Program-made: the position numbers and the translations under genes
The notes under the pieces: generated by a model
Seen by the model: only the letters and a program-made list of their open reading frames with translations
Told to the model about the DNA's origin: nothing
The model's database searches: none
Shown: one piece after another, positions 1 to 53,673 of the stretch
Layout of the letters: the number at the start of each line of letters is the position of its first letter
Position numbering within the stretch: the stretch's first letter is position 1
Origin: Escherichia phage vB_EcoM_SA91KD
DNA length: 53,673 nucleotides
Sequence record: NC_079183
Direction: 5' to 3' (one strand)

Positions 1-153
1 CGATTATATGCGAGAAGAGATTCGATGCGTTAGCGTCGTTTCTCTTTGAGCTAGAATAAAACAAGTAAATTAAATATTTATTTATTCCCAATATTGCTAC
101 AATATTAAGAGTAATATTAGGAATGCGTAAAGTTAAAACCAAATGGTACATGG

Positions 154-224
154 TCGGTCAACTGTATCTCCTTCGGAGAAGGTACTTGGACCAATCTTCG
201 TTCACGGTCGGTCAGCTGTATCTC
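154..224 (+). repeat. Two 19-bp direct repeats (ggtcggtca[a/g]ctgtatctc) about 52 bp apart in the 5' leader
   Basis: Read directly; a third partial copy (tacatggtcggt) lies near 3414 downstream of the RNAP gene. Confidence 0.6.
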
Positions 225-263
225 GCCGAAATTTGTTCGAACAGTGGTCCGACTATGAAATAA

Positions 264-294
264 TTTTTTTTTTTTATAATTTTTTTTTTATTTT
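264..294. repeat. T-rich homopolymer tracts (T12, ATAAT, T10)
   Basis: Read directly in the leader. Confidence 0.8.
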
Positions 295-570
295 CAATAT
301 TGCTACAGAATTAATGAGACTAGAATTCGTAACAAAGCTACGAGACTCGAATTGTTTCAATATTAACGAGACTCAATCTGTGACAATATTATAATTTTTT
401 ATTTTGAGGCGGCGGGGAGGGGAAGCCCAACGTCCTATCGGACTTAAAATACGGTCCCTACCCCCAACTTTTTCTACAGCCTATCGGCTTAATGATAACA
501 CCAAGTTAGGCGCTTCGCTTATGAGTCAAAGTCAACAGCCCGTGCTGTGCTAACATTGGCACAGGTTTGT

Positions 571-589
571 GATATTAGTTGGACGTGAA
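571..589 (+). promoter_or_regulatory. Variant copy of the recurring promoter-like box (gATATTAGTTGGAcGTGAa)
   Basis: Matches the ACATTAGTTGGATGTGA consensus seen at 10 other sites; about 160 nt upstream of the RNAP start. Confidence 0.35.
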
Positions 590-748
590 TTGTGTAATGG
601 CTACGCTATTATAATCCGTTTCAGTTAAATCATACACAATCTTGGAGACTTACAAATTGACTAGACTACTATCACCACTCAAACTATCAAATCCGTTGTT
701 CCTGCTATCACTGCTCTGGTATACCGTGCCAAAGAGAAACAGAACTAT

Positions 749-2602
749 ATGCAGCCCCAGACTTGTGCTATTGCTGCCTTAGCCATCTTCAAGATGATGA
801 CGTCTTTCACTCGTGATGACGTTGTTCCTGCCATCGCGATGGTTGAACTGGCTTCTGCTTCTATTGCTGATGCCAACCGTTATAACAACGATTTGAAAGC
901 AATGCACTATGTTGACCCAGCTATCAACCTGATTGGTTTGGCTAAGCACTTTGGCTTCATCACCATGAACGAAGACAAGTCATTCCAACAAACTGATACA
1001 TGGGTTGAACTGGTTACAACCAAAGATACCGCAGTGCCATTCACTGAGCGTGTCACTACTGAATCTCGTCGCAAGCCTTTCGTTAAAGGTGGCAAAGTTA
1101 AGCCATCCAAAACTCTGAAAGCTGCAATCGAATTCCTGCAAGATACTGAGTACCATGTGGAGACTGAGATGGTTCGCATCATTCAGTCCATGCTTGAGCA
1201 ACGTACTTATGGTGGCTTGCAGATGCCAGAAGCTATCCAGACTGAACTCCATGTTTGGAACAATGCTGTAGCAATGATGAATCAGGACACACTGTATTCT
1301 GACTACTTTGCTGACAACCGTGGTCGCCTGTATCATGTAGCATGTGCTGGTCCTAACCCACAATCATCTGACTTTGCTCGTTGCTTGTATTCTCACAATG
1401 TTGAGAACATCGTTAAGAAGTTTAACGAAGATGGTTCTACTACCATTGCATACAATATGTTCATGGCAGAGCTGGAAGATATTTCCGGTGGTGAATGGTG
1501 CACTGCTAAGCGTTTGACTTATGTTGCTCAGAATCCTGCTGGTTCACTTGCTCGCATGATGAACATGCCTAAAGCTGAACGTCCTTCCAAGCCATTCACT
1601 TATGTTCGTCTGGCTCTGGATTGGTTCAAGTTTGAGACTACAGGTGAATGCGATTCTCGTGTAGGCTTTGGCTTAGATGCTAAATGCTCTGGTACTCAAT
1701 ATCTGGCATTCATTGCTGGTAATATGGAAATGGCTCGTGCTACAGGTCTGGTTGATTCTGAGACTAAAGCATCTGACCCATACCAGCTATCTCTTCGTGA
1801 ACTGTTGAAGTTATTAGACCGTTCTTCAATGAAACCATCTCCTGAAATCATGGATGAATTCTTGAATCCGAAAGCTGGTCGTAAGTTTATCAAAACTCCA
1901 TACATGGCTATCCAATATGGTGGTGGTAAAGCTGCATTAACTGGTTCTTCTGACTTCATTAGCTACATGACAGAAGCTCTCCAGATTCCTATGGAGAAAG
2001 CTGAGGCATTTGCTGAACTGTGTGTAGAAGCAATCCATAACGCATTGGGTGCTAAGATTAACATGTTCATCGAGAAAGCTGCTGATGCTGCATACAACCG
2101 TTGTGTTGAACTTGGTAAAGAGTACATCACATACCGTCACACTGATGGTCAGGTTGTAATGAAGCCTTGCTTCCCATCTCGTGAAATCTGTGAGGCATTC
2201 AGCATTCGTGTTGACTCTCAAACTCGTGTCATCTTTGGTCAGATTCAGGAGAACAAGCCTTGGACCATTCGTGAGTCCAACCCAACTAAAGAAGAGTTCA
2301 AGCGTACCTTCGTTGTTAACTACATTCAAGGTATTGACGCATTGGTTGCTCGTACTGTTGCAGTTAAAGCTAAAGAAGCTGGTCTTCGTGGCTTTACTTC
2401 AATCCATGATTGTTTCCGTTGCTGCTTAGCTGATGCTCCACGTATGATGGAAGTTATTCGTGCAGCATATGTTGAAATCTTTGTAACCAACAATCAATTC
2501 GAGAATCTGTCTAAGCAACTTGGTGGCATTCAGATGTATCATGAGAACATCGTAACCGAAGAGCTTCTGATGAGCGAACACGCTTACTACTTCTGTCAAT
2601 AA
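749..2602 (+). CDS. T7-family single-subunit RNA polymerase, compact form (617 aa)
   Basis: Motifs DNRGR (T7 DWRGR), GLDAKCSGTQ (motif A), RKFIKTPYMAIQYGG (motif B), SIHDCF (motif C). In-frame stop at 662-664 blocks any upstream extension. Confidence 0.85.
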   Translation: MQPQTCAIAALAIFKMMTSFTRDDVVPAIAMVELASASIADANRYNNDLKAMHYVDPAINLIGLAKHFGFITMNEDKSFQQTDTWVELVTTKDTAVPFTERVTTESRRKPFVKGGKVKPSKTLKAAIEFLQDTEYHVETEMVRIIQSMLEQRTYGGLQMPEAIQTELHVWNNAVAMMNQDTLYSDYFADNRGRLYHVACAGPNPQSSDFARCLYSHNVENIVKKFNEDGSTTIAYNMFMAELEDISGGEWCTAKRLTYVAQNPAGSLARMMNMPKAERPSKPFTYVRLALDWFKFETTGECDSRVGFGLDAKCSGTQYLAFIAGNMEMARATGLVDSETKASDPYQLSLRELLKLLDRSSMKPSPEIMDEFLNPKAGRKFIKTPYMAIQYGGGKAALTGSSDFISYMTEALQIPMEKAEAFAELCVEAIHNALGAKINMFIEKAADAAYNRCVELGKEYITYRHTDGQVVMKPCFPSREICEAFSIRVDSQTRVIFGQIQENKPWTIRESNPTKEEFKRTFVVNYIQGIDALVARTVAVKAKEAGLRGFTSIHDCFRCCLADAPRMMEVIRAAYVEIFVTNNQFENLSKQLGGIQMYHENIVTEELLMSEHAYYFCQ

Positions 2603-2718
2603 GAGAAACAGGGCTGTCATCGAAAGGTGATGGCCCTTTCTTTATTCTTTATTAATTAAATCCTTTAATTCCCAATATTCAAGCAATATTGCTGCATGTA
2701 ATATTGTTTCAATATTCG

Positions 2719-2736
2719 ACATTAGTTGGATGTGAA
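2719..2736 (+). promoter_or_regulatory. Promoter-like box ACATTAGTTGGATGTGAA
   Basis: Exact consensus copy, intergenic. Confidence 0.45.
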
Positions 2737-3568
2737 GTAACAGAATACGGAGAAGTATTCCGCATGTCATGTTGAAATCATTCTAGAAACATTTCAGCAT
2801 GTCAACTAAACATACAGTGTTGTAATGATGTGGCAATCATTGAACTCCCTGTCTTTGGCCGGACAAAGTTCCAACAACCATGTGTGAAGTAGGAATTAGA
2901 TTCGAAACTGTTCTTCAACTAAAGCATGTTCAATTGCGACAATATTGCTCCATCTCCTATTATAAAGGCCCACCCACAAGCCGGGAGATAACTTTAGCAA
3001 GACTGGAACTTTTGGACATGCTTCTTTCTTTCAATCAGAATTCGAAAGAAGAGCAGAGTCGGAGCAAAGCCGCGAAACTAATCCCGTAGCCCGCCCCGAT
3101 TTTGAGCAACAAATATTGTGACAATATTGTCGCAGTATGGCATGTAAATATTGCTACAAATTGGCATGTTGGAATGTGGCAGAATTGTTAGAGGACTAAT
3201 CACCTCGAAGATACAATCGTCTACCAATCTGGCATGTTAATTTTGTAACAGTATTTGTGCCAATTTCGCATGTAATAGCTGTATCAGTATTGACCCAATA
3301 TTCTTGCAACCCGCATGAATACTGGCTTCCAGCCAAGCGAAGGCTTTATCATCGCATGTAATATTGTGACAATATTGGGATAAAACCCTTTATTTAATTG
3401 GTTTTATTATGCTGTACATGGTCGGTTTTCCGTACCTGCTTGCTCCAATCTTAATGTGCCAAATACGTTAAGTATGGGAGTAAACCTGTAATTAATGACG
3501 CATGTTTAATTGTGACAAAATTCGTCTATTTGGCAGATGAATTAGTTGCAATTAAGCATGTCCATTTA

Positions 3569-3590
3569 TCATTAGTTGTATGTGAATAAG
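3569..3590 (+). promoter_or_regulatory. Promoter-like box variant (tCATTAGTTGtATGTGAa)
   Basis: Close match, about 280 nt upstream of the first early gene. Confidence 0.35.
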
Positions 3591-3873
3591 ACCAAATCTC
3601 TGTAAATTCTGCTGAAATTGTGTGACAGATTTTAGAGAGATTATGTCTCCAAGCTAATCATTGTAGTTTTTAGACACTTTGTGTGTCACATATATAGCCT
3701 GTGAAAAACGTGTGGTATATTGCTGGATTGCGACGCGCCCACCAGACTAGGAAGTCACTGACGGCGGCACACAGGAATACTATATAACTCCCTACAACTT
3801 TAAGGTGGATTGAGGTAAGACAAGACCTCCACAATCGTTCTGTAGGGAGTTTTCTTTAACTTAGGAGAATAAA

Positions 3874-4092
3874 ATGACTCGTTTTAAAGATTTGGAAGAT
3901 GGTGCAATCTTCTTTACGCGTGGCGGAGAACATCTGCAAAAAGTTTTGGAAGATGACATTAATGTAAATGCTGTATTCGTTGGTGATTCTAGCATTGGTG
4001 TTTTATTAAATGACAATGAAAGAACTTTTACAGAAGAGGAGTTTAAAGAAATCTCAGCTTCTGATTCAGTTCAAGAGCCAATTTCAGTTTAA
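3874..4092 (+). CDS. Hypothetical early protein (72 aa, acidic)
   Basis: ATG preceded by aggag RBS; first gene after the non-coding region. Confidence 0.6.
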   Translation: MTRFKDLEDGAIFFTRGGEHLQKVLEDDINVNAVFVGDSSIGVLLNDNERTFTEEEFKEISASDSVQEPISV

Positions 4093-4130
4093 TATGGGGG
4101 GGGGAGTAACCCTCCAACTTCGGAGCTATA

Positions 4131-4382
4131 ATGGACACCATCAACAAACGTGTAAAATTTGCTGACCTGTATGAAGGTCAAATATTCACTTATAATTCTA
4201 TCAAGTGTATTAAGGTAGTGGGTGAGTGTGGTTTATACAACACTGTAAGATTTCACGACCCAAGCCGGGCATGTAAACTTAAAGACAGTGATGTTGTTGA
4301 AATCGAAATCGCATTAGAGCCAGATGGTTCAAATGATGAAATCATTCTGCGTAAAACTGTTGGATACACTAAAGGATTCTAA
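4131..4382 (+). CDS. Hypothetical early protein (83 aa)
   Basis: ORF with RBS; tightly packed operon. Confidence 0.55.
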   Translation: MDTINKRVKFADLYEGQIFTYNSIKCIKVVGECGLYNTVRFHDPSRACKLKDSDVVEIEIALEPDGSNDEIILRKTVGYTKGF

Positions 4383-4384
4383 TC

Positions 4385-4573
4385 ATGGACTTCATCGTCT
4401 ACTTTAAGTTAAATGGTGTAGAGCAAAGATTGTACTTCAATTCTTTACTTCGTTTGCAACAGTGGGCGGAGAAGTTTGTTGGTTATGACTTTGAATACAT
4501 CAATGCGTGTACACCCGACGAACATGAGGAAATCGTGTTCAGTTCTTTAAATCAAATTCTGGAGGCCAAATGA
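4385..4573 (+). CDS. Hypothetical early protein (62 aa)
   Basis: ORF abutting the previous stop. Confidence 0.5.
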   Translation: MDFIVYFKLNGVEQRLYFNSLLRLQQWAEKFVGYDFEYINACTPDEHEEIVFSSLNQILEAK

Positions 4574-4836
4574 GCCAGTTTAAGTTAAAAGCAGATTTAA
4601 TCGAGTTGGCCTCTTATGAAGAGAAAGTCGAATTCATCCAAGAACGTTTGGTTGTCAACTACGGTGGTTGGATTGATGTTTCTACAGATGAGTTAGTGGT
4701 TCGTATCAAGGAAGAGTTTGGTATTGAAATCACTAACAAACAGTTTTATGAAGATGTTCTCACAGATAAAGTTATTCGAGGCATCACAAACAATTTCATG
4801 TCCAGCTTTATGGAAGGTGGGCCACGTTTAAAATGA
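4570..4836 (+). CDS. Hypothetical early protein (88 aa)
   Basis: Start overlaps the previous stop (ATGA). Confidence 0.55.
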   Translation: MSQFKLKADLIELASYEEKVEFIQERLVVNYGGWIDVSTDELVVRIKEEFGIEITNKQFYEDVLTDKVIRGITNNFMSSFMEGGPRLK

Positions 4837-4997
4837 AGAAGCTCAAATATATGACCAAAACGGTTACATACATGGCTATGTATGGTGCTTCAAAGCGTAA
4901 GGCTAAGAAATTGGCAAGAGCTGCAAATCCTCGTATGCCAGCACGTAAAGTGGCTAAAATCGTTAATCTAGTCTTTGGGAATTGGAGTATGAAATGA
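4833..4997 (+). CDS. Small lysine-rich basic protein (about 54 aa)
   Basis: ATG overlaps the upstream stop; below the ORF-track size cut-off, found by hand. Confidence 0.35.
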   Translation: MKKLKYMTKTVTYMAMYGASKRKAKKLARAANPRMPARKVAKIVNLVFGNWSMK

Positions 4998-5176
4998 GCA
5001 GGATTCTGACGTCAGCAATGTACAACCTGCATTTAGGATTCAGCTACACTACAGTAAAGCGTCAGGAGAAACGGCACTCTCGATTGCCTGCACGAACTGT
5101 TGCCAAAGAAGTGGGAAAAGCAGTCGAGATTCTAAAATTCTGCGGAACGTATTGTGATAATTTGGAGAGAAAATGA
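4982..5176 (+). CDS. Hypothetical small protein (60-64 aa)
   Basis: Track ORF; likely start is the ATG near 4994 after a ggag RBS. Confidence 0.4.
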   Translation: MEYEMSRILTSAMYNLHLGFSYTTVKRQEKRHSRLPARTVAKEVGKAVEILKFCGTYCDNLERK

Positions 5177-5346
5177 ACGACCAGCAATTCAACACATTCA
5201 TGCAGCAGATTAATCATCAAGAATTAATGGACACTCTCAAAGGCAAGAAGCCCGTTGAACGTAAATATCGTAAAATTGATAATTATATGCCAACAATCAT
5301 TGCATGTGTTGGATTCCTGATTGTTCTTTACTTCCTGGTGAAATAA
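5173..5346 (+). CDS. Small protein with C-terminal transmembrane anchor (57 aa)
   Basis: ggagaga RBS then ATG; C-terminal hydrophobic segment IIACVGFLIVLYFLV. Hand-derived. Confidence 0.4.
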   Translation: MNDQQFNTFMQQINHQELMDTLKGKKPVERKYRKIDNYMPTIIACVGFLIVLYFLVK

Positions 5347-5440
5347 TGTCGATTATTAAGAAATTAGTATTCTGTGCTTTAATGTTCCCTTTGGTGCTGC
5401 TCGTTGTGGGCAGCTTCATAATCTAAACTAAGGTAATTAA

Positions 5441-5749
5441 ATGGCTTCTTTACTCGAATTCTCGAATATTGCAAATGTTGCTAAGAATTCCATCCCTGCA
5501 AATACCGACGTAATTGCGTACATGCGTGTTGATGTAAGTCTGTTAGCTTTTGTAATGGACCACATCAACCTAATCGAAGCGCAGTTGTCTCAGTCTTATG
5601 AAACAGTTGACACTCTTCGTGAACTTCGTAAGGCAGAACAAAGCGCCTACGATGAATTAATGGAGCAGAAGAACAAGCTCCAAGAACAGTTGGCAGACGC
5701 ACTTCAACAAATTGAAGACATGAAGCCACCAGCAGAACCAACCGAATAA
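5441..5749 (+). CDS. Hypothetical protein with predicted coiled-coil C-terminus (102 aa)
   Basis: ORF with RBS; heptad-like charged C-terminal half. Confidence 0.55.
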   Translation: MASLLEFSNIANVAKNSIPANTDVIAYMRVDVSLLAFVMDHINLIEAQLSQSYETVDTLRELRKAEQSAYDELMEQKNKLQEQLADALQQIEDMKPPAEPTE

Positions 5750-5767
5750 TCAAACTTAGGAGTTATT

Positions 5768-6028
5768 ATGGCTACCAAAACAGGCATGATGATTGTCCCA
5801 AGCCGTAATAACTCTTTAAGCGGCTTTACACCATATAAAATCTATGAAGTGATTTCTGGCACTGGTGAAGCAAACCTGTCAGAAGTTGCTTTGAAGTTGG
5901 GCCGTATGGTCCACTCCGAAATCTCCTGTAACGTAGTTGATGATGAAGGTAAAATCCGTTTTGTAACAATGGATTTCTTTCGTGAATTTAACCTCAAATC
6001 TGAATTAGGAGTTCTGTACCATGAATGA
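5768..6028 (+). CDS. Hypothetical protein (86 aa)
   Basis: aggag RBS before ATG. Confidence 0.55.
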   Translation: MATKTGMMIVPSRNNSLSGFTPYKIYEVISGTGEANLSEVALKLGRMVHSEISCNVVDDEGKIRFVTMDFFREFNLKSELGVLYHE

Positions 6029-6203
6029 GGATGATGTTGTCTGCCCAAAGTGTGGCAGCAATAACGTAGACCATGTAGCACACGAAGCAGTGGGAATGTA
6101 TGGTCCAGTAGTTCTGGATAGTGCATTCTGTGTAGATTGTGGTTTAAACATTTATCGTGGAAAACTTATAGACAATAGTGGGAATATCCCGCCAAAAGGA
6201 TAA
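6021..6203 (+). CDS. Zinc-ribbon small protein (60 aa), first of a tandem paralog trio
   Basis: CPKCG...CVDCG pairs; C-terminus NIPPKG echoes the NIPLKG of the 6433 gene. Confidence 0.5.
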   Translation: MNEDDVVCPKCGSNNVDHVAHEAVGMYGPVVLDSAFCVDCGLNIYRGKLIDNSGNIPPKG

Positions 6204-6205
6204 TC

Positions 6206-6433
6206 ATGAAATTTAAATGTGTTGCTTCAACCAAAGACTACGTTCCAGTTGGCCTAATCATCGAGGGTGAAGCTGTTTCACCTTTGGAATTTAAAGTTAC
6301 CAAATCTGCTGAGAGTATTTCTCCAGCATTTCGTAAAGGTGCTGTCGTTCCCATGAATGGTGCATTCTGGACATGGCAGCGTGACCATCGCGCAGAGTTT
6401 GCAGATATTTGTGAACAAGGGAGCTTGCAGTAA
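6206..6433 (+). CDS. Small protein (75 aa), paralog pair with 6433-6639
   Basis: Both start M(A)KFKCV.ST. Confidence 0.5.
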   Translation: MKFKCVASTKDYVPVGLIIEGEAVSPLEFKVTKSAESISPAFRKGAVVPMNGAFWTWQRDHRAEFADICEQGSLQ

Positions 6434-6639
6434 TGGCTAAATTTAAATGTGTAAAATCAACATCCTATGGAGATTGCTCTCCTAAAGTTGGTGACGTGAT
6501 TGAGGGGAAACTCAAACATGGCCGAATCTTAATTTCGAAGGACAGTGACTGTAAGAATGTGTTTGGAAACCCGTATTGGGTTGATGGAGAAAATATTCCG
6601 CTAAAAGGCAGTATCTGGTCCTGGGAAGAAGTTGAATAA
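6433..6639 (+). CDS. Small protein (68 aa), paralog of 6206-6433
   Basis: N-terminal MAKFKCVKST matches the neighbour; start overlaps its stop. Confidence 0.5.
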   Translation: MAKFKCVKSTSYGDCSPKVGDVIEGKLKHGRILISKDSDCKNVFGNPYWVDGENIPLKGSIWSWEEVE

Positions 6640-6645
6640 TTTCCT

Positions 6646-6672
6646 CAACCACTTTTGTAATGAGAGTGGTTG
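6646..6672 (+). terminator. Hairpin (caaccact...agtggttg), possible intrinsic terminator
   Basis: 8-bp perfect stem with 11-nt loop right after the 6433-6639 stop; followed by AT-rich sequence, not a clean U-tract. Confidence 0.35.
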
Positions 6673-6702
6673 CTGAATATTATTAATTAACTTGGAGCAT
6701 TT

Positions 6703-6993
6703 ATGAAACAACGTACTCGTTTACAACGTGACCCAGCCACAGGTCGCTTGTTGCCAGCATATTTGAAGGTTGGTGACTTAGTTTACACTCGCGACTTTGC
6801 TTTTGACATTTGCCCAAGCAAAGCGTATGAAGTTCTTGCCACCAGCTTATCTGGTCCTAAGGTGATATTTGGTGCGCTTGAGCCCATTCAATTAACCGGA
6901 ACTCAGTTTGTCATTAAAGACGAATCTGGTTGCAACCGAATCTTCAATCTTGAAGGCGGCTTATCTAAATGGGAGAAGGTGAAGCGTGGGTAA
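6703..6993 (+). CDS. Hypothetical protein (96 aa)
   Basis: ggagcatttATG RBS context that recurs before several genes. Confidence 0.55.
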   Translation: MKQRTRLQRDPATGRLLPAYLKVGDLVYTRDFAFDICPSKAYEVLATSLSGPKVIFGALEPIQLTGTQFVIKDESGCNRIFNLEGGLSKWEKVKRG

Positions 6994-7219
6994 GAATTAT
7001 ATCGAAATGTTTAAGCAATTGTCTATAAATGGGCAGGAGTTCTTGTTAAACGATGTAAGACAAGATATTGAATTGTCTGACAAGTATTCTTATTTTGCCC
7101 AAAAGACAATTGTGAAGTGGACATTCTCTTACGTGTCCGCCAGTATTCCAGTAGAAACGCTTGTGATTAGCGGTTCTGGTGGTTCCGCATTATCCGCTTT
7201 GGAGAAACTAAAGCAATGA
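6986..7219 (+). CDS. Hypothetical protein (77 aa)
   Basis: Overlapping start/stop in operon. Confidence 0.5.
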   Translation: MGKNYIEMFKQLSINGQEFLLNDVRQDIELSDKYSYFAQKTIVKWTFSYVSASIPVETLVISGSGGSALSALEKLKQ

Positions 7220-7503
7220 ACAAGAATTCAATCTTACGCTATGTTGGTAAAACAAACTACAACTTTACCAACGGTAAGAAATACAAAATCGTCGCAGGTC
7301 GTGGCGACGGAGTTCCTCGCAACAACGGTACACTCGGTGCGTATATTCAATCTCCTTTGGGTTTTGTCGTTAATGACGATAACCGCAATTTATGTTATCG
7401 TACATTCTCCGATAATTGGGAACTTGTGAAAGATTCTGGCGAAGTTAGTTGGTATAAACCTGAATCAAACATGGACCCAATTCCAATTTCAAAGGTGATG
7501 TAA
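7216..7503 (+). CDS. Hypothetical protein (95 aa)
   Basis: ORF in operon, overlapping junctions. Confidence 0.5.
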   Translation: MNKNSILRYVGKTNYNFTNGKKYKIVAGRGDGVPRNNGTLGAYIQSPLGFVVNDDNRNLCYRTFSDNWELVKDSGEVSWYKPESNMDPIPISKVM

Positions 7504-7736
7504 TGAATTGGGTTATGAGAGATATTGTAATACCTTTCGTACTAATGTTGTTGTCTGTTCTGGTTGTCATTGGTGTGCCTACATACTTTGTTTACCAGTA
7601 TGAGTGTAAAACCTTTGCAGAATTGCAACAAACTGAATTCAAATACACTATCAATGGTTCCTGCTACGTCAAATCCAAAAGTGGCGAATGGATAACCAAA
7701 AATATGTGGTACTTTGATAAAGTACTTGGAGGATGA
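7503..7736 (+). CDS. Small membrane protein (77 aa, N-terminal TM helix)
   Basis: Hydrophobic segment IVIPFVLMLLSVLVVIGVPTYFVY. Confidence 0.5.
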   Translation: MNWVMRDIVIPFVLMLLSVLVVIGVPTYFVYQYECKTFAELQQTEFKYTINGSCYVKSKSGEWITKNMWYFDKVLGG

Positions 7737-7737
7737 A

Positions 7738-7935
7738 ATGCGTGTAAATACACATTTGTACAGCCACAAAAGCCACAGTCCTATGAACATCTTTGCTGGA
7801 TGGACTTTATGGTTTGTTGGTGAAGAATGCAGTCCTTGGCACAACGTTGAATGCAAATTCTTTCCAGCGAAGCCAACCAAAAAGCAAGTGCGCAAATTGC
7901 GTAGAAAGTTTATAAACGATTGTAAGTCCTGTTAA
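7738..7935 (+). CDS. Cys/His-rich small protein (about 65 aa)
   Basis: ATG 5 nt after ggagg RBS; the track ORF starts at an upstream TTG (7714). Confidence 0.45.
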   Translation: MRVNTHLYSHKSHSPMNIFAGWTLWFVGEECSPWHNVECKFFPAKPTKKQVRKLRRKFINDCKSC

Positions 7936-7975
7936 ATTAACAAGGAGCATTCATTGAGTGTTCCTGATTAATTCA

Positions 7976-7992
7976 ACATTAGTTGGATGTGA
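7976..7992 (+). promoter_or_regulatory. Promoter-like box ACATTAGTTGGATGTGA
   Basis: Exact consensus, intergenic, about 75 nt upstream of the SSB-like gene. Confidence 0.45.
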
Positions 7993-8064
7993 GAGACAAA
8001 GCTATTCCGTGGTTAGCAATGTCACTGAAACTTAAACTGTAATTAACTTAAGAGAATCTTAATC

Positions 8065-8436
8065 ATGGCACAATATTCAGATGTAAACACTGGCATCATC
8101 GGTCCTAACGGCTTCAAGAAAGACCCAAAACATCCCGACATTCGTGGACGTATTAACGTTGACGGAATCTGGTATTGGGTATCTGGTTGGAACAAGCAAG
8201 CAAATGGTAATGAATTTACCTCGCTGGCACTCACCATCATGACCCAAGAACAGGTCGATGAAATGATGCGCAAGCGTGAAGAGAAAGCTAAAGCCAAAGC
8301 TCAACCTCAAGCCGCTGCACAACAGCAACGTCAGCAACCTTCTGCTGCACAGCAACAGCAAGCTCCTGCTCAACAACAGCAGAGTAATTACAATCCAAAC
8401 GAGCCGAAAGACTTCGACGACGACATTCCATTCTAA
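8065..8436 (+). CDS. SSB-like protein with Gln-rich linker and host-type acidic tip DFDDDIPF (123 aa)
   Basis: C-terminus PNEPKDFDDDIPF matches the conserved SSB tail of enterobacterial SSB; compact N-terminal beta-rich domain. Confidence 0.65.
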   Translation: MAQYSDVNTGIIGPNGFKKDPKHPDIRGRINVDGIWYWVSGWNKQANGNEFTSLALTIMTQEQVDEMMRKREEKAKAKAQPQAAAQQQRQQPSAAQQQQAPAQQQQSNYNPNEPKDFDDDIPF

Positions 8437-8558
8437 TTGGAGATGCCCTATGAAAATTCTATGTTTTATAGGGCTACATAATTGGGAAATTTCACATGAA
8501 AACGATTATGTAACCTTTTGGGTTTGTAAGCATTGTTCAGCAATGCGTGAGGAATATC

Positions 8559-9455
8559 ATGGCAACTAACGTTATTGAAATACCTGCCAACTTGGTCAAA
8601 ACTGGCGACGTTGTAATTCATGAAGGTAAAGAGTATCTGATTGGGTATGTCTTCAGAATGGGTGTAGTTCAACTGCAATATTCTGGTGGATGTTTCAATT
8701 TTGAGTGGGACCAGGCAGTCAAAATCTTGGATAAACGTCCTACTACAGACTCCTTTGCAAAACCGGGCGCAACAACACGCGCAGTATTGGCAAGTCAAGT
8801 TCGACCCGGCAACACCTTATCTTATGGAATCAGGTTCTTTAAGATAAAGGAAGTTAAAGACCTGGGGGAAAGTGAGGTTCGCTTAATCCACGAAACAGGC
8901 TACTTTGACTTTTTACACAACCGCGTAGTCCATATTGTTAACGAGCCACCAGCTTTGGAAACTCCAACAATGGCATTCAACACCGAGATAAAGCCAGTGT
9001 TCCTTCCTTACGAGGGAGCAGTGAAACCATTCTCAGATGAAGAAGATGTTAAAGGTGCTGATGTTGAAGTTGGCGATGTTATCCGGTATAAAGGTGATTG
9101 GGCAACTGTCACAAATGCGTACAAACACCCAAATTCACCATACAATAAAATCAATATTAACTACGGCGACGTAAAAGGTTTGCAAGTACGTCTGATATTA
9201 ACTGGAACTTATTCGAGAAAGGTAAGAGCAGTAATGGAAACATTAAATATTCAAAATGCAATCGAAGCACAACGCATTCTTCTGCAAAAGCTGGAGCAAA
9301 TGTTGGAATTAACCCAGCTGCCTCCAACAGAAGATGGCAAGATGGCAATTGGCAATGCGTCAATTCGCGTGGACAAGGCAACAGTTATTAAAGCCGCACG
9401 CGATGAAATGAAAGCTGCCGCAAGCAAATCCGCAGAGCTTATCAAGAAGCTGTAA
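8559..9455 (+). CDS. Hypothetical early protein (about 298 aa)
   Basis: ATG 6 nt after gagg RBS (track ORF starts at GTG 8547); no recognisable motif. Confidence 0.55.
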   Translation: MATNVIEIPANLVKTGDVVIHEGKEYLIGYVFRMGVVQLQYSGGCFNFEWDQAVKILDKRPTTDSFAKPGATTRAVLASQVRPGNTLSYGIRFFKIKEVKDLGESEVRLIHETGYFDFLHNRVVHIVNEPPALETPTMAFNTEIKPVFLPYEGAVKPFSDEEDVKGADVEVGDVIRYKGDWATVTNAYKHPNSPYNKININYGDVKGLQVRLILTGTYSRKVRAVMETLNIQNAIEAQRILLQKLEQMLELTQLPPTEDGKMAIGNASIRVDKATVIKAARDEMKAAASKSAELIKKL

Positions 9456-9507
9456 TTAACAGAGGTCATTCCACTTCGAGTGGCCTCGATTAATTATAGG
9501 AGGAATT

Positions 9508-9717
9508 ATGGAAATACATATGTCTGGGGGTTTCTCCGGAGCAAAGATGCAAGGTGTAGTTTGTCCTGATTGCGGTCATGGTGGTGGCTCAAGCTATCCA
9601 TGTTGGTGCAGTAAATGTTACGACAAAGGTAGTAAAGTTTTAATGCTACCCTCTGTAAACAAATTCACTTATGTTTGCAGTTGGTCTGAATCTTTAAAAT
9701 TCCAACAGGGCAAGTAG
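9508..9717 (+). CDS. Cys-rich zinc-finger-like small protein (69 aa)
   Basis: CPDCG...CWCSKC...C pattern; taggagg RBS. Confidence 0.5.
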   Translation: MEIHMSGGFSGAKMQGVVCPDCGHGGGSSYPCWCSKCYDKGSKVLMLPSVNKFTYVCSWSESLKFQQGK

Positions 9718-9729
9718 TCTGGAGCATTC

Positions 9730-10080
9730 ATGAAAACTTTATACATTGCACTCACAATTTTGTTTGGGGTATTCGCATTCAAATCAGAAGCATCTGTTCG
9801 CAGCTTCCAGTGTGGCGGGTACAAAATGTCCGTTGAAACAATAACAATGAGCCAGCCACTCATTGCAACAATTTCTTTGCACGAGGGTACTTGGATTGAG
9901 ATTCCAGACAACGGAAATCCTAACCCAATGTCCACAGTGTTCTACAATACACAGAGCAGTAAGCTGGCCTTAGTTGGTGTTGACGCTGAGGAACGTTTGG
10001 TGCTACAGATTTATCGTGACATTGACTTCTTTCATGCCAAATTTCCATTGTTATCAACCTATTGTAAGGAAGTTAAATGA
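9730..10080 (+). CDS. Predicted secreted/periplasmic protein (116 aa)
   Basis: Signal-peptide-like N-terminus MKTLYIALTILFGVFAFKSEASV. Confidence 0.5.
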   Translation: MKTLYIALTILFGVFAFKSEASVRSFQCGGYKMSVETITMSQPLIATISLHEGTWIEIPDNGNPNPMSTVFYNTQSSKLALVGVDAEERLVLQIYRDIDFFHAKFPLLSTYCKEVK

Positions 10081-10310
10081 CGTCATCCGAATTTACCATT
10101 GATGGAGTACCATACTTACTTGAATCCAGTTGCGAATATCGTCACTGGTCAGTAATTCGCGACCGAGTAGTCAAATTCTTGGAGCGAGTAGGGAAAGATG
10201 CAGCTATTCTGACTACCGCCACAGTAGAAGGAACAACCGAAATCAATCGGGAGCTTGTATCTTTTAAATTAACCATCAACCCAACAGGAAATCCATTCCG
10301 TGAAAGTTGA
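10077..10310 (+). CDS. Hypothetical protein (77 aa)
   Basis: ORF in operon. Confidence 0.45.
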   Translation: MTSSEFTIDGVPYLLESSCEYRHWSVIRDRVVKFLERVGKDAAILTTATVEGTTEINRELVSFKLTINPTGNPFRES

Positions 10311-10569
10311 AGAACTGGCTGACCAACTTAAGGCAGCAAAACGAGAGTCTGCAAATCAATCAGAACGTGTTGCAAAACTGAAAGGGCAAGGCTCAACGTC
10401 CGAAGAAATCCAGTTATTTACAGATAATGTCTGGTTTTCAATGAATCGTGCACAATTTATCGAGATTCAGGAAGAACGTCTTACTGAACTGGAGAAGCGT
10501 GTAGAAACACTTGAGAGCTTGCTTGTAACACTGCAAGAAACTCTGGACCAGGAACTGAAAAATGTCTAA
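10300..10569 (+). CDS. Hypothetical coiled-coil protein (89 aa; start uncertain)
   Basis: Track ORF with GTG start overlapping the upstream stop. Confidence 0.4.
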   Translation: MKVEELADQLKAAKRESANQSERVAKLKGQGSTSEEIQLFTDNVWFSMNRAQFIEIQEERLTELEKRVETLESLLVTLQETLDQELKNV

Positions 10570-10978
10570 CGTTAAGCTGGGCCAACGCTCCCTTGACCGA
10601 CTCAAAGGTGTAAATCCTTCATTGGTGGCAGTTTTCAAGCGTGCATGTGAAACAATGCCGTTTGACGTAACTGTTCTTGAAGGATTGCGCACTTATGAGC
10701 GTCAACAAGAGCTTTTAAAGCAAGGTGCAACCAAAGTTCCAGTTAGCCGACACATGTCAGGCAACGCTTTAGATATTGCACCATATCCAATTGACTGGAA
10801 TGACCTCGAACGATTCAAAGTTTTAGCTCATCATATGTTCAAAGCTGCAAAAGAGCTTGGAATTACCATTCGTTGGGGTGGGAACTGGAGCCGTATTGAT
10901 GAAAATCAGCCGTATCCACCACTTGCACCAGGTAAGAAGAAGCTGATTGATATGCCGCACTTCGAACTTCCAGCATAA
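10562..10978 (+). CDS. Peptidase M15 (L-alanyl-D-glutamate peptidase type, T5-endolysin-like), 138 aa
   Basis: Zinc-site motifs SRHMSGNALDI and DMPHFE; region DIAPYPIDWNDLERF...KELGITIRWGGNW resembles the phage T5 endolysin (recalled from memory). Confidence 0.7.
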   Translation: MSNVKLGQRSLDRLKGVNPSLVAVFKRACETMPFDVTVLEGLRTYERQQELLKQGATKVPVSRHMSGNALDIAPYPIDWNDLERFKVLAHHMFKAAKELGITIRWGGNWSRIDENQPYPPLAPGKKKLIDMPHFELPA

Positions 10979-10986
10979 CTTCATCA

Positions 10987-11277
10987 ATGGAGCATCCGAT
11001 GAATTACGAAGATATCCCAAGAGAGTTGAATGCACTAGAGGCAAGGACCAGACGTGCAGAATCTGTTCTCCACCAGCACCTGTCACTTAATGTAAGTGAT
11101 GAAAAAAGGATGCGGTATACTTTGGAACTTGACGAAGTGGTTTATACTGTCAGCTACAACGAGAAGGCCGCTATTCTAAGTGCGCTTGTCAAAAGCGGAG
11201 AGGAGCGAATCAATCAGCTTAAAATTCTGGACACAGAATTGAAAGGTACTTGGGAGAAACTCAATGCAAAACGATAA
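10987..11277 (+). CDS. Hypothetical protein (92-96 aa)
   Basis: Likely ATG near 10999 after ggagcatccg RBS. Confidence 0.5.
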   Translation: MEHPMNYEDIPRELNALEARTRRAESVLHQHLSLNVSDEKRMRYTLELDEVVYTVSYNEKAAILSALVKSGEERINQLKILDTELKGTWEKLNAKR

Positions 11278-11812
11278 CATCGCTAAAGCAGTAGAACAGC
11301 TAAAGTCCTGGCGTAGAGATGAAACCTTACTGGTTCGTTTCTACACAGGCGAAACTAATTCTGAATTTGTAGATGCGTGGATTGATGGCCTATCTTGGCG
11401 TCACTATGATTTCGACATGCGAGATTATTTGCATGAAGAATACGGCATTGAATATCCAGAAGACGGCACATATGACGTAATTGAATCAAACGAAGAAGAT
11501 GTTACCGAAGTTTGTTTTGTTGACGGACTGTTCAGCATTCGTAAGTATGATAAGTTCAATGAGCTGCTTGTTGACACCGATTTGGATGTAATTCTTGCAG
11601 CATTCCGTAGTGGTGATATTGATATTTTCACTGTGGATGACTTGAACGACAAGGTTATTGCCCGATGTGATTCAATTGCGGAATATTTCCAACAATATGA
11701 TGGCATAGAAGTTCCAGACCACCTTCGTCCATATATTGATTGGGATGCAGTTGTAAGAGATTACGGAAGTGATTACACTTTCTCCGAAGGAATACTATTC
11801 TCAAATGCGTGA
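11264..11812 (+). CDS. Highly acidic protein, ArdA-like antirestriction (DNA-mimic) candidate, 182 aa
   Basis: About a quarter Asp/Glu; C-terminal EVPDHLRPYIDWDAVVRDYGSDYTFSEGILF resembles the conserved ArdA C-terminus as I recall it. Confidence 0.5.
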   Translation: MQNDNIAKAVEQLKSWRRDETLLVRFYTGETNSEFVDAWIDGLSWRHYDFDMRDYLHEEYGIEYPEDGTYDVIESNEEDVTEVCFVDGLFSIRKYDKFNELLVDTDLDVILAAFRSGDIDIFTVDDLNDKVIARCDSIAEYFQQYDGIEVPDHLRPYIDWDAVVRDYGSDYTFSEGILFSNA

Positions 11813-12044
11813 TTTAAATATTGCTGAACTTGAGGCTGGATTGATTGTTCACCACCAGACTCGAAACACTTTCTATCGTATTCTTGGACCCACAAAGATT
11901 AAAACTCACTGCGGAAGTTGGGTGGATGGGTTTGCTTACCAAGAGGTGAAGAAGTACGGGGACCATACTTTCTTAAGCATTGATTCTTCTACTATCTACA
12001 CACGACCGAAAGAGCTATTTGACTCGGATTGGAAAACACTGTAG
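11769..12044 (+). CDS. Hypothetical protein (79-91 aa; start GTG 11769 or ATG 11805)
   Basis: ORF overlapping the end of the acidic gene. Confidence 0.4.
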   Translation: MITLSPKEYYSQMRDLNIAELEAGLIVHHQTRNTFYRILGPTKIKTHCGSWVDGFAYQEVKKYGDHTFLSIDSSTIYTRPKELFDSDWKTL

Positions 12045-12110
12045 TTCCAGGCGGGTTTCTTCGAAGTGCCAAGCGGGTTTTGTACTCGCATTGGCCTTCT
12101 GCTTTAGTCT

Positions 12111-12130
12111 GAAACATTAGTGGGATTTGA
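12111..12130 (+). promoter_or_regulatory. Promoter-like box variant (gaaACATTAGTgGGATtTGA)
   Basis: First of three tandem copies in a non-coding kilobase. Confidence 0.4.
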
Positions 12131-12254
12131 TTCTGACCACTTAGGGAAGAAAGGCATTATACACTTATCGCCAAATGGGTGTCAAGCACTTTCTTCATTT
12201 ATTTTAATTTATTCTTATTATTCTCTTTGTTTGGAATATTGGAATAATTCTGAA

Positions 12255-12271
12255 ACATTAGTTGGAATTGA
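12255..12271 (+). promoter_or_regulatory. Promoter-like box (tctgaaACATTAGTTGGAaTTGA)
   Basis: Second tandem copy; shares the tctgaaac prefix with the 12111 and 14552 copies. Confidence 0.4.
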
Positions 12272-12391
12272 ATTAGTGTAATTCTGTCTGTACTCTTTTC
12301 CATTAGCAATTGTAGAGGGAGTCCACTGCAATAAGCGCAGCCTCAAACAACCAAGTCTGGACAACTTGGGAAGAGAGTGCAGCACAAAATT

Positions 12392-12408
12392 ACATTAGTT
12401 GGAGTTGA
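12392..12408 (+). promoter_or_regulatory. Promoter-like box (tACATTAGTTGGAgTTGA)
   Basis: Third tandem copy. Confidence 0.4.
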
Positions 12409-12690
12409 AGAAACAACATCAGATAATAACTTTGTAACTCGGTAGACCGTTGCGGCCGCATCGTGCGAGAATGTTCGACTCATTCTACAAAGTTATTTTC
12501 GATGGAATGTTTCCATCATATACATTTATCTTTTAACATAGGCCAAAGGGCCGGAATACTTATTCGCAGAAAAGCTATTCACTTGTTATAGGCGATGTAT
12601 TGGGATGAATTGGAACTAAATAAGCAAGCTGTTAGGGCTGAATAATTAGAGGGTTATGCCTCATGCTTATGTTAGTCATTCGAAAATAGG

Positions 12691-13024
12691 TTTGTGCCAC
12701 AAGCCGCTGGTGCTCTGAGGGAGTCGGACAAACAGGGCTTAGAGTGGCATAATCCGCACAAAACCGCGCCACCAGCTATGCCAAAGCGGGTGGTTTGGGT
12801 GAATGTATTGGGAAGGGTTGCAAAGCCTCTGTGGCCTCCGCAGCTTGCCAGGCTGCTATGCAGATATGATGCGTAGGTCGCACCCTAACGGGAGTAACCC
12901 TTCGCCAATGCAGTTATCCAGAATTGACACAAACGGTAGGCAGCGGCCCGATTTTCGGCCTTCCTGCGCTACTCTGTGGCCTGTTCCTGGGCCAAAAGAT
13001 GAGAAGAGAAGTCACAAACACTGA
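12691..13024 (+). ncRNA. GC-rich non-coding island; candidate structured RNA or small inserted element
   Basis: Visibly GC-richer than flanks; track ORFs here translate to Pro/Arg/Trp-rich nonsense; internal repeat ctctgtggcct twice; flanked by imperfect direct repeats (attcgaaaatagg / aatcgaaaattgg). Confidence 0.3.
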
Positions 13025-13045
13025 ATCGAAAATTGGAGAGTTCCT

Positions 13046-13255
13046 ATGGTTCAAAAATATGGCGTAATTAATCACGAAAACTTTCAGTTTAAGGGATACA
13101 CAATTGAAGAATTGTTAGAACTTATTGAAGGCTGGGAGATGAATGCGGAAGCAATAGGCAGTGACCTTGGTGATATGACTGGTGACTTAGCTATTGGCCC
13201 CAAAATTATGCGCGACTTGATTGCCAAAATTAAGGAGTTGCAAAATGGTTCGTAA
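13046..13255 (+). CDS. Hypothetical protein (69 aa)
   Basis: ggagag RBS then ATG. Confidence 0.55.
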   Translation: MVQKYGVINHENFQFKGYTIEELLELIEGWEMNAEAIGSDLGDMTGDLAIGPKIMRDLIAKIKELQNGS

Positions 13256-13565
13256 GCATTCTGCTAAAGTTTTGACGTTAAGAAATGTACTAATGTTTCC
13301 GTCAAGTGGGGAAGGAGAGGAAGAAACAATCCACTTCGTTCTCGTTGGTGGGCGTTGGTATTACAACGGGACCAATAACTTCACCGTAGGAATTTCGGAG
13401 AAAGACGGGTTCTGGAAGCACACTTTCAAAGACATACTCGAAAGCAGTGCTAAATACACCCTTACAGAAATTAAGAAATATTTCTACTACGGCCCAAACA
13501 AGTCCATGCAAATCGCAACCCGCGAATGGACAACAAACCAACCAGTTTACGGAGTTCCATTTTGA
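13245..13565 (+). CDS. Hypothetical protein (about 106 aa)
   Basis: ATG 7 nt after aaggag RBS; track ORF starts at an upstream alternative (13221). Confidence 0.55.
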   Translation: MVRKHSAKVLTLRNVLMFPSSGEGEEETIHFVLVGGRWYYNGTNNFTVGISEKDGFWKHTFKDILESSAKYTLTEIKKYFYYGPNKSMQIATREWTTNQPVYGVPF

Positions 13566-13852
13566 ACTTACAAGACAAATCTAAAGAAGAGTTGATTGAG
13601 ATTATCCAGAAAGAGCACGAACTCGCTGGCATCACAATTAACTTTGAACTCCAGGCAATGCAAGCTGTTGCTTTGGGTCATGGTCTAATGGCTACACTCA
13701 TTCATGCCAAGAATGTGTTAGGCGTTGACAACGAAAAATACCAAATTCTGGAGAAAGCTGCGCAAGAGCGGATTTCGCAGTGCTTGGTGACATTAGTTGA
13801 TTTGGGAATCGACGCAGAAACTGCGAACAAACGTATCCTACAAGGCCACTAA
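13526..13852 (+). CDS. Hypothetical protein (96-108 aa; start ATG 13526 or TTG 13562)
   Basis: Track ORF; a promoter-like box (gACATTAGTTGAttTGgg, 13788-13805) lies inside its 3' end. Confidence 0.45.
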   Translation: MDNKPTSLRSSILNLQDKSKEELIEIIQKEHELAGITINFELQAMQAVALGHGLMATLIHAKNVLGVDNEKYQILEKAAQERISQCLVTLVDLGIDAETANKRILQGH

Positions 13853-13853
13853 A

Positions 13854-14528
13854 ATGTCTTATCATGATGATGACAAAGAGATTGCACTATCAACGTGTAA
13901 GCAATGGCTCAATGATAATGATGCCGTCTATCTTGCCAAGGAAGATGTTATCATTATGTGGGTCCATTTTAATCCAGAATCGAAGCGCGGTGAGTGGCAA
14001 CGCTACAAGATGAAAGAGGCTTGTCGCATAATTAAAGCCACACGCGCTGGCTTCTCTGCTATGAAATACATCAAGCCAGAGATGCTGATGCTTGCTGCAC
14101 AGGAAGAAGAACGTGCATATAAGCAAGCTGTTAAATCTCGTTCAACTGTTCCTCCAGAGTTCTTTAATTTGGAGCGCGCTGGACACTTCAACAATTTAGA
14201 AATGTTGACACTGTGCCTGTTGCAAGAATTAGTTGGAAGAGGACAAAACATTGAAGCTGTTTGTCTTGGAGAACTCATGAAAGAGTTGTTCTCGGCAAAG
14301 GGCTTTGCTGTGCCAAACCGGACTTTACGCTGGAAATTGTTGCGAGCAGTCGCGCAAGAAGCTGGTGTAGTTGTTCGTGACAGAACAAACCGATTCACTG
14401 TAACTGGAGTTGGGCGTTTTGTAGCAATCCAGATTGAGGGTTATGACGAATCAATCATCACTGAACTCACTGTCGCTGAGACAAAGGATTTAGTAAACAA
14501 AACACTAGAACGATTCAATAGATATTGA
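13854..14528 (+). CDS. Hypothetical protein (224 aa)
   Basis: ATG 2 nt after the upstream stop (track ORF starts at TTG 13797); no recognisable motif. Confidence 0.55.
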   Translation: MSYHDDDKEIALSTCKQWLNDNDAVYLAKEDVIIMWVHFNPESKRGEWQRYKMKEACRIIKATRAGFSAMKYIKPEMLMLAAQEEERAYKQAVKSRSTVPPEFFNLERAGHFNNLEMLTLCLLQELVGRGQNIEAVCLGELMKELFSAKGFAVPNRTLRWKLLRAVAQEAGVVVRDRTNRFTVTGVGRFVAIQIEGYDESIITELTVAETKDLVNKTLERFNRY

Positions 14529-14557
14529 GTCGTTTGACGAATCAGAGCAGTTCTGAA

Positions 14558-14575
14558 ACATTAGTTGGATGTGGA
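14558..14575 (+). promoter_or_regulatory. Promoter-like box (tctgaaACATTAGTTGGATGTGgA)
   Basis: Near-exact consensus about 80 nt upstream of the 14652 gene. Confidence 0.45.
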
Positions 14576-14651
14576 AAGAGAAAGGCTCTTTAATTTTATC
14601 TAAGTCACGTCACCGTGGCGTGCAAAACTATTCAATATAAGGTATATACAA

Positions 14652-14990
14652 ATGGCTAAGATTGTAACCGTAACTCAGTACGAAGCTAACGATGGTTCCC
14701 TGTTCCTGACCGAAGCAGAGTGTAATGCACATGACTTCAAACTGGAAAACGGTGCTAAAATTGAGAAAGCTGCCGAAGCGTACCTGAACACCGTTGGCGC
14801 TATCGACCGTTCTCGCTCCATGCAGAAGAACACCATCGAGCAGTTCCTGGCATTCTACCTGCCGTGGGTTGAAGCTGGTGAGCCGGAAGTTGAGCGTACT
14901 AAGTTCGATACTCCGAAAGAAGCTAAAGTTGCTGACGCAAGTGTTGCCGAAGCTGCCGAAGCTGCTGTTGAAGAAGCTCCGGTATTCTAA
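14652..14990 (+). CDS. Acidic small protein, apparently highly expressed (112 aa)
   Basis: aagg RBS; strongly biased codon choice (ctg, ccg, cgt, ggt, ttc, aac) like the capsid and SSB genes; acidic Ala/Glu-rich C-terminus ending EEAPVF. Confidence 0.6.
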   Translation: MAKIVTVTQYEANDGSLFLTEAECNAHDFKLENGAKIEKAAEAYLNTVGAIDRSRSMQKNTIEQFLAFYLPWVEAGEPEVERTKFDTPKEAKVADASVAEAAEAAVEEAPVF

Positions 14991-15129
14991 GTTGCCGATG
15001 GCAAACTTGAGAGACTAAGCTAAATCGATCTGGCATGCACTGGAAGATTTCCGGTGCTGCCTTGAATCCCATTCCAGAGTGAGTGGGCTTCAATGAGCAT
15101 TCTTGTGATTAGAGTTGGGAGGTAGGCCG

Positions 15130-15336
15130 ATGCCCAAGCTCATGGCCCAGACAAGAGTGTTCATTGAAGTTACTTCAATATGGATTGTCGCCAAGTTGTG
15201 GAAGGACGTGCACACAGATTTAACGAAGAAAAGTAACAGCCTGAGAACTGTGAAAATTTCCCGTTATGTCGTGGGGAAGTGCACCATAACTTGGGTTCTT
15301 CACGTAGATATTACTCAAATATTTGCGGCTCGCTGA
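15130..15336 (+). CDS. Possible small protein (about 68 aa)
   Basis: Strong gggagg RBS 7 nt before ATG; odd composition, could be non-coding. Confidence 0.3.
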   Translation: MPKLMAQTRVFIEVTSIWIVAKLWKDVHTDLTKKSNSLRTVKISRYVVGKCTITWVLHVDITQIFAAR

Positions 15337-15878
15337 ATGTGAGCATCCATATTGAAGTAGTTTTCTGAGTCTTACGACGGGCCTAAACTGCCTGAAGTTA
15401 TTGCGACTGTTTTATTCATTTAAAATAAATGCAAATGATTCTGAAATGCGAGTTGCGGCTTAATTAAATTTAAGTCCTCTCCGTGGTCTTCCAATCCCAC
15501 GTAACCAAATTTGGCGCATTGTGGCTTCGAGATGTGATTAATAAATCGGAGCATTAATTAATTTGTATTCTGCGATGTAATGCAGACTTAAGTCCCTCAG
15601 TGCGCGTAGGGATGTGACAGAGTACAAACTTAATTCATTTAAAGTGAATTGCCCTGAGCATGGAAATAAACTGCTCAAACCGATGGTATCTACAAAGGTA
15701 GATTAAATCAGGTTGCCTGTTGGTACTTGGGTTCAACACCTGCTTGCACTCGCAAAGTAGTGCCTCGTACCTGAGATGAAGTGAGTCGGGACCATCAATC
15801 CCACGTTATGTCAAAACACAGTAGGCGACTCACGGATTCTACAAGCCTCGCAGTTCGGGAAAACCTGCGTTATCAAAA

Positions 15879-15888
15879 CCCCCCCCCC
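15879..15888. repeat. C10 homopolymer tract
   Basis: Read directly, 8 nt upstream of the tRNA-like element. Confidence 0.85.
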
Positions 15889-15895
15889 ATTATTT

Positions 15896-15982
15896 GGACG
15901 AGTAGCTCAGAAGGTCTGCTCCAGAGCTGGTAGAGCAATCTGTTCGACAGATGTGTCGTTGGTTCGAATCCAACCTCGTCCA
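15896..15982 (+). tRNA. tRNA-like element with atypical internal structure (possible pseudo-tRNA or non-canonical tRNA)
   Basis: Canonical 7-bp acceptor stem (GGACGAG / CTCGTCC) and T-arm (GTTGG-TTCGAAT-CCAAC) with discriminator A; the 55 nt between them cannot be folded by eye into standard D and anticodon arms. Anticodon not assignable. Confidence 0.35.
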
Positions 15983-16015
15983 CCCACTTTAATAATTCGC
16001 AATACTGGAGTCCTT

Positions 16016-16156
16016 ATGGATTTTGATGCACTTGATAACTTAGACTTCGGTGCTGCCGAAGAAGCAATTGAAGAACTTAAGAAGAAGCAGGACGAAGAAG
16101 CAATCGTTCCTGGTGAGGGCGATAACGACTGCTCAAGCGGTGCTTGCGCCATCTAA
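16016..16156 (+). CDS. Small acidic peptide with Cys/Ser-rich C-terminus (46 aa)
   Basis: ATG after ggag RBS; acidic N-terminal part then ...CSSGACAI-stop. Confidence 0.35.
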   Translation: MDFDALDNLDFGAAEEAIEELKKKQDEEAIVPGEGDNDCSSGACAI

Positions 16157-16164
16157 GGTGATTT

Positions 16165-16401
16165 ATGCAACAGCTTAAATCAATAATTCTTGGCGTCCTG
16201 ACTGCATTTGGCATTATCATTGCAGTGTTCCTCAAAGGCAAAAGCTCAGGCAAAGCCGAGGAGCGTCAGGAAGCCACAGAGAAGCAACTAGATTCATTAA
16301 AAGAATCTATCGAGATTAAGTCGCATGTTCAGAAAGAAGTGTCTAGCAGTTCTGATAGCAATGTCGATAGTGAGTTGCTCTCAAAGTGGGTTCGTAAGTG
16401 A
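16165..16401 (+). CDS. Membrane protein with N-terminal TM helix and charged helical periplasmic domain; i-spanin-like (78 aa)
   Basis: TM segment IILGVLTAFGIIIAVFL; aaggtg RBS; the next gene overlaps out of frame. Confidence 0.45.
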   Translation: MQQLKSIILGVLTAFGIIIAVFLKGKSSGKAEERQEATEKQLDSLKESIEIKSHVQKEVSSSSDSNVDSELLSKWVRK

Positions 16402-16534
16402 TTATTGCTTAATTGCACAACCAATCTATTTGGATGTTGCAGAAGTGAAAATATTATCACGCGAAACCAAAACACAGATTTTAGTCCACAATGAAACGTG
16501 GGCACAAAAGTGTTCGAAACTTACCCGACAGTGA
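16325..16534 (+). CDS. Predicted lipoprotein overlapping the 3' end of the preceding gene in another frame; o-spanin-like (69 aa)
   Basis: Signal/lipobox-like MFRKKCLAVLIAMSIVSC. The overlapped architecture is typical of Rz/Rz1. Confidence 0.4.
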   Translation: MFRKKCLAVLIAMSIVSCSQSGFVSDYCLIAQPIYLDVAEVKILSRETKTQILVHNETWAQKCSKLTRQ

Positions 16535-17521
16535 GTGAACAAGACGGACGTCTATAACTTCCCACATGGCCTAGCTAGTTGGTGGTGTAAAAGACTGACC
16601 AAGGTGACGACAGCCAAAGTCGAGGGAGTGCGCGACTTTAAATAACGAGACTCTAGCAACTTGTTGCGATGATGGTGTAAGCCCATGCGTTTGGAAGCAG
16701 GACTCCAACTCAAACAAACCTGCAAGTTGCTCTGGGCATAACAATTGAAATTGCTGCCTCGTATTGAACGCGAGAAAGTTCAGGTAGTCACTTCCTAGAA
16801 CAGTGGCCGGGAACACACCTAGACAAAAGTGCTTGAGAACGTTAGCTCTGTCTTGCCAGCATTAATGGCACGTTGGCCGCGTAAAGGCCACAGCGTCTGA
16901 CCAACGTATCGGTCACTAAATTCAATGGATTCGTAGAGTTAATTAAACCTGCACGATGGGATAGGGATGTAGCATCCGAGGCCGACTGTGTAATTGTGAA
17001 CTTCGCGTTCGCCGAATCCGCCAAATCAATGGGCTAGTGCAAATGTCAGTCACTAGAAGATGTGTTGCAAAACGTCTTCCATGATGTGCAAAGTGTCAGT
17101 CACGTGCCCGCCAATTTACCTCCAACAGTTATGCCTCTGTTCAAAAGGCTCAAGAGAGCGTCTGGCATACCGTAGCGATACGGCTTAGTTGCGCTGATTG
17201 TGTTGTGCAGAAAGAAAGTTCAGGCTTTCGTTTGGGTTACTCCTCATCCCGAAGTTAGCTGGATTCAAAATCCAGACTATGTTCCTATACACATGAAATA
17301 TGCAAGTCGAGGGTTCTTAATGTTCAAACATGATGCGAGCATTAAGCGGGTTTATACTTTTCCCCGATGGTCCCCATAAACAAGTCTGATTCACTTGGGC
17401 GGTTCGAATCAAATTTAATAAGTGTCTTGGCCGCAGTGGAAACATCATTTAAGCCAATGTTTTGTAATGTTCGTAATAGTCCACGTCAGGACACTTACTT
17501 AAATTTTAACTGGAGAGAAAC

Positions 17522-17743
17522 ATGAAAACTGCTGAAATTGCCGAAGAGATTTATAAGGCCGTAATAGCCAGCCAAATCACAAGTGAAGTCCTGCACATGG
17601 ATATTGAAGAAGTTCGCAATGCCTTTGGTGGTTTTGCAATCTTGTCAATAGAAGCTGCGGAAGCACTGACAAACACGTACAATCAACGCGAGTATGAAAA
17701 GCGTTCTGTACTAAATGCGTCATTACAGGCGTCATTAAAATAA
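17522..17743 (+). CDS. Hypothetical protein (73 aa)
   Basis: ggagag RBS then ATG; first gene after the non-coding region. Confidence 0.55.
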   Translation: MKTAEIAEEIYKAVIASQITSEVLHMDIEEVRNAFGGFAILSIEAAEALTNTYNQREYEKRSVLNASLQASLK

Positions 17744-17783
17744 TACCATTATCATGGTGCGGAGCTAATTAATCTCCCACCAT

Positions 17784-18254
17784 ATGAACCGGAGTCCAAC
17801 ATTGACCAAGCTGTCTAAGAAGTTTGTGTTAGACTGTGCTGCAAAAAGGTTTGACCAAATCAATTGGACTTGCAGTGGCAGATATGCGAGAACGGCAATA
17901 TATCTTAGTGGAAGACACTACAGTGTATGTAGGCACGTACTTGTATTCTACATGCACACAGGAAAGGTTGTTGACAAAGTTGACCATATTGATGGAAACA
18001 CCTTCAACGATGTTCCAGGCAATTTGCGGGAAGCAACACAACTTCAAAATTGCCACAACAGAAAGATAAACTCAAACAACTCATCTGGAGTTAAAGGTGT
18101 GCACAAAGATTCCAGAGGGAAATTTGTTGCAAGGTTGCGAGTAGGTAATGGTAAAAGAATTTTCATAGGCAACTTCGATAAACTAGAGGATGCCGAAATA
18201 GCTATCAACAAGGCCAGAACATTTTATCACGGAGAATACGCGAACAATGGCTAA
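17784..18254 (+). CDS. HNH homing endonuclease with AP2-type DNA-binding domain (156 aa)
   Basis: HNH_3-like HIDGNTFNDVPGNLREATQLQNCHN, then AP2-like GVKGVHKDSRGKFVARLRVGNGKRIFIGNF. Confidence 0.7.
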   Translation: MNRSPTLTKLSKKFVLDCAAKRFDQINWTCSGRYARTAIYLSGRHYSVCRHVLVFYMHTGKVVDKVDHIDGNTFNDVPGNLREATQLQNCHNRKINSNNSSGVKGVHKDSRGKFVARLRVGNGKRIFIGNFDKLEDAEIAINKARTFYHGEYANNG

Positions 18255-18906
18255 ACAAATTACTGCCACACTAGTAGATAGTATGGGGAACGACCTTACA
18301 ACGGTCAATGCAGCACGAGTTTCCTATGGTGCGCAATCCTTATCTTTAACAATGCGGGACGAGAAGTTAATTGAGTTTCTTGCAAAGCATAAGCACATTA
18401 CGCCGTTTCGCCACGCACAGGTAACATTGCGTTGTAAAGCTCCAATCTTTATTGCACGTCAGCTTGGCAAACATCAAACTGGCTTTAGCTGGAATGAAGT
18501 TAGTCGTCGATACAAAGATGGTGAAGCAATCGAGGTCGAATTCTTCATTCCAGACACTGTATTTGGTCGTCCTGAAAAGTTGATGACTCAGACTGCACAA
18601 CCGTTGCCACAAGATTTTGCCGATGACATTAAGTACCGTATGGAAGGCCATAACATGGCTTGCATCGCAGAATATGAGATGTTAATTGGTTTGGGGATTG
18701 CTCCAGAGCAAGCTCGCATGGTTCTTCCACAATCCATGATGACTGAATGGATTTGGACTGGCTCACTTTATGGCTGGGCATCTATGTATAATCAACGTTC
18801 CTCCGAACATGCGCAATACGAAGTTCGCTTGTTTGCGGAAGAAGTGAATAAAATCATGTCAGAACTATTCCCAATTTGTTGGAAGGCTCTGACCAACCAG
18901 GAATAA
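18247..18906 (+). CDS. thyX: Flavin-dependent thymidylate synthase ThyX-like (219 aa)
   Basis: Collinear with ThyX (VDSMGNDL...AARVSY...HITPFRHAQVTL.CKAPIFIARQ...SRRY...RSSEHAQYE); the RHR signature reads KHQ here. Confidence 0.7.
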   Translation: MAKQITATLVDSMGNDLTTVNAARVSYGAQSLSLTMRDEKLIEFLAKHKHITPFRHAQVTLRCKAPIFIARQLGKHQTGFSWNEVSRRYKDGEAIEVEFFIPDTVFGRPEKLMTQTAQPLPQDFADDIKYRMEGHNMACIAEYEMLIGLGIAPEQARMVLPQSMMTEWIWTGSLYGWASMYNQRSSEHAQYEVRLFAEEVNKIMSELFPICWKALTNQE

Positions 18907-18910
18907 ATAA

Positions 18911-20674
18911 ATGAACGTCAAGCAATGTGTGGCTAAGATTAAGCACGATGTACCAGACTGTAAATCCACATCTGGCAAGTCTTTACAGGTTTGGTTGAAT
19001 GTCGATGAAGCTGGTAATAAGAACTTCTCTGGTTACTGCTTTGCGTGTGGCGTTCTAGTACCAAATCCTTATGGTAATAATCCGGAGAACATTCCAGAGA
19101 TTAAGGTCAAAACTCCAGAAGAGATTCAGGAAGAAGTTGATGAAATCACTGCTTGTCCCCCGTTTGACTTAACTCATCGCAGCATTGAGCCGGAGTTCTG
19201 GAAAGCTGCTGGTGTTCGACTTCTGTATTCAGAGTATGATGGGAAGACTCCAAATGCTTTGGCGCATGGCTACACCAAAAATGGTAAACTTGTTCGTTGG
19301 AAGATTAAACTTCTGAACAAGAAAGTTATGTGGTCAGTTGGTGACACCCAGGGTAACGACCCTTACAACTGGATGGCTGCAAAAGCAATTGGCGGTAAGA
19401 CACTGTTCATCACAGAAGGTGAAGAAGACTGTATCGCATTGCGTCAAATCCTCAAGACCATGAACCGTGGTGGTGCATACGAAGATTTGGATTTTGCTGT
19501 AATTAGTTTGAGCGATGGGAGTGATTCCGTACACAAATGTCTGTCACCAGTTGCAGAAGAAATTAAGCAACGTTGGGAACAGGTTGTTATCGTATTTGAT
19601 GATGACGAACCTGGACGTAAAGCTGCAAAAGAAGCGTGTCGATTGTTGCCTGGTGCAATGATTGCAACACTTCCAGCTAACGATGCCAACGATTGTTTGA
19701 AGCGTGGCTTGCTCAAAGCTACTCAATCTGCTGTTGTGTTCCGTGCTGCTCGTCCTCTACCTACAGCACTTGTCAACAAAGAGCTTCTTATGGAAGAGCT
19801 TGATGACGAGGTTGAACAGGGTGTGGATTATCCTTGGCCCAAGCTAACCGACTTAATGTTTGGTCAACGTCGAGCCGAAGTTATTACAATCGGTGGTGCA
19901 GAAGGTGGTGGTAAAACTACACTATCCCGTCAGATTGTGCATCACAACATTACCAAGCATGATTGGGGAGTGTTTACTGCATACATGGAGGAAACTCCTA
20001 CAGAAACACTGCGCCGAATGGCTGGCCTCAATGACAACTTGCCATATTGGGAACCTGCGTTTACTCGTGAAGACCCTCGATATGATGAAGCTAAGTTCCG
20101 TCAAACTGCTGCGAAGATGCTTCGTAACATGGAGATTTGGGACCGCAAGCAAGCTGGAGAAGACCCTTATGAAACCTGGGATGGGTTAAAGACGATTCTT
20201 CGTCAGATTGGGCCAGACATTGATATGTTTGTCCTTGATAACTTAACCTACTTATCGGAAGGGATTTCTACCTCAGAGAAGAACGACTTCTTAGGTAAGC
20301 TGTATGCAGATATTACCAAACTGGCAGACCAATACCAGTTCCATGTAAATATTCTGTCGCACCTTAACCCTGTGGCAAAAGGTCAACGACCTCATGAAGA
20401 TGGCGGACGAATCAAGAAGTCAGACTTTACTGGCTCTCGTGCTGCTGCTAAATATTCTCATGGTATGTTCGGCTTTGAGCGTAATAGCCAGGCAGTTGAC
20501 CCAAACTGTTCTATCATTCGTTCCATTAAGGCTCGTAAGAGTGGTAAAACAGAAGGCTTCAAGACGTACTACGACACCGAATCCGGTCGAATCATTCAAC
20601 GTTCTTGGGATGACTCGCTGTTCGAAACTAAAGAGATTGTTCAACTTACTAAGAAGAACGGTCCTCATCAATAA
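18911..20674 (+). CDS. Bifunctional DNA primase-helicase (T7 gp4-like), 587 aa
   Basis: N-terminal Cys4 zinc ribbon, TOPRIM-like EGEEDCIAL, Walker A GGAEGGGKTT. Confidence 0.85.
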   Translation: MNVKQCVAKIKHDVPDCKSTSGKSLQVWLNVDEAGNKNFSGYCFACGVLVPNPYGNNPENIPEIKVKTPEEIQEEVDEITACPPFDLTHRSIEPEFWKAAGVRLLYSEYDGKTPNALAHGYTKNGKLVRWKIKLLNKKVMWSVGDTQGNDPYNWMAAKAIGGKTLFITEGEEDCIALRQILKTMNRGGAYEDLDFAVISLSDGSDSVHKCLSPVAEEIKQRWEQVVIVFDDDEPGRKAAKEACRLLPGAMIATLPANDANDCLKRGLLKATQSAVVFRAARPLPTALVNKELLMEELDDEVEQGVDYPWPKLTDLMFGQRRAEVITIGGAEGGGKTTLSRQIVHHNITKHDWGVFTAYMEETPTETLRRMAGLNDNLPYWEPAFTREDPRYDEAKFRQTAAKMLRNMEIWDRKQAGEDPYETWDGLKTILRQIGPDIDMFVLDNLTYLSEGISTSEKNDFLGKLYADITKLADQYQFHVNILSHLNPVAKGQRPHEDGGRIKKSDFTGSRAAAKYSHGMFGFERNSQAVDPNCSIIRSIKARKSGKTEGFKTYYDTESGRIIQRSWDDSLFETKEIVQLTKKNGPHQ

Positions 20675-20739
20675 CAGAGCTGCTACGCTGCATGGTTCGC
20701 CCACCAGCGTAGCCCTCACCAATCCATTGGAGCCATACT

Positions 20740-22674
20740 GTGTTGTATCCTTGGGAGAACATGTACGCCAGTGACATTGAAACAACTGGCCTGTTGGAGC
20801 AAATGCGTAAGCAAGCTGCACCACGTCTTCACAACATTGGATATATTGATGTTCTAACTCGTGAAGAAACTGTAATAGAGTGGACCGACAGAAAATCTAT
20901 CCAGGCATTTCTGGATACAGGCCCAACGCTAATCATGCACAACGGCGCAACCTTTGACTTTGAAGCACTGAGGTTCCTTGGTTACGACGTTTCAAAATGT
21001 ACCTTAATTGATACTTTGTTTATCAGTTGGTATCTGCAACCTCGTCGTGTTAAGCACGGCTTAGAAGGTTACGGCGAAGAGTTTGGTGTACCAAAACCAG
21101 TCATCGAAGATTGGGAAAATCAAACTCAAGAAGAGTACAACCATCGTGTGATGGAAGACTGCAAGATTCAGTTGAAGCTGTGGGAACAGCAATACATTCA
21201 ACTCTTGAAGATTTATAAATCTCCTAGCGAAGTTAAGCGCTTCGTTGAATACCTGATGACAAAAGCTCGTCAGCAAGTTATTCAGCAACGTACTCGCTGG
21301 AAGTTAAACATTGAGAAGGCATTGGCATTTAAAGCCAAACTGGAGCCAATGATTAAAGAGAAGACGGACGCATTGGAAGCATCAATGCCGCGTGTTCCGG
21401 AATATGTTATCAAGACCCGTCCAGCTAAATGCCACAAAATGAACGGGCAACTGTCTGCCACTGGAATTAAGTGGAAGGCTATTTGTGATGCAAACGGTTT
21501 GGACTGGAAAGACCCAGACCTGGCTATCAAAGTTCTTAAAGGTTATAAGAAGCCTAATGCTGGTTCACATGTTCAAATTAAGGATTGGTTGTTCAGCCTG
21601 GGTTGGGAACCGGAAACCTTTAAGTTTGACCGTAACAAGGAAACAGGTGAAACTCGCCAGATTCCACAAATCACTGTGAAGGATGAAGATGGCAATCCTG
21701 AAATATGTCCGAGCTTGCATAAGCTGGCGGAAAGAAACCCCGACTCTGGTATTCAACATCTTATTGGGATGGGCGTGTATAAACACCGTCTGTCTGTTGT
21801 TAATGGCTTCCTTCGCGACGTCGATGAAGATGGGTTCCTTACTGCACGATGCGGTGGCCTTACCAATACTTTACGCCTTAAGCATCGCGAACTTGTTAAC
21901 CTCCCTTCTATTCGTGTATTTGGCGGTGAAGAACTGCGTTCAATGCTGGAAGCGTGGCGTGAAGACTACGAACAGTTAGGCTCTGATTTGTGTTCTCTGG
22001 AAGACCGATGTAAGCACCACTTCCAGTGGATGTATGACCCTGAATACGTTAAGAAGCAGTTGGCACCAGACTATGATGCTCACCTTGCAATCGGCGTAAT
22101 TGGTGGATTTATTACAGAACAGGAGTCTCAGGACCACAAGGACGGAATTAAGAAGTGTAAACAACGTCCAATGTTTAAGACCACAAACTATGCTTGTCAG
22201 TATGGTGCTGGTATACCAACTGTAGCCCGTTCTGCTGGTTGCGACCAGAATACTGCTGCACGACTGCATAAAGCATATTGGGACTTGAACTGGTCTATTA
22301 AAGAGATTGCTGCAAACACCAAAGTTGTAACAATTGATGGTCAGATGTGGCAACAGAATCCGGTAAACAAATTCTGGTATTCATTGCGTACAGAGAAAGA
22401 CCGATTCTCCACATTGTGTCAGGGTACTGGTGCATATGTGTTTGATATTTGGTGTAACAACATCATTGCAATTTGTAATGAGCGTTGGGGATGTGACCCA
22501 CTTCTGTCCGGGCAATTCCACGACGAATTGATTCTCCAAGTTAAGAAAGGTTTCCGTGATTTGTGGACGGACTTGCTTAATGAGGCAATGGACCGAACCA
22601 ACAAAGAACTTAAACTTAACCGCGATTGTGCATGTGATGTGCAGTTCGGTGATAACTACGCAGAGATTCACTAA
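20740..22674 (+). CDS. Family A DNA polymerase with 3'-5' exonuclease domain (T7 gp5-like), 644 aa
   Basis: Exo I DIETTGL; polymerase motif B KTTNYACQYGAG; motif C QFHDE. GTG start per track; ATG at 20761 possible. Confidence 0.85.
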   Translation: MLYPWENMYASDIETTGLLEQMRKQAAPRLHNIGYIDVLTREETVIEWTDRKSIQAFLDTGPTLIMHNGATFDFEALRFLGYDVSKCTLIDTLFISWYLQPRRVKHGLEGYGEEFGVPKPVIEDWENQTQEEYNHRVMEDCKIQLKLWEQQYIQLLKIYKSPSEVKRFVEYLMTKARQQVIQQRTRWKLNIEKALAFKAKLEPMIKEKTDALEASMPRVPEYVIKTRPAKCHKMNGQLSATGIKWKAICDANGLDWKDPDLAIKVLKGYKKPNAGSHVQIKDWLFSLGWEPETFKFDRNKETGETRQIPQITVKDEDGNPEICPSLHKLAERNPDSGIQHLIGMGVYKHRLSVVNGFLRDVDEDGFLTARCGGLTNTLRLKHRELVNLPSIRVFGGEELRSMLEAWREDYEQLGSDLCSLEDRCKHHFQWMYDPEYVKKQLAPDYDAHLAIGVIGGFITEQESQDHKDGIKKCKQRPMFKTTNYACQYGAGIPTVARSAGCDQNTAARLHKAYWDLNWSIKEIAANTKVVTIDGQMWQQNPVNKFWYSLRTEKDRFSTLCQGTGAYVFDIWCNNIIAICNERWGCDPLLSGQFHDELILQVKKGFRDLWTDLLNEAMDRTNKELKLNRDCACDVQFGDNYAEIH

Positions 22675-22946
22675 TGCAAACTGTATATTCTATTTTCGAT
22701 ATGCAGGAATTAGAGCACCATATGTTTGCTGCTGATTCCGAAGTTCCAGCAAAGGACGCCGTAATGGCGTTCCTTGAAAAGATTAAGGACGAGGTGTTCG
22801 CTTCGTCTGACCCACAGTCTCAAGCATTCAACGACGAGACATTCAAAAACATCCAAACTTTAATTTCGGCAACGTCTTCAATTGAAGAGCTGTCCGAAGC
22901 ATTAGTTGGATATGACTTCCGGCTTGCTATGTTGCAAGTCGACTAA
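22674..22946 (+). CDS. Small acidic protein (90 aa)
   Basis: ATG overlaps the polymerase stop; a promoter-like box sits in its 3' end. Confidence 0.5.
   Translation: MQTVYSIFDMQELEHHMFAADSEVPAKDAVMAFLEKIKDEVFASSDPQSQAFNDETFKNIQTLISATSSIEELSEALVGYDFRLAMLQVD
22899..22916 (+). promoter_or_regulatory. Promoter-like box (gCATTAGTTGGATaTGAc) embedded in coding sequence
   Basis: Consensus match about 60 nt upstream of the 22977 gene. Confidence 0.35.
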
Positions 22947-22976
22947 CTCCTAAACTGAAATTTAAAGGTACTCAAA

Positions 22977-23843
22977 ATGGCATTTGCTGCTCCTACACTG
23001 GCCTCGAACAAGACTCCTTCTGCTGCACCATTACTGGAAGCGGGTGGTTATCCTGCTCGTGTTTGCCGTATTATCGACCTGGGCTTACAGCCTGGTTCTG
23101 CTAAATATCCTACCCCGTCCCTGAAACTTCTGGTGACTTTCGAACTGCTCGACGAGTACATGAAAGAAGTTGACAGTGAAGGTAAAATGGTCATGGTTCA
23201 AGACCCAGACGAAGATGACGGCATCATGATGGCGAAGAATCTTGAAGACAAGCCGCGTTGGTTTGACTTTGAGTTTACCTATAATGCTGATGGTTTCATG
23301 GGTGAGAACTCCCACATCTACAAATTCGCTAAGGCGATTGATGCACTGGAAGTTAAACCTAATCTGGAACAAGGTATTCAGGGCCATCCTGCCAAGAACC
23401 TGCCGGATTGGTTGGGCGAACCTCTGATTGTTGGCATTGTTCAATATACCAAGCAGTCAGGTAAGAATGCTGGCCAGGTTGCAAACAAAGTTGCTACCTT
23501 CTCTCCGATGAAATCTAAGGAGAAGAAAGAAGCTAAAGCTCTGGTTAACCCGACTGTCTTCTTTGACATGTCTGAGCCGGACTTAGAAGTATTCAACAAA
23601 CTGCCAGGTGGCGAATCTCCGTATGCAATCAAGAACCGTATTACTTCCGGTGTTGATTTCTACAAGACTAAGCTGTCTGCACTGTTAGGCGGTAAACCTG
23701 CCGATGAAGGCGCTGTACCGAATCAGGCTTCTGATGAAGAAGTTGATGCAGCTATGAAAGCTGAACTGGAAGCACAGGCTGCTGCAAAAGCACAGCGTGA
23801 AGCGGAAGGTGGTGCTGCTGGCGGTACGGGTATGCCGTTCTAA
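22977..23843 (+). CDS. Abundant DNA-metabolism protein, putative ssDNA-binding/annealing protein (288 aa)
   Basis: Between polymerase and exonuclease, as gp2.5 sits in T7-like modules; high-expression codon choice; Ala/Glu-rich tail ending in Phe. No firm motif. Confidence 0.4.
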   Translation: MAFAAPTLASNKTPSAAPLLEAGGYPARVCRIIDLGLQPGSAKYPTPSLKLLVTFELLDEYMKEVDSEGKMVMVQDPDEDDGIMMAKNLEDKPRWFDFEFTYNADGFMGENSHIYKFAKAIDALEVKPNLEQGIQGHPAKNLPDWLGEPLIVGIVQYTKQSGKNAGQVANKVATFSPMKSKEKKEAKALVNPTVFFDMSEPDLEVFNKLPGGESPYAIKNRITSGVDFYKTKLSALLGGKPADEGAVPNQASDEEVDAAMKAELEAQAAAKAQREAEGGAAGGTGMPF

Positions 23844-23851
23844 TTATAAAT

Positions 23852-24913
23852 ATGGCTCCTTCGGGAGCCTTTAATTTGGAGCTTACCAAAGTGAGTAAGA
23901 AACGAGTTTTGTTGCTGGTTGACGGCGACATGGTTGCATTCAGTCACTGTGCTGCTGAGGAATACGGCAAAGATTCAGAAGATATTAACTTTGCTAAGAT
24001 TCAAATGTCAATGGATTCCAAGATGGAATTCCTCGCGAAACGTGTAGGAGCTACAGAAGTAGTTACTTGCATTTCACCATCCAAAACATTCCGTAACGTT
24101 CTTGCCGAGAATTACAAAGGCAATCGTGATGATGTTTGGCGACCAGAAAACTTGAAGAATGCGAAAGCACATCTTATGGTTGCCTGGAATGGCGTGTGGA
24201 TGAAAGGCCTGGAAGCAGATGACCTTCTTGCCGTATTCGCACGACATGAATATGAAATGACAATGGGTAAACGTAATGAGATTAAGAGCCTCAAGCGCAT
24301 TGGTCCTTGCACATATGATGAAGTCTGGATTGCGTCGCTGGACAAAGACTTGCGACAAATCGGGCAGAATGGTGGTGCTGGTCCAGTAATTAAACATTAC
24401 CAATGGGAACGAGAAACCCAGGGTATTGGTGAGAAGGTTGTAACTCCGCAGGATTACGGAGAACTCAAATTAATCATCAAGGACAATGGCAAATCGAAAA
24501 AGAAAGAAGTTAAAGGCAATGGCCCCAAATTCTTCTTGCATCAATTGCTTATTGGCGACTCAACGGATAACGTTATGGGTTGCGGAGTTCTTGAAGAAAG
24601 AATTTACAAAACTGGTGCCAAAGCCGGAGAAACTTATTTCCGTCGTGATGGCATTGGTGCAGTTGCTTCATTCGAGATGCTGGATGGTACAACATCCTAT
24701 GCAGAAGGTTTGAAGAAAGTTATTGGTGCATACATTATGCGCTTCGGAGATGGTTGGGAACAAGAGCTGCTCAAAGTGGGCCGTCTTGTTTACATGCACC
24801 ATCAAATTGAAAAGGGTAATTGTGTTCGCTTGTGGCATTACAAGAACATTAACGAATACTTTGACCTTAAAGAGAATCGTATCCTCACTCAAGAAGAGTA
24901 CCTCCAGAAATAA
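23852..24913 (+). CDS. 5'-3' exonuclease (T7 gp6 / FEN-like), 353 aa
   Basis: N-terminal LLVDGDMVAFSHCAAEE resembles T7 gp6 LVMDGDWLVFQAMSAAE. Confidence 0.7.
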   Translation: MAPSGAFNLELTKVSKKRVLLLVDGDMVAFSHCAAEEYGKDSEDINFAKIQMSMDSKMEFLAKRVGATEVVTCISPSKTFRNVLAENYKGNRDDVWRPENLKNAKAHLMVAWNGVWMKGLEADDLLAVFARHEYEMTMGKRNEIKSLKRIGPCTYDEVWIASLDKDLRQIGQNGGAGPVIKHYQWERETQGIGEKVVTPQDYGELKLIIKDNGKSKKKEVKGNGPKFFLHQLLIGDSTDNVMGCGVLEERIYKTGAKAGETYFRRDGIGAVASFEMLDGTTSYAEGLKKVIGAYIMRFGDGWEQELLKVGRLVYMHHQIEKGNCVRLWHYKNINEYFDLKENRILTQEEYLQK

Positions 24914-24924
24914 TTGGAGTTGGA

Positions 24925-25449
24925 ATGGCTTACGGTTATTGTGGAACGGAAGCCAAGTTTGTATCTTGGCTCCAATCTGCTATTCGAAGTGTTTGGTCTA
25001 AACACCCAAGCAAACTCGCGCTAATACAATCTCGACGCATTGCATTGAAGGTCGGTGACTCAAAGAAACCAATCTTCCACATTCAGTGCTACCATTGTAA
25101 GAAGTTGTATAAGCTCAAAGAGATTGAAGTAAACCACAAAGTTCAAGTTGGTGGCCTCCTTAAATTGGAAGACCTGCACCGCTTTGTGGACAACCTTCTA
25201 CTGGTTCAGCCAGAAGATTTGGAATTGCTGTGTAAAGATTGTCACGGCATTATTACATACATGGAACGATATGGTGTATCACGACGTGATGCAGTCATTG
25301 AGAAGAAGTGTATTGCATTTGCCAAATTGTCTGACGAAGAGCAAATTGCCAAGTGCAATCTTGCTAAAATAGAGCCAGTTCCTAAAACCAAAATCGGACG
25401 CAAGAATGCTGTTCGAGAATACCTGAGAAAGAATCTTAATGTCTATTAA
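24925..25449 (+). CDS. Cys/His-rich putative HNH-type nuclease or zinc-binding protein (174 aa)
   Basis: CYHC ... NH ... CKDCH spacing is consistent with an HNH zinc finger. Confidence 0.4.
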   Translation: MAYGYCGTEAKFVSWLQSAIRSVWSKHPSKLALIQSRRIALKVGDSKKPIFHIQCYHCKKLYKLKEIEVNHKVQVGGLLKLEDLHRFVDNLLLVQPEDLELLCKDCHGIITYMERYGVSRRDAVIEKKCIAFAKLSDEEQIAKCNLAKIEPVPKTKIGRKNAVREYLRKNLNVY

Positions 25450-26194
25450 GCTCCTCGCTGATGGTACAAGATATACAAAGGCTCACGCACATGATTGGGA
25501 AGACCCAAACTGTCTTATTCGTGGTCGATGCGAATTGTACATCAAAATTGACGGCATACGAGCGATTCGTAATGCTTCTGGTGAGGTATGGAGCCGCAAC
25601 TCTAAACCTCTCCCTCACTGCGACCATCTCAAATTTAAAGATGCGGAAATCTTTCGCGGTTCCTGGAACGAGACTTCATCTATCCTTGGGCGTATCGACC
25701 CTCCGACCGTACCGTTATCGCAAGAAAACGTTTATGAGTTGAGCGATGGTGCTGTTGACCCACGCTTGTACATCGGCTGGTGCAAAGACCCAAGCAATGA
25801 AAACCTTAAGGCATTGATGGATAAATATCTGGCGCTTGGTCATGAAGGTATCATTGTCCGTGATGCAAAAGGTAAATGGTGGAAGATTGTACCATATAAA
25901 TATGCCGATGTGAAGATTACTGGTATGAAAGAAGGTACTGGTGCTCTTAAAGGTATGTGTGGTTCTATCTCTTCGAACTACGGCAGTGCTGGTTCAATGG
26001 TGAAAGATTGCCTGGCAGACCACGGTATTCCAGAATCTAACACATTGATTCGTAAGTGGTTGTGGGAACATCGCCACGAGCTAATTGGTTCGATTATGCA
26101 AGTTCGATATCGTGAGAAGACAGAAGCTGGTAAGTTCCGGTTCCCGTCACTCGTTCGTTTACGTGCAGACAAAAGTGAGGAAAGTTTTGATTAA
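25439..26194 (+). CDS. ATP-dependent ligase, nucleotidyltransferase superfamily (251 aa)
   Basis: Motif I KIDGIR; later EGIIVRD and K-rich motifs. Unusually short for a DNA ligase. Confidence 0.6.
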   Translation: MSIKLLADGTRYTKAHAHDWEDPNCLIRGRCELYIKIDGIRAIRNASGEVWSRNSKPLPHCDHLKFKDAEIFRGSWNETSSILGRIDPPTVPLSQENVYELSDGAVDPRLYIGWCKDPSNENLKALMDKYLALGHEGIIVRDAKGKWWKIVPYKYADVKITGMKEGTGALKGMCGSISSNYGSAGSMVKDCLADHGIPESNTLIRKWLWEHRHELIGSIMQVRYREKTEAGKFRFPSLVRLRADKSEESFD

Positions 26195-26813
26195 GCGACT
26201 AGCTGTTATTCTCAATGGACCTCCTGGCTGCGGTAAAGACACCATTGCAAATAAGATTGTTGCTGCCGAGGAACCTTACTTTCTTGGCAGACGCAAATTC
26301 ATTAAACACCAGTTTAAGGATGCACTGTATGAGCATACTGCCAAACACTTTCAAGTTGATGTGGACAAGTTTATCCACTACGCTTCGGACCGTGACCTCA
26401 AAGACTCTATCTCCCTTGCAGGTCTTGGTGGCAGAACACCTCGTCAGGCTCTTATTCACGTTAGCGAAGATGTGTATAAACCTCGCCACGGACAAGACTA
26501 CTTCGGTAAGGTTGAAGCTGCTCGTGTTGAAGAACTCGCGGGGCGTATGGGTGGCATTATTAATGTCATTTATCCCGATGGCGGTTTTGGTGATGAAGTC
26601 GTTGCCATTGAGTCTGCTTATGATTTTGTCCTCATTGTGCGTTTGCATCGTGATGGTTTTGATTTCACGGGCGATTCTCGCAGATACATCAACCTCCCAG
26701 ACACACCTACCCGCGTAACAGTGGATGAACATCTAGTTGATGGTAAAGTGGGTGATTCTGTATTCAAAGTGTTCAACTGGATTGAACGCGTAACTTATCA
26801 AGTAGAGAAATAA
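26187..26813 (+). CDS. Deoxynucleoside monophosphate kinase (T4 gp1-like P-loop kinase)
   Basis: P-loop ILNGPPGCGKDT. No ATG available: start is probably TTG 26187 after a gagg RBS (or GTG 26175), overlapping the ligase stop. Confidence 0.6.
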   Translation: MIKRLAVILNGPPGCGKDTIANKIVAAEEPYFLGRRKFIKHQFKDALYEHTAKHFQVDVDKFIHYASDRDLKDSISLAGLGGRTPRQALIHVSEDVYKPRHGQDYFGKVEAARVEELAGRMGGIINVIYPDGGFGDEVVAIESAYDFVLIVRLHRDGFDFTGDSRRYINLPDTPTRVTVDEHLVDGKVGDSVFKVFNWIERVTYQVEK

Positions 26814-26815
26814 TC

Positions 26816-27409
26816 ATGTCTTGTATGACCCAAGTTGTTGCAGTTAAACGAGTGCATCCTAATGCGAAATTACCTGTGTACGCTACTGCTGGCGCTGCTG
26901 CTGCTGACGTTTGTACTATCTCCGATAGCACTGTTGTTATCAACCCCGGCTGCTCTGTTGCTTTCGATACTGGCCTCCAATTCGAGGTTCCAGTTGGATA
27001 CGAACTCAAAGTACATAGCCGTTCTGGTCATGGCTTTAAGTCTGGCATCCGCTTGGCAAATTGCACAGGAATTCTGGACTCCGATTATCGTGGCAATCTT
27101 ATGGTTAAGCTGCACAACGACTCGGACACAGCCTTTGTGGTTCAGCCAGGTGAACGTATTTGTCAAGTGCAAGTTAGTAAAGCTACTCAACACCATTTCG
27201 TTGAAGTTGACCGCTTGAATGCAACTGGTCGTGGTGAAGGTGGCTTTGGCTCAACTGGTCGTGTGGAGCTTGGTCAGCACGAAAGACCACATATTCCTGA
27301 TGGTTCACACTCGCACAGCATGTCTGTTGTTGGCGAAGGCACAACGGCCTTTGTTTCAGGAACAACTTCAATTGGTGCCCACACTCACGGGGCCGAACGT
27401 TACAAATAA
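26816..27409 (+). CDS. dut: Trimeric dUTPase with about 47-aa His-containing C-terminal extension (197 aa)
   Basis: dUTPase motifs RSGHG, GILDSDYRG, RGEGGFGSTG; then extension ...DGSHSHSMSVV...GAHTHGAERYK. Confidence 0.8.
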   Translation: MSCMTQVVAVKRVHPNAKLPVYATAGAAAADVCTISDSTVVINPGCSVAFDTGLQFEVPVGYELKVHSRSGHGFKSGIRLANCTGILDSDYRGNLMVKLHNDSDTAFVVQPGERICQVQVSKATQHHFVEVDRLNATGRGEGGFGSTGRVELGQHERPHIPDGSHSHSMSVVGEGTTAFVSGTTSIGAHTHGAERYK

Positions 27410-27427
27410 ATCTGGAACCTATCTGAA

Positions 27428-27757
27428 ATGAAACTGTCCTCACCTGTTGTAGTAAATAACCGCAAAGTTAAATTTGCATATCTCAAGTCTAATGTCACCT
27501 CCACTGGTGGCGGGACTTATCTCACCCGTGCACTTGCAGTTCGCAACGAAACAGGTGCGGATGTTATCGTTTTCATGCTCCCTCATGGTGAAAACACAAT
27601 CAAGAACGTCGAACGTATCAAGCGTGGGCGCGAAGATTTAATGTCGGCTGTCAAGCCGCTGATACTGCCATTTAAGATTGTGGTGGTTGTTGGTTCTACC
27701 CAAGCATATCTTGAAGATTTCTATAAAGATATGGCCTGGAGCGATATTAAATATTAA
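27428..27757 (+). CDS. Hypothetical protein (109 aa); small-terminase position
   Basis: ORF upstream of TerL; no motif. Confidence 0.45.
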   Translation: MKLSSPVVVNNRKVKFAYLKSNVTSTGGGTYLTRALAVRNETGADVIVFMLPHGENTIKNVERIKRGREDLMSAVKPLILPFKIVVVVGSTQAYLEDFYKDMAWSDIKY

Positions 27758-27774
27758 GCGACACGCATAATTAG

Positions 27775-27792
27775 GGAGGCTATCTGGCCTCC
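27775..27792 (+). terminator. Hairpin ggaggc-tatctg-gcctcc followed by T-rich sequence
   Basis: 6-bp GC-rich perfect stem then tatcttatt. Confidence 0.5.
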
Positions 27793-27812
27793 TATCTTAT
27801 TCGGAGTCGCTT

Positions 27813-27998
27813 ATGCGCACAATACAATGTCCTAACTGCCATTATGAAATTGCAGAAGATGATTTCATAACGCAACAATGTCCTATCTGTGATTCATATA
27901 TGCCACTAAATCGCCTGTATTTAAAGGCCGATTCTGGTTTAGGCAGCATCATTCGCATCAATCCCGTGCAAACTCAGCCATTAGTGGATTGTGATTAA
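27813..27998 (+). CDS. Zinc-ribbon small protein (61 aa)
   Basis: CPNCH...CPICD; ggag RBS. Confidence 0.5.
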   Translation: MRTIQCPNCHYEIAEDDFITQQCPICDSYMPLNRLYLKADSGLGSIIRINPVQTQPLVDCD

Positions 27999-28017
27999 AA
28001 ACAAAGAGAACGAATCA

Positions 28018-30036
28018 ATGTCAAAGACTGATGACCTCGGACCGGAGTTTAATGATACAGTAGCCTCGTATCTTGCCAAACACTACGGTGACGTATTAAA
28101 AGTCTCAAGAGAAAGATTCTGTATTCTATCTTTGCCATTGCTCCGTCGATATATTTCAGAAAATACTGCAATAGTTGACAGCTATGAAGAACAAATTCAA
28201 GCAGAGTTAGAAGGCCAGGGTCTTGAAAACGATGCTGTATTGCGTTCCGTTTTCAGAGCACAACTTGAGCGTCTTCGCTCTGGCGACAAGAAAGACTCAA
28301 CTGCCTATGCAGACGAGTTGAAGAAAGGTATTCAAGCTGGTGTTACTGACCGTGTTGTGGGTTCTACTTTGGAAGAGCCAAACTCGGAATACGATAACAC
28401 CGACGAACTCGTAGACAAGATTCTGCATGACCCACATAACGTGGACCCAACTGTAATCCCTGCCAAGGTTGCAGAACGTGTTCGCAAAATCTTGATGAAA
28501 AGTTTCGAAGCCTTTGGTAAATGGCAGTTCCATATCCAAATGGGATTTCCATTTCAAGCACAAGACTTTCACGATGTGATATTTAATGTTGGGCAAAAGG
28601 TTGTTGATGGTGAGATTGACCGCTTAATAGTGACCATTCCTCCACGACACTCTAAGACCCAGCTTATGAGTATTGCGTTGCCCTTGTATTCATTTTGCCA
28701 CAATGAATCAAGCCATAACATTATCACCTCGTATGCAGAAGACGTTGTTCTTGAATCGAGTGGTTACATCCGTGCTGTAATGATGGACCCACTGTTCCAA
28801 CGTATATTCCCGAAGGTGAGAATCGACCCCAACAAACGTTCTCTTGAACGCTGGGGTACAACCAAAGCTGGAGTTATGCACGCAGTACCTACTGGTGGTA
28901 AGCTAACTGGTAAAGGTGCTGGACTTCTTGTTGCAAAATACTCTGGTTGTTTCGTGGTGGATGACGTTATCAAACCGAAAGATGCCTACTCTGACACAGT
29001 TCGAGCAGAAATCAACGACCGATTTGATAACACCTTTATGTCCCGTCTTGCCAACGATGGTTGCATAACTGATTCGCACGGGAACCAAATTAAGTGTGCC
29101 CGTACACCAATGGTTATCATCATGCAGCGAGTTCATGACCAGGATTTAGTTGGTTACATACTCCGTGGTGGCTCTTCTGACAAATACCATTATCTCAATA
29201 TCCCAGCGATTATTGAGAAAGGTGTTGGAAGTGCTGAATGGTATGATAAGTTAATCAAGAAGCAGAACTACACTCATGCTATCCCCATTCTGTATAATTT
29301 GAACAGGAAGGAAGAGAAGTCTGCATTATGGCCTTCACGTAAGAGCTTAGAATCTCTGGAGGCAATGAAAGAGTCTAACCCATACACATACAATTCACAG
29401 TATGCTGGCGACCCATCTGCACAAGGCCACGGCCTTATCAAAGAAGATTGGTGGCAAGAGTATGAACCAGACGTTTTCGACAGAAGTCGCATAGTCAGAA
29501 GTTTTATCACAGCGGATACGGCATCAACTGCCAAATCTTATTCTGATTATTCGGTCCTTAAGCATTGGGGCGTGACTAAAGAGCGTGATGTTTATTGTTT
29601 AGATATTATGCTTGGTAAGTTTGAAACTCCAGAACTCAAGACTGCTATTATCGACTTCTGGAACAAATGCAACAAGTTGGACTTGAAATGTGTAGGTTGT
29701 ATTCCTCGTGCATTGTACATGGAAGACAAGTCTGCTGGACAATTCTTGAACCAACAATTCATTAGAGATGGGAGTGTCCGAGTTTTACCGCTGCCTCGTG
29801 ATGGCATTAATGGTAATGACAAGGTAACTCGATTCCTTAACGCAATCCCATATTTCTCGCAAAAGAGAATATTCTTCCCTGCTGGTCATGAACACATTGA
29901 CCACGTTAGACGTGAAATACTTGGATTCACTTCTTTGGGTAGTGGTACTGGACACGACGATTGTGTCGATAACGTTTCAGATATGGTTGCAATCGAATTC
30001 TCTGGCCCAAGTGCCAACTACTCCGCATGGATGTAA
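28018..30036 (+). CDS. Terminase large subunit (about 672 aa)
   Basis: Walker-A-like VTIPPRHSKT, Walker-B-like CFVVDD, C-terminal nuclease-like region; lambda gpA-like size and position. ATG at 28018; track ORF starts at GTG 27991. Confidence 0.7.
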   Translation: MSKTDDLGPEFNDTVASYLAKHYGDVLKVSRERFCILSLPLLRRYISENTAIVDSYEEQIQAELEGQGLENDAVLRSVFRAQLERLRSGDKKDSTAYADELKKGIQAGVTDRVVGSTLEEPNSEYDNTDELVDKILHDPHNVDPTVIPAKVAERVRKILMKSFEAFGKWQFHIQMGFPFQAQDFHDVIFNVGQKVVDGEIDRLIVTIPPRHSKTQLMSIALPLYSFCHNESSHNIITSYAEDVVLESSGYIRAVMMDPLFQRIFPKVRIDPNKRSLERWGTTKAGVMHAVPTGGKLTGKGAGLLVAKYSGCFVVDDVIKPKDAYSDTVRAEINDRFDNTFMSRLANDGCITDSHGNQIKCARTPMVIIMQRVHDQDLVGYILRGGSSDKYHYLNIPAIIEKGVGSAEWYDKLIKKQNYTHAIPILYNLNRKEEKSALWPSRKSLESLEAMKESNPYTYNSQYAGDPSAQGHGLIKEDWWQEYEPDVFDRSRIVRSFITADTASTAKSYSDYSVLKHWGVTKERDVYCLDIMLGKFETPELKTAIIDFWNKCNKLDLKCVGCIPRALYMEDKSAGQFLNQQFIRDGSVRVLPLPRDGINGNDKVTRFLNAIPYFSQKRIFFPAGHEHIDHVRREILGFTSLGSGTGHDDCVDNVSDMVAIEFSGPSANYSAWM

Positions 30037-30251
30037 ATATGGCGGTTATCACTCGATTAGATGCCCGCTCACGCAAGAACAATTCCTTCCAGATTCAAGA
30101 TTTGGAAGGAAACATTTTGTGTGTGATTGAGGCAGTTTCTACCACAGAGAGCGACTGTGTTAAGTTAAAGCACGAGTCAAATCTGCGACTCCACACCTCC
30201 GACAACATTCAAATTGTTAAGGGTAATGGAACTATTCTAAGGAAGAAATAA
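30027..30251 (+). CDS. Small protein between terminase and portal (gpW-like position), 70-74 aa
   Basis: Same position as lambda W. Confidence 0.4.
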   Translation: MDVNMAVITRLDARSRKNNSFQIQDLEGNILCVIEAVSTTESDCVKLKHESNLRLHTSDNIQIVKGNGTILRKK

Positions 30252-31567
30252 TGACTTCCAAGAAGAAAAACAATCTTTCTGTTAAAGTTGCAGATGGGTT
30301 AGAAAACCTTGTAACGGGGTTGGGCGGTCAGGCAGATAAGTCCACTTTCAACCAGTGGACTTTCTCAAACAAGAACGCGAATTATCGCGAACTTATGAAC
30401 CGCTTCCGTGAGGACTGGGTTGCACAGAAAGTGTGTACCGTCATTCCTCAGGATATGACGCGTAAGTGGCGACATATTGATAGCGAAGAAGGACGCAAGG
30501 CGGATAAGAAACTTCGTATTCGTAAGCTGTTCCGTGAAGCATATCAATGGGCCAGATTGTATGGTACTTCATTTGTTCTGCTCGACCTGAAAGGTACGGG
30601 TAAACTTGATACGCCGTTGCGACTGGATAACTTGAAGACTGGATGTATTAAATCCATGAGAGTTATTGACCGCTCACGCTTATTTGCCGCAGGAACTATG
30701 GTTCTGGACCCTTTGAGTCCTCACTATGGTTTGCCAGAGTATTACACTTTGGCTGGGTATCCCGGCTATATCCATTACACTCGTTTCCTTCGGTTCGAGG
30801 GTACTGAACTACCACTGTTCGAATTTCAACGTAACATGTGGTATTCCGATTCGGTACTTATTCCACTGCTGAAAACGATTGACCAATTCTATACAACTGC
30901 CGCTGCTGCTGCCAGCCTTGCCCAAGAAGCCACCATTGATGTGGTAACTGTTGAAGGCTTGCAATCTTTGCTTACATCACCGGAAGGTGAAGCTGCTGTG
31001 ATGAAGCGCTTCAAACTTATGAAGCTGGCAAAGAGTATTTATAACGTCTTAATTCTCGATAACACTGAGAAGTATGACACCAAGTCAATTGCACTATCTG
31101 GTGTGAAAGATTTGATTTGGGAATACTTGAAGATAGTTGCTGCCGCAGTTGGTATTCCGGCTACACGTTTCCTTTCTGCATCTCCAGACGGTATGAACGC
31201 TACGGGCGAATCTGACCTCGTAAACTATATCGACTTGTTGACTGGCTTGCAGACTTCTGTGTTCGACCCTCGTTTAGATGTGGTAGACAAGATTGTCCAG
31301 GCGCACTTTGGCATTGAAGAATATAACTACGAATGGTTAGATATCTTCCCTGAATCCAATGTTGAGAAAGCGAAGCGAGCTAAAGATTTGGCATTTGCTG
31401 TTGACCTGCTGGTTAACAACGGTACTATCACTACCGAAGTTGCAAACGAAGTTATGTTCCATTCGGGCGTGTTCGGAACTTGTGACCTTGGCAAACCAAA
31501 TCCTAATCCTCCTAACATCCAAAAGGGTAACGCAAGTGAAGCAAAACCAAAACCTGGTTCAGCTTAA
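30251..31567 (+). CDS. Portal protein (438 aa)
   Basis: aagga RBS; position immediately after TerL/W; size fits portals. Confidence 0.6.
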   Translation: MTSKKKNNLSVKVADGLENLVTGLGGQADKSTFNQWTFSNKNANYRELMNRFREDWVAQKVCTVIPQDMTRKWRHIDSEEGRKADKKLRIRKLFREAYQWARLYGTSFVLLDLKGTGKLDTPLRLDNLKTGCIKSMRVIDRSRLFAAGTMVLDPLSPHYGLPEYYTLAGYPGYIHYTRFLRFEGTELPLFEFQRNMWYSDSVLIPLLKTIDQFYTTAAAAASLAQEATIDVVTVEGLQSLLTSPEGEAAVMKRFKLMKLAKSIYNVLILDNTEKYDTKSIALSGVKDLIWEYLKIVAAAVGIPATRFLSASPDGMNATGESDLVNYIDLLTGLQTSVFDPRLDVVDKIVQAHFGIEEYNYEWLDIFPESNVEKAKRAKDLAFAVDLLVNNGTITTEVANEVMFHSGVFGTCDLGKPNPNPPNIQKGNASEAKPKPGSA

Positions 31568-32600
31568 CGACGAAGATACCGTGAATGAAGTAGTTTTGTT
31601 GAACGACAAGGCTACTTTAACGACCCGTCGTTTACGTGACTCTGGCGAAATGATTGCAGAATGCACCATCGCTCGTACTGGCATTATGCTGTACAAGGCG
31701 AAAGAACTTGGTGAAATTGCAAAACATCTGGACCCAGAATCTATTTGCCGTGTTCGTACCAAGCCGGAAGTATTATTTGACGAAGCAACCATCGAAGGCT
31801 GTCGTTCAATTCCGGTTACTATCGGCCATCCGAAAAATGATGTTAACATCAAGAACAACAAAGAACTCCAGAAAGGGTTCATCGAAGGGCGTCCAGTTGC
31901 AGACGGTTCTTTCTTGGCTGCATCAATCGTTTTGAATGACGAGCAAGCTATTCGATTAGTTGATTCTGGCGTTGACCAAATCTCCTTGGGCCATAATGCT
32001 GAACTGGCTGTGTCAGAAGATGATGAAGCTGACTTCGATAAAGTTCGCATTATCCCTAACCATGCTGCAATTGTTGTTCGTGGTCGTGCTCAGACTACTC
32101 GCATTGGTGACTCTGGTGAAGAGATTGCCATTGTTGATAAGGCAACCTTTGACGTTGTTGAAGCAGAGCGTGATGCAGCGCTTGACAAGATTAGTGTCCT
32201 TGAGCAGAAACTTGCTGATGCAGAAACTGCACGACTATCCGATGAAGCCATTCAGGCTGAGGTAGACAAACGTGTAATTGCTCGTACAGCACTGCTTGTT
32301 GATGTGGCACGTCTTGGCGACGAGTTCTCCAACCTCGATTTCTCCGGCAAGACCGATGCAGAAATTAAGTTGGCTGTAGTTAATAAATTGCATGACAAGG
32401 ATTTCAGCGATAAGAGCGAGGACTATATCTCCGCCCGTTTCGATGCAGCTCTTGAAGATTGCGATTCCATTACTTTGGGAGATGCCCTGAATCAGTCTAT
32501 GCAATTCTCTGCTAAGAAAGATTCAGAAGCTCGTAAACCTAAAGTTTCTATTTCCGAAGAAGCTAACAAACGTCGTTTAGAACGCTTCAACTCTTTATAA
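31536..32600 (+). CDS. Putative prohead protease / scaffolding protein (start uncertain)
   Basis: Between portal and decoration/capsid (lambda C/Nu3 position); C-terminal coiled-coil-like region ERDAALDKISVLEQKLADAETARL. GTG 31536 or ATG near 31645. Confidence 0.45.
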   Translation: MKQNQNLVQLNDEDTVNEVVLLNDKATLTTRRLRDSGEMIAECTIARTGIMLYKAKELGEIAKHLDPESICRVRTKPEVLFDEATIEGCRSIPVTIGHPKNDVNIKNNKELQKGFIEGRPVADGSFLAASIVLNDEQAIRLVDSGVDQISLGHNAELAVSEDDEADFDKVRIIPNHAAIVVRGRAQTTRIGDSGEEIAIVDKATFDVVEAERDAALDKISVLEQKLADAETARLSDEAIQAEVDKRVIARTALLVDVARLGDEFSNLDFSGKTDAEIKLAVVNKLHDKDFSDKSEDYISARFDAALEDCDSITLGDALNQSMQFSAKKDSEARKPKVSISEEANKRRLERFNSL

Positions 32601-32609
32601 GGTAAGACA

Positions 32610-33083
32610 ATGCCAAAGCAAGATTGGTCTATTAATACTGGTGAAGCATATGCAGGTGAACAATATGGCCTGGCTACCACCAACTCCCAGCGCCTGACTT
32701 ACGTTGCCGAAGAAGAAATGGCAAACTTTGGTCTGGCTGTTGTTCAAGGCACGGCTTCTAATCAGGTTAAACCTGGTATTGAATCTGATGGCACTGTTCT
32801 GGGCATTACTATGCGCCAGATTAACATCGAATCTGCTACTCGTCCTGGCGACGGCACTGTTGCAATCAAAGTTGGCTGGCCTCTGGGCGTTATGTTGTCT
32901 GGCCCAATCATGGTCAAACTGAAAACTGCAATCACCGACAAGAACATTGGTGTATCCACTGAAGGTGAATTTGGTGGCGTTGGTGCTGGCTATACTAAGG
33001 CAACCAACCTGACTGCACTTCGTTATCCGGCTTCCGCTGGTGATGTTGTCCCGGTCATGATTAACGTAGTCCCAAAGCCGTAA
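32610..33083 (+). CDS. Putative head decoration protein (157 aa), zero-frame product
   Basis: aaggtaag RBS; lambda gpD-like position just upstream of the capsid gene; ends ...VVPKP-stop with a slippery heptamer in the last codons. Confidence 0.55.
   Translation: MPKQDWSINTGEAYAGEQYGLATTNSQRLTYVAEEEMANFGLAVVQGTASNQVKPGIESDGTVLGITMRQINIESATRPGDGTVAIKVGWPLGVMLSGPIMVKLKTAITDKNIGVSTEGEFGGVGAGYTKATNLTALRYPASAGDVVPVMINVVPKP
33071..33077 (+). other. Candidate -1 programmed ribosomal frameshift site C_CCA_AAG
   Basis: Canonical X_XXY_YYZ heptamer with zero-frame codons CCA AAG, 4 nt before the stop; the -1 frame is open into the Ig-like ORF; inverted repeat cctaca/tgtagg lies 20 nt downstream. Confidence 0.55.
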
Positions 33084-33658
33084 CGCCACCTCCAGCTCCT
33101 ACAGTATCTGCTGTTGTAGGGGCTGTAACTGCGGACGCATCTGCCTCTGATGCTACTGTAACTGTGGACAAACTGTTTGAATTTGAGAACTCCGCAGCAA
33201 CAGATTATAACTTCGCTGTTACACCTCCTGTGACTGGTGTTTCTGTGGCGGCAAACGGCACTGTGACTGTACTTAGTGCAACGACTACAGCCACTTCTGC
33301 GATAATCAAGGCAACGAATAAAACAGAATCTGGTGTAACTGCATCTAAACAGATTACGATTAAGCCTAAACCTCCTGCACCTACGGTGTCTGCTGTAGCT
33401 GGAGTTGTAACGGCTGATGCGTCTTCTACTGATGCCACTGTAACTGTAGACAAGCTGTTCAAGTTTGGTAACTCTACAGCAACAGACTACACCTACGCTA
33501 TTACGCCTCCTGTGACTGGCGTTTCTGTGGCTGCAAATGGTACTGTAACCGTCTTGAATGAGGCAACTACCGATACCTCTGCCACGGTTAAGGCAACAAA
33601 CAAAACAACCTCCAGCGTGACTGCAACTAAAGAAATTGCTATTACGCCGAAGTCTTAA
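33077..33658 (+). CDS. Frameshift extension ORF encoding two tandem Ig-like (BIG-type) domains
   Basis: Open in the -1 frame from the slippery site; no ATG or RBS of its own; two about 95-aa repeats (PPAPTVSAV...TVDKLF.F.NS.ATDY...ITPPVTGVSVAANGTVTVL...KATNKT). Confidence 0.55.
   Translation, partial: AVTPPPAPTVSAVVGAVTADASASDATVTVDKLFEFENSAATDYNFAVTPPVTGVSVAANGTVTVLSATTTATSAIIKATNKTESGVTASKQITIKPKPPAPTVSAVAGVVTADASSTDATVTVDKLFKFGNSTATDYTYAITPPVTGVSVAANGTVTVLNEATTDTSATVKATNKTTSSVTATKEIAITPKS
33086..33655 (+). repeat. Tandem duplication, two units of about 285 nt each
   Basis: Units at about 33086-33370 and 33371-33655 are clearly homologous at nucleotide and protein level. Confidence 0.8.
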
Positions 33659-33680
33659 GTTGTGATGGCGCAATTAATAG

Positions 33681-34721
33681 TTGCGCCTCACCAAACAAAA
33701 CGGATTAATTTACATGCCTAAGATGATTAAACTGGCGGACGGTTCTGAATTCGAACTGAACGACGCTATCACCCGTATTCAGGATTCTGGCACTGTTGTC
33801 CTGAATGACGACGATGCAGTATTCTTTCAACGCCAGCTTGAGTACATTGAAGCTCAAACTTACGACACTCTGTATCCAGAACTGGAAGCTCGTGCTGCTT
33901 TCGGTGTGGACACTACTGGCGGTGCTGGCGTAAACACTCTGACTTATCGTTCTTACAACCATGTTGGTAAAGCTCAGGTAATTAACGCCCGTGCAACCGA
34001 CCTGCCGAAGTCCAGCATTTCTGGTAAAGAATACAGCATCCCTGTTAAATCTGTTGGTACTGCATTTGACTACGATATTGATGAAGTGGCGTCTGCTGCT
34101 GTTACTGGCCTCCCGCTGGAAACTCGTAAAGCAAATGCTGCTATTCGTGGTTACGAACAGTATGTCAACTCTGCTGCATGGTACGGCGATAAAGCTAACG
34201 GTTTTGTTGGCTTCTTCGAAAACCCAGACATTACCAAAGCAACTGTTGCTCAGGGTGCTGGCGGTTCTACTAAGTGGGCCGAGAAGACTCCGACCGAAGT
34301 TATTGCCGACCTGACTGCTGCTGTGTCTGCAATGTATTCCTCTACTCTGAAAATCATGCGCCCGGATGAAATCTGGATGCCTGTTGAGCATGAGCAGTAC
34401 ATCTTCAACACTGCACGTTCTGAGCAGTCTGATAAGACGATTGGTCAATTCTTCATTGACAACAACCAGTTCATCAACTCCCGTGATAAAATCAAGGGTC
34501 TGAACGCAATCAAAGGTCACGGCGATGCTGGCTCTGACTGCTTCGTTGTTGTTTGCCGCAATGCAATGGGCAACCGTACTTTCCGTCTGCGTGAACCCCT
34601 GCCGCTGACCTGGCAACCAGTACAGCTTCATGGTCTGGTTTATGAAGTTCCTGGCCGTGGTCGTTTCGCTGGCTTCCAAGCGATGTATCCGGCAGCAATC
34701 TCCATCAACTCCGGCATCTGA
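33681..34721 (+). CDS. Major capsid protein (about 335-346 aa)
   Basis: Lambda gpE-like position and size; high-expression codon choice. Start TTG 33681 per track, or ATG 33714. Confidence 0.65.
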   Translation: MRLTKQNGLIYMPKMIKLADGSEFELNDAITRIQDSGTVVLNDDDAVFFQRQLEYIEAQTYDTLYPELEARAAFGVDTTGGAGVNTLTYRSYNHVGKAQVINARATDLPKSSISGKEYSIPVKSVGTAFDYDIDEVASAAVTGLPLETRKANAAIRGYEQYVNSAAWYGDKANGFVGFFENPDITKATVAQGAGGSTKWAEKTPTEVIADLTAAVSAMYSSTLKIMRPDEIWMPVEHEQYIFNTARSEQSDKTIGQFFIDNNQFINSRDKIKGLNAIKGHGDAGSDCFVVVCRNAMGNRTFRLREPLPLTWQPVQLHGLVYEVPGRGRFAGFQAMYPAAISINSGI

Positions 34722-34767
34722 TAAATAGGGCGGGATTATTCTCGCCCATAACTTAAGAGAAATAGTA

Positions 34768-35208
34768 ATGCAGATTAAGAACAACGAATCACGCAACCTT
34801 CAATTCTTCTTCTATAAGAAGGGAAAGTCAGGCAAAGCTGAACTGGACTTTGTTCACATTCCTGGTGGCGCAACTGTAGAAATCGACGATGAAATCTACA
34901 AATCTCTTACGTCATCTCTGACGGAAGTTGAAGAACTGCGCGAAGAAGTGGTTCCGCTTGATGACGAGAATATCGGTGCTTCTGTTAAGACCGGTAAAGA
35001 AGCTCTTGTCATTAAAGAGTATTACAGCACTGGCAAAACTCGCAAAGTCAACCTGGTTAAAGAGGCAATCAAAGCTGGTTCTCTTACCATTGTTGAACGT
35101 GTGAAAGTTGGTATGCCTGACATTGATGCTATTCTGACTAAGAATGGTATTGATATTAAGGGTATGCCGGAAGACGTTAAACTGGCACTCTACGATAAGT
35201 TGGCGTAA
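34768..35208 (+). CDS. Hypothetical head/neck protein (146 aa)
   Basis: First gene after capsid. Confidence 0.5.
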   Translation: MQIKNNESRNLQFFFYKKGKSGKAELDFVHIPGGATVEIDDEIYKSLTSSLTEVEELREEVVPLDDENIGASVKTGKEALVIKEYYSTGKTRKVNLVKEAIKAGSLTIVERVKVGMPDIDAILTKNGIDIKGMPEDVKLALYDKLA

Positions 35209-35598
35209 ATGATAACACTGACCGATTTGGTTAAACGTTATCCGGCAATGGCTGACATGACCCCAGAGCGTTTTGATATTCTAGTTGAAGATGCAAAACT
35301 CATCATGGGGACAATCGAATCGCGTTGGTGTGGGTTTTATGACCCAGCTATGGCATCACTAATAGCGCATTGGTCTGCAACAATTGATGACCTAATGCCT
35401 GGTGATGCCGCAATGCCAGCTATGCCTGTTAGTCGTACCGATGTGGACGATGTTCAGGTAGAGTTTAGCGACCGAATCATTTCAACAATTCCTTATGTTG
35501 AAGCTGATTTCATGTCTACTGTGTACGGTCAACGTTACTTGCAATGGCGGCGAATGGCATTTGCTGGGCCGAGGGTTAGCCCTGGGTCGCAGTTTTGA
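35209..35598 (+). CDS. Putative head-tail connector / head completion protein (129 aa)
   Basis: Position only. Confidence 0.4.
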   Translation: MITLTDLVKRYPAMADMTPERFDILVEDAKLIMGTIESRWCGFYDPAMASLIAHWSATIDDLMPGDAAMPAMPVSRTDVDDVQVEFSDRIISTIPYVEADFMSTVYGQRYLQWRRMAFAGPRVSPGSQF

Positions 35599-35957
35599 TT
35601 AACCAACGTCGAGCATTTAACCGCTACACAACCACTCGTATGTATCTTGAGGTATATCAAGAAGGTTACTACGATGACAAAAATAATTGGGTTGGTGATT
35701 CATATGCTCCAAAGAAACCCATCCGATGTACTCCCATACCTTATGGTGACAGGGATTCTGGCGTAAGCGGCCAATCGCTTAAAGCTACAGAAGTCGGAGA
35801 GCGCCAACCTGCATTCATGCAAGTACATTCCCGAACTGAAATGCCGATGAAGTCTATCCTAACTATCTACGGCCTTCGTTATAAAGTTATTTCTGTTTCT
35901 GACTATAAGGCAGCTGGATTCTTTGAAGTCATTGCTGCAAAGGAGCTAGAGAAATGA
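35595..35957 (+). CDS. Putative neck / tail completion protein (120 aa)
   Basis: Position only; overlapping junctions. Confidence 0.4.
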   Translation: MINQRRAFNRYTTTRMYLEVYQEGYYDDKNNWVGDSYAPKKPIRCTPIPYGDRDSGVSGQSLKATEVGERQPAFMQVHSRTEMPMKSILTIYGLRYKVISVSDYKAAGFFEVIAAKELEK

Positions 35958-36466
35958 TTTATGATGAAGATATTCAGGCGATGAAGGATATTGTGGACGT
36001 CTGTGTTGGCGTCCCACGCTTTTCTTATGAGATGCAGATAAACGCACCCCGACCATCTGATAACTATGCCGCAATAAAATGTGTGTCGTCAGTTAATCCA
36101 GGCTTTGATGAAACTCGAATCGAAGTACGCGATGGTGAGGAGGTATTTGTTACGAGAGGGATTCGAATCTTAACCTTCTATATTCTCTTCTCACGTCGTG
36201 GGAGTGAATATGTTAAGTTTGATAATTCCTTCTTCCGTCCAGATGTTCAGGCCATGCTTAAGAGCAAGGGCTTTGCAACACTTGACAAAAATCCACTGAA
36301 TCTTGCCTCGTTAACTCTTGAGACGAATTGGGAATTCCGAGAAGGAATCCAAATCAAATTCAATGTTTTGCGTGAAGACGTGATGAGCATTGGTACAATG
36401 TCTGACGCCAGTGTTGGCGGCAAATTCTACGACGGTGGTGAACCCATCCTAATTAAGGGAATCTAA
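35954..36466 (+). CDS. Putative tail completion / sheath-terminator protein (170 aa)
   Basis: Position immediately upstream of the sheath gene. Confidence 0.4.
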   Translation: MIYDEDIQAMKDIVDVCVGVPRFSYEMQINAPRPSDNYAAIKCVSSVNPGFDETRIEVRDGEEVFVTRGIRILTFYILFSRRGSEYVKFDNSFFRPDVQAMLKSKGFATLDKNPLNLASLTLETNWEFREGIQIKFNVLREDVMSIGTMSDASVGGKFYDGGEPILIKGI

Positions 36467-37915
36467 ATGGCAATTCCAATTTCCGACATCATCCAGGTCA
36501 ACATTGCGGTAAGTCCTAACGCTGTTGCCGTGGAAGGTTTTGGTCCTCTTCTGTTTCTGAGTAAAGAGTTTACTCCGACTTTGGGCGAAGCTGTTCCTGT
36601 TCGCCAGTACACCAGCATGGCTGCTGTATCTACTGATTTCCCATCTGGTGAAATCTATCAAGCTGCATTAGCGTGGTTCTCTCAGAAGCCAACTCCAAAG
36701 TATTTCCTCGTAGGTGCTATCACCCATGAAGATGTTACTCTGGCAACTCCTGGTACTGTAACCGCATCTTCTGCTGCGACCCTGGAAACCATTACTGCGT
36801 TAACTAATGGTGTTCTGTCCATTAATATTAATGGCGTTGATAAGTCCACTGCACCTATCAACTTCTCGTCTGCAAAAGACTTTAATGCTGCTGCATCAAT
36901 GCTTAATGCTGCATTTGTTACTGCTGGCATTCCTGCAACTGCTTCGCAGACCACAGGCACTTTCAAAATCACTACCAACGAAACTGGTTCCACTGCTATC
37001 ATTGGTAACGTGTATGGTTCTGCTGCTGAGGCATTTGAATTAGATTCTGCTTCAAGCCCTGTACATGTTCAAGGTACTGATGAAGTGTCTATTGGCACCG
37101 ACCTCAATGCAATCTTGAACTCTGCGTTCGACTTCTTCTTTGTTGCTATTGACCGCAAATATCGTGGCAGCGCTGATGGTAATAACCAGATGACTGTTGC
37201 CAAGTGGGCAGAAGCAAACGGCAAAGTGTTTGGTTGGGCTGATAGCGACCCGCAGATTCTGGTTCCTGGTGCTGAGTCTAGCTTTAAGCGTGCCAAAGAG
37301 CAGAACCTCCAACGTACTCTGTTGGTGTATGATGCGTCTGACAATGGTGACGAGTATCCAGAAGTTTCTATCCTGGGCCGTGCATCGACTGTTAACTTCA
37401 ACGTTGCAAACTCTTCGCTCGTTCTGGCATTTAAACAAGGTCCAGCTATCAAGACTGCTGACTTGTCCCCGAACCAGCTTGCTGCACTTGAGCGTGTGAA
37501 TGGTAACGCATTCATCAACGTCGGCGGTAACACTATGTTCTACAACGGCAAGATGGCTGACGGTACTTGGTTCGATACCGTGCAGGGTGTTTCTTGGTTA
37601 ACCTCCAAGATTCGTGCTAACGTGTTCAACCTGTTCTACACCTCCACTACCAAGATTCCTTGGACGGACACTGGTGTTGCTCTGGTGAACCAGCAAGTAA
37701 CCCTGGCTCTGGAACTGGCAGTGACCAATGGTCTGATTGCTCCAGGTTACGACAATGAAGGCAACTTCTATCCAGATGGCTACAAAGTCTTGGCTACCGA
37801 CTTGGCTCTGATGCAATCTCAGAAAGGTGCTCGTATCTGGGAAGGCACTTCCTTCATTGCAATTGGCTCTGGCGCATTGCAGGGTGCAGTTATCTCTGGC
37901 AACTTCGTTCAGTAA
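36467..37915 (+). CDS. Tail sheath protein (482 aa)
   Basis: About 480-aa protein followed by a 151-aa tube-sized protein, chaperone and tape measure (Mu gpL/gpM order). Confidence 0.6.
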   Translation: MAIPISDIIQVNIAVSPNAVAVEGFGPLLFLSKEFTPTLGEAVPVRQYTSMAAVSTDFPSGEIYQAALAWFSQKPTPKYFLVGAITHEDVTLATPGTVTASSAATLETITALTNGVLSININGVDKSTAPINFSSAKDFNAAASMLNAAFVTAGIPATASQTTGTFKITTNETGSTAIIGNVYGSAAEAFELDSASSPVHVQGTDEVSIGTDLNAILNSAFDFFFVAIDRKYRGSADGNNQMTVAKWAEANGKVFGWADSDPQILVPGAESSFKRAKEQNLQRTLLVYDASDNGDEYPEVSILGRASTVNFNVANSSLVLAFKQGPAIKTADLSPNQLAALERVNGNAFINVGGNTMFYNGKMADGTWFDTVQGVSWLTSKIRANVFNLFYTSTTKIPWTDTGVALVNQQVTLALELAVTNGLIAPGYDNEGNFYPDGYKVLATDLALMQSQKGARIWEGTSFIAIGSGALQGAVISGNFVQ

Positions 37916-37925
37916 GGTGCGATAA

Positions 37926-38381
37926 GTGAAACAATATTCTTTCTATAATACCGACCTCATTATCGACGGTGCTCGTGTAGATGGTTTTACCTCTGGTAAT
38001 TCCATCATCACTGCTCGTCGTAACGCACCTCAACACCTGCCTGTTATTGACGCGTATGGTAAGTTGGCTGTAGCTACTACGGCTGACTTATCTGGTACTA
38101 TTACTTTCCCGCTTCTGCAAACCGCAGACTGGAACGAAATCCTGTACAGCCGTGCTCAGTTAACTCAGGCAACTGGCCTGTCTGGCAACAAATCTCTGTG
38201 GCAACCACTCCAGATTCAGATTGTTGACAAGATGGGTGATGTGCTGGTCAATGGTGTAAACGGCGCTATCTTGCAGCAACCTGCAATTCAGCGTGGTGTG
38301 TCCTTCACGTCTAACGTGTGGTCTATCTTTGTAGAGCGCCTCCAGATTAAGACTGGCTCTTATCCGGAAATTGGCGTTTAA
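37926..38381 (+). CDS. Tail tube protein (151 aa)
   Basis: Position and size; GTG start. Confidence 0.5.
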   Translation: MKQYSFYNTDLIIDGARVDGFTSGNSIITARRNAPQHLPVIDAYGKLAVATTADLSGTITFPLLQTADWNEILYSRAQLTQATGLSGNKSLWQPLQIQIVDKMGDVLVNGVNGAILQQPAIQRGVSFTSNVWSIFVERLQIKTGSYPEIGV

Positions 38382-38392
38382 TTGGAGTAAGT

Positions 38393-38851
38393 ATGGCTTG
38401 TGAATTGCTTCAACGTGAATTCACAAACTCCAAAGGAGAAACAGTGTTAGTCGTTGTTCGACAATTGTCGGCTTCGGCTGCACTGTCTCTTCACGCGGAG
38501 TTGGTAAGCAAGTTAGGCTCACGAGTATTTCCATTCATCGAAGGTAAATATAACTTCGCTGATATTATATACTTGATGCAGCAAGTAGAGCATACCGTAT
38601 TCACAGAATTGTTTAAGCGTGTTATCAGCATGCACTCGTCCATAGATGGACAAGAAATCAAACCTGCATTATATGATATGCAGTTCAATGGCGAATTGAT
38701 GTTGTCTTGCCATGTCTTTGCTTTCGTGCTCGAAGCAAACTTCCTTGATTTTTTCAAGCAAGGGCTCGAAATCAACGAACAGAGACGATTGGAGGCGGAG
38801 GAAGCATCCAAGCTGGCAGAGCAGAAGAATTCGAGTCCGGAGACAGTTTAG
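38393..38851 (+). CDS. Tail assembly chaperone (152 aa)
   Basis: Position between tube and tape measure; acidic C-terminus. Confidence 0.45.
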   Translation: MACELLQREFTNSKGETVLVVVRQLSASAALSLHAELVSKLGSRVFPFIEGKYNFADIIYLMQQVEHTVFTELFKRVISMHSSIDGQEIKPALYDMQFNGELMLSCHVFAFVLEANFLDFFKQGLEINEQRRLEAEEASKLAEQKNSSPETV

Positions 38852-39010
38852 TATCCCTGTTCCCCGACATAAAATATTTTCTGCATCGTCCTATAATCGA
38901 AGACAGTTCTCTCTGCAAGTTACGTGAATTGCAAGATGGAACCTATTCGATTATGGACTTATTGCTATTCCACGACATTCTCGATTTGCGTAAGAAACTC
39001 GAACCAGTAG

Positions 39011-42000
39011 ATGAAGACAATGGCTAATCAAAAAGATTTAATGAAGTTGAGCGTTAATGAGTTAATTGCATTAGGCTCTCAAAGCGGTCTGACTTTCCAT
39101 GCTGGTATGAAGAAGTCGCACATGGTTCAACAACTTAGTGCGAGCGCTGCTTCGGGATGGCTGGATACAAATGCAGAATTAATGGGTGGGTCGTTCGAAG
39201 ATGACAGTTTAATTACTGAATCTTTGGGTGACTCTTCCATGATTTCAGACGCTGCCCACATTGCACAAGTGCTTTCAAGTGCTGGCTACACAGAAGCATT
39301 TCATGCAGCAATGAATGGCCCATCACACCATGTAGAAGCTGTTCACGCATACATGGAAAGGCTTGGCGTTAGCACAGATGATGTGTGGATGCACATGCCA
39401 AAGCCAAATCCGAACTTACCGCAAGGTAGCTTCAACATGCTTAATGCCTATATGCGAGATACTTTGCAAGGGCATCAAGATATTATGCCAGAAATCCCAG
39501 GTCACTATTCTGGTGATATTATGGCAGAATACTCCACCAACCGTGGAAACATTGCTGACTCCTACAACTACATGGCTCACATGTATGTTGACCGTGAGCA
39601 ATACAGCAATCATGAACAATACGCAAGAGACATTAGTCGAGTTGCCAAACGTCTGGAACGAGAGTTACCCTCAGCCTTTAAGGAAGTTGGGTATACATCC
39701 GCATCTAATGTAGGAAATAAATCGGCCCCACATATTTCTTACATGGATGCACTACCTCAAATTGGTTCTCCTTCAATTGTTTCTGGCATTGCACATCCTC
39801 GTGCACCACTTAACGCATCTGGACTTCCTCTTGGTTCTTATGGTTCTGGCATAAATCCAGAATACTCCCTCACCGCATCACTAACTGGTGGCACAGGTTG
39901 GAGCGAGCCAAGCAAGGCTTTGTATTCTTCTATTAGTGAAGCTGTTAAATCTGCTGCCAAAGTTTATTCTGGCTCCAAAGGGATGCTGAATACTCGTCAT
40001 GAAGTATCTGACCGTGACATGATTATGGACAGCGCAACTCGCTATACAGATTTGGAAGAAGCCAGAAGCGGATACGAAAACCTCCGTTCTGAACTTGCAG
40101 ATGAGCCAGCTTATTCTGCATCAAGTGTTCGAGCTATCCTCGAAAACACTTATGATAAAATGGATGCCGAACCTGTTCGCATTCCAAAGATGAAGGGAGC
40201 TTCACAGCGAGTCGATAAAGATTCACTGTCAACATCTACAGATTTTACAGCACAACTTGGAGAGGCCACCAATTGGAACTCTGCAAGAATGCGTCGTGAG
40301 GAACTTGCGATTGCAAACATGGATAGTGCTGGATTCCGTGATGTATCAGACTATGGTACAGGACGTTCCGAGTCCCCCGTCCGATTCCATGACTTAGAAC
40401 AGGGTAGCCAAGAGTGGCTAGACTTCCGTAAAAATTATGACATAACTGGCTCAACTGTTGGAACCTTCTTAGGAAACAACCCATACACCCGACCTTGGGC
40501 TGGGATGATTGATAAGATTGGCCTATCTCGTAGTAAAGAGCACAGCGATTTCACCAAGAAGATGTTCGCTGATGGTCACAGGACGGAAGAAGAAGCACGC
40601 GCCCGTGTTAGCAAGGAATTTGGATTTGATATCAAACAAACTGGCGCTATAACAAATGACAACTATCCCGCCTTCATGTATTCTCCTGATGGTCTTATTG
40701 GGGATGATGCCATTTGGGAGCACAAGAATCCGCAAAGGGCTGGTAAGTTTGCTGACCTTCTTAAAGGCGACCATCCAGACTACATGGACCAAATTCAATT
40801 TGGTATGCACGTTTCTGGCCGTTCTCGTGCTTTGTTCTCACAAACCATCAACGACGAAACACGTTCACAGTGGATTGAGAAGGACGAAGGATGGTACGAA
40901 AGAAACCGAAATCGCCTTGATTCTGTGCTTGGCCGTCTTGATGCTGGGCGAGAGTTTGTTAGAAACAATGCTGGATTAGAACGAGAAGAGCTGATTGCTG
41001 GTGCAAGAAGTGCAATGACTGGTGATGGAATCTGGAAAGATATTCGTCAAAGGTCTACTCGTGGCTATTCTGCTGCTGCTGGCACTCCAGAAGACCCGTT
41101 TATTGGTTCACGTTCTTCGTACAATCCAGGGGCATCTTACTCTGACTACAAGCCAAACTTTGTAATGCACGAGCAAAACTTTCCGGCAACCACTGGAAAT
41201 GGTGACACCGGAAATGACTCGATGGCATTGTCTGTTAAGAAAGGTATTCTTGCTGCCCAGGAAGAAAACAGGCAGAAAGGTATCGGTGCAGATGCAGACT
41301 TTGATGGCAAAGCCGACTCAATGGGTTGGAACCGTGAAAGATTTGATGCTGCCAATGGCGGTGGATATTCTGGCGGTGGCGGTGGTCGTGGCGGCAACTT
41401 CACAAGTGGTGGCAACTACTATGATGACTACGGTCGCATGGGTGGTTCGTTAGCTGCTGGCATTGCTGGTGGCAGTATTGGTTCAGCAACCAACGGAGTT
41501 ATGCAAGCATTGATGGCAACTCCTGCGGGACGTATGGCTGCTGTAGGCATTGGTGCTATTCAGATTGGCAATGAAGCTGCTGAATACATGAATGACTTTA
41601 TCGGCAACTCGCTTGATGCTGGTGTGATAAATCCTAATGAATACTCTTCTATGTCGCAAGGCTTGGAGATGTTAGGACTCAACTCACAACAAGCGGCACG
41701 TCTGAATCAAACCACACATAGTGCCTATAACACCATGCTTAACGGCGACCCTAGCGCCGCTGTGAACATCGTTCGCGGCAGTAGGGGATTGCTCACCATA
41801 GGTGATATTCGTGCGACAGGCGGCGACCCTGTGGCCCTGGCTCGCATCATGCAGGAAAGGGGCAAGGAACGTGGCTGGAGCCAGGCCCGTATCGCAGGTG
41901 CTGCCGAAATGGCTGGCCTGAATGGGATGGCGCGAGCCTACGACCGCACGGAATACAGCCATGAGCAAGCTGGCTCGGTGGTAGAAGCAGGTAGAAACTC

Positions 42001-42736
42001 CGACTTTGCCGAAGGTATGGCCCAATCGGAAATGTTGCAGGGAAGCCGCGCACGGGTGCTGCCAAGCTACAACGTGCCACAAAGTGTCTTATCTAATGGT
42101 GCTTCTGTATTTGAGGCTGGCAGTGATGCACTTGATGGTGTACGCACTGGATTCAACAGGACACGAGAGTTTGCTGGAAGTGTTTACGACTTTATTGCTC
42201 AGGAAGAATCTGGTGGTCGTGAATACAACAAAGATGGTTCTCGTGTAACAAGTCGCACTGGTGCTCGTGGAGTAATGCAGATTCTCCCTTCGACTGCCCG
42301 TGACCCAGGATTTGGAATCAGGCCGTCTGATGGAACTCCAGAAGATGATGCACGAGTTGGTCGTGAATACTATGACGCAATGTACAAGCGTTATGGCGAC
42401 CACGAAAAGGCAATGGCTGCTTACACAGATGGTCCTGGCACTGTTGACAAAGCTGTTGATAAGAATGGATTGGATTGGCTGACTGCTGTTCCTGTACAAG
42501 CACAGAATCGCGTCAAAGCATTCCGTGAATGGTCCAAGTCTTCTCAATCTTTGGAAGAAGGTGCTACAGGGTTTACTCGTAATGGAATGTCATACGGCCA
42601 AACCCAAACTGTTGTTAATGTTAAGATTGATGCTAAGGTCAACAACCAGACTGCTTCTGCTACAGTTGCAATTCCTGGTGGTCAGACTGTGACTCAACAA
42701 ATGAACATGAATAACGGTGCGCAACAAAGAAGGTAA
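39011..42736 (+). CDS. Tape-measure-position multidomain virion protein with embedded YqaJ-like nuclease domain and C-terminal lytic transglycosylase domain (1241 aa)
   Basis: Central YqaJ motifs: W..FRKNYDITGSTVGTFLGNNPYTRPW, FMYSPDGLIGDDAIWEHK (D...E.K), YMDQIQFGMHVSG. Gly-rich segment GGGYSGGGGGRGGNF. C-terminal SLT-like EESGGREYN...GARGVMQILPSTA. Confidence 0.7.
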   Translation: MKTMANQKDLMKLSVNELIALGSQSGLTFHAGMKKSHMVQQLSASAASGWLDTNAELMGGSFEDDSLITESLGDSSMISDAAHIAQVLSSAGYTEAFHAAMNGPSHHVEAVHAYMERLGVSTDDVWMHMPKPNPNLPQGSFNMLNAYMRDTLQGHQDIMPEIPGHYSGDIMAEYSTNRGNIADSYNYMAHMYVDREQYSNHEQYARDISRVAKRLERELPSAFKEVGYTSASNVGNKSAPHISYMDALPQIGSPSIVSGIAHPRAPLNASGLPLGSYGSGINPEYSLTASLTGGTGWSEPSKALYSSISEAVKSAAKVYSGSKGMLNTRHEVSDRDMIMDSATRYTDLEEARSGYENLRSELADEPAYSASSVRAILENTYDKMDAEPVRIPKMKGASQRVDKDSLSTSTDFTAQLGEATNWNSARMRREELAIANMDSAGFRDVSDYGTGRSESPVRFHDLEQGSQEWLDFRKNYDITGSTVGTFLGNNPYTRPWAGMIDKIGLSRSKEHSDFTKKMFADGHRTEEEARARVSKEFGFDIKQTGAITNDNYPAFMYSPDGLIGDDAIWEHKNPQRAGKFADLLKGDHPDYMDQIQFGMHVSGRSRALFSQTINDETRSQWIEKDEGWYERNRNRLDSVLGRLDAGREFVRNNAGLEREELIAGARSAMTGDGIWKDIRQRSTRGYSAAAGTPEDPFIGSRSSYNPGASYSDYKPNFVMHEQNFPATTGNGDTGNDSMALSVKKGILAAQEENRQKGIGADADFDGKADSMGWNRERFDAANGGGYSGGGGGRGGNFTSGGNYYDDYGRMGGSLAAGIAGGSIGSATNGVMQALMATPAGRMAAVGIGAIQIGNEAAEYMNDFIGNSLDAGVINPNEYSSMSQGLEMLGLNSQQAARLNQTTHSAYNTMLNGDPSAAVNIVRGSRGLLTIGDIRATGGDPVALARIMQERGKERGWSQARIAGAAEMAGLNGMARAYDRTEYSHEQAGSVVEAGRNSDFAEGMAQSEMLQGSRARVLPSYNVPQSVLSNGASVFEAGSDALDGVRTGFNRTREFAGSVYDFIAQEESGGREYNKDGSRVTSRTGARGVMQILPSTARDPGFGIRPSDGTPEDDARVGREYYDAMYKRYGDHEKAMAAYTDGPGTVDKAVDKNGLDWLTAVPVQAQNRVKAFREWSKSSQSLEEGATGFTRNGMSYGQTQTVVNVKIDAKVNNQTASATVAIPGGQTVTQQMNMNNGAQQRR

Positions 42737-42741
42737 GGAGT

Positions 42742-42757
42742 TGGGGAGAAATCCCCA
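42742..42757 (+). terminator. Hairpin tgggga-gaaa-tcccca followed by ctttccttt
   Basis: 6-bp stem, GAAA tetraloop, T-rich tail just after the tape-measure stop. Confidence 0.55.
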
Positions 42758-42768
42758 GCTTTCCTTTA

Positions 42769-42784
42769 CATTAGTTGAATATGT
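42769..42784 (+). promoter_or_regulatory. Promoter-like box variant (ttACATTAGTTGaATaTGta)
   Basis: Only copy noticed in the late region; about 25 nt upstream of the baseplate gene block. Confidence 0.4.
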
Positions 42785-42808
42785 ATTAATTTCAATAGGT
42801 ATATCGCA

Positions 42809-43918
42809 ATGCCGTGGCTACGCAGAGTTGAAGTAATAGTTTCACGTAAAGAAGACCCAAGCATTCGAACAGTATTTAAATCACATCGTATTGATTTTGA
42901 AGTCCGTTCTACTGTTGGGTGGCCCGCCGATACAGCAAACATAACTCTGTTTAACTTGTCATTAGAAGAAGTTAAGTTCCTCCAGGACAAGACCTACGGA
43001 GATATGTATATTGAAATTCGTGCAGGGTATGCAGAAGATGAACGCTCCGATTCTGGTGGCGGGACTTCTAGTGGCGGTGTTAAGAAGTTTGGTCAGAAGG
43101 CCGAACAGAGTGACCGCGTAACAGTGTCTACATCACTGCCAACCATCTTCTCCGGAATTATTACAAACGCAGTTGGCTATAGAAAGCCTCCTGAACATGT
43201 AACACAATTGTTTTGTATTTCCAAGGCGTATGGTGCATCCACTGATTTCAAACAGTTGACTGCAATCAAGCCTGGAACCAAGCTCATTGATGCAATGCGC
43301 TCAATGTGTTCTGACTATGGATTCAATACCATCTCCACATTTGGTGTTGAAGATTCAGTCCTTGAAACAGTGATGCCTCGTGGGCGTGTGTTTCATGACA
43401 CATTCTTAAACGAATTTCGTAACATGCTTGGCGAGTATAACTTGCTATACACTGTTACAACTGGTGAAGTTCAAATCTTCCCAGACACCTTTGGTGATAA
43501 AGATGCAGTAAACAGAATGTCTAAAGACAGAGAGCCAGTTAAGCTGGATGCCAACTCAGTCATTGGAAACCCTGTTGCTGGAATCTGCACCTACACTTTA
43601 AACACATTCCTAAACCCATCTTTCCAACCAGGGATGATTCTTGATGTATCTCCTTTGCTTGGAGATGAACTACTTGCCAATGGTGTGACCTCTGTTTCAG
43701 GGGAAGGTATTGTACTTAATACAGACCAGTCCGTATTCCGGTGGGCTGTTGAAGACAAATACTTTATCATGGAAGTTGTGCATAAAGGTTCGACTCACAC
43801 AACCACTTATCAAACATCAATCACTGCAATCCTGGGTGGCAATACAATGATGGGTGGTAAGGAAGCTGCGTGGCAGGAAATGTATGCTAACAGTGGAATG
43901 GCAATGGAGTCATTTTAA
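42809..43918 (+). CDS. Tail protein, Mu gp43-like (DNA circularisation protein) position (369 aa)
   Basis: Synteny with Mu/P2-type tail modules. Confidence 0.5.
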   Translation: MPWLRRVEVIVSRKEDPSIRTVFKSHRIDFEVRSTVGWPADTANITLFNLSLEEVKFLQDKTYGDMYIEIRAGYAEDERSDSGGGTSSGGVKKFGQKAEQSDRVTVSTSLPTIFSGIITNAVGYRKPPEHVTQLFCISKAYGASTDFKQLTAIKPGTKLIDAMRSMCSDYGFNTISTFGVEDSVLETVMPRGRVFHDTFLNEFRNMLGEYNLLYTVTTGEVQIFPDTFGDKDAVNRMSKDREPVKLDANSVIGNPVAGICTYTLNTFLNPSFQPGMILDVSPLLGDELLANGVTSVSGEGIVLNTDQSVFRWAVEDKYFIMEVVHKGSTHTTTYQTSITAILGGNTMMGGKEAAWQEMYANSGMAMESF

Positions 43919-44805
43919 TGTCTATCTTTGATACCGACCTCATTGGTGGTGTGTCCTCTGGCTTGAAGAATTTCAGTTACGGGCATCATCCATCTATTGT
44001 TATGTGGTCCAATGGGCCTGCAACACAGAAGGAAGAGGAGTCAGGACTATTTGGTGGGTTTGCTAAATCTCTTGAGAGCTTGCCTGTTGTTGGTGAGTCT
44101 GCCACCGAAAGTTTTAACTCCTTCAAATTCGATGCTATGGTTAGTGAAGAACACGCATCGGAAACAACTGTAACCAAGTTCCCTGTTAGTTCTGGGTTCC
44201 TGGTTAGCGACCATGTTATTAACCAGAACAGGGTGCTTAAGTTAACCGCTGTTGCTGTCAACATGCAGAACTCCTCCATGTGGACTGCATCTGTACAAGG
44301 TTTGTCTGTTGCTTCTGGTGCAATCTTCAATAGTCCGGTTATCCCAATTCTTGGTGGAATTGCTGGTGGCGTTGCTTCCGCATTTGAGACAAGCAACCGA
44401 ATCCAGTCTACTTATGATTTGTTTAACAGCTTCCGTGTTACGGGGCAGAAGTTATACATCTCCACCATTCTGGGACCCTATTTGAATTGTGTAGTAACCT
44501 CAATCAAAACCAAACATGATAAGATGACTTCTGCAATGTTGTCGGTTGAAATCTTGTTTGAAGAGTTGCAAACAGTAGGAGAAGACGTTCTTGCCAGCGA
44601 GGCTCGTAAGGCAATGGAATCAATGTCTGATTACTCCGAATTTGCAAAGGTTGCTCAGAGTTTGGGGATGGGTGTTCTTGGAGGTGTTCCACTTCCGGGA
44701 CTTGGTGCTCTTGGCACTCCTCCAACCAAACAGTTATCCAACTTGAAAGGTAAGTTGAGCAAACTCGCTTCTCCACTTTCTTCTATCAAGGGGCGTATTC
44801 TATGA
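43918..44805 (+). CDS. Baseplate hub / tail protein, Mu gp44-like position (295 aa)
   Basis: Synteny; Gly-rich C-terminal region. Confidence 0.45.
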   Translation: MSIFDTDLIGGVSSGLKNFSYGHHPSIVMWSNGPATQKEEESGLFGGFAKSLESLPVVGESATESFNSFKFDAMVSEEHASETTVTKFPVSSGFLVSDHVINQNRVLKLTAVAVNMQNSSMWTASVQGLSVASGAIFNSPVIPILGGIAGGVASAFETSNRIQSTYDLFNSFRVTGQKLYISTILGPYLNCVVTSIKTKHDKMTSAMLSVEILFEELQTVGEDVLASEARKAMESMSDYSEFAKVAQSLGMGVLGGVPLPGLGALGTPPTKQLSNLKGKLSKLASPLSSIKGRIL

Positions 44806-45164
44806 TTGAGCAGGAACATCAAGCTCTAAAACAAATTGCTGACCTTCTGCCCACCGGATACGTTAAAAGTGTTCCTTACAACATAAGGAAAGATGTGTCG
44901 TTTGAGTTTAATGGTGTGACAGTTAAAATGTCTGCACTGTACTTAAACGAACCTTTAAACTGCTACATGTTTGACTTAGCTTGGGGAGCCACGAATAAAA
45001 TATTCGGAATCCCTATTCGATGCGGTATTGATATTCTTAAGCAATACAAGACTCCGCTTCCAAACATGTACGCAGCTAACACAGTATTCCCTGGTGAAGA
45101 AGTAACAAGCTACCGACAACTCTACCTATTCATTATTGACGAGAGTGTACTCGAACGTGGCTAG
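44802..45164 (+). CDS. Hypothetical baseplate-module protein (120 aa)
   Basis: Position only. Confidence 0.4.
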   Translation: MIEQEHQALKQIADLLPTGYVKSVPYNIRKDVSFEFNGVTVKMSALYLNEPLNCYMFDLAWGATNKIFGIPIRCGIDILKQYKTPLPNMYAANTVFPGEEVTSYRQLYLFIIDESVLERG

Positions 45165-45951
45165 TCATAACAATAACCAAAATGCTCCTGACATTAACAC
45201 AAGTTATCCAGGACACATCTACAATTTCGATGCCGTAACACAGACTTGCGAAGTCCAGCTTGCAATCGAAAACTTGTTCGTGGGTTATGCCGAAGCCTAC
45301 ACCTTGCAGCCAAAACAAAGGTTGCAGGGTGTTCCTGTTCAGTTTATTCAGGGTGGCGGCTGGAGCTTAACCCATCCGGTTCCAGATGGAACTCCCTGTT
45401 ACGTCCATTTCTCCCAACGAGGAATAGACCATTGGTTGTCAGAAAACAAGAGCAGTGCTGGCTTAATAAATGGGCGACCTGCCCCAGAGTTCAGCCAACT
45501 GTTCTCACACAATGCTGCCGTATGTACCATTGGGACTCAGCCTTTGACTAAAGTTATTCCAGGATTTAATGGTGGAGTAGCAGAACTGCGTAATGCAGAC
45601 AGGAGCCAAAGACTAACACTGCATGGTGATGGTTTAATTGAAATCATTACTGGTGCTGCGAAGATTCAAATCACAAAAGATTCGGAGATTCTCGTTGAAG
45701 TTACGTCGCAAGCTACAGTTAAAGCGCCGCAGATTACATTGGATGGTGATACGACCGTTACAAAATCTTTAACAGTGATGGGCGGCATGGCTGTATCTGG
45801 GACTAAAGACGGCTCCACTGCAACGTTCACTGGTAACTTTAAGATGGATGGTAACATGGTCCAAACTGGTTCCCTCACTCTTAATGGTATTAAGGTTGAT
45901 GGCCACACTCACACTAACCCAGAAGGCGGCGATGTTGGGCCGATGAAATAA
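45136..45951 (+). CDS. Baseplate spike / assembly protein V-like (271 aa)
   Basis: C-terminal repeats then HTHTNPEGG metal-binding-like apex motif typical of gpV/gp45 spikes. TTG start per track. Confidence 0.6.
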   Translation: MTRVYSNVASHNNNQNAPDINTSYPGHIYNFDAVTQTCEVQLAIENLFVGYAEAYTLQPKQRLQGVPVQFIQGGGWSLTHPVPDGTPCYVHFSQRGIDHWLSENKSSAGLINGRPAPEFSQLFSHNAAVCTIGTQPLTKVIPGFNGGVAELRNADRSQRLTLHGDGLIEIITGAAKIQITKDSEILVEVTSQATVKAPQITLDGDTTVTKSLTVMGGMAVSGTKDGSTATFTGNFKMDGNMVQTGSLTLNGIKVDGHTHTNPEGGDVGPMK

Positions 45952-46322
45952 TGGCTGGAAATTTAGCTCTTGATTCAAACCACGACATTATTATTGGTCG
46001 TGGAACAACTCGTATTTCAGGTGCTGCTCAGGTCGCTCAATTGGTTAAGTGCCGATTGCTGACAATCTTCGGAGAATGGAAGCTCGACAATTCGTTGGGC
46101 TTACCGTGGTTCGAAGCAATCTTCACAAAGCAAGTGCGTCCCTCGGACATTGAGGCAGCAATAGCCAATATCATTCGTGGAACTGCTGGTGTTCAGCAAC
46201 TAATATCTATAGATATTGATGCAGACTACCGAGCCAGAAAACTTGGAATCTCCTTTACTGCATTGTCTGACTATGGCGACATTACGGAATTCTTAACATG
46301 GCAACAATCAAATACGGCGTAA
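45951..46322 (+). CDS. Baseplate wedge protein (gpW / gp25-like), 123 aa
   Basis: Size and position just upstream of the gpJ-like gene. Confidence 0.5.
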   Translation: MAGNLALDSNHDIIIGRGTTRISGAAQVAQLVKCRLLTIFGEWKLDNSLGLPWFEAIFTKQVRPSDIEAAIANIIRGTAGVQQLISIDIDADYRARKLGISFTALSDYGDITEFLTWQQSNTA

Positions 46323-47455
46323 CAGAGAACGGCTTTGTTCGTAAGCCTGTGGCCGACGTTGTATCAAGCCTTAATAACAAATTTATTGCCGCATTTGGTT
46401 CCAACTTTGATATAAGTCCGGAATCTCCCGATGGGCAGTATATTGGAATTATGGCAGACGAAATAGCTTCGTGCTGGGAACAGGCCGAACAAGTATTCAA
46501 CGCATTCCGTCCAGGTGCTGTATCTGGTATTGGGCTGGATAACGTTTGTGAGTTAACAAACACTGTTCGATATGTTGATAAACCTTCACAAGCAACTGTT
46601 CTATGCAAGGGTGATACGGGGACTATTGTTCCTGCTGGCTCTGTTGTAACTGACGGAACAATGCGCTTCGTGCTGGACACAGACGTAACACTACCAGGTG
46701 ACGTAACTGTTATTGCAGAAGAGCCGGGTGAGTATTATATCGCACCTAACACCATCAACAAAATTGTAACTCCTGTTGCTGGTTGGGCTTCTGTTAACAA
46801 TGAAACAGCTGGTGAGACAGGTATTAACTATGAGCCAGACCCACAACTTCGAGCACGTCGAGAAAAGACTACGGCAGTCAGTAGCACAGCCACAGTCGAA
46901 GCCATCTATGCTTCACTCGCTGACCTCGATATTAATTACATTCGTGTTCGTGATAATGATACCGGCTCTCCTATTGGCAATCAGCCTTCGGGCACTGTAT
47001 TTGTTGTAGTTGATGGCGGCACCAATAACGATATTGCCCGTCGAATCTACAATGCCAAAACTGGTGGCGTTCCTACGCACGGTAATATCACAATCACTGT
47101 GGCAGACTCAAAAGGCTATCCGCACGATATTCACTTCAGCCGACCAACCTACACAGACATTTATGTCAAAGGTACGTTCCGTCGCCGTGCAAATGCCAAC
47201 TTGAGTTCTAACGATGCTATTCGTCAATTGACCGAAGCAACTGTTAACTATCTCAACTCCCTGCAACCAGGGCAGAGTGTAGTATGGTCTAACATGTTTG
47301 CTCCCATCATGGCTGCAACACAGTCGCTTGAAATTGATTCTTTGTTTATCGGTATTGCTCCAAACCCAACTGGAACAGCAACTATCGATTTAGATATTGA
47401 TAAGCGTGCTCGTGGCGTTGCTGCCAATATAACCTACACTGACGTAACGGTATAA
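46298..47455 (+). CDS. Baseplate J-like protein (385 aa)
   Basis: Size and synteny (W-J-I order). Confidence 0.55.
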   Translation: MATIKYGVTENGFVRKPVADVVSSLNNKFIAAFGSNFDISPESPDGQYIGIMADEIASCWEQAEQVFNAFRPGAVSGIGLDNVCELTNTVRYVDKPSQATVLCKGDTGTIVPAGSVVTDGTMRFVLDTDVTLPGDVTVIAEEPGEYYIAPNTINKIVTPVAGWASVNNETAGETGINYEPDPQLRARREKTTAVSSTATVEAIYASLADLDINYIRVRDNDTGSPIGNQPSGTVFVVVDGGTNNDIARRIYNAKTGGVPTHGNITITVADSKGYPHDIHFSRPTYTDIYVKGTFRRRANANLSSNDAIRQLTEATVNYLNSLQPGQSVVWSNMFAPIMAATQSLEIDSLFIGIAPNPTGTATIDLDIDKRARGVAANITYTDVTV

Positions 47456-47456
47456 T

Positions 47457-48098
47457 ATGGCTGGTAAACATGGCTTAGACATGCTGCTTTCGCAGTATGC
47501 ACTTTCACCAAACCTTCGCAAGTATATCTCCATTTTCTTGGAAGAGTTTGCAGAAGTTAAACAAGCCATGACTGACTCAATCAAGTACAGATACTTAGCA
47601 GACTCATTCGGCATCATGGTTGATGACCTTGCATATATTGTAGGGGCTTCTCGTGTAATTCACGGTGCCGCAGCACTTGGGTACTTTGGCTTTTATGCCA
47701 ACCCAGGTGCATTCTCTGCTGGTGATGACAATGACCCGAATGTCGGTGGTATTCTGAAATCAGATTACGACAGAGACTCTGGCGACTTTGTTCGAACAGA
47801 TGCACAGTTGAAGGCTGCAATACGTGCCCGAATCATTAAGATAACTGGCAACTGTACTATCGAACAAATCATCACGTACATTGAGTTAGTTGTGGGAAGG
47901 GAACTAAAACTCCAAATCATCGAAGGATTTCAGACAATGGATTATGTTGTTCATGAAATGTTGTCTGTACCTGAGAAAGTTCTTATGGCACACATGCTTC
48001 CGAACTTTAAACCTGTTGGTGTCAAGATTACCCTCAAAGATGCTGGAGGCAATATTGCCTTGGTTTATGGTTCCAAAGATTATCCTCCGGAGAAATAA
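47457..48098 (+). CDS. Baseplate/tail protein I-like (213 aa)
   Basis: Synteny. Confidence 0.5.
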   Translation: MAGKHGLDMLLSQYALSPNLRKYISIFLEEFAEVKQAMTDSIKYRYLADSFGIMVDDLAYIVGASRVIHGAAALGYFGFYANPGAFSAGDDNDPNVGGILKSDYDRDSGDFVRTDAQLKAAIRARIIKITGNCTIEQIITYIELVVGRELKLQIIEGFQTMDYVVHEMLSVPEKVLMAHMLPNFKPVGVKITLKDAGGNIALVYGSKDYPPEK

Positions 48099-49246
48099 TG
48101 ACTCAACGTCTTAAGTTTAATTTTCCCTGGGCGCAAGATGGTGAAGTTAAAGACCCGGACTTGGACACCACTGCGCCAAGTTTTATCGCAGACAGGTATG
48201 CCAACTTAGGTTGGGAAGTTGAAAAGCCACCTAACGAGTGGCAAAACTTTTTATCTCAAATTAGCGATTTAAAGATTATATCCCTCCTGTTTAGCGGTAT
48301 TGCTGAGTTTGATTCAAGTGTAACTTACCAGGTTGGTGCAGTATCCTCGCTTGATGGTGTTGTTCGTGTCTACACTCCCAAAGGTTGGGAAGAAGTATTG
48401 GACCTCAAAAAGGTTGAGTATCTTAACAACGTAAGTAACTTAAAGTCTATTTACGATGGGCACTTGGCTGCAACCAATCCTCATAAAGAAACTGTAGACA
48501 CCATCACAGACAAAACTTATAGCAAAGCTGCCATAGATGATGCCTTTGGTAGCAAGACAGACCCGAGAACTATTGTGTATCATAAGCTGCAAACTGGACG
48601 TGTCCACCAAGAGACTCCACAGCAGCTTGGAACACTGCCAACATCTGGCGGTAAGTTTTCTGGACCTGTGTCACTATTGGGTGGGATGAAGTTTGGGACA
48701 AACATCACAATTCAAATGAACCCAGGAAATGGGAGAATTGAGATGCGAGCAGGTAATAGGATTCTGTCCATCGATGCGCTTGGCAATGTTTTGTGGAGCA
48801 TAGTTGGTGGTGAAGAGTATCCAGTGATGACAGAACTGAACTACTCAGAGTTCCAGATGCGCTGGGGAAGCAGGTTCGCACTTCCTGTGCCGTACCTGGA
48901 CATGAATATTACCAAAACTTTAAATGACGCATCCTCCGTAAATGGTTGGACTATTTCAACATCTGCGCCTCCTGTTTTCCAGGCTGTAGACGGAGGACTT
49001 AGGGTAGATAACAACACAGTAACTTTCGAAGGCTTTCAGAACGCAGCACCAGGAACTTTTGTGGTTTATGCTATGGATGGCACAGGCAAGAAGTTGCGAG
49101 CTGTAGTAGACGCCCCTAGTGGAAACTACGCATCAATGAGCACACTTCTAACAAACCTAGGCCTGACAAATGCAACGTATGTTTCAAGGATAACATACTA
49201 CCCAAGACTGACAGCATACAACAAATCAATGTTAGCGAGCGTATAA
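48098..49246 (+). CDS. Tail fiber protein (382 aa)
   Basis: Follows the baseplate genes; Gly/Thr/Ser/Asn-rich beta-type composition. Confidence 0.5.
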   Translation: MTQRLKFNFPWAQDGEVKDPDLDTTAPSFIADRYANLGWEVEKPPNEWQNFLSQISDLKIISLLFSGIAEFDSSVTYQVGAVSSLDGVVRVYTPKGWEEVLDLKKVEYLNNVSNLKSIYDGHLAATNPHKETVDTITDKTYSKAAIDDAFGSKTDPRTIVYHKLQTGRVHQETPQQLGTLPTSGGKFSGPVSLLGGMKFGTNITIQMNPGNGRIEMRAGNRILSIDALGNVLWSIVGGEEYPVMTELNYSEFQMRWGSRFALPVPYLDMNITKTLNDASSVNGWTISTSAPPVFQAVDGGLRVDNNTVTFEGFQNAAPGTFVVYAMDGTGKKLRAVVDAPSGNYASMSTLLTNLGLTNATYVSRITYYPRLTAYNKSMLASV

Positions 49247-50605
49247 ATGGCAATTCGTCCTAAACTGAACCGAGTGTGGACTTCAAACAACTCTGTTGCA
49301 AGACGTGACCCAGGGGATGAAAAATACCTCAAGGGTTGGGTTGCGGAGATTCCGACCTATCAGGTTCTTAACTACCTGCAATACAAGATTGACACCACAA
49401 TGCTTGCACAAGCAGAGCGTGGAATCTTTGAGTGGGGAAATGATGTAAGTTATGGCGTTGGTAGTTTGGCTTGGGACGAAACAGACAAGACTATTTATGT
49501 TTGTACTGTCGCCAGTCCTAACAAAACACTACGCCCAAGTGCAAACTCTGCACAGTGGAGTCCAAGCTCCATCCAAGTTTCTCGTGCAAACTACGACTCA
49601 ATTGTTGCAGCAATCAATGCGCACATTGCAGACGTAACCACAAACCCGCACAAAGTAACTGCTGCACAAATTGGCGCATACAACAAGTCCGAGCTTGATT
49701 CGATTGTTGCCAACTACCGTGCAATGGTTCAAGCACACGTAGCGGACTATGACAACCCTCACAAACTTACTGCGGTCCAGGTTGGTGCTGTTCCTGTAAC
49801 TGGTGGTGCATACACTGGTGAAGTTACTTTCACGACTGTGTACCTGAATGACTCCAAGACTGCCCAGATTGTTAACGGTGGAGGTCTGTATCTTCGTAAT
49901 GGGAGCTACTACCTTGGAATTAACGGAACCACGGGAAATCCAGAGGCAGGTACTGCTGCAAGTAAGTCGCGCATTGTAACGGAACTAAACTTCCCAGATG
50001 TTAAGGCAGCACAAGAACCTGGGTATGCCACGCCACTTGAGTCGTTTCAAATGGGGCTTATCAATTCGATAAACATCCAGCGCGGGACTGGTACTGCATC
50101 CACCACAGGCGAGCCAGCATTCGACCCAAGTACCGGTATGTTAGGTATTAACAATGTGGAGTTTAAGTTGGAGATGTCTGATATTGTTCGGCTCCCCAGC
50201 AACTATGAATTCACCATTTGTTTTGATTACCTCCACACATTTCTGCCAGACCGCTCCGATTGGAGTATCGCCGCAGGAACAAACCTTGCCAGAATCTTGG
50301 TTCGTAAAAATGGCACATTGGCTATATATGTGTATATCCCATCTGCCAATAAAAATGCAATTTTTGCTTCTGCGACAATTCCAGCGTCCCTTAGCGGAAC
50401 AATTGTTCGGATAGTCGGTGTATATGATGGGTCTACATATAGGTTGTATATAAACGGCGTGTTGGCTGCATCACAGGCTGGGGCACCTCCTGCCGACAGC
50501 TCTGCACCAAGCATCTATATTCCAAAGTATCCTGATACAGTTCGTATCAGAAACTTTAGGCTGTGGCCTTCCGCGCTAACTGCCAAACAGATTTCAACTT
50601 TATAG
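49247..50605 (+). CDS. Tail fiber protein with NPHK(V/L)TA(A/V)Q(I/V)GA repeats (452 aa)
   Basis: Short conserved fiber-like repeats. Confidence 0.55.
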   Translation: MAIRPKLNRVWTSNNSVARRDPGDEKYLKGWVAEIPTYQVLNYLQYKIDTTMLAQAERGIFEWGNDVSYGVGSLAWDETDKTIYVCTVASPNKTLRPSANSAQWSPSSIQVSRANYDSIVAAINAHIADVTTNPHKVTAAQIGAYNKSELDSIVANYRAMVQAHVADYDNPHKLTAVQVGAVPVTGGAYTGEVTFTTVYLNDSKTAQIVNGGGLYLRNGSYYLGINGTTGNPEAGTAASKSRIVTELNFPDVKAAQEPGYATPLESFQMGLINSINIQRGTGTASTTGEPAFDPSTGMLGINNVEFKLEMSDIVRLPSNYEFTICFDYLHTFLPDRSDWSIAAGTNLARILVRKNGTLAIYVYIPSANKNAIFASATIPASLSGTIVRIVGVYDGSTYRLYINGVLAASQAGAPPADSSAPSIYIPKYPDTVRIRNFRLWPSALTAKQISTL

Positions 50606-50613
50606 GATTCAAA

Positions 50614-51651
50614 ATGGCTAAAGGTTATTCTTTAGATGCATTGGTTAAGGAGAAGTGGTCAAGGTACACCACTTCCGTGACCACTGGTACAGACTTCGAC
50701 AACCTAAATACTGTAGAGCTTAGTGGAATATATTACATTCCATCAATATCTCTTGCGAACAGTCTTCTTAATATCCCGGTTAAGGTCGCTGGCATTGTAG
50801 AAGTTCTTCCGTGGTCCAACTCCACAGGGTGCGTCATACAAAGGTTTACCACATACAGCGATGGGACTGAGTGGAAGAGGTCATATGATGGGGTTAAGTG
50901 GTCCCCGTGGAGCCAGACACTAACATCGTTAAACGTATTTAGTGTAATGTACCCAATAGGCATTGTCGTCCAGTTTGATAACGCCACTAACCCAAACAAC
51001 TCCTTCATCGGAACTGTGTGGGAACAGATTGTAGATGGCCGCTCTGCCCGTGCTGCCACTGGTCCGGAAGCTGGTACGGCTGATGGTCAGATTGGTTCAG
51101 TAGCTGGGTCTGATACAACCACGATTGCTGTGACAAACATGCCAGGCCACACGCACGGTATGCAGAACCACACGCACGGTATTGCATCTCACACCCACAC
51201 GATGGCTCACACCCACACCATTAACCATGACCACGGTGCAGTGACGTCAAGCTCTGCTGGTGCACACACTCACACAGTATCTGGTACTGCTGCAAGTAAT
51301 GGCAACCACACTCACACTGTGCCGTCGGTTAACGGTGGTAACTCAGGTGGTAGCATACCACTCCGCTCAGGCCGCAATGACGTAGAATCAAACTCTACAA
51401 ACACTGGCACTGCTGGTGCACATACTCACTCAGTAAGCGGAACTGCTGCCTCTTCTGGCGCTCACACGCACTCTGTTGACTTACCCAACTTCACAGGTAC
51501 AAGTGGTGGCTCCAGTGCTGGTAACACAGGCGGTACGGCACTGACCACTGGTGGCCCCAGCAATAACGAAACAACCTCAACTGGTGGCGGGACCGCACTC
51601 AATGTGCGCAACTCTTCACACTATTACGCCTTCTGGAAACGGGTGGCTTAA
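50614..51651 (+). CDS. Tail fiber / collar-domain protein with multiple H-T-H triads (about 345 aa)
   Basis: ATG after agga RBS (track ORF starts at 50563); repeats PGHTHG, NHTHG, SHTHT, AHTHT, GAHTHTV, NHTHTV, GAHTHSV (x2); Gly/Ser/Thr-rich. Confidence 0.55.
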   Translation: MAKGYSLDALVKEKWSRYTTSVTTGTDFDNLNTVELSGIYYIPSISLANSLLNIPVKVAGIVEVLPWSNSTGCVIQRFTTYSDGTEWKRSYDGVKWSPWSQTLTSLNVFSVMYPIGIVVQFDNATNPNNSFIGTVWEQIVDGRSARAATGPEAGTADGQIGSVAGSDTTTIAVTNMPGHTHGMQNHTHGIASHTHTMAHTHTINHDHGAVTSSSAGAHTHTVSGTAASNGNHTHTVPSVNGGNSGGSIPLRSGRNDVESNSTNTGTAGAHTHSVSGTAASSGAHTHSVDLPNFTGTSGGSSAGNTGGTALTTGGPSNNETTSTGGGTALNVRNSSHYYAFWKRVA

Positions 51652-51659
51652 GGAAAACA

Positions 51660-52001
51660 ATGGAACGACTATCCATTCAGATGTTTGTGGACCTGATGCA
51701 CCAATATGGCGTATGGCACGGATTATTGGCTGGTCTTACGGCTTTAATTCGTGGGGCATATGAGAGTGAAGGCTTAAGCAAGGCGCTGCTGGATGCGGCG
51801 CTGTGCAGCTTAATCGGCTTGTTTGCCTTTCATGTTGCTGGCACATTTGAAACCTTCACGACTAACGTCACTATGCAGTTAGTATTGGCTATCGTGATTG
51901 GTGTCATCGGTGCAAACCTCATTATTACAACTGTCAGGGAAAGTTTCTCTGGCGCAATCAAACAACTTAATCCTTTGACGTGGTTCAAGAAGGCACGATG
52001 A
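51660..52001 (+). CDS. Holin-like membrane protein (113 aa)
   Basis: Two to three hydrophobic helices, charged C-terminus, immediately upstream of a cell-wall hydrolase. Confidence 0.55.
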   Translation: MERLSIQMFVDLMHQYGVWHGLLAGLTALIRGAYESEGLSKALLDAALCSLIGLFAFHVAGTFETFTTNVTMQLVLAIVIGVIGANLIITTVRESFSGAIKQLNPLTWFKKAR

Positions 52002-52018
52002 AATGATAAGGAACTCGA

Positions 52019-52573
52019 ATGCTATCATTCAAAGTCCTTGCAGTTCTGGCAGCTTTAGTTCACATCAACGCCCCAGCTTCGGTTGGGGCAGTGAATTCTG
52101 CTATTACAGATTTTGCAAGTCATTCTTATTTAAATGGAAGTCTGAAACTATCTTCTTCACAACGCAAAGAGCTAGAATGCTATACTAAAGTTATCTGGTA
52201 TGAAGCTCGCGGAGAAGACAAACATGGAAAGATTCTGGTAGCTAATGTCGTCCGTAATAGAACAGAGTTCGGGAAGCCATTCGCTAACACCGTTTGTGAT
52301 GTTGTCTATCAACGCAATCAATTTGCATGGACACGAGAAGCAAAGAAGAAGAATGCCCAATGGAAGCATGTAGCAAAGATTAATTATGCCACAGAACAAC
52401 AACAAGTTCTGGACACCATTAATGTTGCAATCTCTTTTGTACTATTTAATCAACCCTCTGTCACCAAAGCAACCCACTTTTGTACAGCATCGGAGAAGTG
52501 CAACTTCAAGAATGTTAAAGGTTTGGGTCGTTATGGTGGCCATAAATTCTATGAGTATCTAGGAAATCTGTGA
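52019..52573 (+). CDS. Cell-wall hydrolase, SleB / Hydrolase_2 family, with N-terminal signal sequence (184 aa)
   Basis: Signal-like [24 protein letters not shown]; core [24 protein letters not shown]...[17 protein letters not shown]. Confidence 0.7.
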
Positions 52574-53673
52574 TGGCTTACACTACCTTTTCGCAAACCA
52601 AGAATAACCAACTACTAGAGCCAATGTTCTTTGGTCAGAATGTTAACGTTGCTCGATATGACCAACAGAAGTACAGCATCTTCGAGAAGTTAATCGAGAA
52701 GCAGTTATCTTTCTTTTGGCGACCTGAAGAGGTTGATGTTAGCCAGGACCGAATTGACTATGCTGGTCTTCCTGAATGTGAGAAGCACATCTTCACCAGC
52801 AATTTACGATACCAAATCCTGCTTGACTCCATTCAGGGACGCGGGCCAACTACAGTTTTGCTGCCAATTGTGAGCATTCCTGAACTGGAAACTTGGATTG
52901 AAACTTGGTCATTCTCAGAGACAATTCACTCCCGTTCTTACACGCATATTATTCGTAATATCGTGACAGACCCAAGTGTAATTTTCGATGAAATTGTGGA
53001 GAATGAGCACATTAAAATGCGTGCAATTGGCATATCACAATATTATGATGAGCTTCAACATCTAACTTCCATGTGGCATCTGCATGAAGATAAAGTTTCT
53101 CTTCGTGAGCTTAAGAAGAAGCTATATTTATGCCTCATGTCCATTAATGCACTAGAAGCAATCCGCTTTTATGTCAGCTTTGCTTGCTCATTTGCCTTCG
53201 CTGAACGCAAGTTAATGGAAGGAAATGCCAAGATTATTCGCTTAATTGCTCGTGATGAAGCACTCCATTTGACTGGAACTCAGCACATGCTGAACCTTCT
53301 TGCAAGCGGTGTTGATGACCCAGAAATGGCAGAAATTGCTAAAGAATGCCGCCAAGAATGCCAAGAAATGTTCGAAAATGTGGCCCAACAAGAGAAAGAT
53401 TGGGCTGATTATTTGTTCAAAGATGGCTCCATGATAGGCTTAAATAAGCAAATTCTGTGCGGATATGTGGAATATATTACAAATATTCGTATGCAAGCAG
53501 TTGGATTGGATGCTCCATTCAAAGGTGCTACTAACCCGATTCCTTGGATTAACGCATGGTTGAATTCGGATGCTGTACAAGTTGCTCCACAAGAAACGGA
53601 GATTAGTTCGTACCTTGTCGGGCAGATTGATTCCGAAGTTGACACCAATGCTCTGGGCGGATTTGAGCTTTAA
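52570..53673 (+). CDS. nrdB: Ribonucleotide reductase class Ia small subunit NrdB (367 aa)
   Basis: Long stretches match enterobacterial NrdB as I recall it ([109 protein letters not shown]). ORF ends at the last base of the window. Confidence 0.85.

What the first reader, a model, noticed from the sequence alone, without database searches (positions are those of the whole stretch)
10562..10978. T5-endolysin-like M15 peptidase in the early region, far from the holin
The motifs SRHMSGNALDI and DMPHFE, and similarity to the T5 endolysin, identify a zinc L-alanyl-D-glutamate peptidase. It is embedded among early genes about 41 kb upstream of the holin and the second wall hydrolase. Together with the SLT domain in the tape-measure protein, the phage carries three distinct peptidoglycan-degrading activities; which one is the true endolysin is unclear.
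Basis: partly seen in the sequence, partly recalled or inferred. Interest (0 to 1): 0.5.

Follow-up and report, generated by a model that had tools for sequence, protein, structure and literature searches.

The report
Known M15 endolysin, away from holin
The gene is a real, intact zinc peptidase that cuts bacterial cell wall and resembles the phage T5 endolysin, but the same gene and its odd position far from the holin are already annotated and described in closely related E. coli phages, so the finding is correct but ordinary.

Summary
Observation confirmed. ORF 10562-10978 (+, 138 aa) encodes an M15C L-alanyl-D-glutamate peptidase. It passes the Pfam Peptidase_M15_4 cut-off, hits PHROG 465 'endolysin' at 1e-54, and matches the solved structures of EndoRB49, LysECD7, EndoT5 and ChiX at 6e-24 to 2e-17. 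The zinc ligands H64/D71/H133, catalytic D130 and conserved W109 are all present.

The window is a whole Carltongylesvirus genome (Chaseviridae), about 95% identical to ST32 and DE15. The protein is 137/138 identical to ST32 gp24, which is annotated 'endolysin'. The layout of two hydrolases in two modules plus distant spanins was published for the relative SKA49 in 2023.

The protein has no export signal. The most likely mechanism is that it accumulates in the cytoplasm and reaches the wall through the lambda-S-type class I holin at 51660. The neighbour of that holin is a Sec-exported SleB-like hydrolase. The Rz-like spanins lie at 16.2 kb, so the lysis genes are dispersed.

Every Chaseviridae genome I opened pairs one M15-type peptidase with one SleB-like hydrolase. 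In Nefertitivirinae the two genes are adjacent, and T5-like phages also carry both. Which enzyme is essential still needs genetics.

Novelty: already known. Interest is low.

The parts
10562..10978 (+). Gene for a 138-aa M15C zinc L-alanyl-D-glutamate peptidase. It is soluble, with no signal peptide or transmembrane segment, and has a predicted pI of 9.5. Key residues are H64, D71 and H133 (zinc), D130 (catalytic) and W109.
10550..10554 (+). Shine-Dalgarno-like AGGAA, 7 nt before the ATG. The start codon overlaps the stop of the upstream ORF 10300-10569, which suggests translational coupling within an operon.
   Evidence: read directly from the sequence
10886..10948 (+). Variable loop, residues 109-129 (WSRIDENQPYPPLAPGKKKLI), between the conserved Trp and the catalytic Asp. 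It occupies the position of the Ca2+-regulatory loop of EndoT5 but does not align with it. It differs among Carltongylesvirus members and was modelled with low confidence.
   Evidence: breakpoint reported in PMC10282059
7976..7992 (+). Nearest upstream copy of the conserved motif ACATTAGTTGGATGTGA, a candidate phage-RNA-polymerase promoter. It would drive the unit SSB ... M15 peptidase ... anti-restriction protein.
   Evidence: inferred function; not tested experimentally
16165..16401 (+). Candidate i-spanin: 78 aa with an N-terminal transmembrane segment and a charged helical periplasmic part.
   Evidence: phrog_1026 Rz-like spanin, 2e-20; syntenic with the annotated spanins of Myduc and 4HA13
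16325..16534 (+). Candidate o-spanin: 69 aa with lipobox IVSC. It overlaps the i-spanin gene in another reading frame.
   Evidence: (phrog_1275, 1e-17)
51660..52001 (+). Class I holin of the lambda S family: 113 aa with three hydrophobic segments.
   Evidence: PF05106, 6.8e-8; TIGR01594 match, below its cut-off; annotated 'holin class I' in Mangalitsa
52019..52573 (+). SleB-like Hydrolase_2 murein hydrolase of 184 aa. It has an N-terminal Sec-type export signal ([24 protein letters not shown]) and the conserved YEARGE motif. This is the second candidate endolysin.
42191..42466 (+). SLT lytic-transglycosylase domain, residues 1061-1152 of the 1241-aa tape-measure-like virion protein (gene 39011-42736). 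It is presumed to act during DNA entry, not lysis.

Best explanation
The gene encodes a small, soluble, zinc-dependent peptidase of MEROPS subfamily M15C. Enzymes of this subfamily cut the L-alanine-D-glutamate bond of the peptidoglycan stem peptide.

Proposed mechanism:
- The gene is transcribed with the DNA-metabolism and host-takeover genes, probably by the phage's own single-subunit RNA polymerase from the promoter-like site at 7976.
- The enzyme has no export signal, so it accumulates harmlessly in the cytoplasm.
- Lysis timing is set by the lambda-S-type class I holin, encoded near the right end, at the end of the late gene block. When the holin opens the inner membrane, the peptidase reaches the murein and degrades it.
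- It probably acts together with the Sec-exported SleB-like hydrolase encoded next to the holin.
- The Rz/Rz1-type spanins encoded at 16.2 kb then disrupt the outer membrane.

Shown here: family membership, intact catalytic residues, absence of export signals, gene layout, and conservation.
Inferred: bond specificity, transcription class, dependence on the holin, and the division of labour with the second hydrolase.
For: Family and active site:
- establish the family. H64/D71/H133/D130/W109 align with EndoT5 H66/D73/H133/D130/W114; residue roles are from PMC10487532.
- There is no hydrophobic segment: the maximum 19-residue Kyte-Doolittle mean is 1.03, against 2.4-2.6 for the holin and i-spanin.
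- A large-hole-type holin is present.

The gene is maintained:
- Codon differences are 13 synonymous to 1 non-synonymous against ST32, and 11 to 1 against Mangalitsa over codons 1-84.
- It is 78% identical to the 4HA13 ortholog, while flanking genes are only 28-50% identical.

The lysis genes are dispersed, and the layout is conserved in Carltongylesvirus, Sabourvirus and Myducvirus.

Comparative support for a lysis role:
- Proteus phage Myduc lacks the M15C gene. In the same genome region it carries an M15A-type peptidase that is 64% identical to a gene annotated 'endolysin' or 'peptidase' near the right end of Proteus and SP6-like podophage genomes.
- In Nefertitivirinae (PVN03, Spp001) the M15A peptidase sits directly beside the Hydrolase_2 gene, after the tail genes.
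- In T5-like phages the M15C enzyme is annotated 'endolysin' directly after the holin gene and is the biochemically characterised lytic enzyme (PMC10487532). T5-like phages also carry a signal-peptide-bearing SleB-like protein elsewhere in the genome.
Against: - No experiment exists on this protein or on any Chaseviridae ortholog.
- The gene next to the holin is the other hydrolase. Two groups call that gene the (SAR) endolysin of this phage group (Mangalitsa annotation; PP101 paper PMC6989608). A holin plus an exported hydrolase plus spanins would already be a complete lysis system.
- The promoter assignment is only a motif. ICTV states that Chaseviridae promoters are unidentified.
- The loop next to the catalytic Asp is long, variable and poorly modelled.
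Confidence: 0.7

Rival explanations
1. The SleB-like Hydrolase_2 protein next to the holin is the sole functional endolysin. It would be exported by Sec and activated when the holin depolarises the membrane. The M15 peptidase would be a dispensable, redundant or back-up muralytic enzyme.
For: The holin-Hydrolase_2 adjacency is conserved in all Cleopatravirinae examined. An N-terminal export signal is present in the window, Myduc, PVN03 and T5 homologs. The catalytic-motif region YEARGE aligns with SleB. The gene is called 'SAR endolysin' in Mangalitsa and in PMC6989608.
Against: A dispensable gene would not be expected to show strong purifying selection. Nor would it be expected to be replaced by another endolysin-type M15 peptidase when lost, as in Myduc, or to remain paired with Hydrolase_2 across both subfamilies. 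In T5-like phages, which have the same pair of enzymes, the M15C enzyme is the characterised endolysin. The holin is of the large-hole lambda S type, which suits a soluble cytoplasmic endolysin.
Confidence: 0.2
2. The peptidase has a primary non-lysis role inside the cell. It might cleave cytoplasmic murein precursors or recycled peptides to shut down wall synthesis. Alternatively it might bind and tune the phage's T7-like RNA polymerase, as T7 lysozyme gp3.5 does.
For: The gene lies in the middle region next to the SSB and anti-restriction genes. This mirrors T7 gene 3.5, which lies between the SSB gene 2.5 and the primase gene 4 (layout; T7 facts from established knowledge). The protein is cytoplasmic until the membrane is breached.
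Against: There is no evidence of any such activity. T7 lysozyme has a different fold (Amidase_2) and its polymerase-binding surface has no counterpart here. In Nefertitivirinae the equivalent peptidase sits in the late lysis cluster, not with the replication genes. Every characterised M15C phage enzyme is an endolysin.
Confidence: 0.05
3. It is a virion-associated enzyme used to pierce the wall during DNA injection.
For: Some phages carry M15-type peptidases in their tails (general knowledge).
Against: The entry function is already covered by the SLT domain in the tape-measure-like protein. The gene lies outside the structural block. In 4HA13, the twelve proteins identified as structural lie close together in one region (PMC9699118).
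Confidence: 0.02

Closest known systems
Orthologs in Carltongylesvirus and Sabourvirus: ST32 gp24 (YP_009790684), phiEcoM-GJ1 gp21, Mangalitsa_022, SKA49 ORF22, 4HA13 gp20
   Same: Same gene in the same position. It is 137/138 identical to ST32 gp24, 81% to the Mangalitsa protein and 78% to the 4HA13 protein. These orthologs are annotated 'endolysin' or 'L-alanyl-D-glutamate peptidase'. GJ1, ST32 and 4HA13 are already in a published M15_C alignment (PMC10487532).
   Different: Only allelic. This window has the 138-aa ST32-type C-terminal half. GJ1, Mangalitsa and 4HA13 have a 131-132-aa variant that diverges from about codon 85.
EndoT5, the L-alanyl-D-glutamate peptidase of phage T5 (PDB 2mxz, 8p3a)
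   Same: M15C fold, with the H/D/H zinc triad, catalytic Asp and conserved Trp. It is a single-domain basic globular enzyme of about 137 aa, and it is made well before lysis. Identity is 38%.
   Different: EndoT5 is encoded directly after its holin and is activated by Ca2+ through the loop W114-D130. Here that loop is longer, rich in Pro and Lys, and unrelated in sequence, so Ca2+ control cannot be assumed.
EndoRB49 / EndoRB43 / LysECD7 (PDB 23ri, 8q2g)
   Same: These are the best sequence matches among solved structures (6e-24, 1e-23; 44% identity to the RB43 protein). They have the same catalytic residues and are soluble endolysins of virulent myoviruses, in which lysis genes are not all clustered.
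   Different: They have a shorter loop before the catalytic Asp and are not regulated by an ion. Their host phages are T4-like and lack a phage RNA polymerase.
ChiX of Serratia marcescens (PDB 5opz)
   Same: An L-Ala-D-Glu endopeptidase of the same fold. From general knowledge, it is exported through a holin-like protein.
   Different: It is a bacterial enzyme that, from general knowledge, serves chitinase secretion rather than phage lysis.
T7 lysozyme gp3.5 (an analogy in genome architecture only)
   Same: A wall hydrolase encoded among middle (class II) genes in a phage with a single-subunit RNA polymerase. The holin and spanins lie at the far right end, and an SLT domain sits in an ejected virion protein (gp16). 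These points rest on established knowledge of T7.
   Different: It has a different fold (Amidase_2) and cuts a different bond. Its second function as an RNA polymerase inhibitor has no support here.

Membership tests
MEROPS M15 subfamily C / Pfam Peptidase_M15_4 (phage L-alanyl-D-glutamate peptidases) | Profile match above the curated threshold | tested here: met
   PF13539 at 35.5 bits against a cut-off of 25, E 1.5e-8; phrog_465 'endolysin' at 1.1e-54
MEROPS M15 subfamily C / Pfam Peptidase_M15_4 (phage L-alanyl-D-glutamate peptidases) | Zinc triad H-x6-D ... H | tested here: met
   H64, D71 and H133 are invariant in alignment A1 with the T5-like and RB43 enzymes. Their roles are from PMC10487532.
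MEROPS M15 subfamily C / Pfam Peptidase_M15_4 (phage L-alanyl-D-glutamate peptidases) | Catalytic aspartate three residues before the last zinc histidine (D-x-x-H) | tested here: met
   D130 in DMPH aligns with EndoT5 D130
MEROPS M15 subfamily C / Pfam Peptidase_M15_4 (phage L-alanyl-D-glutamate peptidases) | Strictly conserved tryptophan near the active site (T5 W114 / RB49 W109) | tested here: met
   W109 is invariant in A1. Its role is from PMC10487532.
MEROPS M15 subfamily C / Pfam Peptidase_M15_4 (phage L-alanyl-D-glutamate peptidases) | Fold shared with solved members | tested here: met
   Sequence matches to 23ri, 8q2g, 2mxz and 5opz at 6e-24 to 2e-17. A single-sequence AlphaFold model (pLDDT only 62) retrieves exactly these four as its only significant Foldseek hits.
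MEROPS M15 subfamily C / Pfam Peptidase_M15_4 (phage L-alanyl-D-glutamate peptidases) | [quoted passage not shown] | not testable with these tools
   Needs purified enzyme and muropeptide analysis
EndoT5-type Ca2+-activated peptidase (a subset of M15C) | Ca2+-binding regulatory loop between the conserved Trp and the catalytic Asp | tested here: not met
   The loop 110-129 (SRIDENQPYPPLAPGKKKLI) does not align with the T5 loop NASGDYHDEIKRGTY. Its pLDDT is below 50.
Canonical (holin-dependent, cytoplasmic) endolysin | Muralytic domain with no signal peptide, SAR domain or transmembrane segment | tested here: met
   Hydropathy scan: maximum 19-residue mean of 1.03
Canonical (holin-dependent, cytoplasmic) endolysin | A large-hole holin in the same genome | tested here: met
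   The 113-aa protein at 51660-52001 matches PF05106 Phage_holin_3_1 above its cut-off and has three hydrophobic segments. Its TIGR01594 holin_lambda match is below that model's cut-off.
Canonical (holin-dependent, cytoplasmic) endolysin | Genetic linkage to the holin or lysis cassette (usual, but not obligatory) | tested here: not met
   The gene is 40.7 kb from the holin. The counterpart peptidase does lie within the late gene cluster after the tail genes, directly beside the Hydrolase_2 gene, in PVN03 and Spp001. M15C is adjacent to the holin in T5-like phages.
Canonical (holin-dependent, cytoplasmic) endolysin | Lysis defect when the gene is inactivated | not testable with these tools
   No genetics has been reported for any Chaseviridae member in the papers searched
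T7-lysozyme-like regulator of a phage RNA polymerase | Amidase_2 / PGRP fold with an RNA-polymerase-binding surface | tested here: not met
   Only M15 families match

The most novel reading that the evidence does not exclude
The M15 peptidase may moonlight the way T7 lysozyme does. While waiting in the cytoplasm it would bind the phage's T7-like RNA polymerase, or act on cytoplasmic murein precursors, and help switch the infection programme. This would explain why Cleopatravirinae moved the gene out of the lysis cassette, where Nefertitivirinae keep it, into the middle-gene block.

A more modest version is that Chaseviridae, and T5-like phages, need an obligate two-enzyme endolysin: a cytoplasmic M15 peptidase plus a Sec-exported SleB-like hydrolase. 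I would give that version about 0.3 probability and about 0.4 interest.
Probability: 0.04. Interest if true: 0.7.

Novelty: already known. Interest (0 to 1): 0.15.

Why it matters
It matters little beyond correct annotation. The protein is a near-identical allele of an already annotated endolysin, and the puzzle of two hydrolases is already in the literature.

The residual question is which of the two enzymes drives lysis, or whether both are needed. That question is directly testable, because these phages grow on E. coli K-12 (flopper's recorded host is MG1655). It also applies to the much larger T5-like group, which carries the same pair.

The enzyme could interest people who collect small globular endolysins active against Gram-negative bacteria. 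The solved LysECD7 endolysin (PDB 8q2g, described as active against Gram-negative bacteria) is a close structural relative.

Tried and rejected
- NCBIfam gave no hit for the peptidase.
- The phiEcoM-GJ1 genome paper (PMC2223254) is not held, so its original discussion of lysis genes and promoters could not be read.
- The Pantoea phage PA1 'Chaseviridae' endolysin paper concerns an unrelated lysozyme-like enzyme and is irrelevant.
- The Mangalitsa and Myduc genome announcements say nothing about lysis. The phage Tiny paper has no data on lysis genes.
- A literature search for the motif string ATTAGTTGG returned only unrelated papers.
- The sigma-70 promoter and terminator scan of 1-18000 found no more sites than shuffled sequence (31 against 37 expected; 18 against 15). 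It says nothing about timing.
- The single-sequence AlphaFold model has low confidence (pLDDT 62). I used it only to confirm the fold, not to interpret the variable loop. I did not run the large protein-database searches to build a deep alignment, because family membership was already unambiguous.
- I first described Myduc's M15A gene as being in 'the same slot'. On checking the neighbouring genes, it lies about 1 kb upstream of the SSB gene, whereas M15C lies between the gp20-like and anti-restriction genes. It is therefore the same region but not the same slot.
- A role as a virion entry enzyme was considered and rejected.

Full report
**What is there**

The window is a complete genome of a Carltongylesvirus (family Chaseviridae). 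These are myoviruses that encode a T7-like single-subunit RNA polymerase.
- The first 25 kb are about 95% identical over about 90% of their length to Escherichia phages vB_EcoM_DE15 and ST32.
- Gene order is colinear with ST32.
- Relatives have about 3.2-kb direct terminal repeats with the polymerase gene at the left end. The left-to-right coordinates are therefore physical, not an arbitrary cut of a circle.

**The ORF**

ORF 10562-10978 (+) is real. It has an ATG start, 138 codons, and an AGGAA ribosome-binding site 7 nt upstream. Its start overlaps the stop codon of the preceding ORF.

**Identity**
- The protein passes the Pfam threshold for Peptidase_M15_4 and matches PHROG 465 'endolysin' at 1e-54 over its whole length.
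- Among solved structures it matches EndoRB49 (23ri, 6e-24), LysECD7 (8q2g, 1e-23), EndoT5 (2mxz, 8e-20) and the Serratia L-Ala-D-Glu endopeptidase ChiX (5opz, 2e-17) (names).
- I aligned it with a T5-like endolysin and the RB43 enzyme, both translated from their genomes. The zinc ligands (H64, D71, H133), the catalytic aspartate (D130) and the conserved tryptophan (W109) are all invariant. The roles of these residues come from mutagenesis and NMR work on EndoT5 and EndoRB49 (PMC10487532).
- A single-sequence AlphaFold model is only moderately confident (pLDDT 62). Its only four significant Foldseek hits in the PDB are the same four L-Ala-D-Glu peptidases.
- The one region that does not align is the loop between W109 and D130. 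In EndoT5 this loop binds the regulatory Ca2+. Here it is longer, rich in Pro and Lys, and poorly modelled, so T5-type calcium control should not be assumed.

**The gene is maintained by selection**
- Against ST32, 14 codons differ and 13 of them are synonymous. Against Mangalitsa, codons 1-84 show 11 synonymous and 1 non-synonymous difference.
- From about codon 85 the Mangalitsa allele diverges sharply (4 synonymous, 8 non-synonymous in codons 85-110) and the protein ends up 6 residues shorter. This reproduces the recombination breakpoint at residues 81/82 reported for the SKA49 ortholog (PMC10282059).

**Context: the other lysis-related genes**
- Holin: 51660-52001, lambda S family, three hydrophobic segments.
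- Second hydrolase: 52019-52573, a 184-aa Hydrolase_2 (SleB-like) protein directly after the holin.
- SLT domain: residues 1061-1152 of the 1241-aa tape-measure-like protein.
I found them with a lipobox scan. PHROG 1026 and 1275 'Rz-like spanin' confirm them at 2e-20 and 1e-17. They are syntenic with the annotated spanins of Myduc and 4HA13.

The lysis genes of this phage therefore sit at three separate loci. Remoteness from the holin is no argument against a lysis role.

**Topology of the two hydrolases**
- The M15 enzyme has no hydrophobic stretch at all, so it must stay in the cytoplasm until the membrane is breached.
- The SleB-like protein begins [24 protein letters not shown], a Sec-type export signal. 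Its homologs in Myduc, PVN03 and T5 have clear signal peptides too.
- Annotators disagree on this N-terminus: 'SAR endolysin' in Mangalitsa and in PMC6989608, but 'endolysin (not SAR)' in Myduc.

**Comparative evidence**
- The same layout holds in three Cleopatravirinae genera. An M15 peptidase lies 8.7-10.6 kb from the left end, spanins at about 15-16 kb, and holin plus Hydrolase_2 at the right end.
- Database counts suggest both enzymes are near-universal in the family. I found 107 records with the family polymerase, 71 with the M15C protein at 60% identity or more, and a comparable number with Hydrolase_2. This estimate comes from counts, not from a genome-by-genome tally.
- Proteus phage Myduc has no M15C gene. 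It carries an M15A-type peptidase in the same region, though not the identical slot. That protein is 64% identical to a gene annotated 'endolysin' or 'peptidase' near the right end of Proteus and SP6-like podophage genomes. This looks like the replacement of one endolysin by another that suits the local host.
- In the other subfamily, Nefertitivirinae (Aeromonas phage PVN03, Shewanella phage Spp001; polymerase only about 34% identical), an M15A peptidase and the Hydrolase_2 gene lie side by side after the tail genes.
- T5-like phages carry the same duo with the adjacency reversed. The M15C enzyme, which is the characterised T5 endolysin, follows the holin, and a signal-peptide-bearing SleB-like gene lies elsewhere (also noted in PMC11180984).

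The recurrent pairing, kept through a change of M15 subtype and through gene relocation, is the best computational argument that the M15 enzyme takes part in lysis.

**Timing**

The label 'early' is not established.
- A 17-nt motif, ACATTAGTTGGATGTGA, occurs 10 times with up to 3 mismatches, against 0.31 expected by chance. All copies are on the coding strand, and all lie between genes or at the very 3' end of a small ORF.
- Copies sit at corresponding positions in ST32, Mangalitsa and the more distant Myduc. None is found in PVN03, whose polymerase is very different.
- This is what a promoter for the phage polymerase would look like. The nearest copy upstream of the peptidase gene is at 7976, in front of the SSB gene.
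- I therefore infer that the gene belongs to a phage-polymerase-transcribed middle unit. This recalls T7 gene 3.5, which lies between genes 2.5 and 4 (established knowledge of T7).
- ICTV states that Chaseviridae promoters have not been identified. The PP101 paper hypothesised eight consensus promoters, but the sequence appears only in a figure. Nothing here has been tested experimentally.

**Mechanism, with likelihood**

Most likely (about 0.7), the peptidase is a canonical, holin-dependent endolysin. It is made ahead of time, released by the class I holin, and acts alongside the exported SleB-like hydrolase. The spanins then complete lysis. Rivals:
- The SleB-like enzyme is the only functional endolysin and the M15 enzyme is dispensable (about 0.2).
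- The peptidase has an intracellular or regulatory role (about 0.05).
- The peptidase is a virion entry enzyme (about 0.02).

Only genetics and biochemistry can separate the first two.

**Comparison with what is known, and novelty**

The protein is a member of M15C by every sequence criterion I could test. It works like EndoRB49 or EndoT5, minus the T5 calcium loop.

It is 137/138 identical to ST32 gp24, which is annotated 'endolysin'. Its orthologs from GJ1, ST32 and 4HA13 are in a published M15_C alignment. [quoted passage not shown]

The finding is therefore correct but already known, and interest is low. The open question of which of the two enzymes lyses the cell is genuine and modest. 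It is shared with T5-like phages.

Noticed in passing
window 572-588, 2719-2735, 3569-3585, 7976-7992, 12114-12130, 12255-12271, 12392-12408, 14558-14574, 22899-22915, 42768-42784 (all + strand): A conserved 17-nt motif, ACATTAGTTGGATGTGA, often preceded by TCTGAA. It occurs 10 times against 0.31 expected by chance. All copies are on the coding strand and are intergenic or at the 3' end of a small ORF. Three of them lie in tandem in the non-coding stretch 12.1-12.4 kb. Copies sit at syntenic positions in ST32, Mangalitsa and Myduc, and none is found in PVN03. This is a candidate promoter for the phage's single-subunit RNA polymerase. The ICTV 2022 profile says Chaseviridae promoters are unidentified; the PP101 paper hypothesised eight such sites but gives the sequence only in a figure.
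   Followed up: partly
window 39011-42736 (+), residues 468-604 and 1061-1152: The 1241-aa tape-measure-like virion protein carries the SLT domain and also a YqaJ / lambda-exonuclease-like nuclease domain (Pfam 9e-14; PDB 3syy exonuclease 1e-7). The SPDG...E-x-K motif is intact. A recombination-type nuclease domain inside an ejected tail protein is unusual, and I have no explanation for it.
   Followed up: partly
window 16165-16401 and 16325-16534 (+): An overlapped i-spanin / o-spanin pair lies in the middle-gene region, 35 kb from the holin. The orthologs are labelled only 'hypothetical protein' in ST32 (gp36; the o-spanin is not called) and in Mangalitsa (037/038).
   Followed up: yes
window 52019-52573 (+), residues 1-25: The SleB-like hydrolase next to the holin has an N-terminus that looks more like a cleavable Sec signal peptide (…APASVGA|V) than a SAR anchor. 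Public annotations conflict: 'SAR endolysin', 'endolysin (not SAR)', and 'spore cortex-lytic enzyme'. The homologs in T5, Myduc and PVN03 also carry signal peptides.
   Followed up: partly
L005 8689-9054 (Myduc); L007 8608-9583 (PVN03); L013 1777-2878 (Spp001): Chaseviridae outside the Escherichia genera examined (Carltongylesvirus, Sabourvirus) carry an M15A-type peptidase instead of the M15C type. In Myduc it lies in the middle region and resembles the annotated endolysins of local Proteus podophages. In Nefertitivirinae it lies directly beside the Hydrolase_2 gene. So the pairing of an M15 peptidase with a SleB-like hydrolase holds in all five genera examined, despite the change of subtype and the relocation.
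   Followed up: partly
window 10814-10978 (codons 85-138 of the peptidase gene): There is a mosaic breakpoint. The N-terminal 84 codons are nearly identical in protein across the genus. The C-terminal part exists in at least two versions: the 138-aa ST32 type found here, and a 131-132-aa type in GJ1, Mangalitsa and 4HA13. This agrees with the recombination hotspot reported for SKA49.
   Followed up: yes
window 15895-15986 (+): ARAGORN calls a 92-nt tRNA-Ser (anticodon GCT) here. The ST32 paper reports a tRNA-Arg, and Myduc is annotated with a tRNA-Arg nearby.
   Followed up: no
window 33088-33651 (+): Two tandem 282-nt copies, 75% identical, lie between the head-protease / scaffold region and the major head protein gene. 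ST32 annotates a short 'Ig domain containing protein' in this position. This may be a duplicated decoration domain.
   Followed up: no
window 52570-53673 (+): A ribonucleotide reductase small-subunit gene (Pfam 4e-49) is the last gene of the genome. It follows the lysis genes directly, at the end of the late gene block, which is an odd place for a nucleotide-metabolism gene. I noticed no large-subunit gene, but I did not search for one systematically.
   Followed up: no
window 9508-9717 (+): A small Cys-rich ORF of 69 aa (CPDCGH…CWCSKC, zinc-ribbon-like) with a good ribosome-binding site lies just after a hairpin at 9462-9487. It is not annotated in ST32.
   Followed up: no

What the first reader, a model, noticed from the sequence alone, without database searches (positions are those of the whole stretch)
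11264..11812. Highly acidic early protein resembling ArdA-type antirestriction DNA mimics
The 182-aa product is about a quarter Asp/Glu, and its C-terminal region (…EVPDHLRPYIDWDAVVRDYGSDYTFSEGILF) resembles the conserved C-terminus of ArdA proteins as I recall them. It lies in the early region, where anti-defence genes are expected.
Basis: partly seen in the sequence, partly recalled or inferred. Interest (0 to 1): 0.55.

Follow-up and report, generated by a model that had tools for sequence, protein, structure and literature searches.

The report
Divergent phage ArdA antirestriction protein
This gene of a phiEcoM-GJ1-like coliphage encodes a real but divergent member of the ArdA family of DNA-mimicking proteins that block type I restriction enzymes; close relatives are already annotated this way, so it is a correct but ordinary finding whose activity has never been tested.

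Summary
The ORF is exactly as described: 11264..11812 (+), 182 aa, 23.6% Asp/Glu, net charge -28, the most acidic of about 80 ORFs in the window. The window is a Carltongylesvirus (Chaseviridae) genome. The same gene, phiEcoM-GJ1 gp22, carries an "antirestriction protein" annotation in many deposited relatives.

The ArdA call holds up, but not by a plain Pfam scan: PF07275 scores 16.9 bits against a cut-off of 27. Stronger tests agree:
- The family profile retrieves almost only ArdA proteins from 1.84 billion sequences.
- hhalign against canonical ArdAs, including the solved Tn916 Orf18, gives 99% probability and E about 2e-17 over nearly the full length.
- A confident AlphaFold model has 2W82 as its only significant PDB match.
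- The dimer-interface "antirestriction motif", the VF motif and the acidic pattern are conserved.
- Syntenic orthologues in sister genera pass Pfam's threshold.

It belongs to a phage-specific ArdA clade with an extra N-terminal helix, a larger domain 1 and a conserved overlapping 79-aa partner ORF.

"Early" is imprecise. The gene lies 3.3 kb downstream of a phage-RNAP-type promoter, behind the endolysin, so it is not an immediate-early gene like T7 ocr.

Antirestriction activity is inferred only. Novelty is low.

The parts
11264..11812 (+). CDS of the 182-aa ArdA-family protein, the orthologue of phiEcoM-GJ1 gp22 and ST32 gp26
   Evidence: It is 96.7% identical at protein level to the ST32 'antirestriction protein'. 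It matches PHROG 14321 at 2e-52. hhalign to canonical ArdA gives 99% probability and E 2e-17. The only significant PDB match to its model is 2W82.
11252..11256 (+). Shine-Dalgarno sequence GGGAG, 7 nt upstream of the ATG
   Evidence: Read from the sequence. The ST32 paper lists the same RBS, GGGAGAAactcaATG.
11264..11323 (+). Clade-specific N-terminal helix, aa 1-20 (net charge 0; invariant A9, L13, W16, R17, E20), absent from canonical ArdA
   Evidence: The AF2 model places a helix at residues 2-15 with pLDDT about 67. The alignments show it in all phage-clade members and not in Orf18 or the canonical ArdAs.
11324..11521 (+). Enlarged equivalent of ArdA domain 1 (aa about 21-86), containing invariant W39 (= Orf18 W23) and the clade motif WIDGL-W--YDFDM--YLHEEYGI
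   Evidence: Global hhalign mapping and domain statistics are.
11522..11650 (+). Equivalent of ArdA domain 2 (aa 87-129), helical, net charge -7
11651..11809 (+). Equivalent of ArdA domain 3 (aa 130-182), the best conserved part of the protein
11702..11743 (+). 'Antirestriction motif' and dimer-interface segment, aa 147-160 GIEVPDHLRPYIDW (= Orf18 127-140). P151, L154, Y157, I158 and D159 match Orf18 P131, L134, Y137, I138 and D139. D166, just downstream, matches D146.
   Evidence: The residue mapping and its conservation in 20 phage-family and 10 canonical sequences are. The roles of these residues are described in McMahon 2009 (PMC2731889).
11795..11800 (+). Equivalent of the 'VF motif', L178-F179 (= Orf18 I160-F161). 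F179 is invariant.
   Evidence: The role of the motif is described in PMC2731889.
11805..12044 (+). Conserved 79-aa downstream ORF (gp23-like, PHROG 2652, unknown function) whose ATG overlaps the end of the ArdA-like gene by 8 nt. It is probably translationally coupled.
   Evidence: It is conserved in the same overlapping position in phiEcoM-GJ1 (91%), Faunus (43%), 4HA13 (36%) and PM1 (36%). dN/dS is 0.12. No family or PDB match was found.
10987..11277 (+). Upstream 96-aa ORF that overlaps the ArdA-like start by 14 nt. It is a variable neighbour.
   Evidence: A weak homologue exists in Faunus (gp20, 31% identity, E 6e-6). phiEcoM-GJ1 has no counterpart.
7974..7993 (+). Nearest upstream phage-RNAP-type promoter motif, CAACATTAGTTGGATGTGAG. 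It is the presumed promoter of the unit that contains the gene.
   Evidence: It matches 'putative phage promoter 3' in the phiEcoM-GJ1 record. No other match within 5 mismatches lies between 7974 and 12112.
12112..12409 (+). Cluster of three phage-promoter-like motifs (12112, 12253, 12390) that marks the start of the next transcription units, just after the ArdA-like and gp23-like pair

Best explanation
The gene encodes a divergent, phage-borne member of the ArdA family, a three-domain, elongated, highly acidic DNA-mimic protein. By inference from canonical ArdA, two monomers pair through the conserved domain-3 'antirestriction motif' to give a rod whose carboxylates imitate the phosphate backbone of bent B-DNA. 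This rod would occupy the DNA-binding groove of the HsdM2S core of host type I restriction-modification enzymes, and their HsdR contacts, and so block restriction and possibly modification of the phage genome, which carries many type I target sites.

Shown here: the ORF, its extreme acidity, purifying selection, homology to ArdA, an ArdA-like predicted fold, conservation of the interface and VF residues, conserved synteny across Cleopatravirinae, and position in a unit headed by a phage-RNAP-type promoter.

Inferred, not shown: dimerisation, binding to type I enzymes, the in vivo antirestriction effect, and timing of expression.

The confidence of 0.75 is for the whole statement including function. 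For ArdA-family homology alone I would give about 0.97.
For: 1. Family-level sequence evidence. All 20 close family members hit PF07275 at E < 0.1, the best at 5.5e-09. The family profile, searched against 1.84 billion representative proteins, returned 72 hits at E <= 1e-3. Of the 61 retrieved proteins scanned, 54 are PF07275 at E <= 1e-3 and no other Pfam family appears. Ten of ten sampled distant hits pass Pfam's curated cut-off.

2. Profile-profile comparison with the solved Orf18 (sequence verified identical to 2W82) plus nine ArdAs that pass the gathering score gives 98.9-99.0% probability and E 1.7e-17 to 2.4e-17 over 142-148 columns, covering Orf18 residues 1/15-164.

4. Residues named as essential or interface-forming in PMC2731889 are conserved: W39 = W23, P151 = P131, L154 = L134, Y157-I158 = Y137-I138, D159 = D139, D166 = D146, L178-F179 = I160-F161. 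Of 35 aligned acidic positions in Orf18, 18 are acidic here against a 24% background. The net charge of -28 lies within the canonical range of -22 to -33.

5. Syntenic orthologues in sister genera pass Pfam's threshold themselves: PM1 33.1 bits and 4HA13 33.8 bits.

6. The genome is a real substrate for type I enzymes, with 11 EcoBI, 6 EcoAI, 17 EcoR124I and 24 EcoR124II sites.

7. dN/dS is 0.14.

8. Even the isolated C-terminal ArdA domain (sArdC) gives antirestriction in vivo (PMC12548430), and domain 3 is the best conserved part of this protein.
Against: 1. On its own the protein fails Pfam's PF07275 gathering threshold (16.9 against 27 bits). It has no NCBIfam hit, and phmmer against the PDB finds nothing. 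With the close-family profile, the 2W82 hit is marginal (E 0.012) and an archaeal PriL chain scores as well (E 0.008).

2. Pairwise similarity to plasmid ArdAs is confined to about 35 C-terminal residues.

3. The protein differs from canonical ArdA. It has an N-terminal helix of about 20 aa, domain 1 is 82 rather than 59 residues, and G21, invariant in the 10-sequence canonical set (A3), is replaced by an invariant Asp.

4. By position the gene is expressed from a phage-RNAP-type promoter 3.3 kb upstream, behind a terminator-like hairpin at 9462-9487 and the endolysin gene. That is late for protecting incoming DNA if the whole genome is injected at once.

5. An ArdA-like phage protein with a different demonstrated target, EndoV, is known (PMC13091555).

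6. I found no experimental test of any Chaseviridae ArdA.
Confidence: 0.75

Rival explanations
1. The protein has the ArdA fold and acts as a DNA mimic, but its main target is not a type I R-M enzyme. It could instead inhibit another DNA-binding host factor, such as a repair or degradative nuclease, BREX-type methyltransferases or another defence system. It might also act together with the conserved 79-aa partner.
For: Fletchervirus gp119, an ArdA-like phage protein, binds and inhibits EndoV (PMC13091555). DNA mimics have target spectra that depend on their shape: Ocr inhibits BREX but ArdA does not (PMC10149784). This clade has clade-specific features, namely an N-terminal helix with invariant W16 and R17, an enlarged domain 1 and D37 in place of the G that is invariant in the canonical comparison set. 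It also has a partner ORF that overlaps in all four genera compared. Expression from a phage-RNAP unit rather than as the first gene suits a target that acts after the first minutes.
Against: The parts of ArdA that overlay the type I target sequence (domain 3) are the best conserved here, including every interface residue. Carltongylesvirus DNA is not reported to contain modified bases that would call for a repair inhibitor (ICTV profile). Canonical ArdA did not inhibit BREX or EcoPI. No positive evidence points to any alternative target.
Confidence: 0.17
2. The protein is an acidic protein with a non-defence role, such as a virion, tail-fibre, scaffold or replication-inhibitor protein, as some GenBank records label it. 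On this reading the ArdA resemblance is a chance match of a short acidic C-terminal motif.
For: Several deposited records call the orthologue 'tail fiber protein' (MLP1, PYps3T/4T/16T/23T, FXie-2024a) or 'replication inhibitor protein' (Pel53). The single-sequence Pfam, PDB and plasmid hits are weak and confined to the C-terminus. A PriL chain scored like 2W82 in one profile search.
Against: Full-length profile-profile homology gives E about 2e-17. Two independent fold searches each return 2W82 as the single significant hit, and PriL does not appear. The reciprocal search retrieves ArdAs almost exclusively. The gene lies among early and middle genes, about 17 kb upstream of the large-ORF block from about 28 kb, which is probably the packaging and morphogenesis module (not annotated here). 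The odd labels have no support in any profile library I searched.
Confidence: 0.03
3. The gene is a decaying remnant of an ArdA gene that no longer has any function.
For: It scores below the Pfam threshold, and the Carltongylesvirus branch is the most divergent within the phage clade.
Against: The ORF is intact in all 54 phage records that match. dN/dS is 0.14 at dS 0.84. There are 41 invariant columns across sequences that are 40-97% identical. The RBS and synteny are conserved across four genera.
Confidence: 0.03

Closest known systems
ArdA of Tn916 (Orf18; PDB 2W82; complexes with EcoR124I 7BTO and 7BTR), the structural archetype of Pfam PF07275
   Different: Sequence identity is only about 17-21%. 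The window protein has an extra N-terminal helix of about 20 aa. Domain 1 is larger, 82 against 59 residues, and carries its own conserved motif. G21 is replaced by Asp. There is no clear equivalent of F91, where the alignment is uncertain. The gene is carried by a virulent phage rather than a conjugative element. The protein falls below Pfam's gathering score.
Plasmid ArdA proteins of enterobacterial conjugative plasmids (ColIb-P9/R64, pKM101/R46 type; here an IncF ArdA, WP_023332911.1)
   Same: The C-terminal motif matches...EVPDHLRPYIDWDAVVRDY...EGILFSN against ...EVPESLRVYFDYEAYARDL...EGFVFSN, with 51% identity over 35 columns and hhalign E 1.8e-7. The host range (Enterobacteriaceae) and the presumed targets (EcoKI-type enzymes) are the same.
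   Different: Outside the C-terminus there is no pairwise-detectable similarity. Plasmid ardA genes lie in the leading region and are expressed transiently on entry (cited, ref 62). The phage gene lies in a unit headed by a phage-RNAP-type promoter.
Chaseviridae (Cleopatravirinae) 'antirestriction protein' genes: phiEcoM-GJ1 gp22, ST32 gp26, 4HA13 gp22, Faunus gp21, PM1_013 (PHROG 14321)
   Same: They are orthologues, 25-97% identical, in the same syntenic slot and with the same N-terminal extension. The window gene is simply another allele of this gene.
   Different: Nothing of substance differs. The window protein differs from ST32 by about 3% of its residues.
Ocr (T7 gene 0.3 protein)
   Same: It has the same functional logic: a phage-encoded, highly acidic, dimeric DNA mimic directed against type I R-M (PMC2731889; PMC12455610).
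   Different: There is no sequence or fold relationship, and no Ocr hit appeared in the Pfam or PDB searches. Ocr mimics about 24 bp and ArdA about 42 bp. ocr is the first gene to enter the cell and is transcribed by host RNAP, which is not the case here. Ocr also blocks BREX, whereas canonical ArdA does not.
Fletchervirus gp119 (ArdA-like EndoV inhibitor) and the sArdN/sArdC small ArdAs
   Same: These are ArdA-derived DNA mimics found outside conjugative elements. Domain 3 is the conserved functional core.
   Different: gp119 matches only ArdA domains 2 and 3 and serves a dI-containing genome. The sArdAs are single-domain proteins. The window protein is a full three-domain ArdA with an added N-terminal helix.

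Membership tests
ArdA (Pfam PF07275) | Scores at or above Pfam's curated gathering threshold (27 bits) on its own | tested here: not met
   The score is 16.9 bits, E 0.01, aligning residues 62-173 to model positions 56-146 of 155. This is an operational cut-off rather than a biological feature. Syntenic orthologues PM1_013 (33.1 bits) and 4HA13 gp22 (33.8 bits) pass it, and P0049 and P0051-P0064 carry precomputed PF07275 assignments.
ArdA (Pfam PF07275) | Statistically supported full-length homology to bona fide ArdA proteins | tested here: met
   hhalign of the family against Orf18 plus nine ArdAs that pass the gathering score gives 98.9-99.0% probability, E 1.7e-17 to 2.4e-17 and 142-148 columns. 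In the reciprocal search, 54 of 61 retrieved representatives are PF07275 and no other family appears.
ArdA (Pfam PF07275) | Elongated three-domain monomer fold as in 2W82 | tested here: met
ArdA (Pfam PF07275) | 'Antirestriction motif' (Orf18 126-140) with the essential Y137 and I138 and the interface residues L134, D139 and D146 | tested here: met
   The equivalents are P151, L154, Y157, I158, D159 and D166. They are invariant or nearly so in 20 phage-family sequences and in 10 canonical ArdAs. The definitions come from PMC2731889. L127 is not conserved, but it is also not conserved among the canonical ArdAs.
ArdA (Pfam PF07275) | Essential VF motif in the middle strand of domain 3 (Orf18 I160-F161) | tested here: met
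   The equivalent is L178-F179. F179 is invariant in every alignment made.
ArdA (Pfam PF07275) | Dense surface negative charge in all three domains, mimicking the DNA backbone | tested here: inconclusive
   The sequence-level test is met. The net charge is -28, split -14, -7 and -6 across the three domain equivalents, against -12, -10 and -9 in Orf18. Of 35 aligned acidic positions in Orf18, 18 are acidic here against a 24% background.
ArdA (Pfam PF07275) | Head-to-head homodimer through domain 3, giving a mimic of about 42 bp | not testable with these tools
The only available evidence is conservation of the interface residues.
ArdA (Pfam PF07275) | Binds the type I methyltransferase core and relieves type I restriction in vivo | not testable with these tools
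   This needs an experiment. I found no published test of any Chaseviridae homologue.
ArdA (Pfam PF07275) | Typical length of 160-177 aa with no N-terminal extension | tested here: not met
   The protein is 182 aa. It has an extra clade-specific N-terminal helix of about 20 residues and insertions in domain 1. This is a descriptive rather than essential feature. The N-terminal part of ColIb-P9 ArdA is dispensable (PMC2731889).
Immediate-early anti-restriction genes (T7 ocr; leading-region plasmid ardA) | First gene or genes to enter and be expressed by the host machinery | tested here: not met
   The gene lies about 11 kb from the left end, downstream of the phage RNAP gene (749-2602). Its nearest upstream promoter-like element is the phage-type motif at 7974. 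No convincing sigma-70 promoter lies just upstream; the only + strand matches nearby, at 11382 and 11412, score 9 of 12 and lie inside the ORF. The test is positional only, with no transcript data.
Ocr (T7 gp0.3) | Sequence or fold similarity to Ocr | tested here: not met

The most novel reading that the evidence does not exclude
The Cleopatravirinae proteins form a distinct ArdA variant. It has an added N-terminal helix with an invariant Trp-Arg, an enlarged and separately conserved domain 1, and a 79-aa partner of unknown fold that overlaps in all four genera compared. It is expressed from a phage-RNAP unit rather than immediately on entry. This variant might have a different or broader target range than plasmid ArdA, for example another DNA-binding defence or repair enzyme. 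It might also work as a two-protein module with the gp23-like partner.
Probability: 0.18. Interest if true: 0.5.

Novelty: already known. Interest (0 to 1): 0.2.

Why it matters
Practically, it confirms that the "antirestriction protein" label carried by Carltongylesvirus and other Cleopatravirinae genomes rests on real ArdA homology, not only on a short acidic motif. It also flags the "tail fiber protein" and "replication inhibitor protein" labels on some orthologues as unsupported.

Biologically the interest is modest. ArdA is best known from conjugative elements. A core, vertically inherited ArdA clade in a family of virulent myoviruses with a T7-like RNA polymerase would be a convenient system for asking how a DNA mimic protects a genome when it is not the first gene expressed. 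It could also show whether the clade-specific N-terminal helix, domain 1 and the coupled small partner change target specificity. These phages are used in biocontrol and therapy work, so knowing whether they are resistant to type I restriction bears on host-range prediction.

Tried and rejected
- Single-sequence phmmer against PDB sequences found only a spurious LPXTG protein at E 0.73.
- The close-family profile against the PDB gave 2W82 at a marginal E of 0.012, and archaeal PriL chains at E 0.008-0.018 over the same C-terminal stretch. I rejected PriL as a chance match because it is absent from both fold searches and from the reciprocal sequence search.
- Weak Pfam co-hits (DUF6429 in 9 of 20 members at E >= 0.012; NV_polyhedrin and others) were treated as noise.
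- NCBIfam gave no hit.
- PADLOC gave a weak 'oligonucleotide cyclase' hit (E 0.0017, 15.8 bits) to the N-terminal 57 residues. I rejected it as noise because no other evidence supports it.
- tblastn against plasmids gave no significant hit, with E 0.1-0.8.
- The afdb50 fold library was not available.
- The original phiEcoM-GJ1 genome paper (PMC2223254) is not held. The stated basis of the 2008 annotation is therefore known only from the GenBank note, 'similar to NP_511210 and NP_857871', and I could not look those accessions up.
- The downstream partner ORF found only close relatives with no annotation, and had no Pfam or PDB profile hit.
- Other very acidic small ORFs belong only to PHROGs of unknown function.
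- Literature searches found no experimental work on a Chaseviridae ArdA.
Full report
OBSERVATION. A GGGAG ribosome-binding site lies 7 nt upstream. The product has 43 Asp+Glu (23.6%) and 15 Lys+Arg, giving a net charge of -28 and a pI of 4.06. This is not a property of the genome as a whole. Among 80 crude + strand ORFs the mean Asp+Glu content is 11.9% (sd 4.3%), and this ORF is the most acidic by net charge per residue (rank 1 of 80, z = -2.6). The quoted C-terminal sequence is present as written.

WHAT THE WINDOW IS. The window is colinear with Escherichia phage phiEcoM-GJ1 and is closest to phage ST32 (Chaseviridae, Cleopatravirinae, Carltongylesvirus). Identity to ST32 is 95.5% at nucleotide level around the gene and 96.7% at protein level for this ORF. 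tblastn found the gene in 54 phage records. Many deposited records call it '(putative) antirestriction protein'. The phiEcoM-GJ1 RefSeq record annotates gp22 as an anti-restriction protein 'similar to NP_511210 and NP_857871'. PHROGs holds it as phrog_14321, 'anti-restriction protein' (E 2e-52). The ST32 paper lists it the same way, purely by similarity to gp22 (PMC6266442). The interpretation therefore already exists as an annotation. What remained open was whether that annotation is sound.

IS IT AN ArdA? PF07275 scores E 0.01 and 16.9 bits against a gathering score of 27. Single-sequence searches of the PDB, NCBIfam and the plasmid collection give nothing significant. In the plasmid search, however, 17 of the 25 listed weak hits fall on annotated ardA genes, aligned to query residues 149-181. 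Five stronger tests are consistent.

(i) All 20 members of the close family hit PF07275 at E < 0.1, the best at 5.5e-09.

(ii) A profile of that family was searched exhaustively against 1.84 billion representative proteins and returned 72 hits at E <= 1e-3. Of the 61 retrieved proteins scanned, 54 are PF07275 at E <= 1e-3 and no other Pfam family appears. Ten of ten sampled distant hits pass Pfam's curated threshold at 28.7-109 bits.

(iii) Profile-profile comparison used a canonical set headed by the solved Tn916 Orf18. The comparison gives 98.9-99.0% probability, E 1.7e-17 to 2.4e-17 and 142-148 aligned columns spanning almost all of Orf18. One caveat applies: the nine non-Orf18 sequences were recruited by the phage profile. 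Their ArdA status is nevertheless independently certified by Pfam.

(v) Orthologues in the same syntenic slot in sister genera pass Pfam's threshold on their own (PM1 33.1 bits, 4HA13 33.8 bits). The Carltongylesvirus and Faunusvirus branches fall below it (window 16.9, GJ1 20.5, Faunus 17.5).

I conclude that the protein is a true but divergent ArdA-family member.

DEFINING RESIDUES. McMahon et al. 2009 (PMC2731889) define three domains in Orf18 (residues 3-61, 62-103 and 104-165). They also define the 'antirestriction motif' (126-140), which forms the dimer interface. The essential residues are Y137 and I138 at the interface and F91 and F161, with the VF motif at I160-F161. The interface contacts are L127, L134, D139 and D146. 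Mapping through the global hhalign alignment gives these equivalents:
- W39 = W23
- P151 = P131
- L154 = L134
- Y157 = Y137
- I158 = I138
- D159 = D139
- D166 = D146
- L178-F179 = I160-F161

Each is invariant or nearly so in both the 20 phage-family sequences and the 10 canonical ArdAs. Of the 35 aligned acidic positions in Orf18, 18 are acidic in the window protein, against 24% expected from its composition. The net charge of -28 falls inside the canonical range of -22 to -33. The charge is spread over all three domain equivalents: -14, -7 and -6, against -12, -10 and -9 in Orf18. F91 has no clear equivalent, but the alignment there is uncertain and the position varies among canonical ArdAs too.

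HOW IT DIFFERS. The whole phage clade shares an N-terminal helix of about 20 residues. This covers the window family plus more distant relatives, several of which come from contigs of about 53 kb. In the window family (A1) the helix has invariant A9, L13, W16, R17 and E20, no net charge and a lower pLDDT of about 67. The clade also shares an enlarged domain 1 (82 against 59 residues) with its own conserved block, WIDGL-W--YDFDM--YL-EE-GI. Both features are absent from canonical ArdAs. G21, invariant in the 10-sequence canonical set (A3), is an invariant Asp (D37) in the window family.

CONTEXT AND TIMING. The single-subunit RNA polymerase gene lies at 749-2602 and is followed by a strong terminator-like hairpin at 2610-2637. 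The 20-nt motif annotated as 'putative phage promoter' in the phiEcoM-GJ1 record (consensus AAACATTAGTTGGATGTGAA) occurs on the + strand only. The sites with up to 3 mismatches are at 2717, 3567, 7974, 12112, 12253, 14556 and 22897, and four weaker matches also occur. The ArdA-like gene is the second-to-last gene of the stretch between the motif at 7974 and the cluster at 12112, 12253 and 12390. That stretch runs SSB, a 302-aa ORF, a terminator-like hairpin with a poor T-tract at 9462-9487, four small ORFs, the M15 endolysin (10562-10978), a 96-aa ORF, the ArdA-like gene and a 79-aa ORF. No convincing sigma-70 promoter lies just upstream.

The order SSB, lysis enzyme, (small ORF), ArdA-like gene, overlapping small ORF and then about 1 kb with little or no annotated coding sequence is conserved in phiEcoM-GJ1, Faunus, PM1 and 4HA13. 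The gene is therefore ancestral core content of Cleopatravirinae and not a recent import. It evolves under purifying selection, with dN/dS 0.14, similar to the endolysin at 0.18.

'Early region' is thus only approximately right. By position this is a phage-RNAP-dependent gene, unlike T7 ocr or leading-region plasmid ardA. These are positional inferences. I found no transcript data, and the ICTV profile states that Chaseviridae promoters have not been identified.

MECHANISM (INFERRED). By homology, two monomers should pair through the domain-3 motif to give an acidic rod that mimics about 42 bp of bent DNA. This rod would occupy the DNA-binding groove of type I R-M enzymes (PMC2731889; ArdA-EcoR124I complexes 7BTO and 7BTR are listed). 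The genome needs such protection. It carries 11 EcoBI, 6 EcoAI, 17 EcoR124I and 24 EcoR124II sites. Only EcoKI is somewhat depleted, with 2 observed against 7.9 +/- 2.5 expected. No DNA modification is reported for the family. Domain 3 alone (sArdC) is enough for antirestriction in vivo (PMC12548430), and domain 3 is the best conserved part here.

The weak point is timing. If the whole genome enters at once, a protein made only after the phage RNAP appears would act late. In Autographiviridae, sensitivity to type I R-M is set by sites in the early-injected region (PMC12455610). Whether Chaseviridae DNA entry is stepwise is unknown.

RIVALS. The serious rival is retargeting. An ArdA-like Fletchervirus protein inhibits EndoV (PMC13091555). 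Mimic specificity depends on shape: Ocr blocks BREX, whereas ArdA blocks neither BREX nor EcoPI (PMC10149784). The clade-specific N-terminal helix, domain 1 and coupled partner leave room for this reading, to which I give about 0.17. The chance-resemblance or structural-protein reading (about 0.03) and the decaying-remnant reading (about 0.03) are contradicted by the fold, reciprocal-search and selection results.

VERDICT. The function is untested. The finding is already known as an annotation. Interest is low (0.2), with a modest upside if the clade-specific features turn out to change the target or to require the partner protein.

Noticed in passing
window 11805-12044 (+): A 79-aa ORF (PHROG 2652, unknown function) starts 8 nt before the ArdA-like stop codon (ATGCGTGA). 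It is conserved in the same overlapping position in four Cleopatravirinae genera at 36-91% identity, with 15 invariant residues including W39, G42, Y45, R67, F72, D73, D75 and W76. dN/dS is 0.12. It looks like a conserved, translationally coupled partner of the ArdA-like gene. No Pfam, NCBIfam, PADLOC or PDB match was found.
   Followed up: partly
window 12045-13045: An ORF-poor stretch of about 1 kb follows the gene pair. It is also largely or wholly unannotated in Faunus, PM1 and 4HA13. It holds three phage-promoter-like motifs in tandem (12112, 12253, 12390; spacing 141 and 137 nt). It also holds a perfect 12/12 sigma-70 consensus on the minus strand (12185-12156), several inverted repeats and a GCGGCCGC-centred palindrome (12448-12463). 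From my own knowledge, tandem phage promoters next to a non-coding stretch recall the T7 primary replication origin. This was not tested. Rfam found nothing here.
   Followed up: partly
window 570, 2717, 3567, 7974, 12112, 12253, 12390, 14224, 14556, 22897, 42766 (+): A conserved 20-nt motif (consensus AAACATTAGTTGGATGTGAA, core CATTAGTTGGA) occurs only on the + strand. The stronger matches correspond to the 'putative phage promoters' annotated in the phiEcoM-GJ1 record. The 2022 ICTV profile says that Chaseviridae promoters have not been identified, so this motif is a ready candidate for testing.
   Followed up: partly
GenBank records of orthologues (MLP1 OK148439/NC_079176; PYps3T/4T/16T/23T; FXie-2024a PP107930; Pel53 PP952070): The orthologous gene is labelled 'tail fiber protein' in several records and 'replication inhibitor protein' in one. 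No profile library I searched supports these labels. 'Staphylococcus phage Pel53' (host given as S. hyicus) is about 89% identical at nucleotide level to these coliphages, so the host label looks doubtful.
   Followed up: no
window 10562-10978 (+): The M15-family endolysin (Peptidase_M15_4, E 1.5e-08; PHROG 465) lies in the early-middle, phage-RNAP-driven gene block just upstream of the ArdA-like gene, far from the structural genes. A lysis enzyme occupies this position in all four genera examined.
   Followed up: no
window 10987-11277 (+): A 96-aa ORF overlaps the ArdA-like start by 14 nt. It has a weak homologue in Faunus (gp20, 31% identity, E 6e-6) and a same-sized ORF at that position in 4HA13 (no detectable similarity). 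phiEcoM-GJ1 has no counterpart; there the endolysin is followed directly by gp22. It matches no family.
   Followed up: partly
window 15895-15986 (+): There is a single tRNA gene of 92 nt. ARAGORN calls it tRNA-Ser (GCT) and Rfam scores it at 45.6 bits. The tRNA annotated at the corresponding position of the phiEcoM-GJ1 record is tRNA-Arg, 'may contain an intron'. A 67-aa ORF called mechanically at 15953-16156 overlaps it and is probably spurious.
   Followed up: no
whole window: Type I target-site counts are uneven. EcoKI has 2 observed against 7.9 +/- 2.5 expected, and EcoEI 2 against 6.8. EcoR124I has 17 against 10.0 and EcoR124II 24 against 10.2, using a first-order Markov null. With this many motifs tested, these deviations may not be meaningful.
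   Followed up: no
window 3874-4092, 22674-22946, 5441-5749 (+): These are other small, strongly acidic ORFs (pI 4.2-4.4; D+E 18-22%) in the early and middle regions. All belong to PHROGs of unknown function. They are candidates for further DNA mimics or host-takeover proteins.
   Followed up: partly

What the first reader, a model, noticed from the sequence alone, without database searches (positions are those of the whole stretch)
12111..13037. Three tandem promoter-like boxes feeding a GC-rich non-coding island flanked by short direct repeats
Three copies of the recurring box lie at about 12111, 12255 and 12392 in a gene-free kilobase. Downstream is a roughly 330-bp island (12691-13024) that is visibly GC-richer than anything around it and translates only to junk. 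It contains an internal repeat (ctctgtggcct twice) and is bracketed by attcgaaaatagg / aatcgaaaattgg. This looks like a highly transcribed structured RNA or a small element inserted by target-site duplication.
Basis: seen in the sequence. Interest (0 to 1): 0.55.

Follow-up and report, generated by a model that had tools for sequence, protein, structure and literature searches.

The report
Conserved structured RNA in Chaseviridae phages
The GC-rich island is not junk or a jumping element: it is the core of a large folded non-coding RNA, absent from the RNA family database, that this family of E. coli-type phages keeps downstream of three copies of its own promoter; its function is unknown.

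Summary
The window is a whole Chaseviridae (Carltongylesvirus-like) coliphage genome that encodes a T7-type RNA polymerase. The three boxes are copies of an 11-member motif found only on the + strand and only between genes. phiEcoM-GJ1's GenBank record already calls this motif a "putative phage promoter".

The island (12676-13024) is non-coding. Every + frame has stops in all 18 homologues, there are 1-nt indels, and variable sites show no codon periodicity. It folds into four domains (D1-D4). Pairing holds in 98.7% of cells within the genus. Domain D4 shows strong compensatory change across eight lineages (covariation 0.84 against 0.35 in shuffles). Folding is strand-specific (z -4.5 on +, -0.7 on -). 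The core is 96% identical across relatives whose flanking genes are 73-94% identical.

No Rfam family matches in any lineage, and I found no paper that describes it. It sits inside a roughly 640-nt structured leader that runs from the third box to the next gene's ribosome-binding site.

The mobile-element reading is not supported: there are no copies elsewhere and the position is fixed. I file it as a new phage RNA family of unknown function. My best guess is an RNA-level leader or processing module; a stable trans-acting RNA and a replication-primer RNA are the live rivals.

The parts
12043..12080 (+). Two 16-nt direct repeats, AGTTCCAGGCGGGTTT and AGTGCCAAGCGGGTTT, just after the stop codon of the upstream gene. 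Possibly a protein-binding site (inference).
   Evidence: family D3. GTTCCAAGC is also doubled in 4HA13, Faunus and PM1. 12045-12110 is 95% identical across 15 relatives.
12108..12130 (+). Promoter-like box P1 (TCTGAAACATTAGTGGGATTTGA).
   Evidence: It is 99% identical across relatives. The equivalent site in phiEcoM-GJ1 is annotated 'putative phage promoter 4'.
12156..12185 (-). Perfect sigma-70 consensus promoter on the minus strand (TTGACA-18 nt-TATAAT). It fires leftward and converges on P1.
   Evidence: 12 of 12 matches. Both hexamers and the 18-nt spacing are invariant in window, 4HA13, Faunus, phiA050, PM1 and PP101, while the spacer sequence varies.
12186..12248 (.). AT-rich tract (GC about 0.3) with GGAATAAT/ATTATTC-type repeats, lying between P1 and P2.
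   Evidence: The same tract (GC 0.23-0.25) is present in 4HA13, Faunus and phiA050. 12131-12248 is 97% identical across relatives.
12249..12271 (+). Promoter-like box P2.
   Evidence: The equivalent site in GJ1 is annotated 'putative phage promoter 5'.
12386..12408 (+). Promoter-like box P3, the one directly followed by the structured leader.
12409..12517 (+). S0, the 5' leader domain. GAAACAACAUC pairs with GAUGGAAUGUUUC and encloses a long stem whose sequence is entirely different, yet still paired, in other lineages.
   Evidence: the same fold appears in window, GJ1, 4HA13, Faunus, phiA050, L162 and MLP1.
12620..12670 (+). D0, a conserved hairpin (AUAAGCA/UGCUUAU) carrying the motif GGGCUGAAUAAUUAGAG.
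   Evidence: 92% identity. The motif is present in Faunus, phiA050, PM1, Papaline, L143 and L162.
12678..12690 (+). 5' flanking repeat ATTCGAAAATAGG, at the D0/D1 junction.
12689..12755 (+). D1, an irregular hairpin of 26 bp with a GRRAG pentaloop and a 3-nt bulge on its 3' side.
   Evidence: The same architecture folds independently in phiA050, Faunus, 4HA13 and GJ1, with most stem positions changed.
12764..12790 (+). D2, a small hairpin with a conserved GCCAA loop motif.
   Evidence: pair 92/113: AU 10, CG 3, not paired 5. The GCCAA hairpin is also present in phiA050, 4HA13 and L162.
12795..12921 (+). D3, a long hairpin domain with a 26-bp lower stem, the invariant mini-hairpin CCCUAACGGG and a hypervariable tip.
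   Evidence: helix 6 is 100% paired and has 3 compensatory pairs. It folds as a long hairpin in six lineages.
12834..12880 (+). Hypervariable cassette at the tip of D3. At least four unrelated sequence versions exist among close relatives, all 46-47 nt long.
   Evidence: No antisense match to E. coli, and none longer than 10 nt to the phage's own genome.
12925..13016 (+). D4: the universal CAAACG, hairpin H1 (12935-12973), hairpin H2 (12974-12998), a purine-rich linker and the universal GUCAC(A).
   Evidence: 14 sequences from 8 lineages; covariation 0.843 against 0.353 in shuffles, 0 of 500. Covariance model R1 recovers the held-out Faunus and L143 copies at the syntenic site.
13024..13036 (+). 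3' flanking repeat AATCGAAAATTGG, overlapping the Shine-Dalgarno GGAG (13035-13038) of the gene that starts at 13046.

Best explanation
The island (12676-13024) is the four-domain core (D1-D4) of a non-coding, highly structured + strand RNA that is specific to Chaseviridae phages and matches no Rfam family.

It forms the 3' part of a roughly 640-nt structured leader (S0, D0, then D1-D4). The leader begins right after the last of three tandem copies of the phage RNA-polymerase promoter motif. It runs, with no predicted terminator, into the ribosome-binding site of the next gene.

Shown: the island is non-coding, it is conserved, its structure covaries, folding is strand-specific, and its position is syntenic across genera.

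Inferred: it is transcribed from P1-P3 by the phage T7-like polymerase. It acts at the RNA level, in cis, as a processing, stability or translation-control module at the head of the downstream gene cluster. The long duplexes in S0, D1 and D3 would serve as RNase III-type processing or protective structures, as at T7 intergenic R-sites. The D3-D4 core would present the adjacent ribosome-binding site.
For: Context. The window encodes a T7-type RNA polymerase (PF00940). Its relatives are Carltongylesvirus phages of the Chaseviridae.

Promoters. There are 11 + strand motif copies against 0.8 expected, they lie between genes, and GJ1's record annotates them as putative phage promoters.

Non-coding. 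Every + frame has 2-10 stops in all 18 homologues, there are 1-nt indels, and variable sites fall 21/30/20 across the three codon phases. The two longest ORFs have no PHROG family.

Structure. The island folds with z -4.46 on + and -0.67 on -. The whole leader gives z -6.09 on + and -2.40 on -. Within the genus, 100 pairs are 98.7% paired, with 22 double-change cells against 7.0 in shuffles (0 of 500), and slid controls are only 34-45% paired. G-U pairs make up 178 cells, so pairing would fall to 88.8% on the other strand.

Across genera. D4 is 89.6% paired against 63.9% in shuffles, with 52 double-change cells against 21 and a covariation score of 0.843 against 0.353. D1, D3 and S0 refold to the same shapes from different sequences. 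Model R1 finds the held-out Faunus (E 0.004) and L143 (E 0.007) copies at the syntenic site, with one weak hit (E 0.7) and no significant one elsewhere in the 443 kb of DNA searched.

Selection. The core is 95.6% identical across relatives whose flanking genes are 73-94% identical.

Cis link. In all eight lineages D4 ends within about 30 nt of a UUGGAG ribosome-binding site. No + strand terminator is predicted between P1 and the gene.
Against: There are no expression data, so the transcript ends, abundance and processing are all unknown.

The gene that follows the RNA differs between lineages, so this is not a gene-specific leader.

Four domains with invariant loops and joints are far more elaborate than known RNase III sites or 5' stabilisers.

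D1 is missing in PM1 and L143, and Loessnervirus (Papaline) lacks the island altogether. The element is therefore not essential to every family member.

No conserved sequence that could mask the ribosome-binding site was found across genera.
Confidence: 0.45

Rival explanations
1. A stable trans-acting non-coding RNA. The leader would be cut, for example by RNase III or RNase E at S0, D1 or the 3' tail, to release an abundant 330-400-nt folded RNA. That RNA would work on its own or with a protein, for instance in host takeover or counter-defence. The D3-tip and H1 cassettes would act as swappable peripheral or specificity modules.
For: It is a GC-rich island in an AT-rich genome, like other stable RNAs. 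It has multi-domain architecture with invariant loops and joints, including a GRRAG pentaloop, a GCCAA loop, CAAACG and GUCAC. Three tandem promoters sit upstream. It is independent of which gene follows. Homing-endonuclease-like ORFs sit in or beside it in GJ1 and Papaline. The hypervariable cassettes keep a fixed length of 46-47 nt.
Against: There is no terminator or recognisable 3'-end signal. The cassettes have no antisense match to E. coli, and none longer than 10 nt to the phage genome. No partner protein was identified. The D3-tip and H1 cassette types assort independently among the phages.
Confidence: 0.25
2. Part of the phage replication origin. As at the T7 primary origin (promoters phi1.1A and phi1.1B followed by an AT-rich tract), transcripts from P1-P3 would prime DNA synthesis. 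The folded GC-rich RNA would act like ColE1 RNA II, with its structure controlling formation of an RNA-DNA hybrid.
For: Tandem phage promoters are combined with an AT-rich repeat tract, direct repeats and a conserved convergent host promoter at 12043-12271. That control region is 95-99% identical across relatives. GC skew is positive over the 5' half of the island. The analogy to T7 and ColE1 rests on established knowledge, not on a test made here.
Against: The island lies 450-900 nt downstream of the AT-rich tract. Cumulative GC skew shows no inflection here. Conservation of G-U-compatible RNA helices and of adjacency to the ribosome-binding site is not required of an origin. In PM1 and L143 a small ORF lies between the promoter box and D3-D4.
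Confidence: 0.12
3. A small mobile insertion or degenerate self-splicing intron bounded by a target-site duplication (TCGAAAAT).
For: The only two exact copies of the 11-mer in the genome bracket the island. Papaline has D0 followed directly by a ribosome-binding site and a gene, which resembles an empty site. An HNH-like ORF replaces D2-D3 in GJ1.
Against: There is no copy in 5,426 E. coli genomes. In the phage collection it occurs only at the syntenic site of Chaseviridae, and IMG/VR adds only members of the same family. It encodes no transposase or integrase and has no terminal inverted repeats. No Intron_gpI or other intron or ribozyme hit appears at permissive thresholds in any lineage. 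The flanks are non-coding, so there are no exons to rejoin. The repeats are degenerate or absent in other genera, which still carry the RNA.
Confidence: 0.04
4. A protein-coding gene obscured by sequencing errors or unusual codon usage.
For: Some depositors annotated short ORFs here, for example in PYps3T, Bp10 and Ecp_YSF.
Against: The annotated ORFs differ in frame and length between genomes. Every + frame has stops in all 18 independent genomes, indels are single nucleotides, and there is no third-position bias. There are no PHROG hits.
Confidence: 0.02

Closest known systems
T7-group single-subunit RNA polymerase promoters (the boxes)
   Same: A recurring motif of about 20 nt, on one strand only and between genes, in a phage that encodes a PF00940 polymerase. 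Copies occur in tandem ahead of a gene cluster.
   Different: The sequence (AAACATTAGTTGGA...) is unrelated to the T7, T3 or SP6 consensus. The motif has never been tested experimentally: the ICTV 2022 profile says Chaseviridae promoters are not yet identified (PMC12842549), although GenBank EF460875 marks them as putative.
T7 intergenic RNase III sites and 5' or 3' stabilising hairpins
   Same: Long irregular duplexes between genes, just upstream of the next ribosome-binding site, in transcripts made by a T7-like polymerase.
   Different: T7 R-sites are single hairpins of about 60-100 nt (from general knowledge). This element has four to six domains over 330-640 nt, with invariant loops. No cleavage has been shown.
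T7 primary replication origin (phi1.1A and phi1.1B plus an AT-rich tract) and ColE1 RNA II
   Same: Tandem phage promoters next to an AT-rich tract, with a long folded RNA downstream.
   Different: The island is hundreds of nucleotides beyond the AT-rich tract and abuts a translated gene. No initiation data exist.
Large 'ornate' RNAs associated with phages (GOLLD, ROOL)
   Same: Large, GC-rich, multi-domain RNAs with covariation support and unknown function, encoded by phages or prophages (PMC12286853).
   Different: There is no sequence or model match in Rfam. This RNA is smaller (about 330-400 nt), occurs in Gram-negative lytic phages, and is co-linear with a downstream gene. Oligomerisation was not tested.
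Group I introns carrying homing-endonuclease ORFs
   Same: A structured RNA of similar size with variable peripheral stems, and an HNH-like ORF inside it in GJ1.
   Different: There is no covariance-model hit, no interrupted gene, and no conserved splice-site features.

Membership tests
Any Rfam 15 family | Covariance-model match at the gathering score, or at a permissive E-value | tested here: not met
   The whole window at gathering threshold gives only tRNA-Ser. 12000-13200 at E up to 10 gives only chance snoRNA-like hits. GJ1 and 4HA13, and L162, Faunus, phiA050, PM1 and L172, give nothing at the RNA locus.
Phage single-subunit RNA polymerase promoter | A conserved motif repeated on the coding strand, in intergenic positions upstream of genes | tested here: met
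   11 + strand matches against 0.82 expected. The sites lie between ORFs. Each relative has 2-3 boxes at the same place.
Phage single-subunit RNA polymerase promoter | The phage encodes the cognate polymerase | tested here: met
   ORF 749-2602 matches PF00940 at E 8e-18.
Phage single-subunit RNA polymerase promoter | Transcription start demonstrated in vitro or in vivo | not testable with these tools
   No expression data are available. The ICTV profile states that the promoters are not yet identified.
Structured non-coding RNA (generic) | Not protein-coding | tested here: met
   Stops in all + frames of all 18 homologues, 1-nt indels and no codon periodicity.
Structured non-coding RNA (generic) | Base pairs maintained by compensatory change beyond the controls | tested here: met
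   (0 of 500 shuffles reach the observed values; slid controls are far lower). Independent refolding is shown.
Group I intron | Match to the Intron_gpI model and a conserved P3-P8 core | tested here: not met
   No hit. A candidate P3 pairing (GUUUG/CAAAC) is broken in ST32-type sequences.
Group I intron | Interrupts a gene whose exons rejoin into a functional product | tested here: not met
   Both flanks are non-coding.
Insertion element with target-site duplication | Copies at non-homologous sites or in other genomes | tested here: not met
   it is found only at the syntenic Chaseviridae locus.
Insertion element with target-site duplication | Relatives with an empty site carrying a single copy of the repeat | tested here: inconclusive
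   Papaline lacks the island but has an HNH-like ORF there. GJ1 and 4HA13 keep only the 3' copy.
T7-type primary origin | Phage promoter or promoters adjacent to an AT-rich tract | tested here: met
   P1, the AT-rich tract at 12186-12248 and P2. This concerns the upstream region, not the island.
T7-type primary origin | Replication initiates there | not testable with these tools
   GC skew is uninformative.
RNase III processing site (T7 R-site type) | An intergenic duplex of at least about 20 bp, upstream of a gene | tested here: met
   The lower stems of S0, D1 and D3.
RNase III processing site (T7 R-site type) | Cleavage by RNase III | not testable with these tools
   This needs 5'/3'-end mapping in wild-type and rnc-mutant hosts.
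GOLLD/ROOL-type ornate RNAs | Homology to the family models | tested here: not met
   No Rfam hits at the RNA locus.

The most novel reading that the evidence does not exclude
The island would be a free-standing, abundant phage ribonucleoprotein or ribozyme-like RNA, released from the leader. Its invariant core would do one job, and its fixed-length but sequence-unrelated cassettes (the D3 tip and hairpin H1) would be exchanged between co-infecting phages as specificity or evasion modules. That would make it a new class of phage host-takeover or counter-defence RNA in genetically tractable coliphages.
Probability: 0.15. Interest if true: 0.85.

Novelty: new variant of a known kind. Interest (0 to 1): 0.55.

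Why it matters
Most depositors left this locus blank or filled it with inconsistent short ORFs. The evidence here points instead to a large RNA under stronger constraint than its neighbouring genes, conserved across at least five named genera and three further lineages, and absent from Rfam.

Large structured RNAs of unknown function are rare, and most are hard to study. This one sits in lytic phages that grow on E. coli K-12 (for example phage flopper on MG1655), so deletion, complementation and structure probing are straightforward.

The same kilobase also offers candidate answers to two open points for Chaseviridae: the sequence of the phage polymerase promoter, and the location of the replication origin or the early-to-middle switch.

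Tried and rejected
- **Rfam scans.** I scanned the window at gathering and permissive thresholds, and seven relatives at permissive thresholds. No family matched at the RNA locus.
- **RNase P idea.** I recalled a resemblance between GAGGGAGUC / GGGCUUA and RNase P regions CR-I and CR-V. I dropped it: there is no model hit, the motif is simply a hairpin stem with a GRRAG loop, and the proposed P4-like pairing fails in phiA050.
- **Group I intron idea.** I recalled R/S-like strings and considered a P3 pairing GUUUG/CAAAC. I dropped it: P3 is broken in ST32-type sequences, there is no omega-G across genera, and no exons exist.
- **Antisense or guide idea for the hypervariable cassette.** There is no match in E. 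coli genomes at E up to 10, and none longer than 10 nt in the phage genome.
- **Pairing between the flanking repeats and AUUUUCG.** AUUUUCG occurs in hairpin H1 and in S0 of most phages in the genus, but is absent from PYps16N and from other genera. It is therefore not a required interaction.
- **Terminal UUCGA/UCGAA helix.** It is invariant apart from one broken pair in TH29, so nothing supports it (helix 1).
- **Collection scans.** A scan of IMG/VR with the 16-mer CAGAATTGRMACAAAC gave mostly chance hits.
- **GC skew as an origin marker.** It rises monotonically and is uninformative.
- **The phiEcoM-GJ1 genome paper** (PMC2223254) is not held in the library.

Full report
**What the window is.** The 53.7-kb window is a complete phage genome with every long ORF on the + strand. 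ORF 749-2602 is a T7-type single-subunit RNA polymerase (PF00940). The region 11000-14500 is 85-95% identical to Carltongylesvirus members of the Chaseviridae, such as ST32, Bp7, Mangalitsa and the Yersinia PYps phages. Weaker matches reach Erwinia, Pectobacterium, Proteus and Aeromonas phages.

**Checking the observation.** All the stated features are present.
- The box ACATTAGTKGGAKTTGA occurs 11 times, all on the + strand, against 0.82 expected by chance. Three copies lie at 12114, 12255 and 12392.
- The other copies lie between ORFs: upstream of the polymerase gene, after it, after the DNA polymerase gene, and so on.
- phiEcoM-GJ1's GenBank record annotates the equivalent sites as "putative phage promoter 4/5/7". 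The ICTV 2022 profile states that the family's promoters have not been identified experimentally.
- The island reaches GC 0.55-0.57 against a genome mean of 0.44. It is the second GC-richest 300-nt stretch of the genome.
- The 11-mer CTCTGTGGCCT occurs only at 12827 and 12972.
- The two flanking repeats are the only exact matches to TCGAAAATWGG in the genome.

**The island is not a gene.** I aligned the window with 17 independently sequenced homologues.
- Every + frame contains 2-10 stop codons in every sequence.
- Indels are single nucleotides.
- Variable core sites fall 21/30/20 across the three codon phases.
- The short ORFs that some depositors annotated differ in frame and length.
- The two longest ORFs in the window match no PHROG family.

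**The island is a folded RNA on the + strand.**
- The island folds with z = -4.46 on the + strand and -0.67 on the - strand.
- RNAalifold on the 18 sequences gives four domains:
  - D1 (12689-12755), a 26-bp irregular hairpin with a pentaloop.
  - D2 (12764-12790), a small hairpin.
  - D3 (12795-12921), a long hairpin with a 26-bp lower stem, an invariant CCCUAACGGG mini-hairpin and a hypervariable tip.
  - D4 (12925-13016), two hairpins framed by CAAACG and GUCAC.
- Of 1,799 pair cells, 98.7% form standard pairs, against 97.2 ± 0.2% in shuffles.
- 22 cells carry changes on both sides, against 7.0 ± 1.9 in shuffles (0 of 500 shuffles reach this).
- Sliding the 3' partners drops pairing to 34-45%.
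- One-sided changes are almost all C:G to U:G or A:U to G:U. G-U pairs account for 178 cells, so the complementary strand would be only 88.8% paired.
- The core, without the variable cassettes, is 95.6% identical across 15 relatives. The upstream genes are 82-85% identical and the downstream genes 73-94%.

**The RNA is family-wide.** The same non-coding kilobase, in the same place after the antirestriction gene and a small gene, exists in:
- 4HA13 (Sabourvirus), Faunus (Faunusvirus), and PM1 and PP101 (Suwonvirus);
- Aeromonas phage phiA050;
- two IMG/VR contigs (L143, L162) and one metagenome contig (L172).

The domains persist although their sequences have changed:
- D1 refolds into the same 25-28-bp hairpin, with a GRRAG pentaloop and a 3-nt bulge on the 3' side, in window, phiA050, Faunus, 4HA13 and GJ1. 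Most stem positions have changed.
- D3 is a long hairpin in six lineages.
- A 14-sequence alignment of D4 from eight lineages is 89.6% paired against 63.9% in shuffles. It has 52 double-change cells against 21.3, and a covariation score of 0.843 against 0.353 (0 of 500). Slid controls score 0.14-0.31.
- A covariance model built without Faunus, L143, L172 or PM1 finds Faunus (E 0.004) and L143 (E 0.007) at the syntenic position and L172 weakly (E 0.23). It misses PM1 and PP101. Apart from the window and GJ1 copies, its only other hit in the 443 kb searched is a weak one (E 0.7) in an unrelated viral locus.
- L162 combines a phiA050-type D1 with a Faunus-type D3, which ties the variants into one family.

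The family is modular. PM1 and L143 lack D1 and have a promoter box plus a small ORF there instead. GJ1 has an HNH-like ORF, mislabelled SbcC, in place of D2-D3. Loessnervirus (Papaline) lacks the island altogether.

No Rfam family matches in any lineage. None of the literature searches or family papers I could reach mentions this RNA.

**The RNA is longer than the island.** Directly after box P3, the conserved GAAACAACAUC pairs with GAUGGAAUGUUUC. Together they enclose a long stem whose sequence is completely replaced, yet still paired, in other lineages. This domain is S0 (12409-12517). A conserved hairpin, D0 (12620-12670), follows. The whole stretch 12409-13045 folds with z = -6.09 on the + strand and -2.40 on the - strand. 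No terminator-like site is predicted on the + strand before the next gene. In every lineage D4 ends within about 30 nt of a UUGGAG ribosome-binding site. The gene that follows is not the same in all lineages, however.

**The flanking repeats and the mobile-element idea.** The repeats are real. The 3' copy is invariant in the genus, and the 5' copy is invariant apart from one G-to-T change in TH29. The evidence nevertheless goes against a mobile element:
- The island has no copy in 5,426 E. coli genomes.
- In the phage collection, IMG/VR and the metagenome hits it occurs only at this locus of this family.
- It carries no mobility gene.
- Other genera keep the RNA without a clear repeat.

The 3' copy overlaps the sequence just upstream of the ribosome-binding site. 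The 5' copy is the D0/D1 junction. A 7-nt complement, AUUUUCG, occurs in D4 hairpin H1 in 16 of the 18 aligned phages and in S0 of about half of them, but is missing in PYps16N. Any interaction is therefore optional.

**Mechanism.**

*Shown:* a conserved, non-coding, + strand-specific, multi-domain RNA structure, placed downstream of tandem promoter motifs and abutting a ribosome-binding site.

*Inferred:*
- It is transcribed by the phage polymerase.
- It acts at the RNA level.
- My preferred reading (0.45) is a cis-acting leader or processing module at the head of the gene cluster. It would be analogous to, but far more elaborate than, the T7 RNase III sites and stabilising hairpins.
- A released, stable trans-acting RNA (0.25) fits the GC-richness, the invariant loops, the tandem promoters and the swappable fixed-length cassettes. 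It lacks a 3'-end signal, though.
- An origin or primer role (0.12) is suggested by the upstream control region, which has a T7-origin-like layout and is 95-99% conserved. That region comprises direct repeats, P1, a conserved convergent minus-strand sigma-70 promoter, an AT-rich repeat tract and P2. The island itself lies well beyond that tract, and the skew data say nothing either way.
- The intron or insertion reading (0.04) and the coding reading (0.02) are effectively excluded.

**Verdict.** The boxes are an already-annotated, though untested, promoter motif. The RNA matches no Rfam family and was not found in the accessible literature. Its function is unknown, and it is experimentally tractable.

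Noticed in passing
window 12156-12185 (minus strand): A perfect sigma-70 consensus promoter (TTGACA-18 nt-TATAAT) points leftward and converges on box P1. Both hexamers and the spacing are invariant in five lineages, while the spacer sequence varies freely. This looks like a real host-polymerase promoter. Its product (an antisense RNA, a leftward primer or a 41-aa ORF) is unknown.
   Followed up: partly
window 12043-12080: Two 16-nt direct repeats (AGTKCCARGCGGGTTT) lie 22 nt apart, right after the upstream gene's stop codon. GTTCCAAGC is also doubled in other genera. They are a possible protein-binding site.
   Followed up: partly
window 12045-12271: Box P1, the AT-rich GGAATAAT-repeat tract (GC about 0.3) and box P2 resemble the T7 primary origin layout. 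This non-coding stretch is 95-99% identical across relatives, more than the flanking genes (82-85%).
   Followed up: partly
window 12272-12385: The segment between P2 and P3 is an indel hotspot (51% gaps, 28% identity). Relatives carry different small ORFs here, including a zinc-ribbon-like 60-aa ORF in Faunus and PM1.
   Followed up: no
L002 (phiEcoM-GJ1) 1559-1960: The ORF annotated 'putative exonuclease SbcC' matches PHROG endonuclease and HNH families instead. It sits inside the RNA locus and replaces D2-D3. Papaline has an ORF with an HNH-like CxxC...HH motif (by eye; no Pfam hit) at the same spot.
   Followed up: partly
window 12834-12880 and 12938-12972: Two cassettes in the RNA (the D3 tip and D4 hairpin H1) exist in several unrelated sequence versions. 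The versions assort independently among close relatives. The four D3-tip versions all have the same length, 46-47 nt.
   Followed up: partly
L014 (PP952070, 'Staphylococcus phage Pel53'): This record is about 89% identical to the coliphage locus and is classified in the Chaseviridae. A Staphylococcus hyicus host is hard to reconcile with that, so the host label may be wrong.
   Followed up: no
window 15895-15986: A tRNA-Ser (anticodon GCU) gene lies about 3 kb downstream of the RNA. L162 also carries a tRNA in the equivalent region.
   Followed up: no
window 13046-13255: The 69-aa gene after the RNA is present in only some relatives (63% gaps). In Bp7, flopper, 4HA13 and phiA050 the RNA is followed directly by the homologue of the window's second gene (13245-13565). 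The ribosome-binding site and the first codons are retained in both arrangements.
   Followed up: partly
window about 41600-41900: The only stretch GC-richer than the island (GC up to 0.61) lies inside the 1241-aa ORF at 39011-42736.
   Followed up: no

What the first reader, a model, noticed from the sequence alone, without database searches (positions are those of the whole stretch)
15019..17521. A 2.5-kb stretch with almost no protein-coding capacity in the middle of the genome
Between the acidic gene (ends 14990) and the next clear gene (17522), both strands lack convincing ORFs except three tiny overlapping genes at 16016-16534. The stretch holds a C10 tract, a tRNA-like element, local hairpins (for example ctggatt-caa-aatccag near 17250), short shared motifs (caatcccacgt twice; taagtcc twice) and an RBS-like ggagcatt followed only by ATG-TAA. 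Such a large non-coding block is unusual in a compact phage genome and suggests structured RNAs, a degraded mobile element or intron, or a regulatory hub.
Basis: seen in the sequence. Interest (0 to 1): 0.55.

Follow-up and report, generated by a model that had tools for sequence, protein, structure and literature searches.

The report
Phage RNA-gene island with tmRNA-like RNA
The 2.5-kb "gene desert" of this phiEcoM-GJ1-like coliphage is a conserved island of RNA genes, including an unannotated relative of bacterial tmRNA that keeps the tag-coding part but has no recognisable tRNA-like part and turns up in about 780 sequenced phages.

Summary
Window 15019-17521 has no convincing protein genes apart from three small ones at 16016-16534: a 46-aa acidic protein and Rz/Rz1-like spanins. 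The flanking blocks show no codon periodicity, yet they are conserved across the family Chaseviridae.

What lies there is structured RNA on the + strand:
1. **tmRNA-like RNA, 15354-15558.** It has a resume-codon region, a 10-codon tag frame (ANDSEMRVAA, 15431-15463), a stop codon inside a hairpin, and two covariation-supported pseudoknots. No acceptor/T-arm domain was found. ARAGORN misses it and its Rfam scores are below threshold. Homologues occur in 780 phage records (Chaseviridae, Felix O1-like, Vi1-like, G7C-like, P7), usually inside tRNA clusters. All 86 modules examined keep exactly 10 codons followed by a stop.
2. **tRNA-Arg(UCG)-like gene, 15896-15982,** with a 14-20-nt insertion in the D loop.
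3. **A roughly 320-nt structured RNA, 17125-17440,** with 19 covarying pairs, found only in Chaseviridae-like genomes in the searches I ran, and no Rfam match.
4. **Further conserved hairpin modules.**

The most likely mechanism is inferred, not shown. The tmRNA-like RNA would act as the coding piece of a split tmRNA, or else as a decoy of trans-translation. I call it a new variant of a known kind.

The parts
15019..15353 (+). Block A1: ORF-poor leader with stem-bracketed modules. These are an imperfect 37-nt inverted repeat (15070-15106/15151-15187) and a perfect 15-nt inverted repeat (15171-15185/15345-15359) that encloses 159 nt and abuts the tmRNA-like RNA.
   Evidence: Inverted repeats found. 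Islands 15062-15153 are conserved in Faunus, 4HA13 and SSEM1, but sit at different positions relative to the tmRNA-like module. No codon periodicity. The 73-aa ORF 15115-15336 has no family hit. No formal covariation test was run.
15354..15558 (+). tmRNA-like RNA (mRNA-like domain plus pseudoknots, no tRNA-like domain). Invariant 5' motif AGTTTTC at 15359-15365; A/U-rich TAAAT immediately before the resume codon.
   Evidence: Sub-threshold Rfam hits: tmRNA_permuted 20.8 bits, alpha_tmRNA 14.9 bits. Homologues score up to 30.7 bits, and beta_tmRNA aligns the resume region, tag and first pseudoknot. 82-86% identical in distant genera. 84-sequence alignment A3. ARAGORN calls no tmRNA.
15431..15463 (+). 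Tag reading frame: GCA AAT GAT TCT GAA ATG CGA GTT GCG GCT TAA, giving ANDSEMRVAA followed by a stop.
   Evidence: All 86 modules have exactly 10 codons then a stop (TAA 82, TAG 2, TGA 2). Codon 1 is always GCA. Codon 10 is always Ala, written with all four synonymous codons. In 67 of 86 an in-frame stop lies 4-11 codons upstream with no ATG/GTG/TTG in between. The other two frames vary in length. A profile of the phage modules aligns in register to E. coli ssrA 80-128.
15457..15477 (+). Helix-5-like hairpin that holds the stop codon (GGCTTAA 15457-15463 / TTAAGTCC 15470-15477).
   Evidence: Read from sequence and alignment A3. The equivalents are CTGG..GCC-TAAC-GGC..CCAG and CTGA..GGC..GCC..TCAG. 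No formal test, because MAFFT misaligns this stretch.
15482..15514 (+). Pseudoknot PK-a: stem CGTGG 15482-86 / CCACG 15497-15501; loop CCAA 15491-94 pairs with TTGG 15511-14.
   Evidence: both helices are 97-100% paired in 84 sequences, with 6 pairs changed on both sides (for example CG:51/UA:33 and GC:58/AU:26). Slid controls are 28-51% paired.
15515..15551 (+). Pseudoknot PK-b: CGCAT 15515-19 pairs with ATGTG 15532-36; CTTCGA 15525-30 pairs with TCGGAG 15546-51; invariant loop GATTAATAA.
   Evidence: the variable pair occurs in three states, C:G 49, U:A 20, G:C 15. The second stem varies as GCCC/GGGC, CCCTGA/TCAGGG and CTTCGA/TCGGAG. VpaE1 has CGTAC/GTATG.
15559..15895 (+). Block A2: hairpin modules. 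These are X (15655-15677, TGAGCA/TGCTCA), a bracketed module closed by 15781-88/15826-33, W (15849-15869, CGCAG/CTGCG), and then the non-conserved C10 tract at 15879-15888.
   Evidence: Islands 15646-15685 and 15820-15881 are conserved at 78-93% identity in Erwinia, Pantoea and Aeromonas phages, partly in a different order. Compensatory changes seen by eye: TGAACA/TGTTCA in SSEM1 and Y2. No formal test.
15896..15982 (+). tRNA-Arg(UCG)-like gene with a 14-20-nt insertion in the D loop. The window has ACCC after the acceptor stem; relatives encode ACCA or GCCA.
   Evidence: Rfam tRNA 45.6 bits with an 18-nt insert in the D loop. ARAGORN calls it Ser here and Leu in GJ1, which is inconsistent. 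The GJ1 record says 'tRNA-Arg, may contain an intron'. The insert differs between relatives. It folds as a cloverleaf once the insert is removed.
15889..15904 (+). Phage-promoter-like sequence ATTATTTGGACGAGTA overlapping the 5' end of the tRNA-like gene (weak lead).
   Evidence: Two mismatches to the consensus ATTAGTTGGANGNGGA, which matches perfectly at 14228 and 14560. Only partly conserved in relatives.
16016..16156 (+). Small acidic protein gene (46 aa), function unknown.
   Evidence: Codon-phase bias 2/1/17, p=6e-6. No PHROG or Pfam family.
16165..16534 (+). Overlapping spanin genes: Rz-like 16165-16401 and Rz1-like 16325-16534.
   Evidence: phrog_1026 E=2e-20; phrog_1275 E=1e-17. Annotated as Rz-like spanins in the relative Mangalitsa.
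16535..17120 (+). Block B1: the most variable block, with conserved hairpin modules. These are Y (16617-16638), a stem 16655-63/16723-31, Z1 (16765-16782), Z2 (16787-16807, with conserved loop TTCCTAGAAC) and V (16925-16951).
   Evidence: Islands are conserved in distant genera at 84-95% identity. Four helices are 75.6% paired against 29-44% when slid, with 6 pairs changed on both sides. This support is weaker than for the other RNAs. No codon periodicity, and 46 of 56 indels are not multiples of three.
17125..17440 (+). Large structured RNA (about 320 nt) with no Rfam match. It has a 5' H-type pseudoknot (ACAG 17125-28 / CTGT 17137-40, with GCCT pairing to AGGC), a GNRA hairpin at 17169-17184, a hairpin at 17231-17253 with the invariant pyrimidine loop CTCCTCAT, and hairpins at 17259-17275 and 17279-17294.
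   Evidence: Alignment A4 of 14 sequences. RNAalifold predicts 54 pairs. With the pseudoknot added, 58 pairs are 97.6% paired against 37-46% when slid, and 19 pairs change on both sides. The motif scan of IMG/VR returned only 8 contigs, mostly 52-54 kb Chaseviridae-sized ones. Nothing in Rfam at E<=10.

Best explanation
**What it is.** The stretch is the phage's RNA-gene island, a conserved feature of Chaseviridae. It is read rightward, on the same strand as the flanking genes. I found no sigma-70 promoter inside it. Phage-type promoter matches lie upstream at 14228 and 14560.

**What is shown.**
- It carries a roughly 200-nt relative of tmRNA: resume region, a 10-codon tag frame (ANDSEMRVAA), a stop codon inside a hairpin, and two pseudoknots.
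- It carries a tRNA-Arg(UCG)-like gene with an expanded D loop.
- It carries a roughly 320-nt structured RNA of unknown class.
- It carries several smaller conserved hairpin modules.
- The spanin genes are embedded in the middle.

**What is inferred.** The tag frame appears to be decoded by ribosomes. It has no start codon, a fixed length, synonymous variation at the final Ala codon, and interchangeable stop codons. Without a start codon, ribosomes can only enter it by trans-translation. I therefore propose that this RNA is the coding piece of a split tmRNA. In this model a stalled ribosome that has accepted an alanyl tRNA-like acceptor with SmpB resumes on the phage GCA codon and appends the phage-specified tag. 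The acceptor would be supplied in trans, either by a separately encoded phage RNA or by host tmRNA/SmpB. I could not identify that acceptor.

**My estimates.**
- RNA island: about 0.9.
- Homology to the tmRNA mRNA-like domain: about 0.85.
- The tag is actually translated: about 0.6.
- The split-tmRNA mechanism: about 0.35.
For: - **Not coding, yet conserved.** No ORF support, no codon periodicity, and conservation higher than in a neighbouring gene.
- **Family-wide synteny and conserved islands**.
- **tmRNA relationship.** Every homologue tested gives sub-threshold hits to the permuted tmRNA models. beta_tmRNA aligns the resume region, the tag and the first pseudoknot. A profile built from the phage modules finds the E. 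coli ssrA tag region in register.
- **Tag frame.** All 86 modules have 10 codons followed by a stop. The final Ala uses four synonymous codons. All three stop codons occur. In 67 of 86 there is no in-frame start codon after the upstream stop.
- **Pseudoknots.** 98.6% of cells are paired against 28-51% in slid controls. Seven pairs change on both sides, in 161 cells, and none of 500 shuffles reaches this.
- **Strand.** Invariant G:U pairs (GU in 84 of 84 sequences; UG and GU in 14 of 14) would be A:C mismatches on the other strand.
- **Own transcription unit elsewhere.** In other phages the module has its own sigma-70 promoter ending a few bases before AGTTTTC, and it sits inside tRNA clusters on the same strand.
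- **Block-B RNA.** 19 covarying pairs.
- **tRNA-like gene**.
Against: - **No tRNA-like domain.** ARAGORN reports no tmRNA in any of the 43 sequences scanned, the window included. Rfam scores stay below the gathering thresholds (20.8-30.7 bits against 47).
- **No acceptor partner.** Scripts found no 3' partner for the module's 5' end, and no G3:U70 acceptor plus T-arm nearby other than ordinary tRNAs.
- **No precedent known to me** for a tmRNA coding piece that lacks the 5' acceptor strand.
- **Confounded tag signal.** Part of the tag's conservation could come from the RNA helix that overlaps codons 7-10.
- **Weak similarity to E. coli ssrA** (6.5 bits).
- **No expression data** were available.
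- **Thermodynamic stability is unremarkable.** Mean z is -0.74 in the blocks against -0.87 in coding flanks.
- **Block B1 support is only moderate**.
Confidence: 0.55

Rival explanations
1. The tmRNA-like RNA is a decoy. It mimics the mRNA-like domain and pseudoknots of tmRNA and titrates host factors of trans-translation (SmpB, ribosomal protein S1, RNase R) or blocks rescue. That would keep phage or host translation products from being tagged. On this reading the tag frame is never translated.
For: The tRNA-like domain is missing in every copy examined. There is a precedent for a partial phage tmRNA: mycobacteriophage DS6A carries little more than the tRNA-like domain, and a similar molecule strongly inhibits tmRNA when expressed in E. 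coli (PMC4131195, PMC11915505). The pseudoknots and resume region are the most conserved parts.
Against: A decoy does not explain the reading frame. Its length is exact in all 86 modules. The last codon is always Ala, written with four synonymous codons. TAA, TAG and TGA replace one another in frame. Arg at codon 7 is written CGA, CGC or CGT. I know of no factor that binds the mRNA-like domain without the tRNA-like domain (own knowledge).
Confidence: 0.2
2. The blocks are cis-acting signals only: phage-polymerase promoters and terminators, RNase III or RNase E processing sites, an origin or recombination hot spots. They would regulate the embedded lysis genes and downstream replication genes. 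No trans-acting RNAs would be made.
For: Chaseviridae use a T7-like RNA polymerase, and GJ1 has annotated phage promoters nearby. Many modules are simple hairpins with conserved loops, some closed by long stems that would suit RNase III. Relatives carry insertions of HNH endonuclease and Imm genes here, which suggests a recombination-tolerant region.
Against: The tmRNA-like module occurs in unrelated phage families, with its own promoter and in tRNA clusters, so it does not depend on this gene context. Two H-type pseudoknots and a multi-helix 320-nt fold with 19 covarying pairs are far more than processing sites need. Only one weak promoter-like match lies inside the island, and the scan found fewer sigma-70-type promoter-like and intrinsic-terminator-like sites than in shuffled sequence.
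Confidence: 0.08
3. The stretch is decayed sequence: remnants of a mobile element, intron or pseudogenes, with a tmRNA fragment picked up from a host (for example by imprecise prophage excision at ssrA) and now drifting.
For: ssrA fragments are known in prophages (PMC9004378). The island is mosaic among relatives, with many indels, especially in block B1 (27% variable sites, 56 indels).
Against: Prophage att fragments carry the 3' end of ssrA, not the tag region, and I know of no temperate Chaseviridae (own knowledge). The module is under clear purifying and compensatory selection in 84 distinct copies. Blocks A and B2 are less variable than a flanking gene. There are no intron or transposon hits.
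Confidence: 0.03
4. The blocks hide unrecognised small protein genes, or genes that need recoding or sequence correction.
For: Several GenBank records annotate short hypothetical ORFs here, including improbable 'tail tape measure' and 'endolysin' labels. The 46-aa gene at 16016 shows that tiny genes do exist in the island.
Against: Neither block shows codon-phase bias, and indels are mostly not multiples of three. The mechanical ORFs have no PHROG or Pfam family. The annotated ORFs differ from record to record. The variation follows base pairing, not codons.
Confidence: 0.03

Closest known systems
Bacterial tmRNA (SsrA), in particular the coding piece of two-piece (permuted) tmRNAs of Beta- and Alphaproteobacteria (Rfam RF01850, RF01849, RF04321)
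   Same: A/U-rich leader ending in UAAAU before a GCA resume codon. A 10-codon tag of the type AND....AA (E. coli: ANDENYALAA). The stop codon sits in a helix-5-like hairpin. H-type pseudoknots follow the tag. The best model alignments are to the permuted families, and the profile aligns in register to E. coli ssrA.
   Different: No acceptor stem, no G3:U70, no T arm, no CCA end and no helix 2. The 5' end (AGUUUUC) is not an acceptor strand with a detectable partner. Only two pseudoknots. Scores are below every Rfam gathering threshold, and ARAGORN does not see it.
Known phage-encoded tmRNAs (mycobacteriophage Bxz1 group, Bacillus phage G, marine myophage Melnitz two-piece ssrA; DS6A, tRNA-like domain only)
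   Same: They are carried by lytic phages, often next to tRNA genes. The partial form in DS6A shows that phages do keep half-molecules (PMC4131195, PMC9004378, PMC11915505).
   Different: Those are complete tmRNAs that ARAGORN detects, or, in DS6A, the opposite half (tRNA-like domain without the tag). Here only the tag and pseudoknot half is present. The carriers are Enterobacterales phages in which I found no tmRNA annotation or report.
Small stable RNAs in the phage T4 tRNA gene cluster (species 1 and 2 RNAs, rnaC/rnaD); recalled from memory, not tested here
   Same: Stable non-tRNA RNAs of unknown function encoded within a phage tRNA region and released by tRNA-processing enzymes. That is the same genomic logic as modules flanked by tRNAs or tRNA-like stems.
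   Different: I made no sequence or structure comparison. The T4 RNAs have no tag frame.
Large ornate phage-associated RNAs found next to tRNA genes (GOLLD, ROOL)
   Same: Large structured RNAs of unknown function, in phages or prophages, beside tRNA genes (PMC12286853, listed). The 320-nt RNA and the modular arrays fit that setting.
   Different: No Rfam match to GOLLD, ROOL or any other family at E<=10. The RNA here is much smaller, and its host range and sequence are different.

Membership tests
tmRNA (SsrA) | An internal tag reading frame that starts at a resume codon (usually GCA) without a start codon or Shine-Dalgarno sequence, and ends at a stop codon. The tag ends in hydrophobic residues plus Ala-Ala. 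| tested here: met
   15431-15463 encodes ANDSEMRVAA followed by a stop. All 86 homologues have 10 codons plus a stop. GCA is invariant. The last residue is always Ala. In 67 of 86 there is no in-frame start after the upstream stop.
tmRNA (SsrA) | The stop codon lies in or next to helix 5, and pseudoknots lie downstream of the tag. | tested here: met
   The helix-5-like hairpin is read from alignment A3. Two H-type pseudoknots have covariation support.
tmRNA (SsrA) | A tRNA-like domain: a 7-bp acceptor stem formed by the 5' and 3' ends with G3:U70, a T arm, and a CCA 3' end. | tested here: not met
   ARAGORN finds no tmRNA in the window or in 42 loci. No complementary partner for the 5' end was found. 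The only G3:U70 acceptor plus T-arm candidates within 2.5 kb are ordinary tRNAs or chance matches.
tmRNA (SsrA) | Reaches the curated covariance-model threshold of an Rfam tmRNA family. | tested here: not met
   Window: tmRNA_permuted 20.8 bits against 47, alpha_tmRNA 14.9 against 50. The best homologue scores 30.7 against 47, and beta_tmRNA 22.3 against 84. RF00023 matches nothing in the module.
tmRNA (SsrA) | Charged with alanine, binds SmpB and EF-Tu, and tags nascent chains. | not testable with these tools
   Needs biochemistry or proteomics.
Two-piece (permuted) tmRNA | One gene in which an acceptor piece (T arm, 3' acceptor strand, CCA) precedes a coding piece that begins with the 5' acceptor strand. 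| tested here: not met
   In L008, L009 and VpaE1 a sigma-70 promoter lies directly upstream of AGTTTTC, which leaves no room for an acceptor piece. Upstream sequence is unrelated among close relatives.
tRNA | Cloverleaf that reaches the Rfam tRNA threshold, with a T arm GGTTCGAATCC and a 7-bp acceptor stem. | tested here: met
   15896-15982 scores 45.6 bits against a gathering score of 29. The cloverleaf fold is recovered.
tRNA | D loop of normal size and an unambiguous 7-nt anticodon loop. | tested here: not met
   The D loop carries an 18-nt insertion in the window and 19-20 nt in relatives, with different sequences. ARAGORN assigns Ser here and Leu in GJ1, while GenBank says Arg. Read from the sequence, the anticodon stem can close to leave a 5-nt loop, UUCGA.
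Group I / group II intron or other Rfam family (for blocks A and B) | A match to the family covariance model. | tested here: not met
   The Rfam 15 scan of 14900-17700 at E<=10 returns only tRNA, the weak tmRNA hits and four chance-level hits.
Spanins (Rz/Rz1) | A pair of small genes, the second overlapping the first in another frame, that match spanin families. | tested here: met
   phrog_1026 (E=2e-20) and phrog_1275 (E=1e-17). The genes are 16165-16401 and 16325-16534.

The most novel reading that the evidence does not exclude
A widespread, unannotated family of 'tag-template' RNAs lacks a tRNA-like domain. It is found in about 780 sequenced Enterobacterales phages, including Felix O1-like, Vi1-like, G7C-like, P1/P7-like and Chaseviridae. 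On this reading these RNAs reprogramme host trans-translation in trans: the ribosome, rescued by host or phage acceptor RNA plus SmpB, resumes on a separate phage RNA and adds a phage-chosen tag. That would be a mode of trans-translation in which acceptor and template are unlinked molecules. The neighbouring 320-nt RNA and the stem-bracketed modules would then be further members of a processed phage RNA operon acting on translation.
Probability: 0.25. Interest if true: 0.85.

Novelty: new variant of a known kind. Interest (0 to 1): 0.68.

Why it matters
[quoted passage not shown] Here the tag-coding half appears to be under selection as a translated frame, without any detectable acceptor half. 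It is present in hundreds of well-studied lytic phages of E. coli, Salmonella and Klebsiella. Either trans-translation can use an unlinked template, or phages deploy a new kind of inhibitor of ribosome rescue. Both ideas are directly testable in E. coli with phages already in hand.

**Annotation.** ARAGORN and Rfam both miss this RNA, and GenBank records fill the region with spurious small ORFs.

**Phage biology.** The island also holds a new roughly 320-nt structured RNA and an odd tRNA. Chaseviridae therefore devote about 4% of a 54-kb genome to RNA genes of unknown function, which matters for therapeutic phage genomics.

Tried and rejected
- **Rfam.** At gathering thresholds on the whole window, only the tRNA is found. 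At E<=10 on the region there is no intron, riboswitch, GOLLD/ROOL, RNase P, 6S or Y-RNA match.
- **Looking for the missing tRNA-like domain.**
  - Exact complements of the module's 5' end within 1.5 kb: nothing consistent.
  - Motif searches in the window: nothing.
  - T arm followed by a strand complementary to the 5' end, in 105 loci: at best 6 of 7 pairs, and several of the best are ordinary tRNA 3' ends, for example a tRNA-Ser whose 5' end resembles GATAGTT.
  - G3:U70 acceptor plus T-arm candidates: the recurrent hit is a normal tRNA-Met with a chance upstream partner.
- **An apparent resemblance dropped.** Window 15375-15382 (CGACGGG) looks like the 5' region of E. coli tmRNA. It lies in a 30-nt insertion that close relatives lack, so I dropped it.
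- **Pairing with host tmRNA.** RNAduplex of the module against E. coli ssrA was uninformative: -88.7 for the window against -92 +/- 5 for shuffles. An earlier attempt timed out.
- **Thermodynamic stability.** A sliding-window MFE z-score scan does not separate the island from coding flanks. The structural claim therefore rests on covariation only.
- **5' leader.** I could not fix a single covarying fold. The alternatives GTTTTC/GAAAC and TCGGT/ACCGA exclude each other and involve mostly invariant bases.
- **Literature.** Searches on Chaseviridae, tmRNA-like RNAs, Ackermannviridae and the P1 ban operon found only ARAGORN citations. The GJ1 and P1 genome papers are not held.
- **Bacterial genomes.** The motif scan gave 20 hits. 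By my rough estimate about 12 would be expected by chance. Only the hits in Enterobacterales genomes (Erwinia, Pantoea, Rosenbergiella, Rouxiella, Pseudocitrobacter) look genuine.

Full report
**1. What the window is.** The 2.5-kb query matches 49 phage records. The best are Escherichia phages of the genus Carltongylesvirus (family Chaseviridae, phiEcoM-GJ1-like) at 94-97% identity. The window is about the size of a whole genome of this type (53.7 kb).

**2. The observation.**
- Between the acidic gene (14652-14990, phrog_17419) and the gene at 17522 (phrog_32967), the only ORFs with support are three small genes:
  - 16016-16156, a 46-aa acidic protein;
  - 16165-16401, Rz-like (phrog_1026, E=2e-20);
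  - 16325-16534, Rz1-like (phrog_1275, E=1e-17).
- Five mechanical ORFs in the flanking blocks hit nothing in PHROGs or Pfam.
- I collected the sites that differ from eight relatives and sorted them by codon phase.
  - The genes are strongly periodic: 14652-14990 p=2e-4; 16016-16156 2/1/17, p=6e-6; 17522-17743 p=1e-4.
  - Blocks A (15019-15895), B1 (16535-17120) and B2 (17121-17521) are flat (p=0.84-0.89).
  - Their indels are mostly not multiples of three.
  - Blocks A and B2 are less variable (11-12% of sites) than the gene 14652-14990 (24.5%).
- The same gap, between the orthologue of the acidic gene and thyX, exists in every Chaseviridae record I opened. These were from Escherichia, Yersinia, Erwinia, Pantoea and Aeromonas phages. 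Annotators have filled it with inconsistent short ORFs.

**3. The tmRNA-like RNA (15354-15558).**

*How it was found.*
- A permissive Rfam scan gave weak hits to tmRNA_permuted and alpha_tmRNA at 15356-15518.
- The aligned stretch contains TAAAT|GCA AAT GAT TCT GAA ATG CGA GTT GCG GCT TAA, which reads ANDSEMRVAA and a stop. The E. coli tag is ANDENYALAA.

*Distribution.*
- This 140-nt core is 82-86% identical in Erwinia, Pantoea and Aeromonas Chaseviridae.
- It also occurs in unrelated phages.
- A BLAST search with a typical copy hit 780 of 50,697 phage records: Salmonella 270, Escherichia 250, Klebsiella 112 and others. They include Felixounavirus, Kuttervirus/Taipeivirus, Gamaleyavirus and P7. 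Among the 25 records listed across the ranking, one carried a 'hypothetical protein' under the match and the others nothing; none had an RNA feature.

*The reading frame* (86 distinct modules).
- The frame is always exactly 10 codons followed by a stop (TAA 82, TAG 2, TGA 2).
- Codon 1 is always GCA. Codon 2 is Asn in 85 of 86. Codon 3 is Asp or Glu.
- Codon 10 is always Ala, written GCT, GCC, GCG or GCA.
- In 67 modules an in-frame stop lies 4-11 codons upstream with no start codon in between.
- The other two frames have variable lengths.

*The structure.*
- On the 84-sequence alignment A3 two H-type pseudoknots are supported. 98.6% of cells are paired, against 28-51% when the partners are slid. 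Seven pairs change on both sides (161 cells). One pair occurs as C:G, U:A and G:C.
- Further variants keep the pairing in VpaE1 and P7.
- Invariant G:U pairs fix the strand as +.

*Homology to tmRNA.*
- Every homologue gives sub-threshold hits to the permuted tmRNA models.
- The beta_tmRNA model aligns the resume region, the tag and the first pseudoknot.
- An nhmmer profile of the phage modules finds E. coli ssrA 80-128 in register, from resume codon to stop. That score is low (6.5 bits).

*Transcription.* In L008, L009 and the Felix O1-like VpaE1, a sigma-70 promoter ends a few bases before the invariant AGTTTTC. In VpaE1 the RNA runs into tRNA-Arg, so RNase P would make its 3' end.

**4. What is missing.**
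- No tRNA-like domain was found. ARAGORN reports no tmRNA in the window or in 42 loci.
- Rfam's standard tmRNA model does not match the module.
- My searches for an acceptor partner of the 5' end, or for a G3:U70 acceptor plus T arm nearby, found only ordinary tRNAs and chance matches.
- By the family's defining features this RNA is not a tmRNA. It is the mRNA-like and pseudoknot half of one.
- Phage tmRNAs are known (402 genomes by ARAGORN, PMC9004378; 79 sequences in the tmRNA database, PMC11915505). So is a phage molecule with only the tRNA-like domain (DS6A, PMC4131195).
- I found nothing on a form with the tag domain only, or on Chaseviridae.

**5. The tRNA-like gene (15896-15982).**
- Rfam scores it 45.6 bits as tRNA, but with 18 extra bases in the D loop.
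- ARAGORN calls it Ser here and Leu in GJ1, and the GJ1 record says 'tRNA-Arg, may contain an intron'.
- Relatives show a normal D arm (GCTCAG...GTCAGGTAGAGC) interrupted by 19-20 nt of differing sequence.
- Without the insert it folds as a cloverleaf.
- Read with U33 and A37, the anticodon is UCG (Arg), but G32 and C38 could pair.
- A promoter-like match overlaps its 5' end. This is a weak lead.

**6. The block-B RNA (17125-17440).**
- This part is conserved at 74-79% identity in Faunus, 4HA13 and Aeromonas phiA050.
- On 14 sequences RNAalifold predicts 54 pairs.
- With a 5' pseudoknot added, 58 pairs are 97.6% paired against 37-46% when slid, and 19 pairs change on both sides.
- The structure was derived from this same alignment, which favours it. 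The number of compensatory pairs is still far above both controls.
- The motif scan returned only 8 IMG/VR contigs, mostly of Chaseviridae genome size. Rfam has no match.

**7. The rest of the island.**
- Blocks A1, A2 and B1 contain short islands that are 78-95% identical between genera, sometimes in a different order.
- They are hairpins with conserved loops and compensated stems.
- A formal count on four B1 helices gives 75.6% paired against 29-44% when slid. This is moderate support.
- Long inverted repeats bracket some modules.
- MFE z-scores do not distinguish the island from coding sequence.

**8. Mechanism.**
- *Shown:* the RNAs, their folds, the tag-frame statistics, and their distribution.
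- *Inferred:* that the tag is translated.
- The frame has no start codon but behaves like a coding frame, so entry by trans-translation is the simplest reading. That needs an alanyl acceptor and SmpB from elsewhere.
- I therefore favour a split-tmRNA coding piece (about 0.35) over a decoy of trans-translation (about 0.2).
- The identity of the acceptor, and the functions of the odd tRNA and the 320-nt RNA, remain open.

**9. Verdict.**
- The finding is real.
The 'degraded element or intron' option is not.
- The most interesting component is a new variant of a known kind: a tmRNA-derived RNA without a tRNA-like domain, widespread in Enterobacterales phages and unannotated.

Noticed in passing
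L008, L012-L018, L021, L024, L038, L039, L070 and others (IMG/VR contigs and 45-48 kb phages); for example L015, reverse strand, from the module to the tRNAs: Outside Chaseviridae the tmRNA-like module sits in arrays of RNA modules. Each module is bracketed by a long inverted repeat, CACAACAGGTAAGAGCATT ... AGTGCTCTTTCCGTTGTG. The inserts are diverse; some carry a tRNA T arm. Another recurrent module is GGTGAATGCGCAGGCTGATGCGC ... GCCGGAGATCAGCACCGGCCACC. Together they look like an operon of processed small RNAs. Rfam finds nothing at E<=1.
   Followed up: partly
L167 (Escherichia phage VpaE1, Felixounavirus) 1130-1364: In this Felix O1-like phage the module lies between tRNA-Ile and tRNA-Arg. 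It has its own TTGACA-17-TATAGT promoter, the tag ANDNVFLAVA and a TGA stop. It is unannotated.
   Followed up: partly
L168 (phage P7, P1-like) about 1190-1400: A diverged copy (tag ANDDLMMAAA) lies in the leader of the C1-controlled ban operon. It follows an intrinsic terminator and precedes tRNA-Asn and tRNA-Thr.
   Followed up: no
window 15889-15904: The sequence ATTATTTGGACGAGTA resembles the phage promoter consensus (perfect copies at 14228 and 14560) and overlaps the first bases of the tRNA-like gene. Transcription could therefore start at, or very near, the mature 5' end.
   Followed up: partly
window 17231-17253 and 16787-16807: Two conserved hairpins display invariant pyrimidine loops (CUCCUCAU and UUCCUAGAAC) that are complementary to Shine-Dalgarno-like purine runs. 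These are possible seed or anti-SD-like elements.
   Followed up: no
relatives: L130 (DE15) 2112-2558, L134 (Pel53) 526-966, L136 (4HA13) 3226-3657, L002 (Mangalitsa) 3337-3591: The island is a hot spot for insertions in relatives. HNH endonuclease genes sit at three different positions, and Mangalitsa has a T4 Imm-like superinfection-immunity gene there.
   Followed up: no
record PP952070.1 (L134): 'Staphylococcus phage Pel53' (host given as Staphylococcus hyicus) is 89-94% identical to these coliphages across the island. The host label looks doubtful.
   Followed up: no
window 15879-15888: The C10 homopolymer is not conserved; relatives have CCCCC, CCCACC and similar. It is probably a spacer or a slippage-prone run rather than a functional element.
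   Followed up: partly
window 17784-18254: The 156-aa ORF just after the island has the look of a homing-endonuclease-type insert (it reads HIDGNTFNDVP...NCHNRK) between gene 17522 and thyX. GJ1 and Mangalitsa have no gene at that position.
   Followed up: no
GenBank records OP595144, ON778463, MW147599: The small gene after the island is labelled 'tail tape measure protein', and the spanin or a short ORF is labelled 'endolysin'. These are likely automatic mis-annotations.
   Followed up: no
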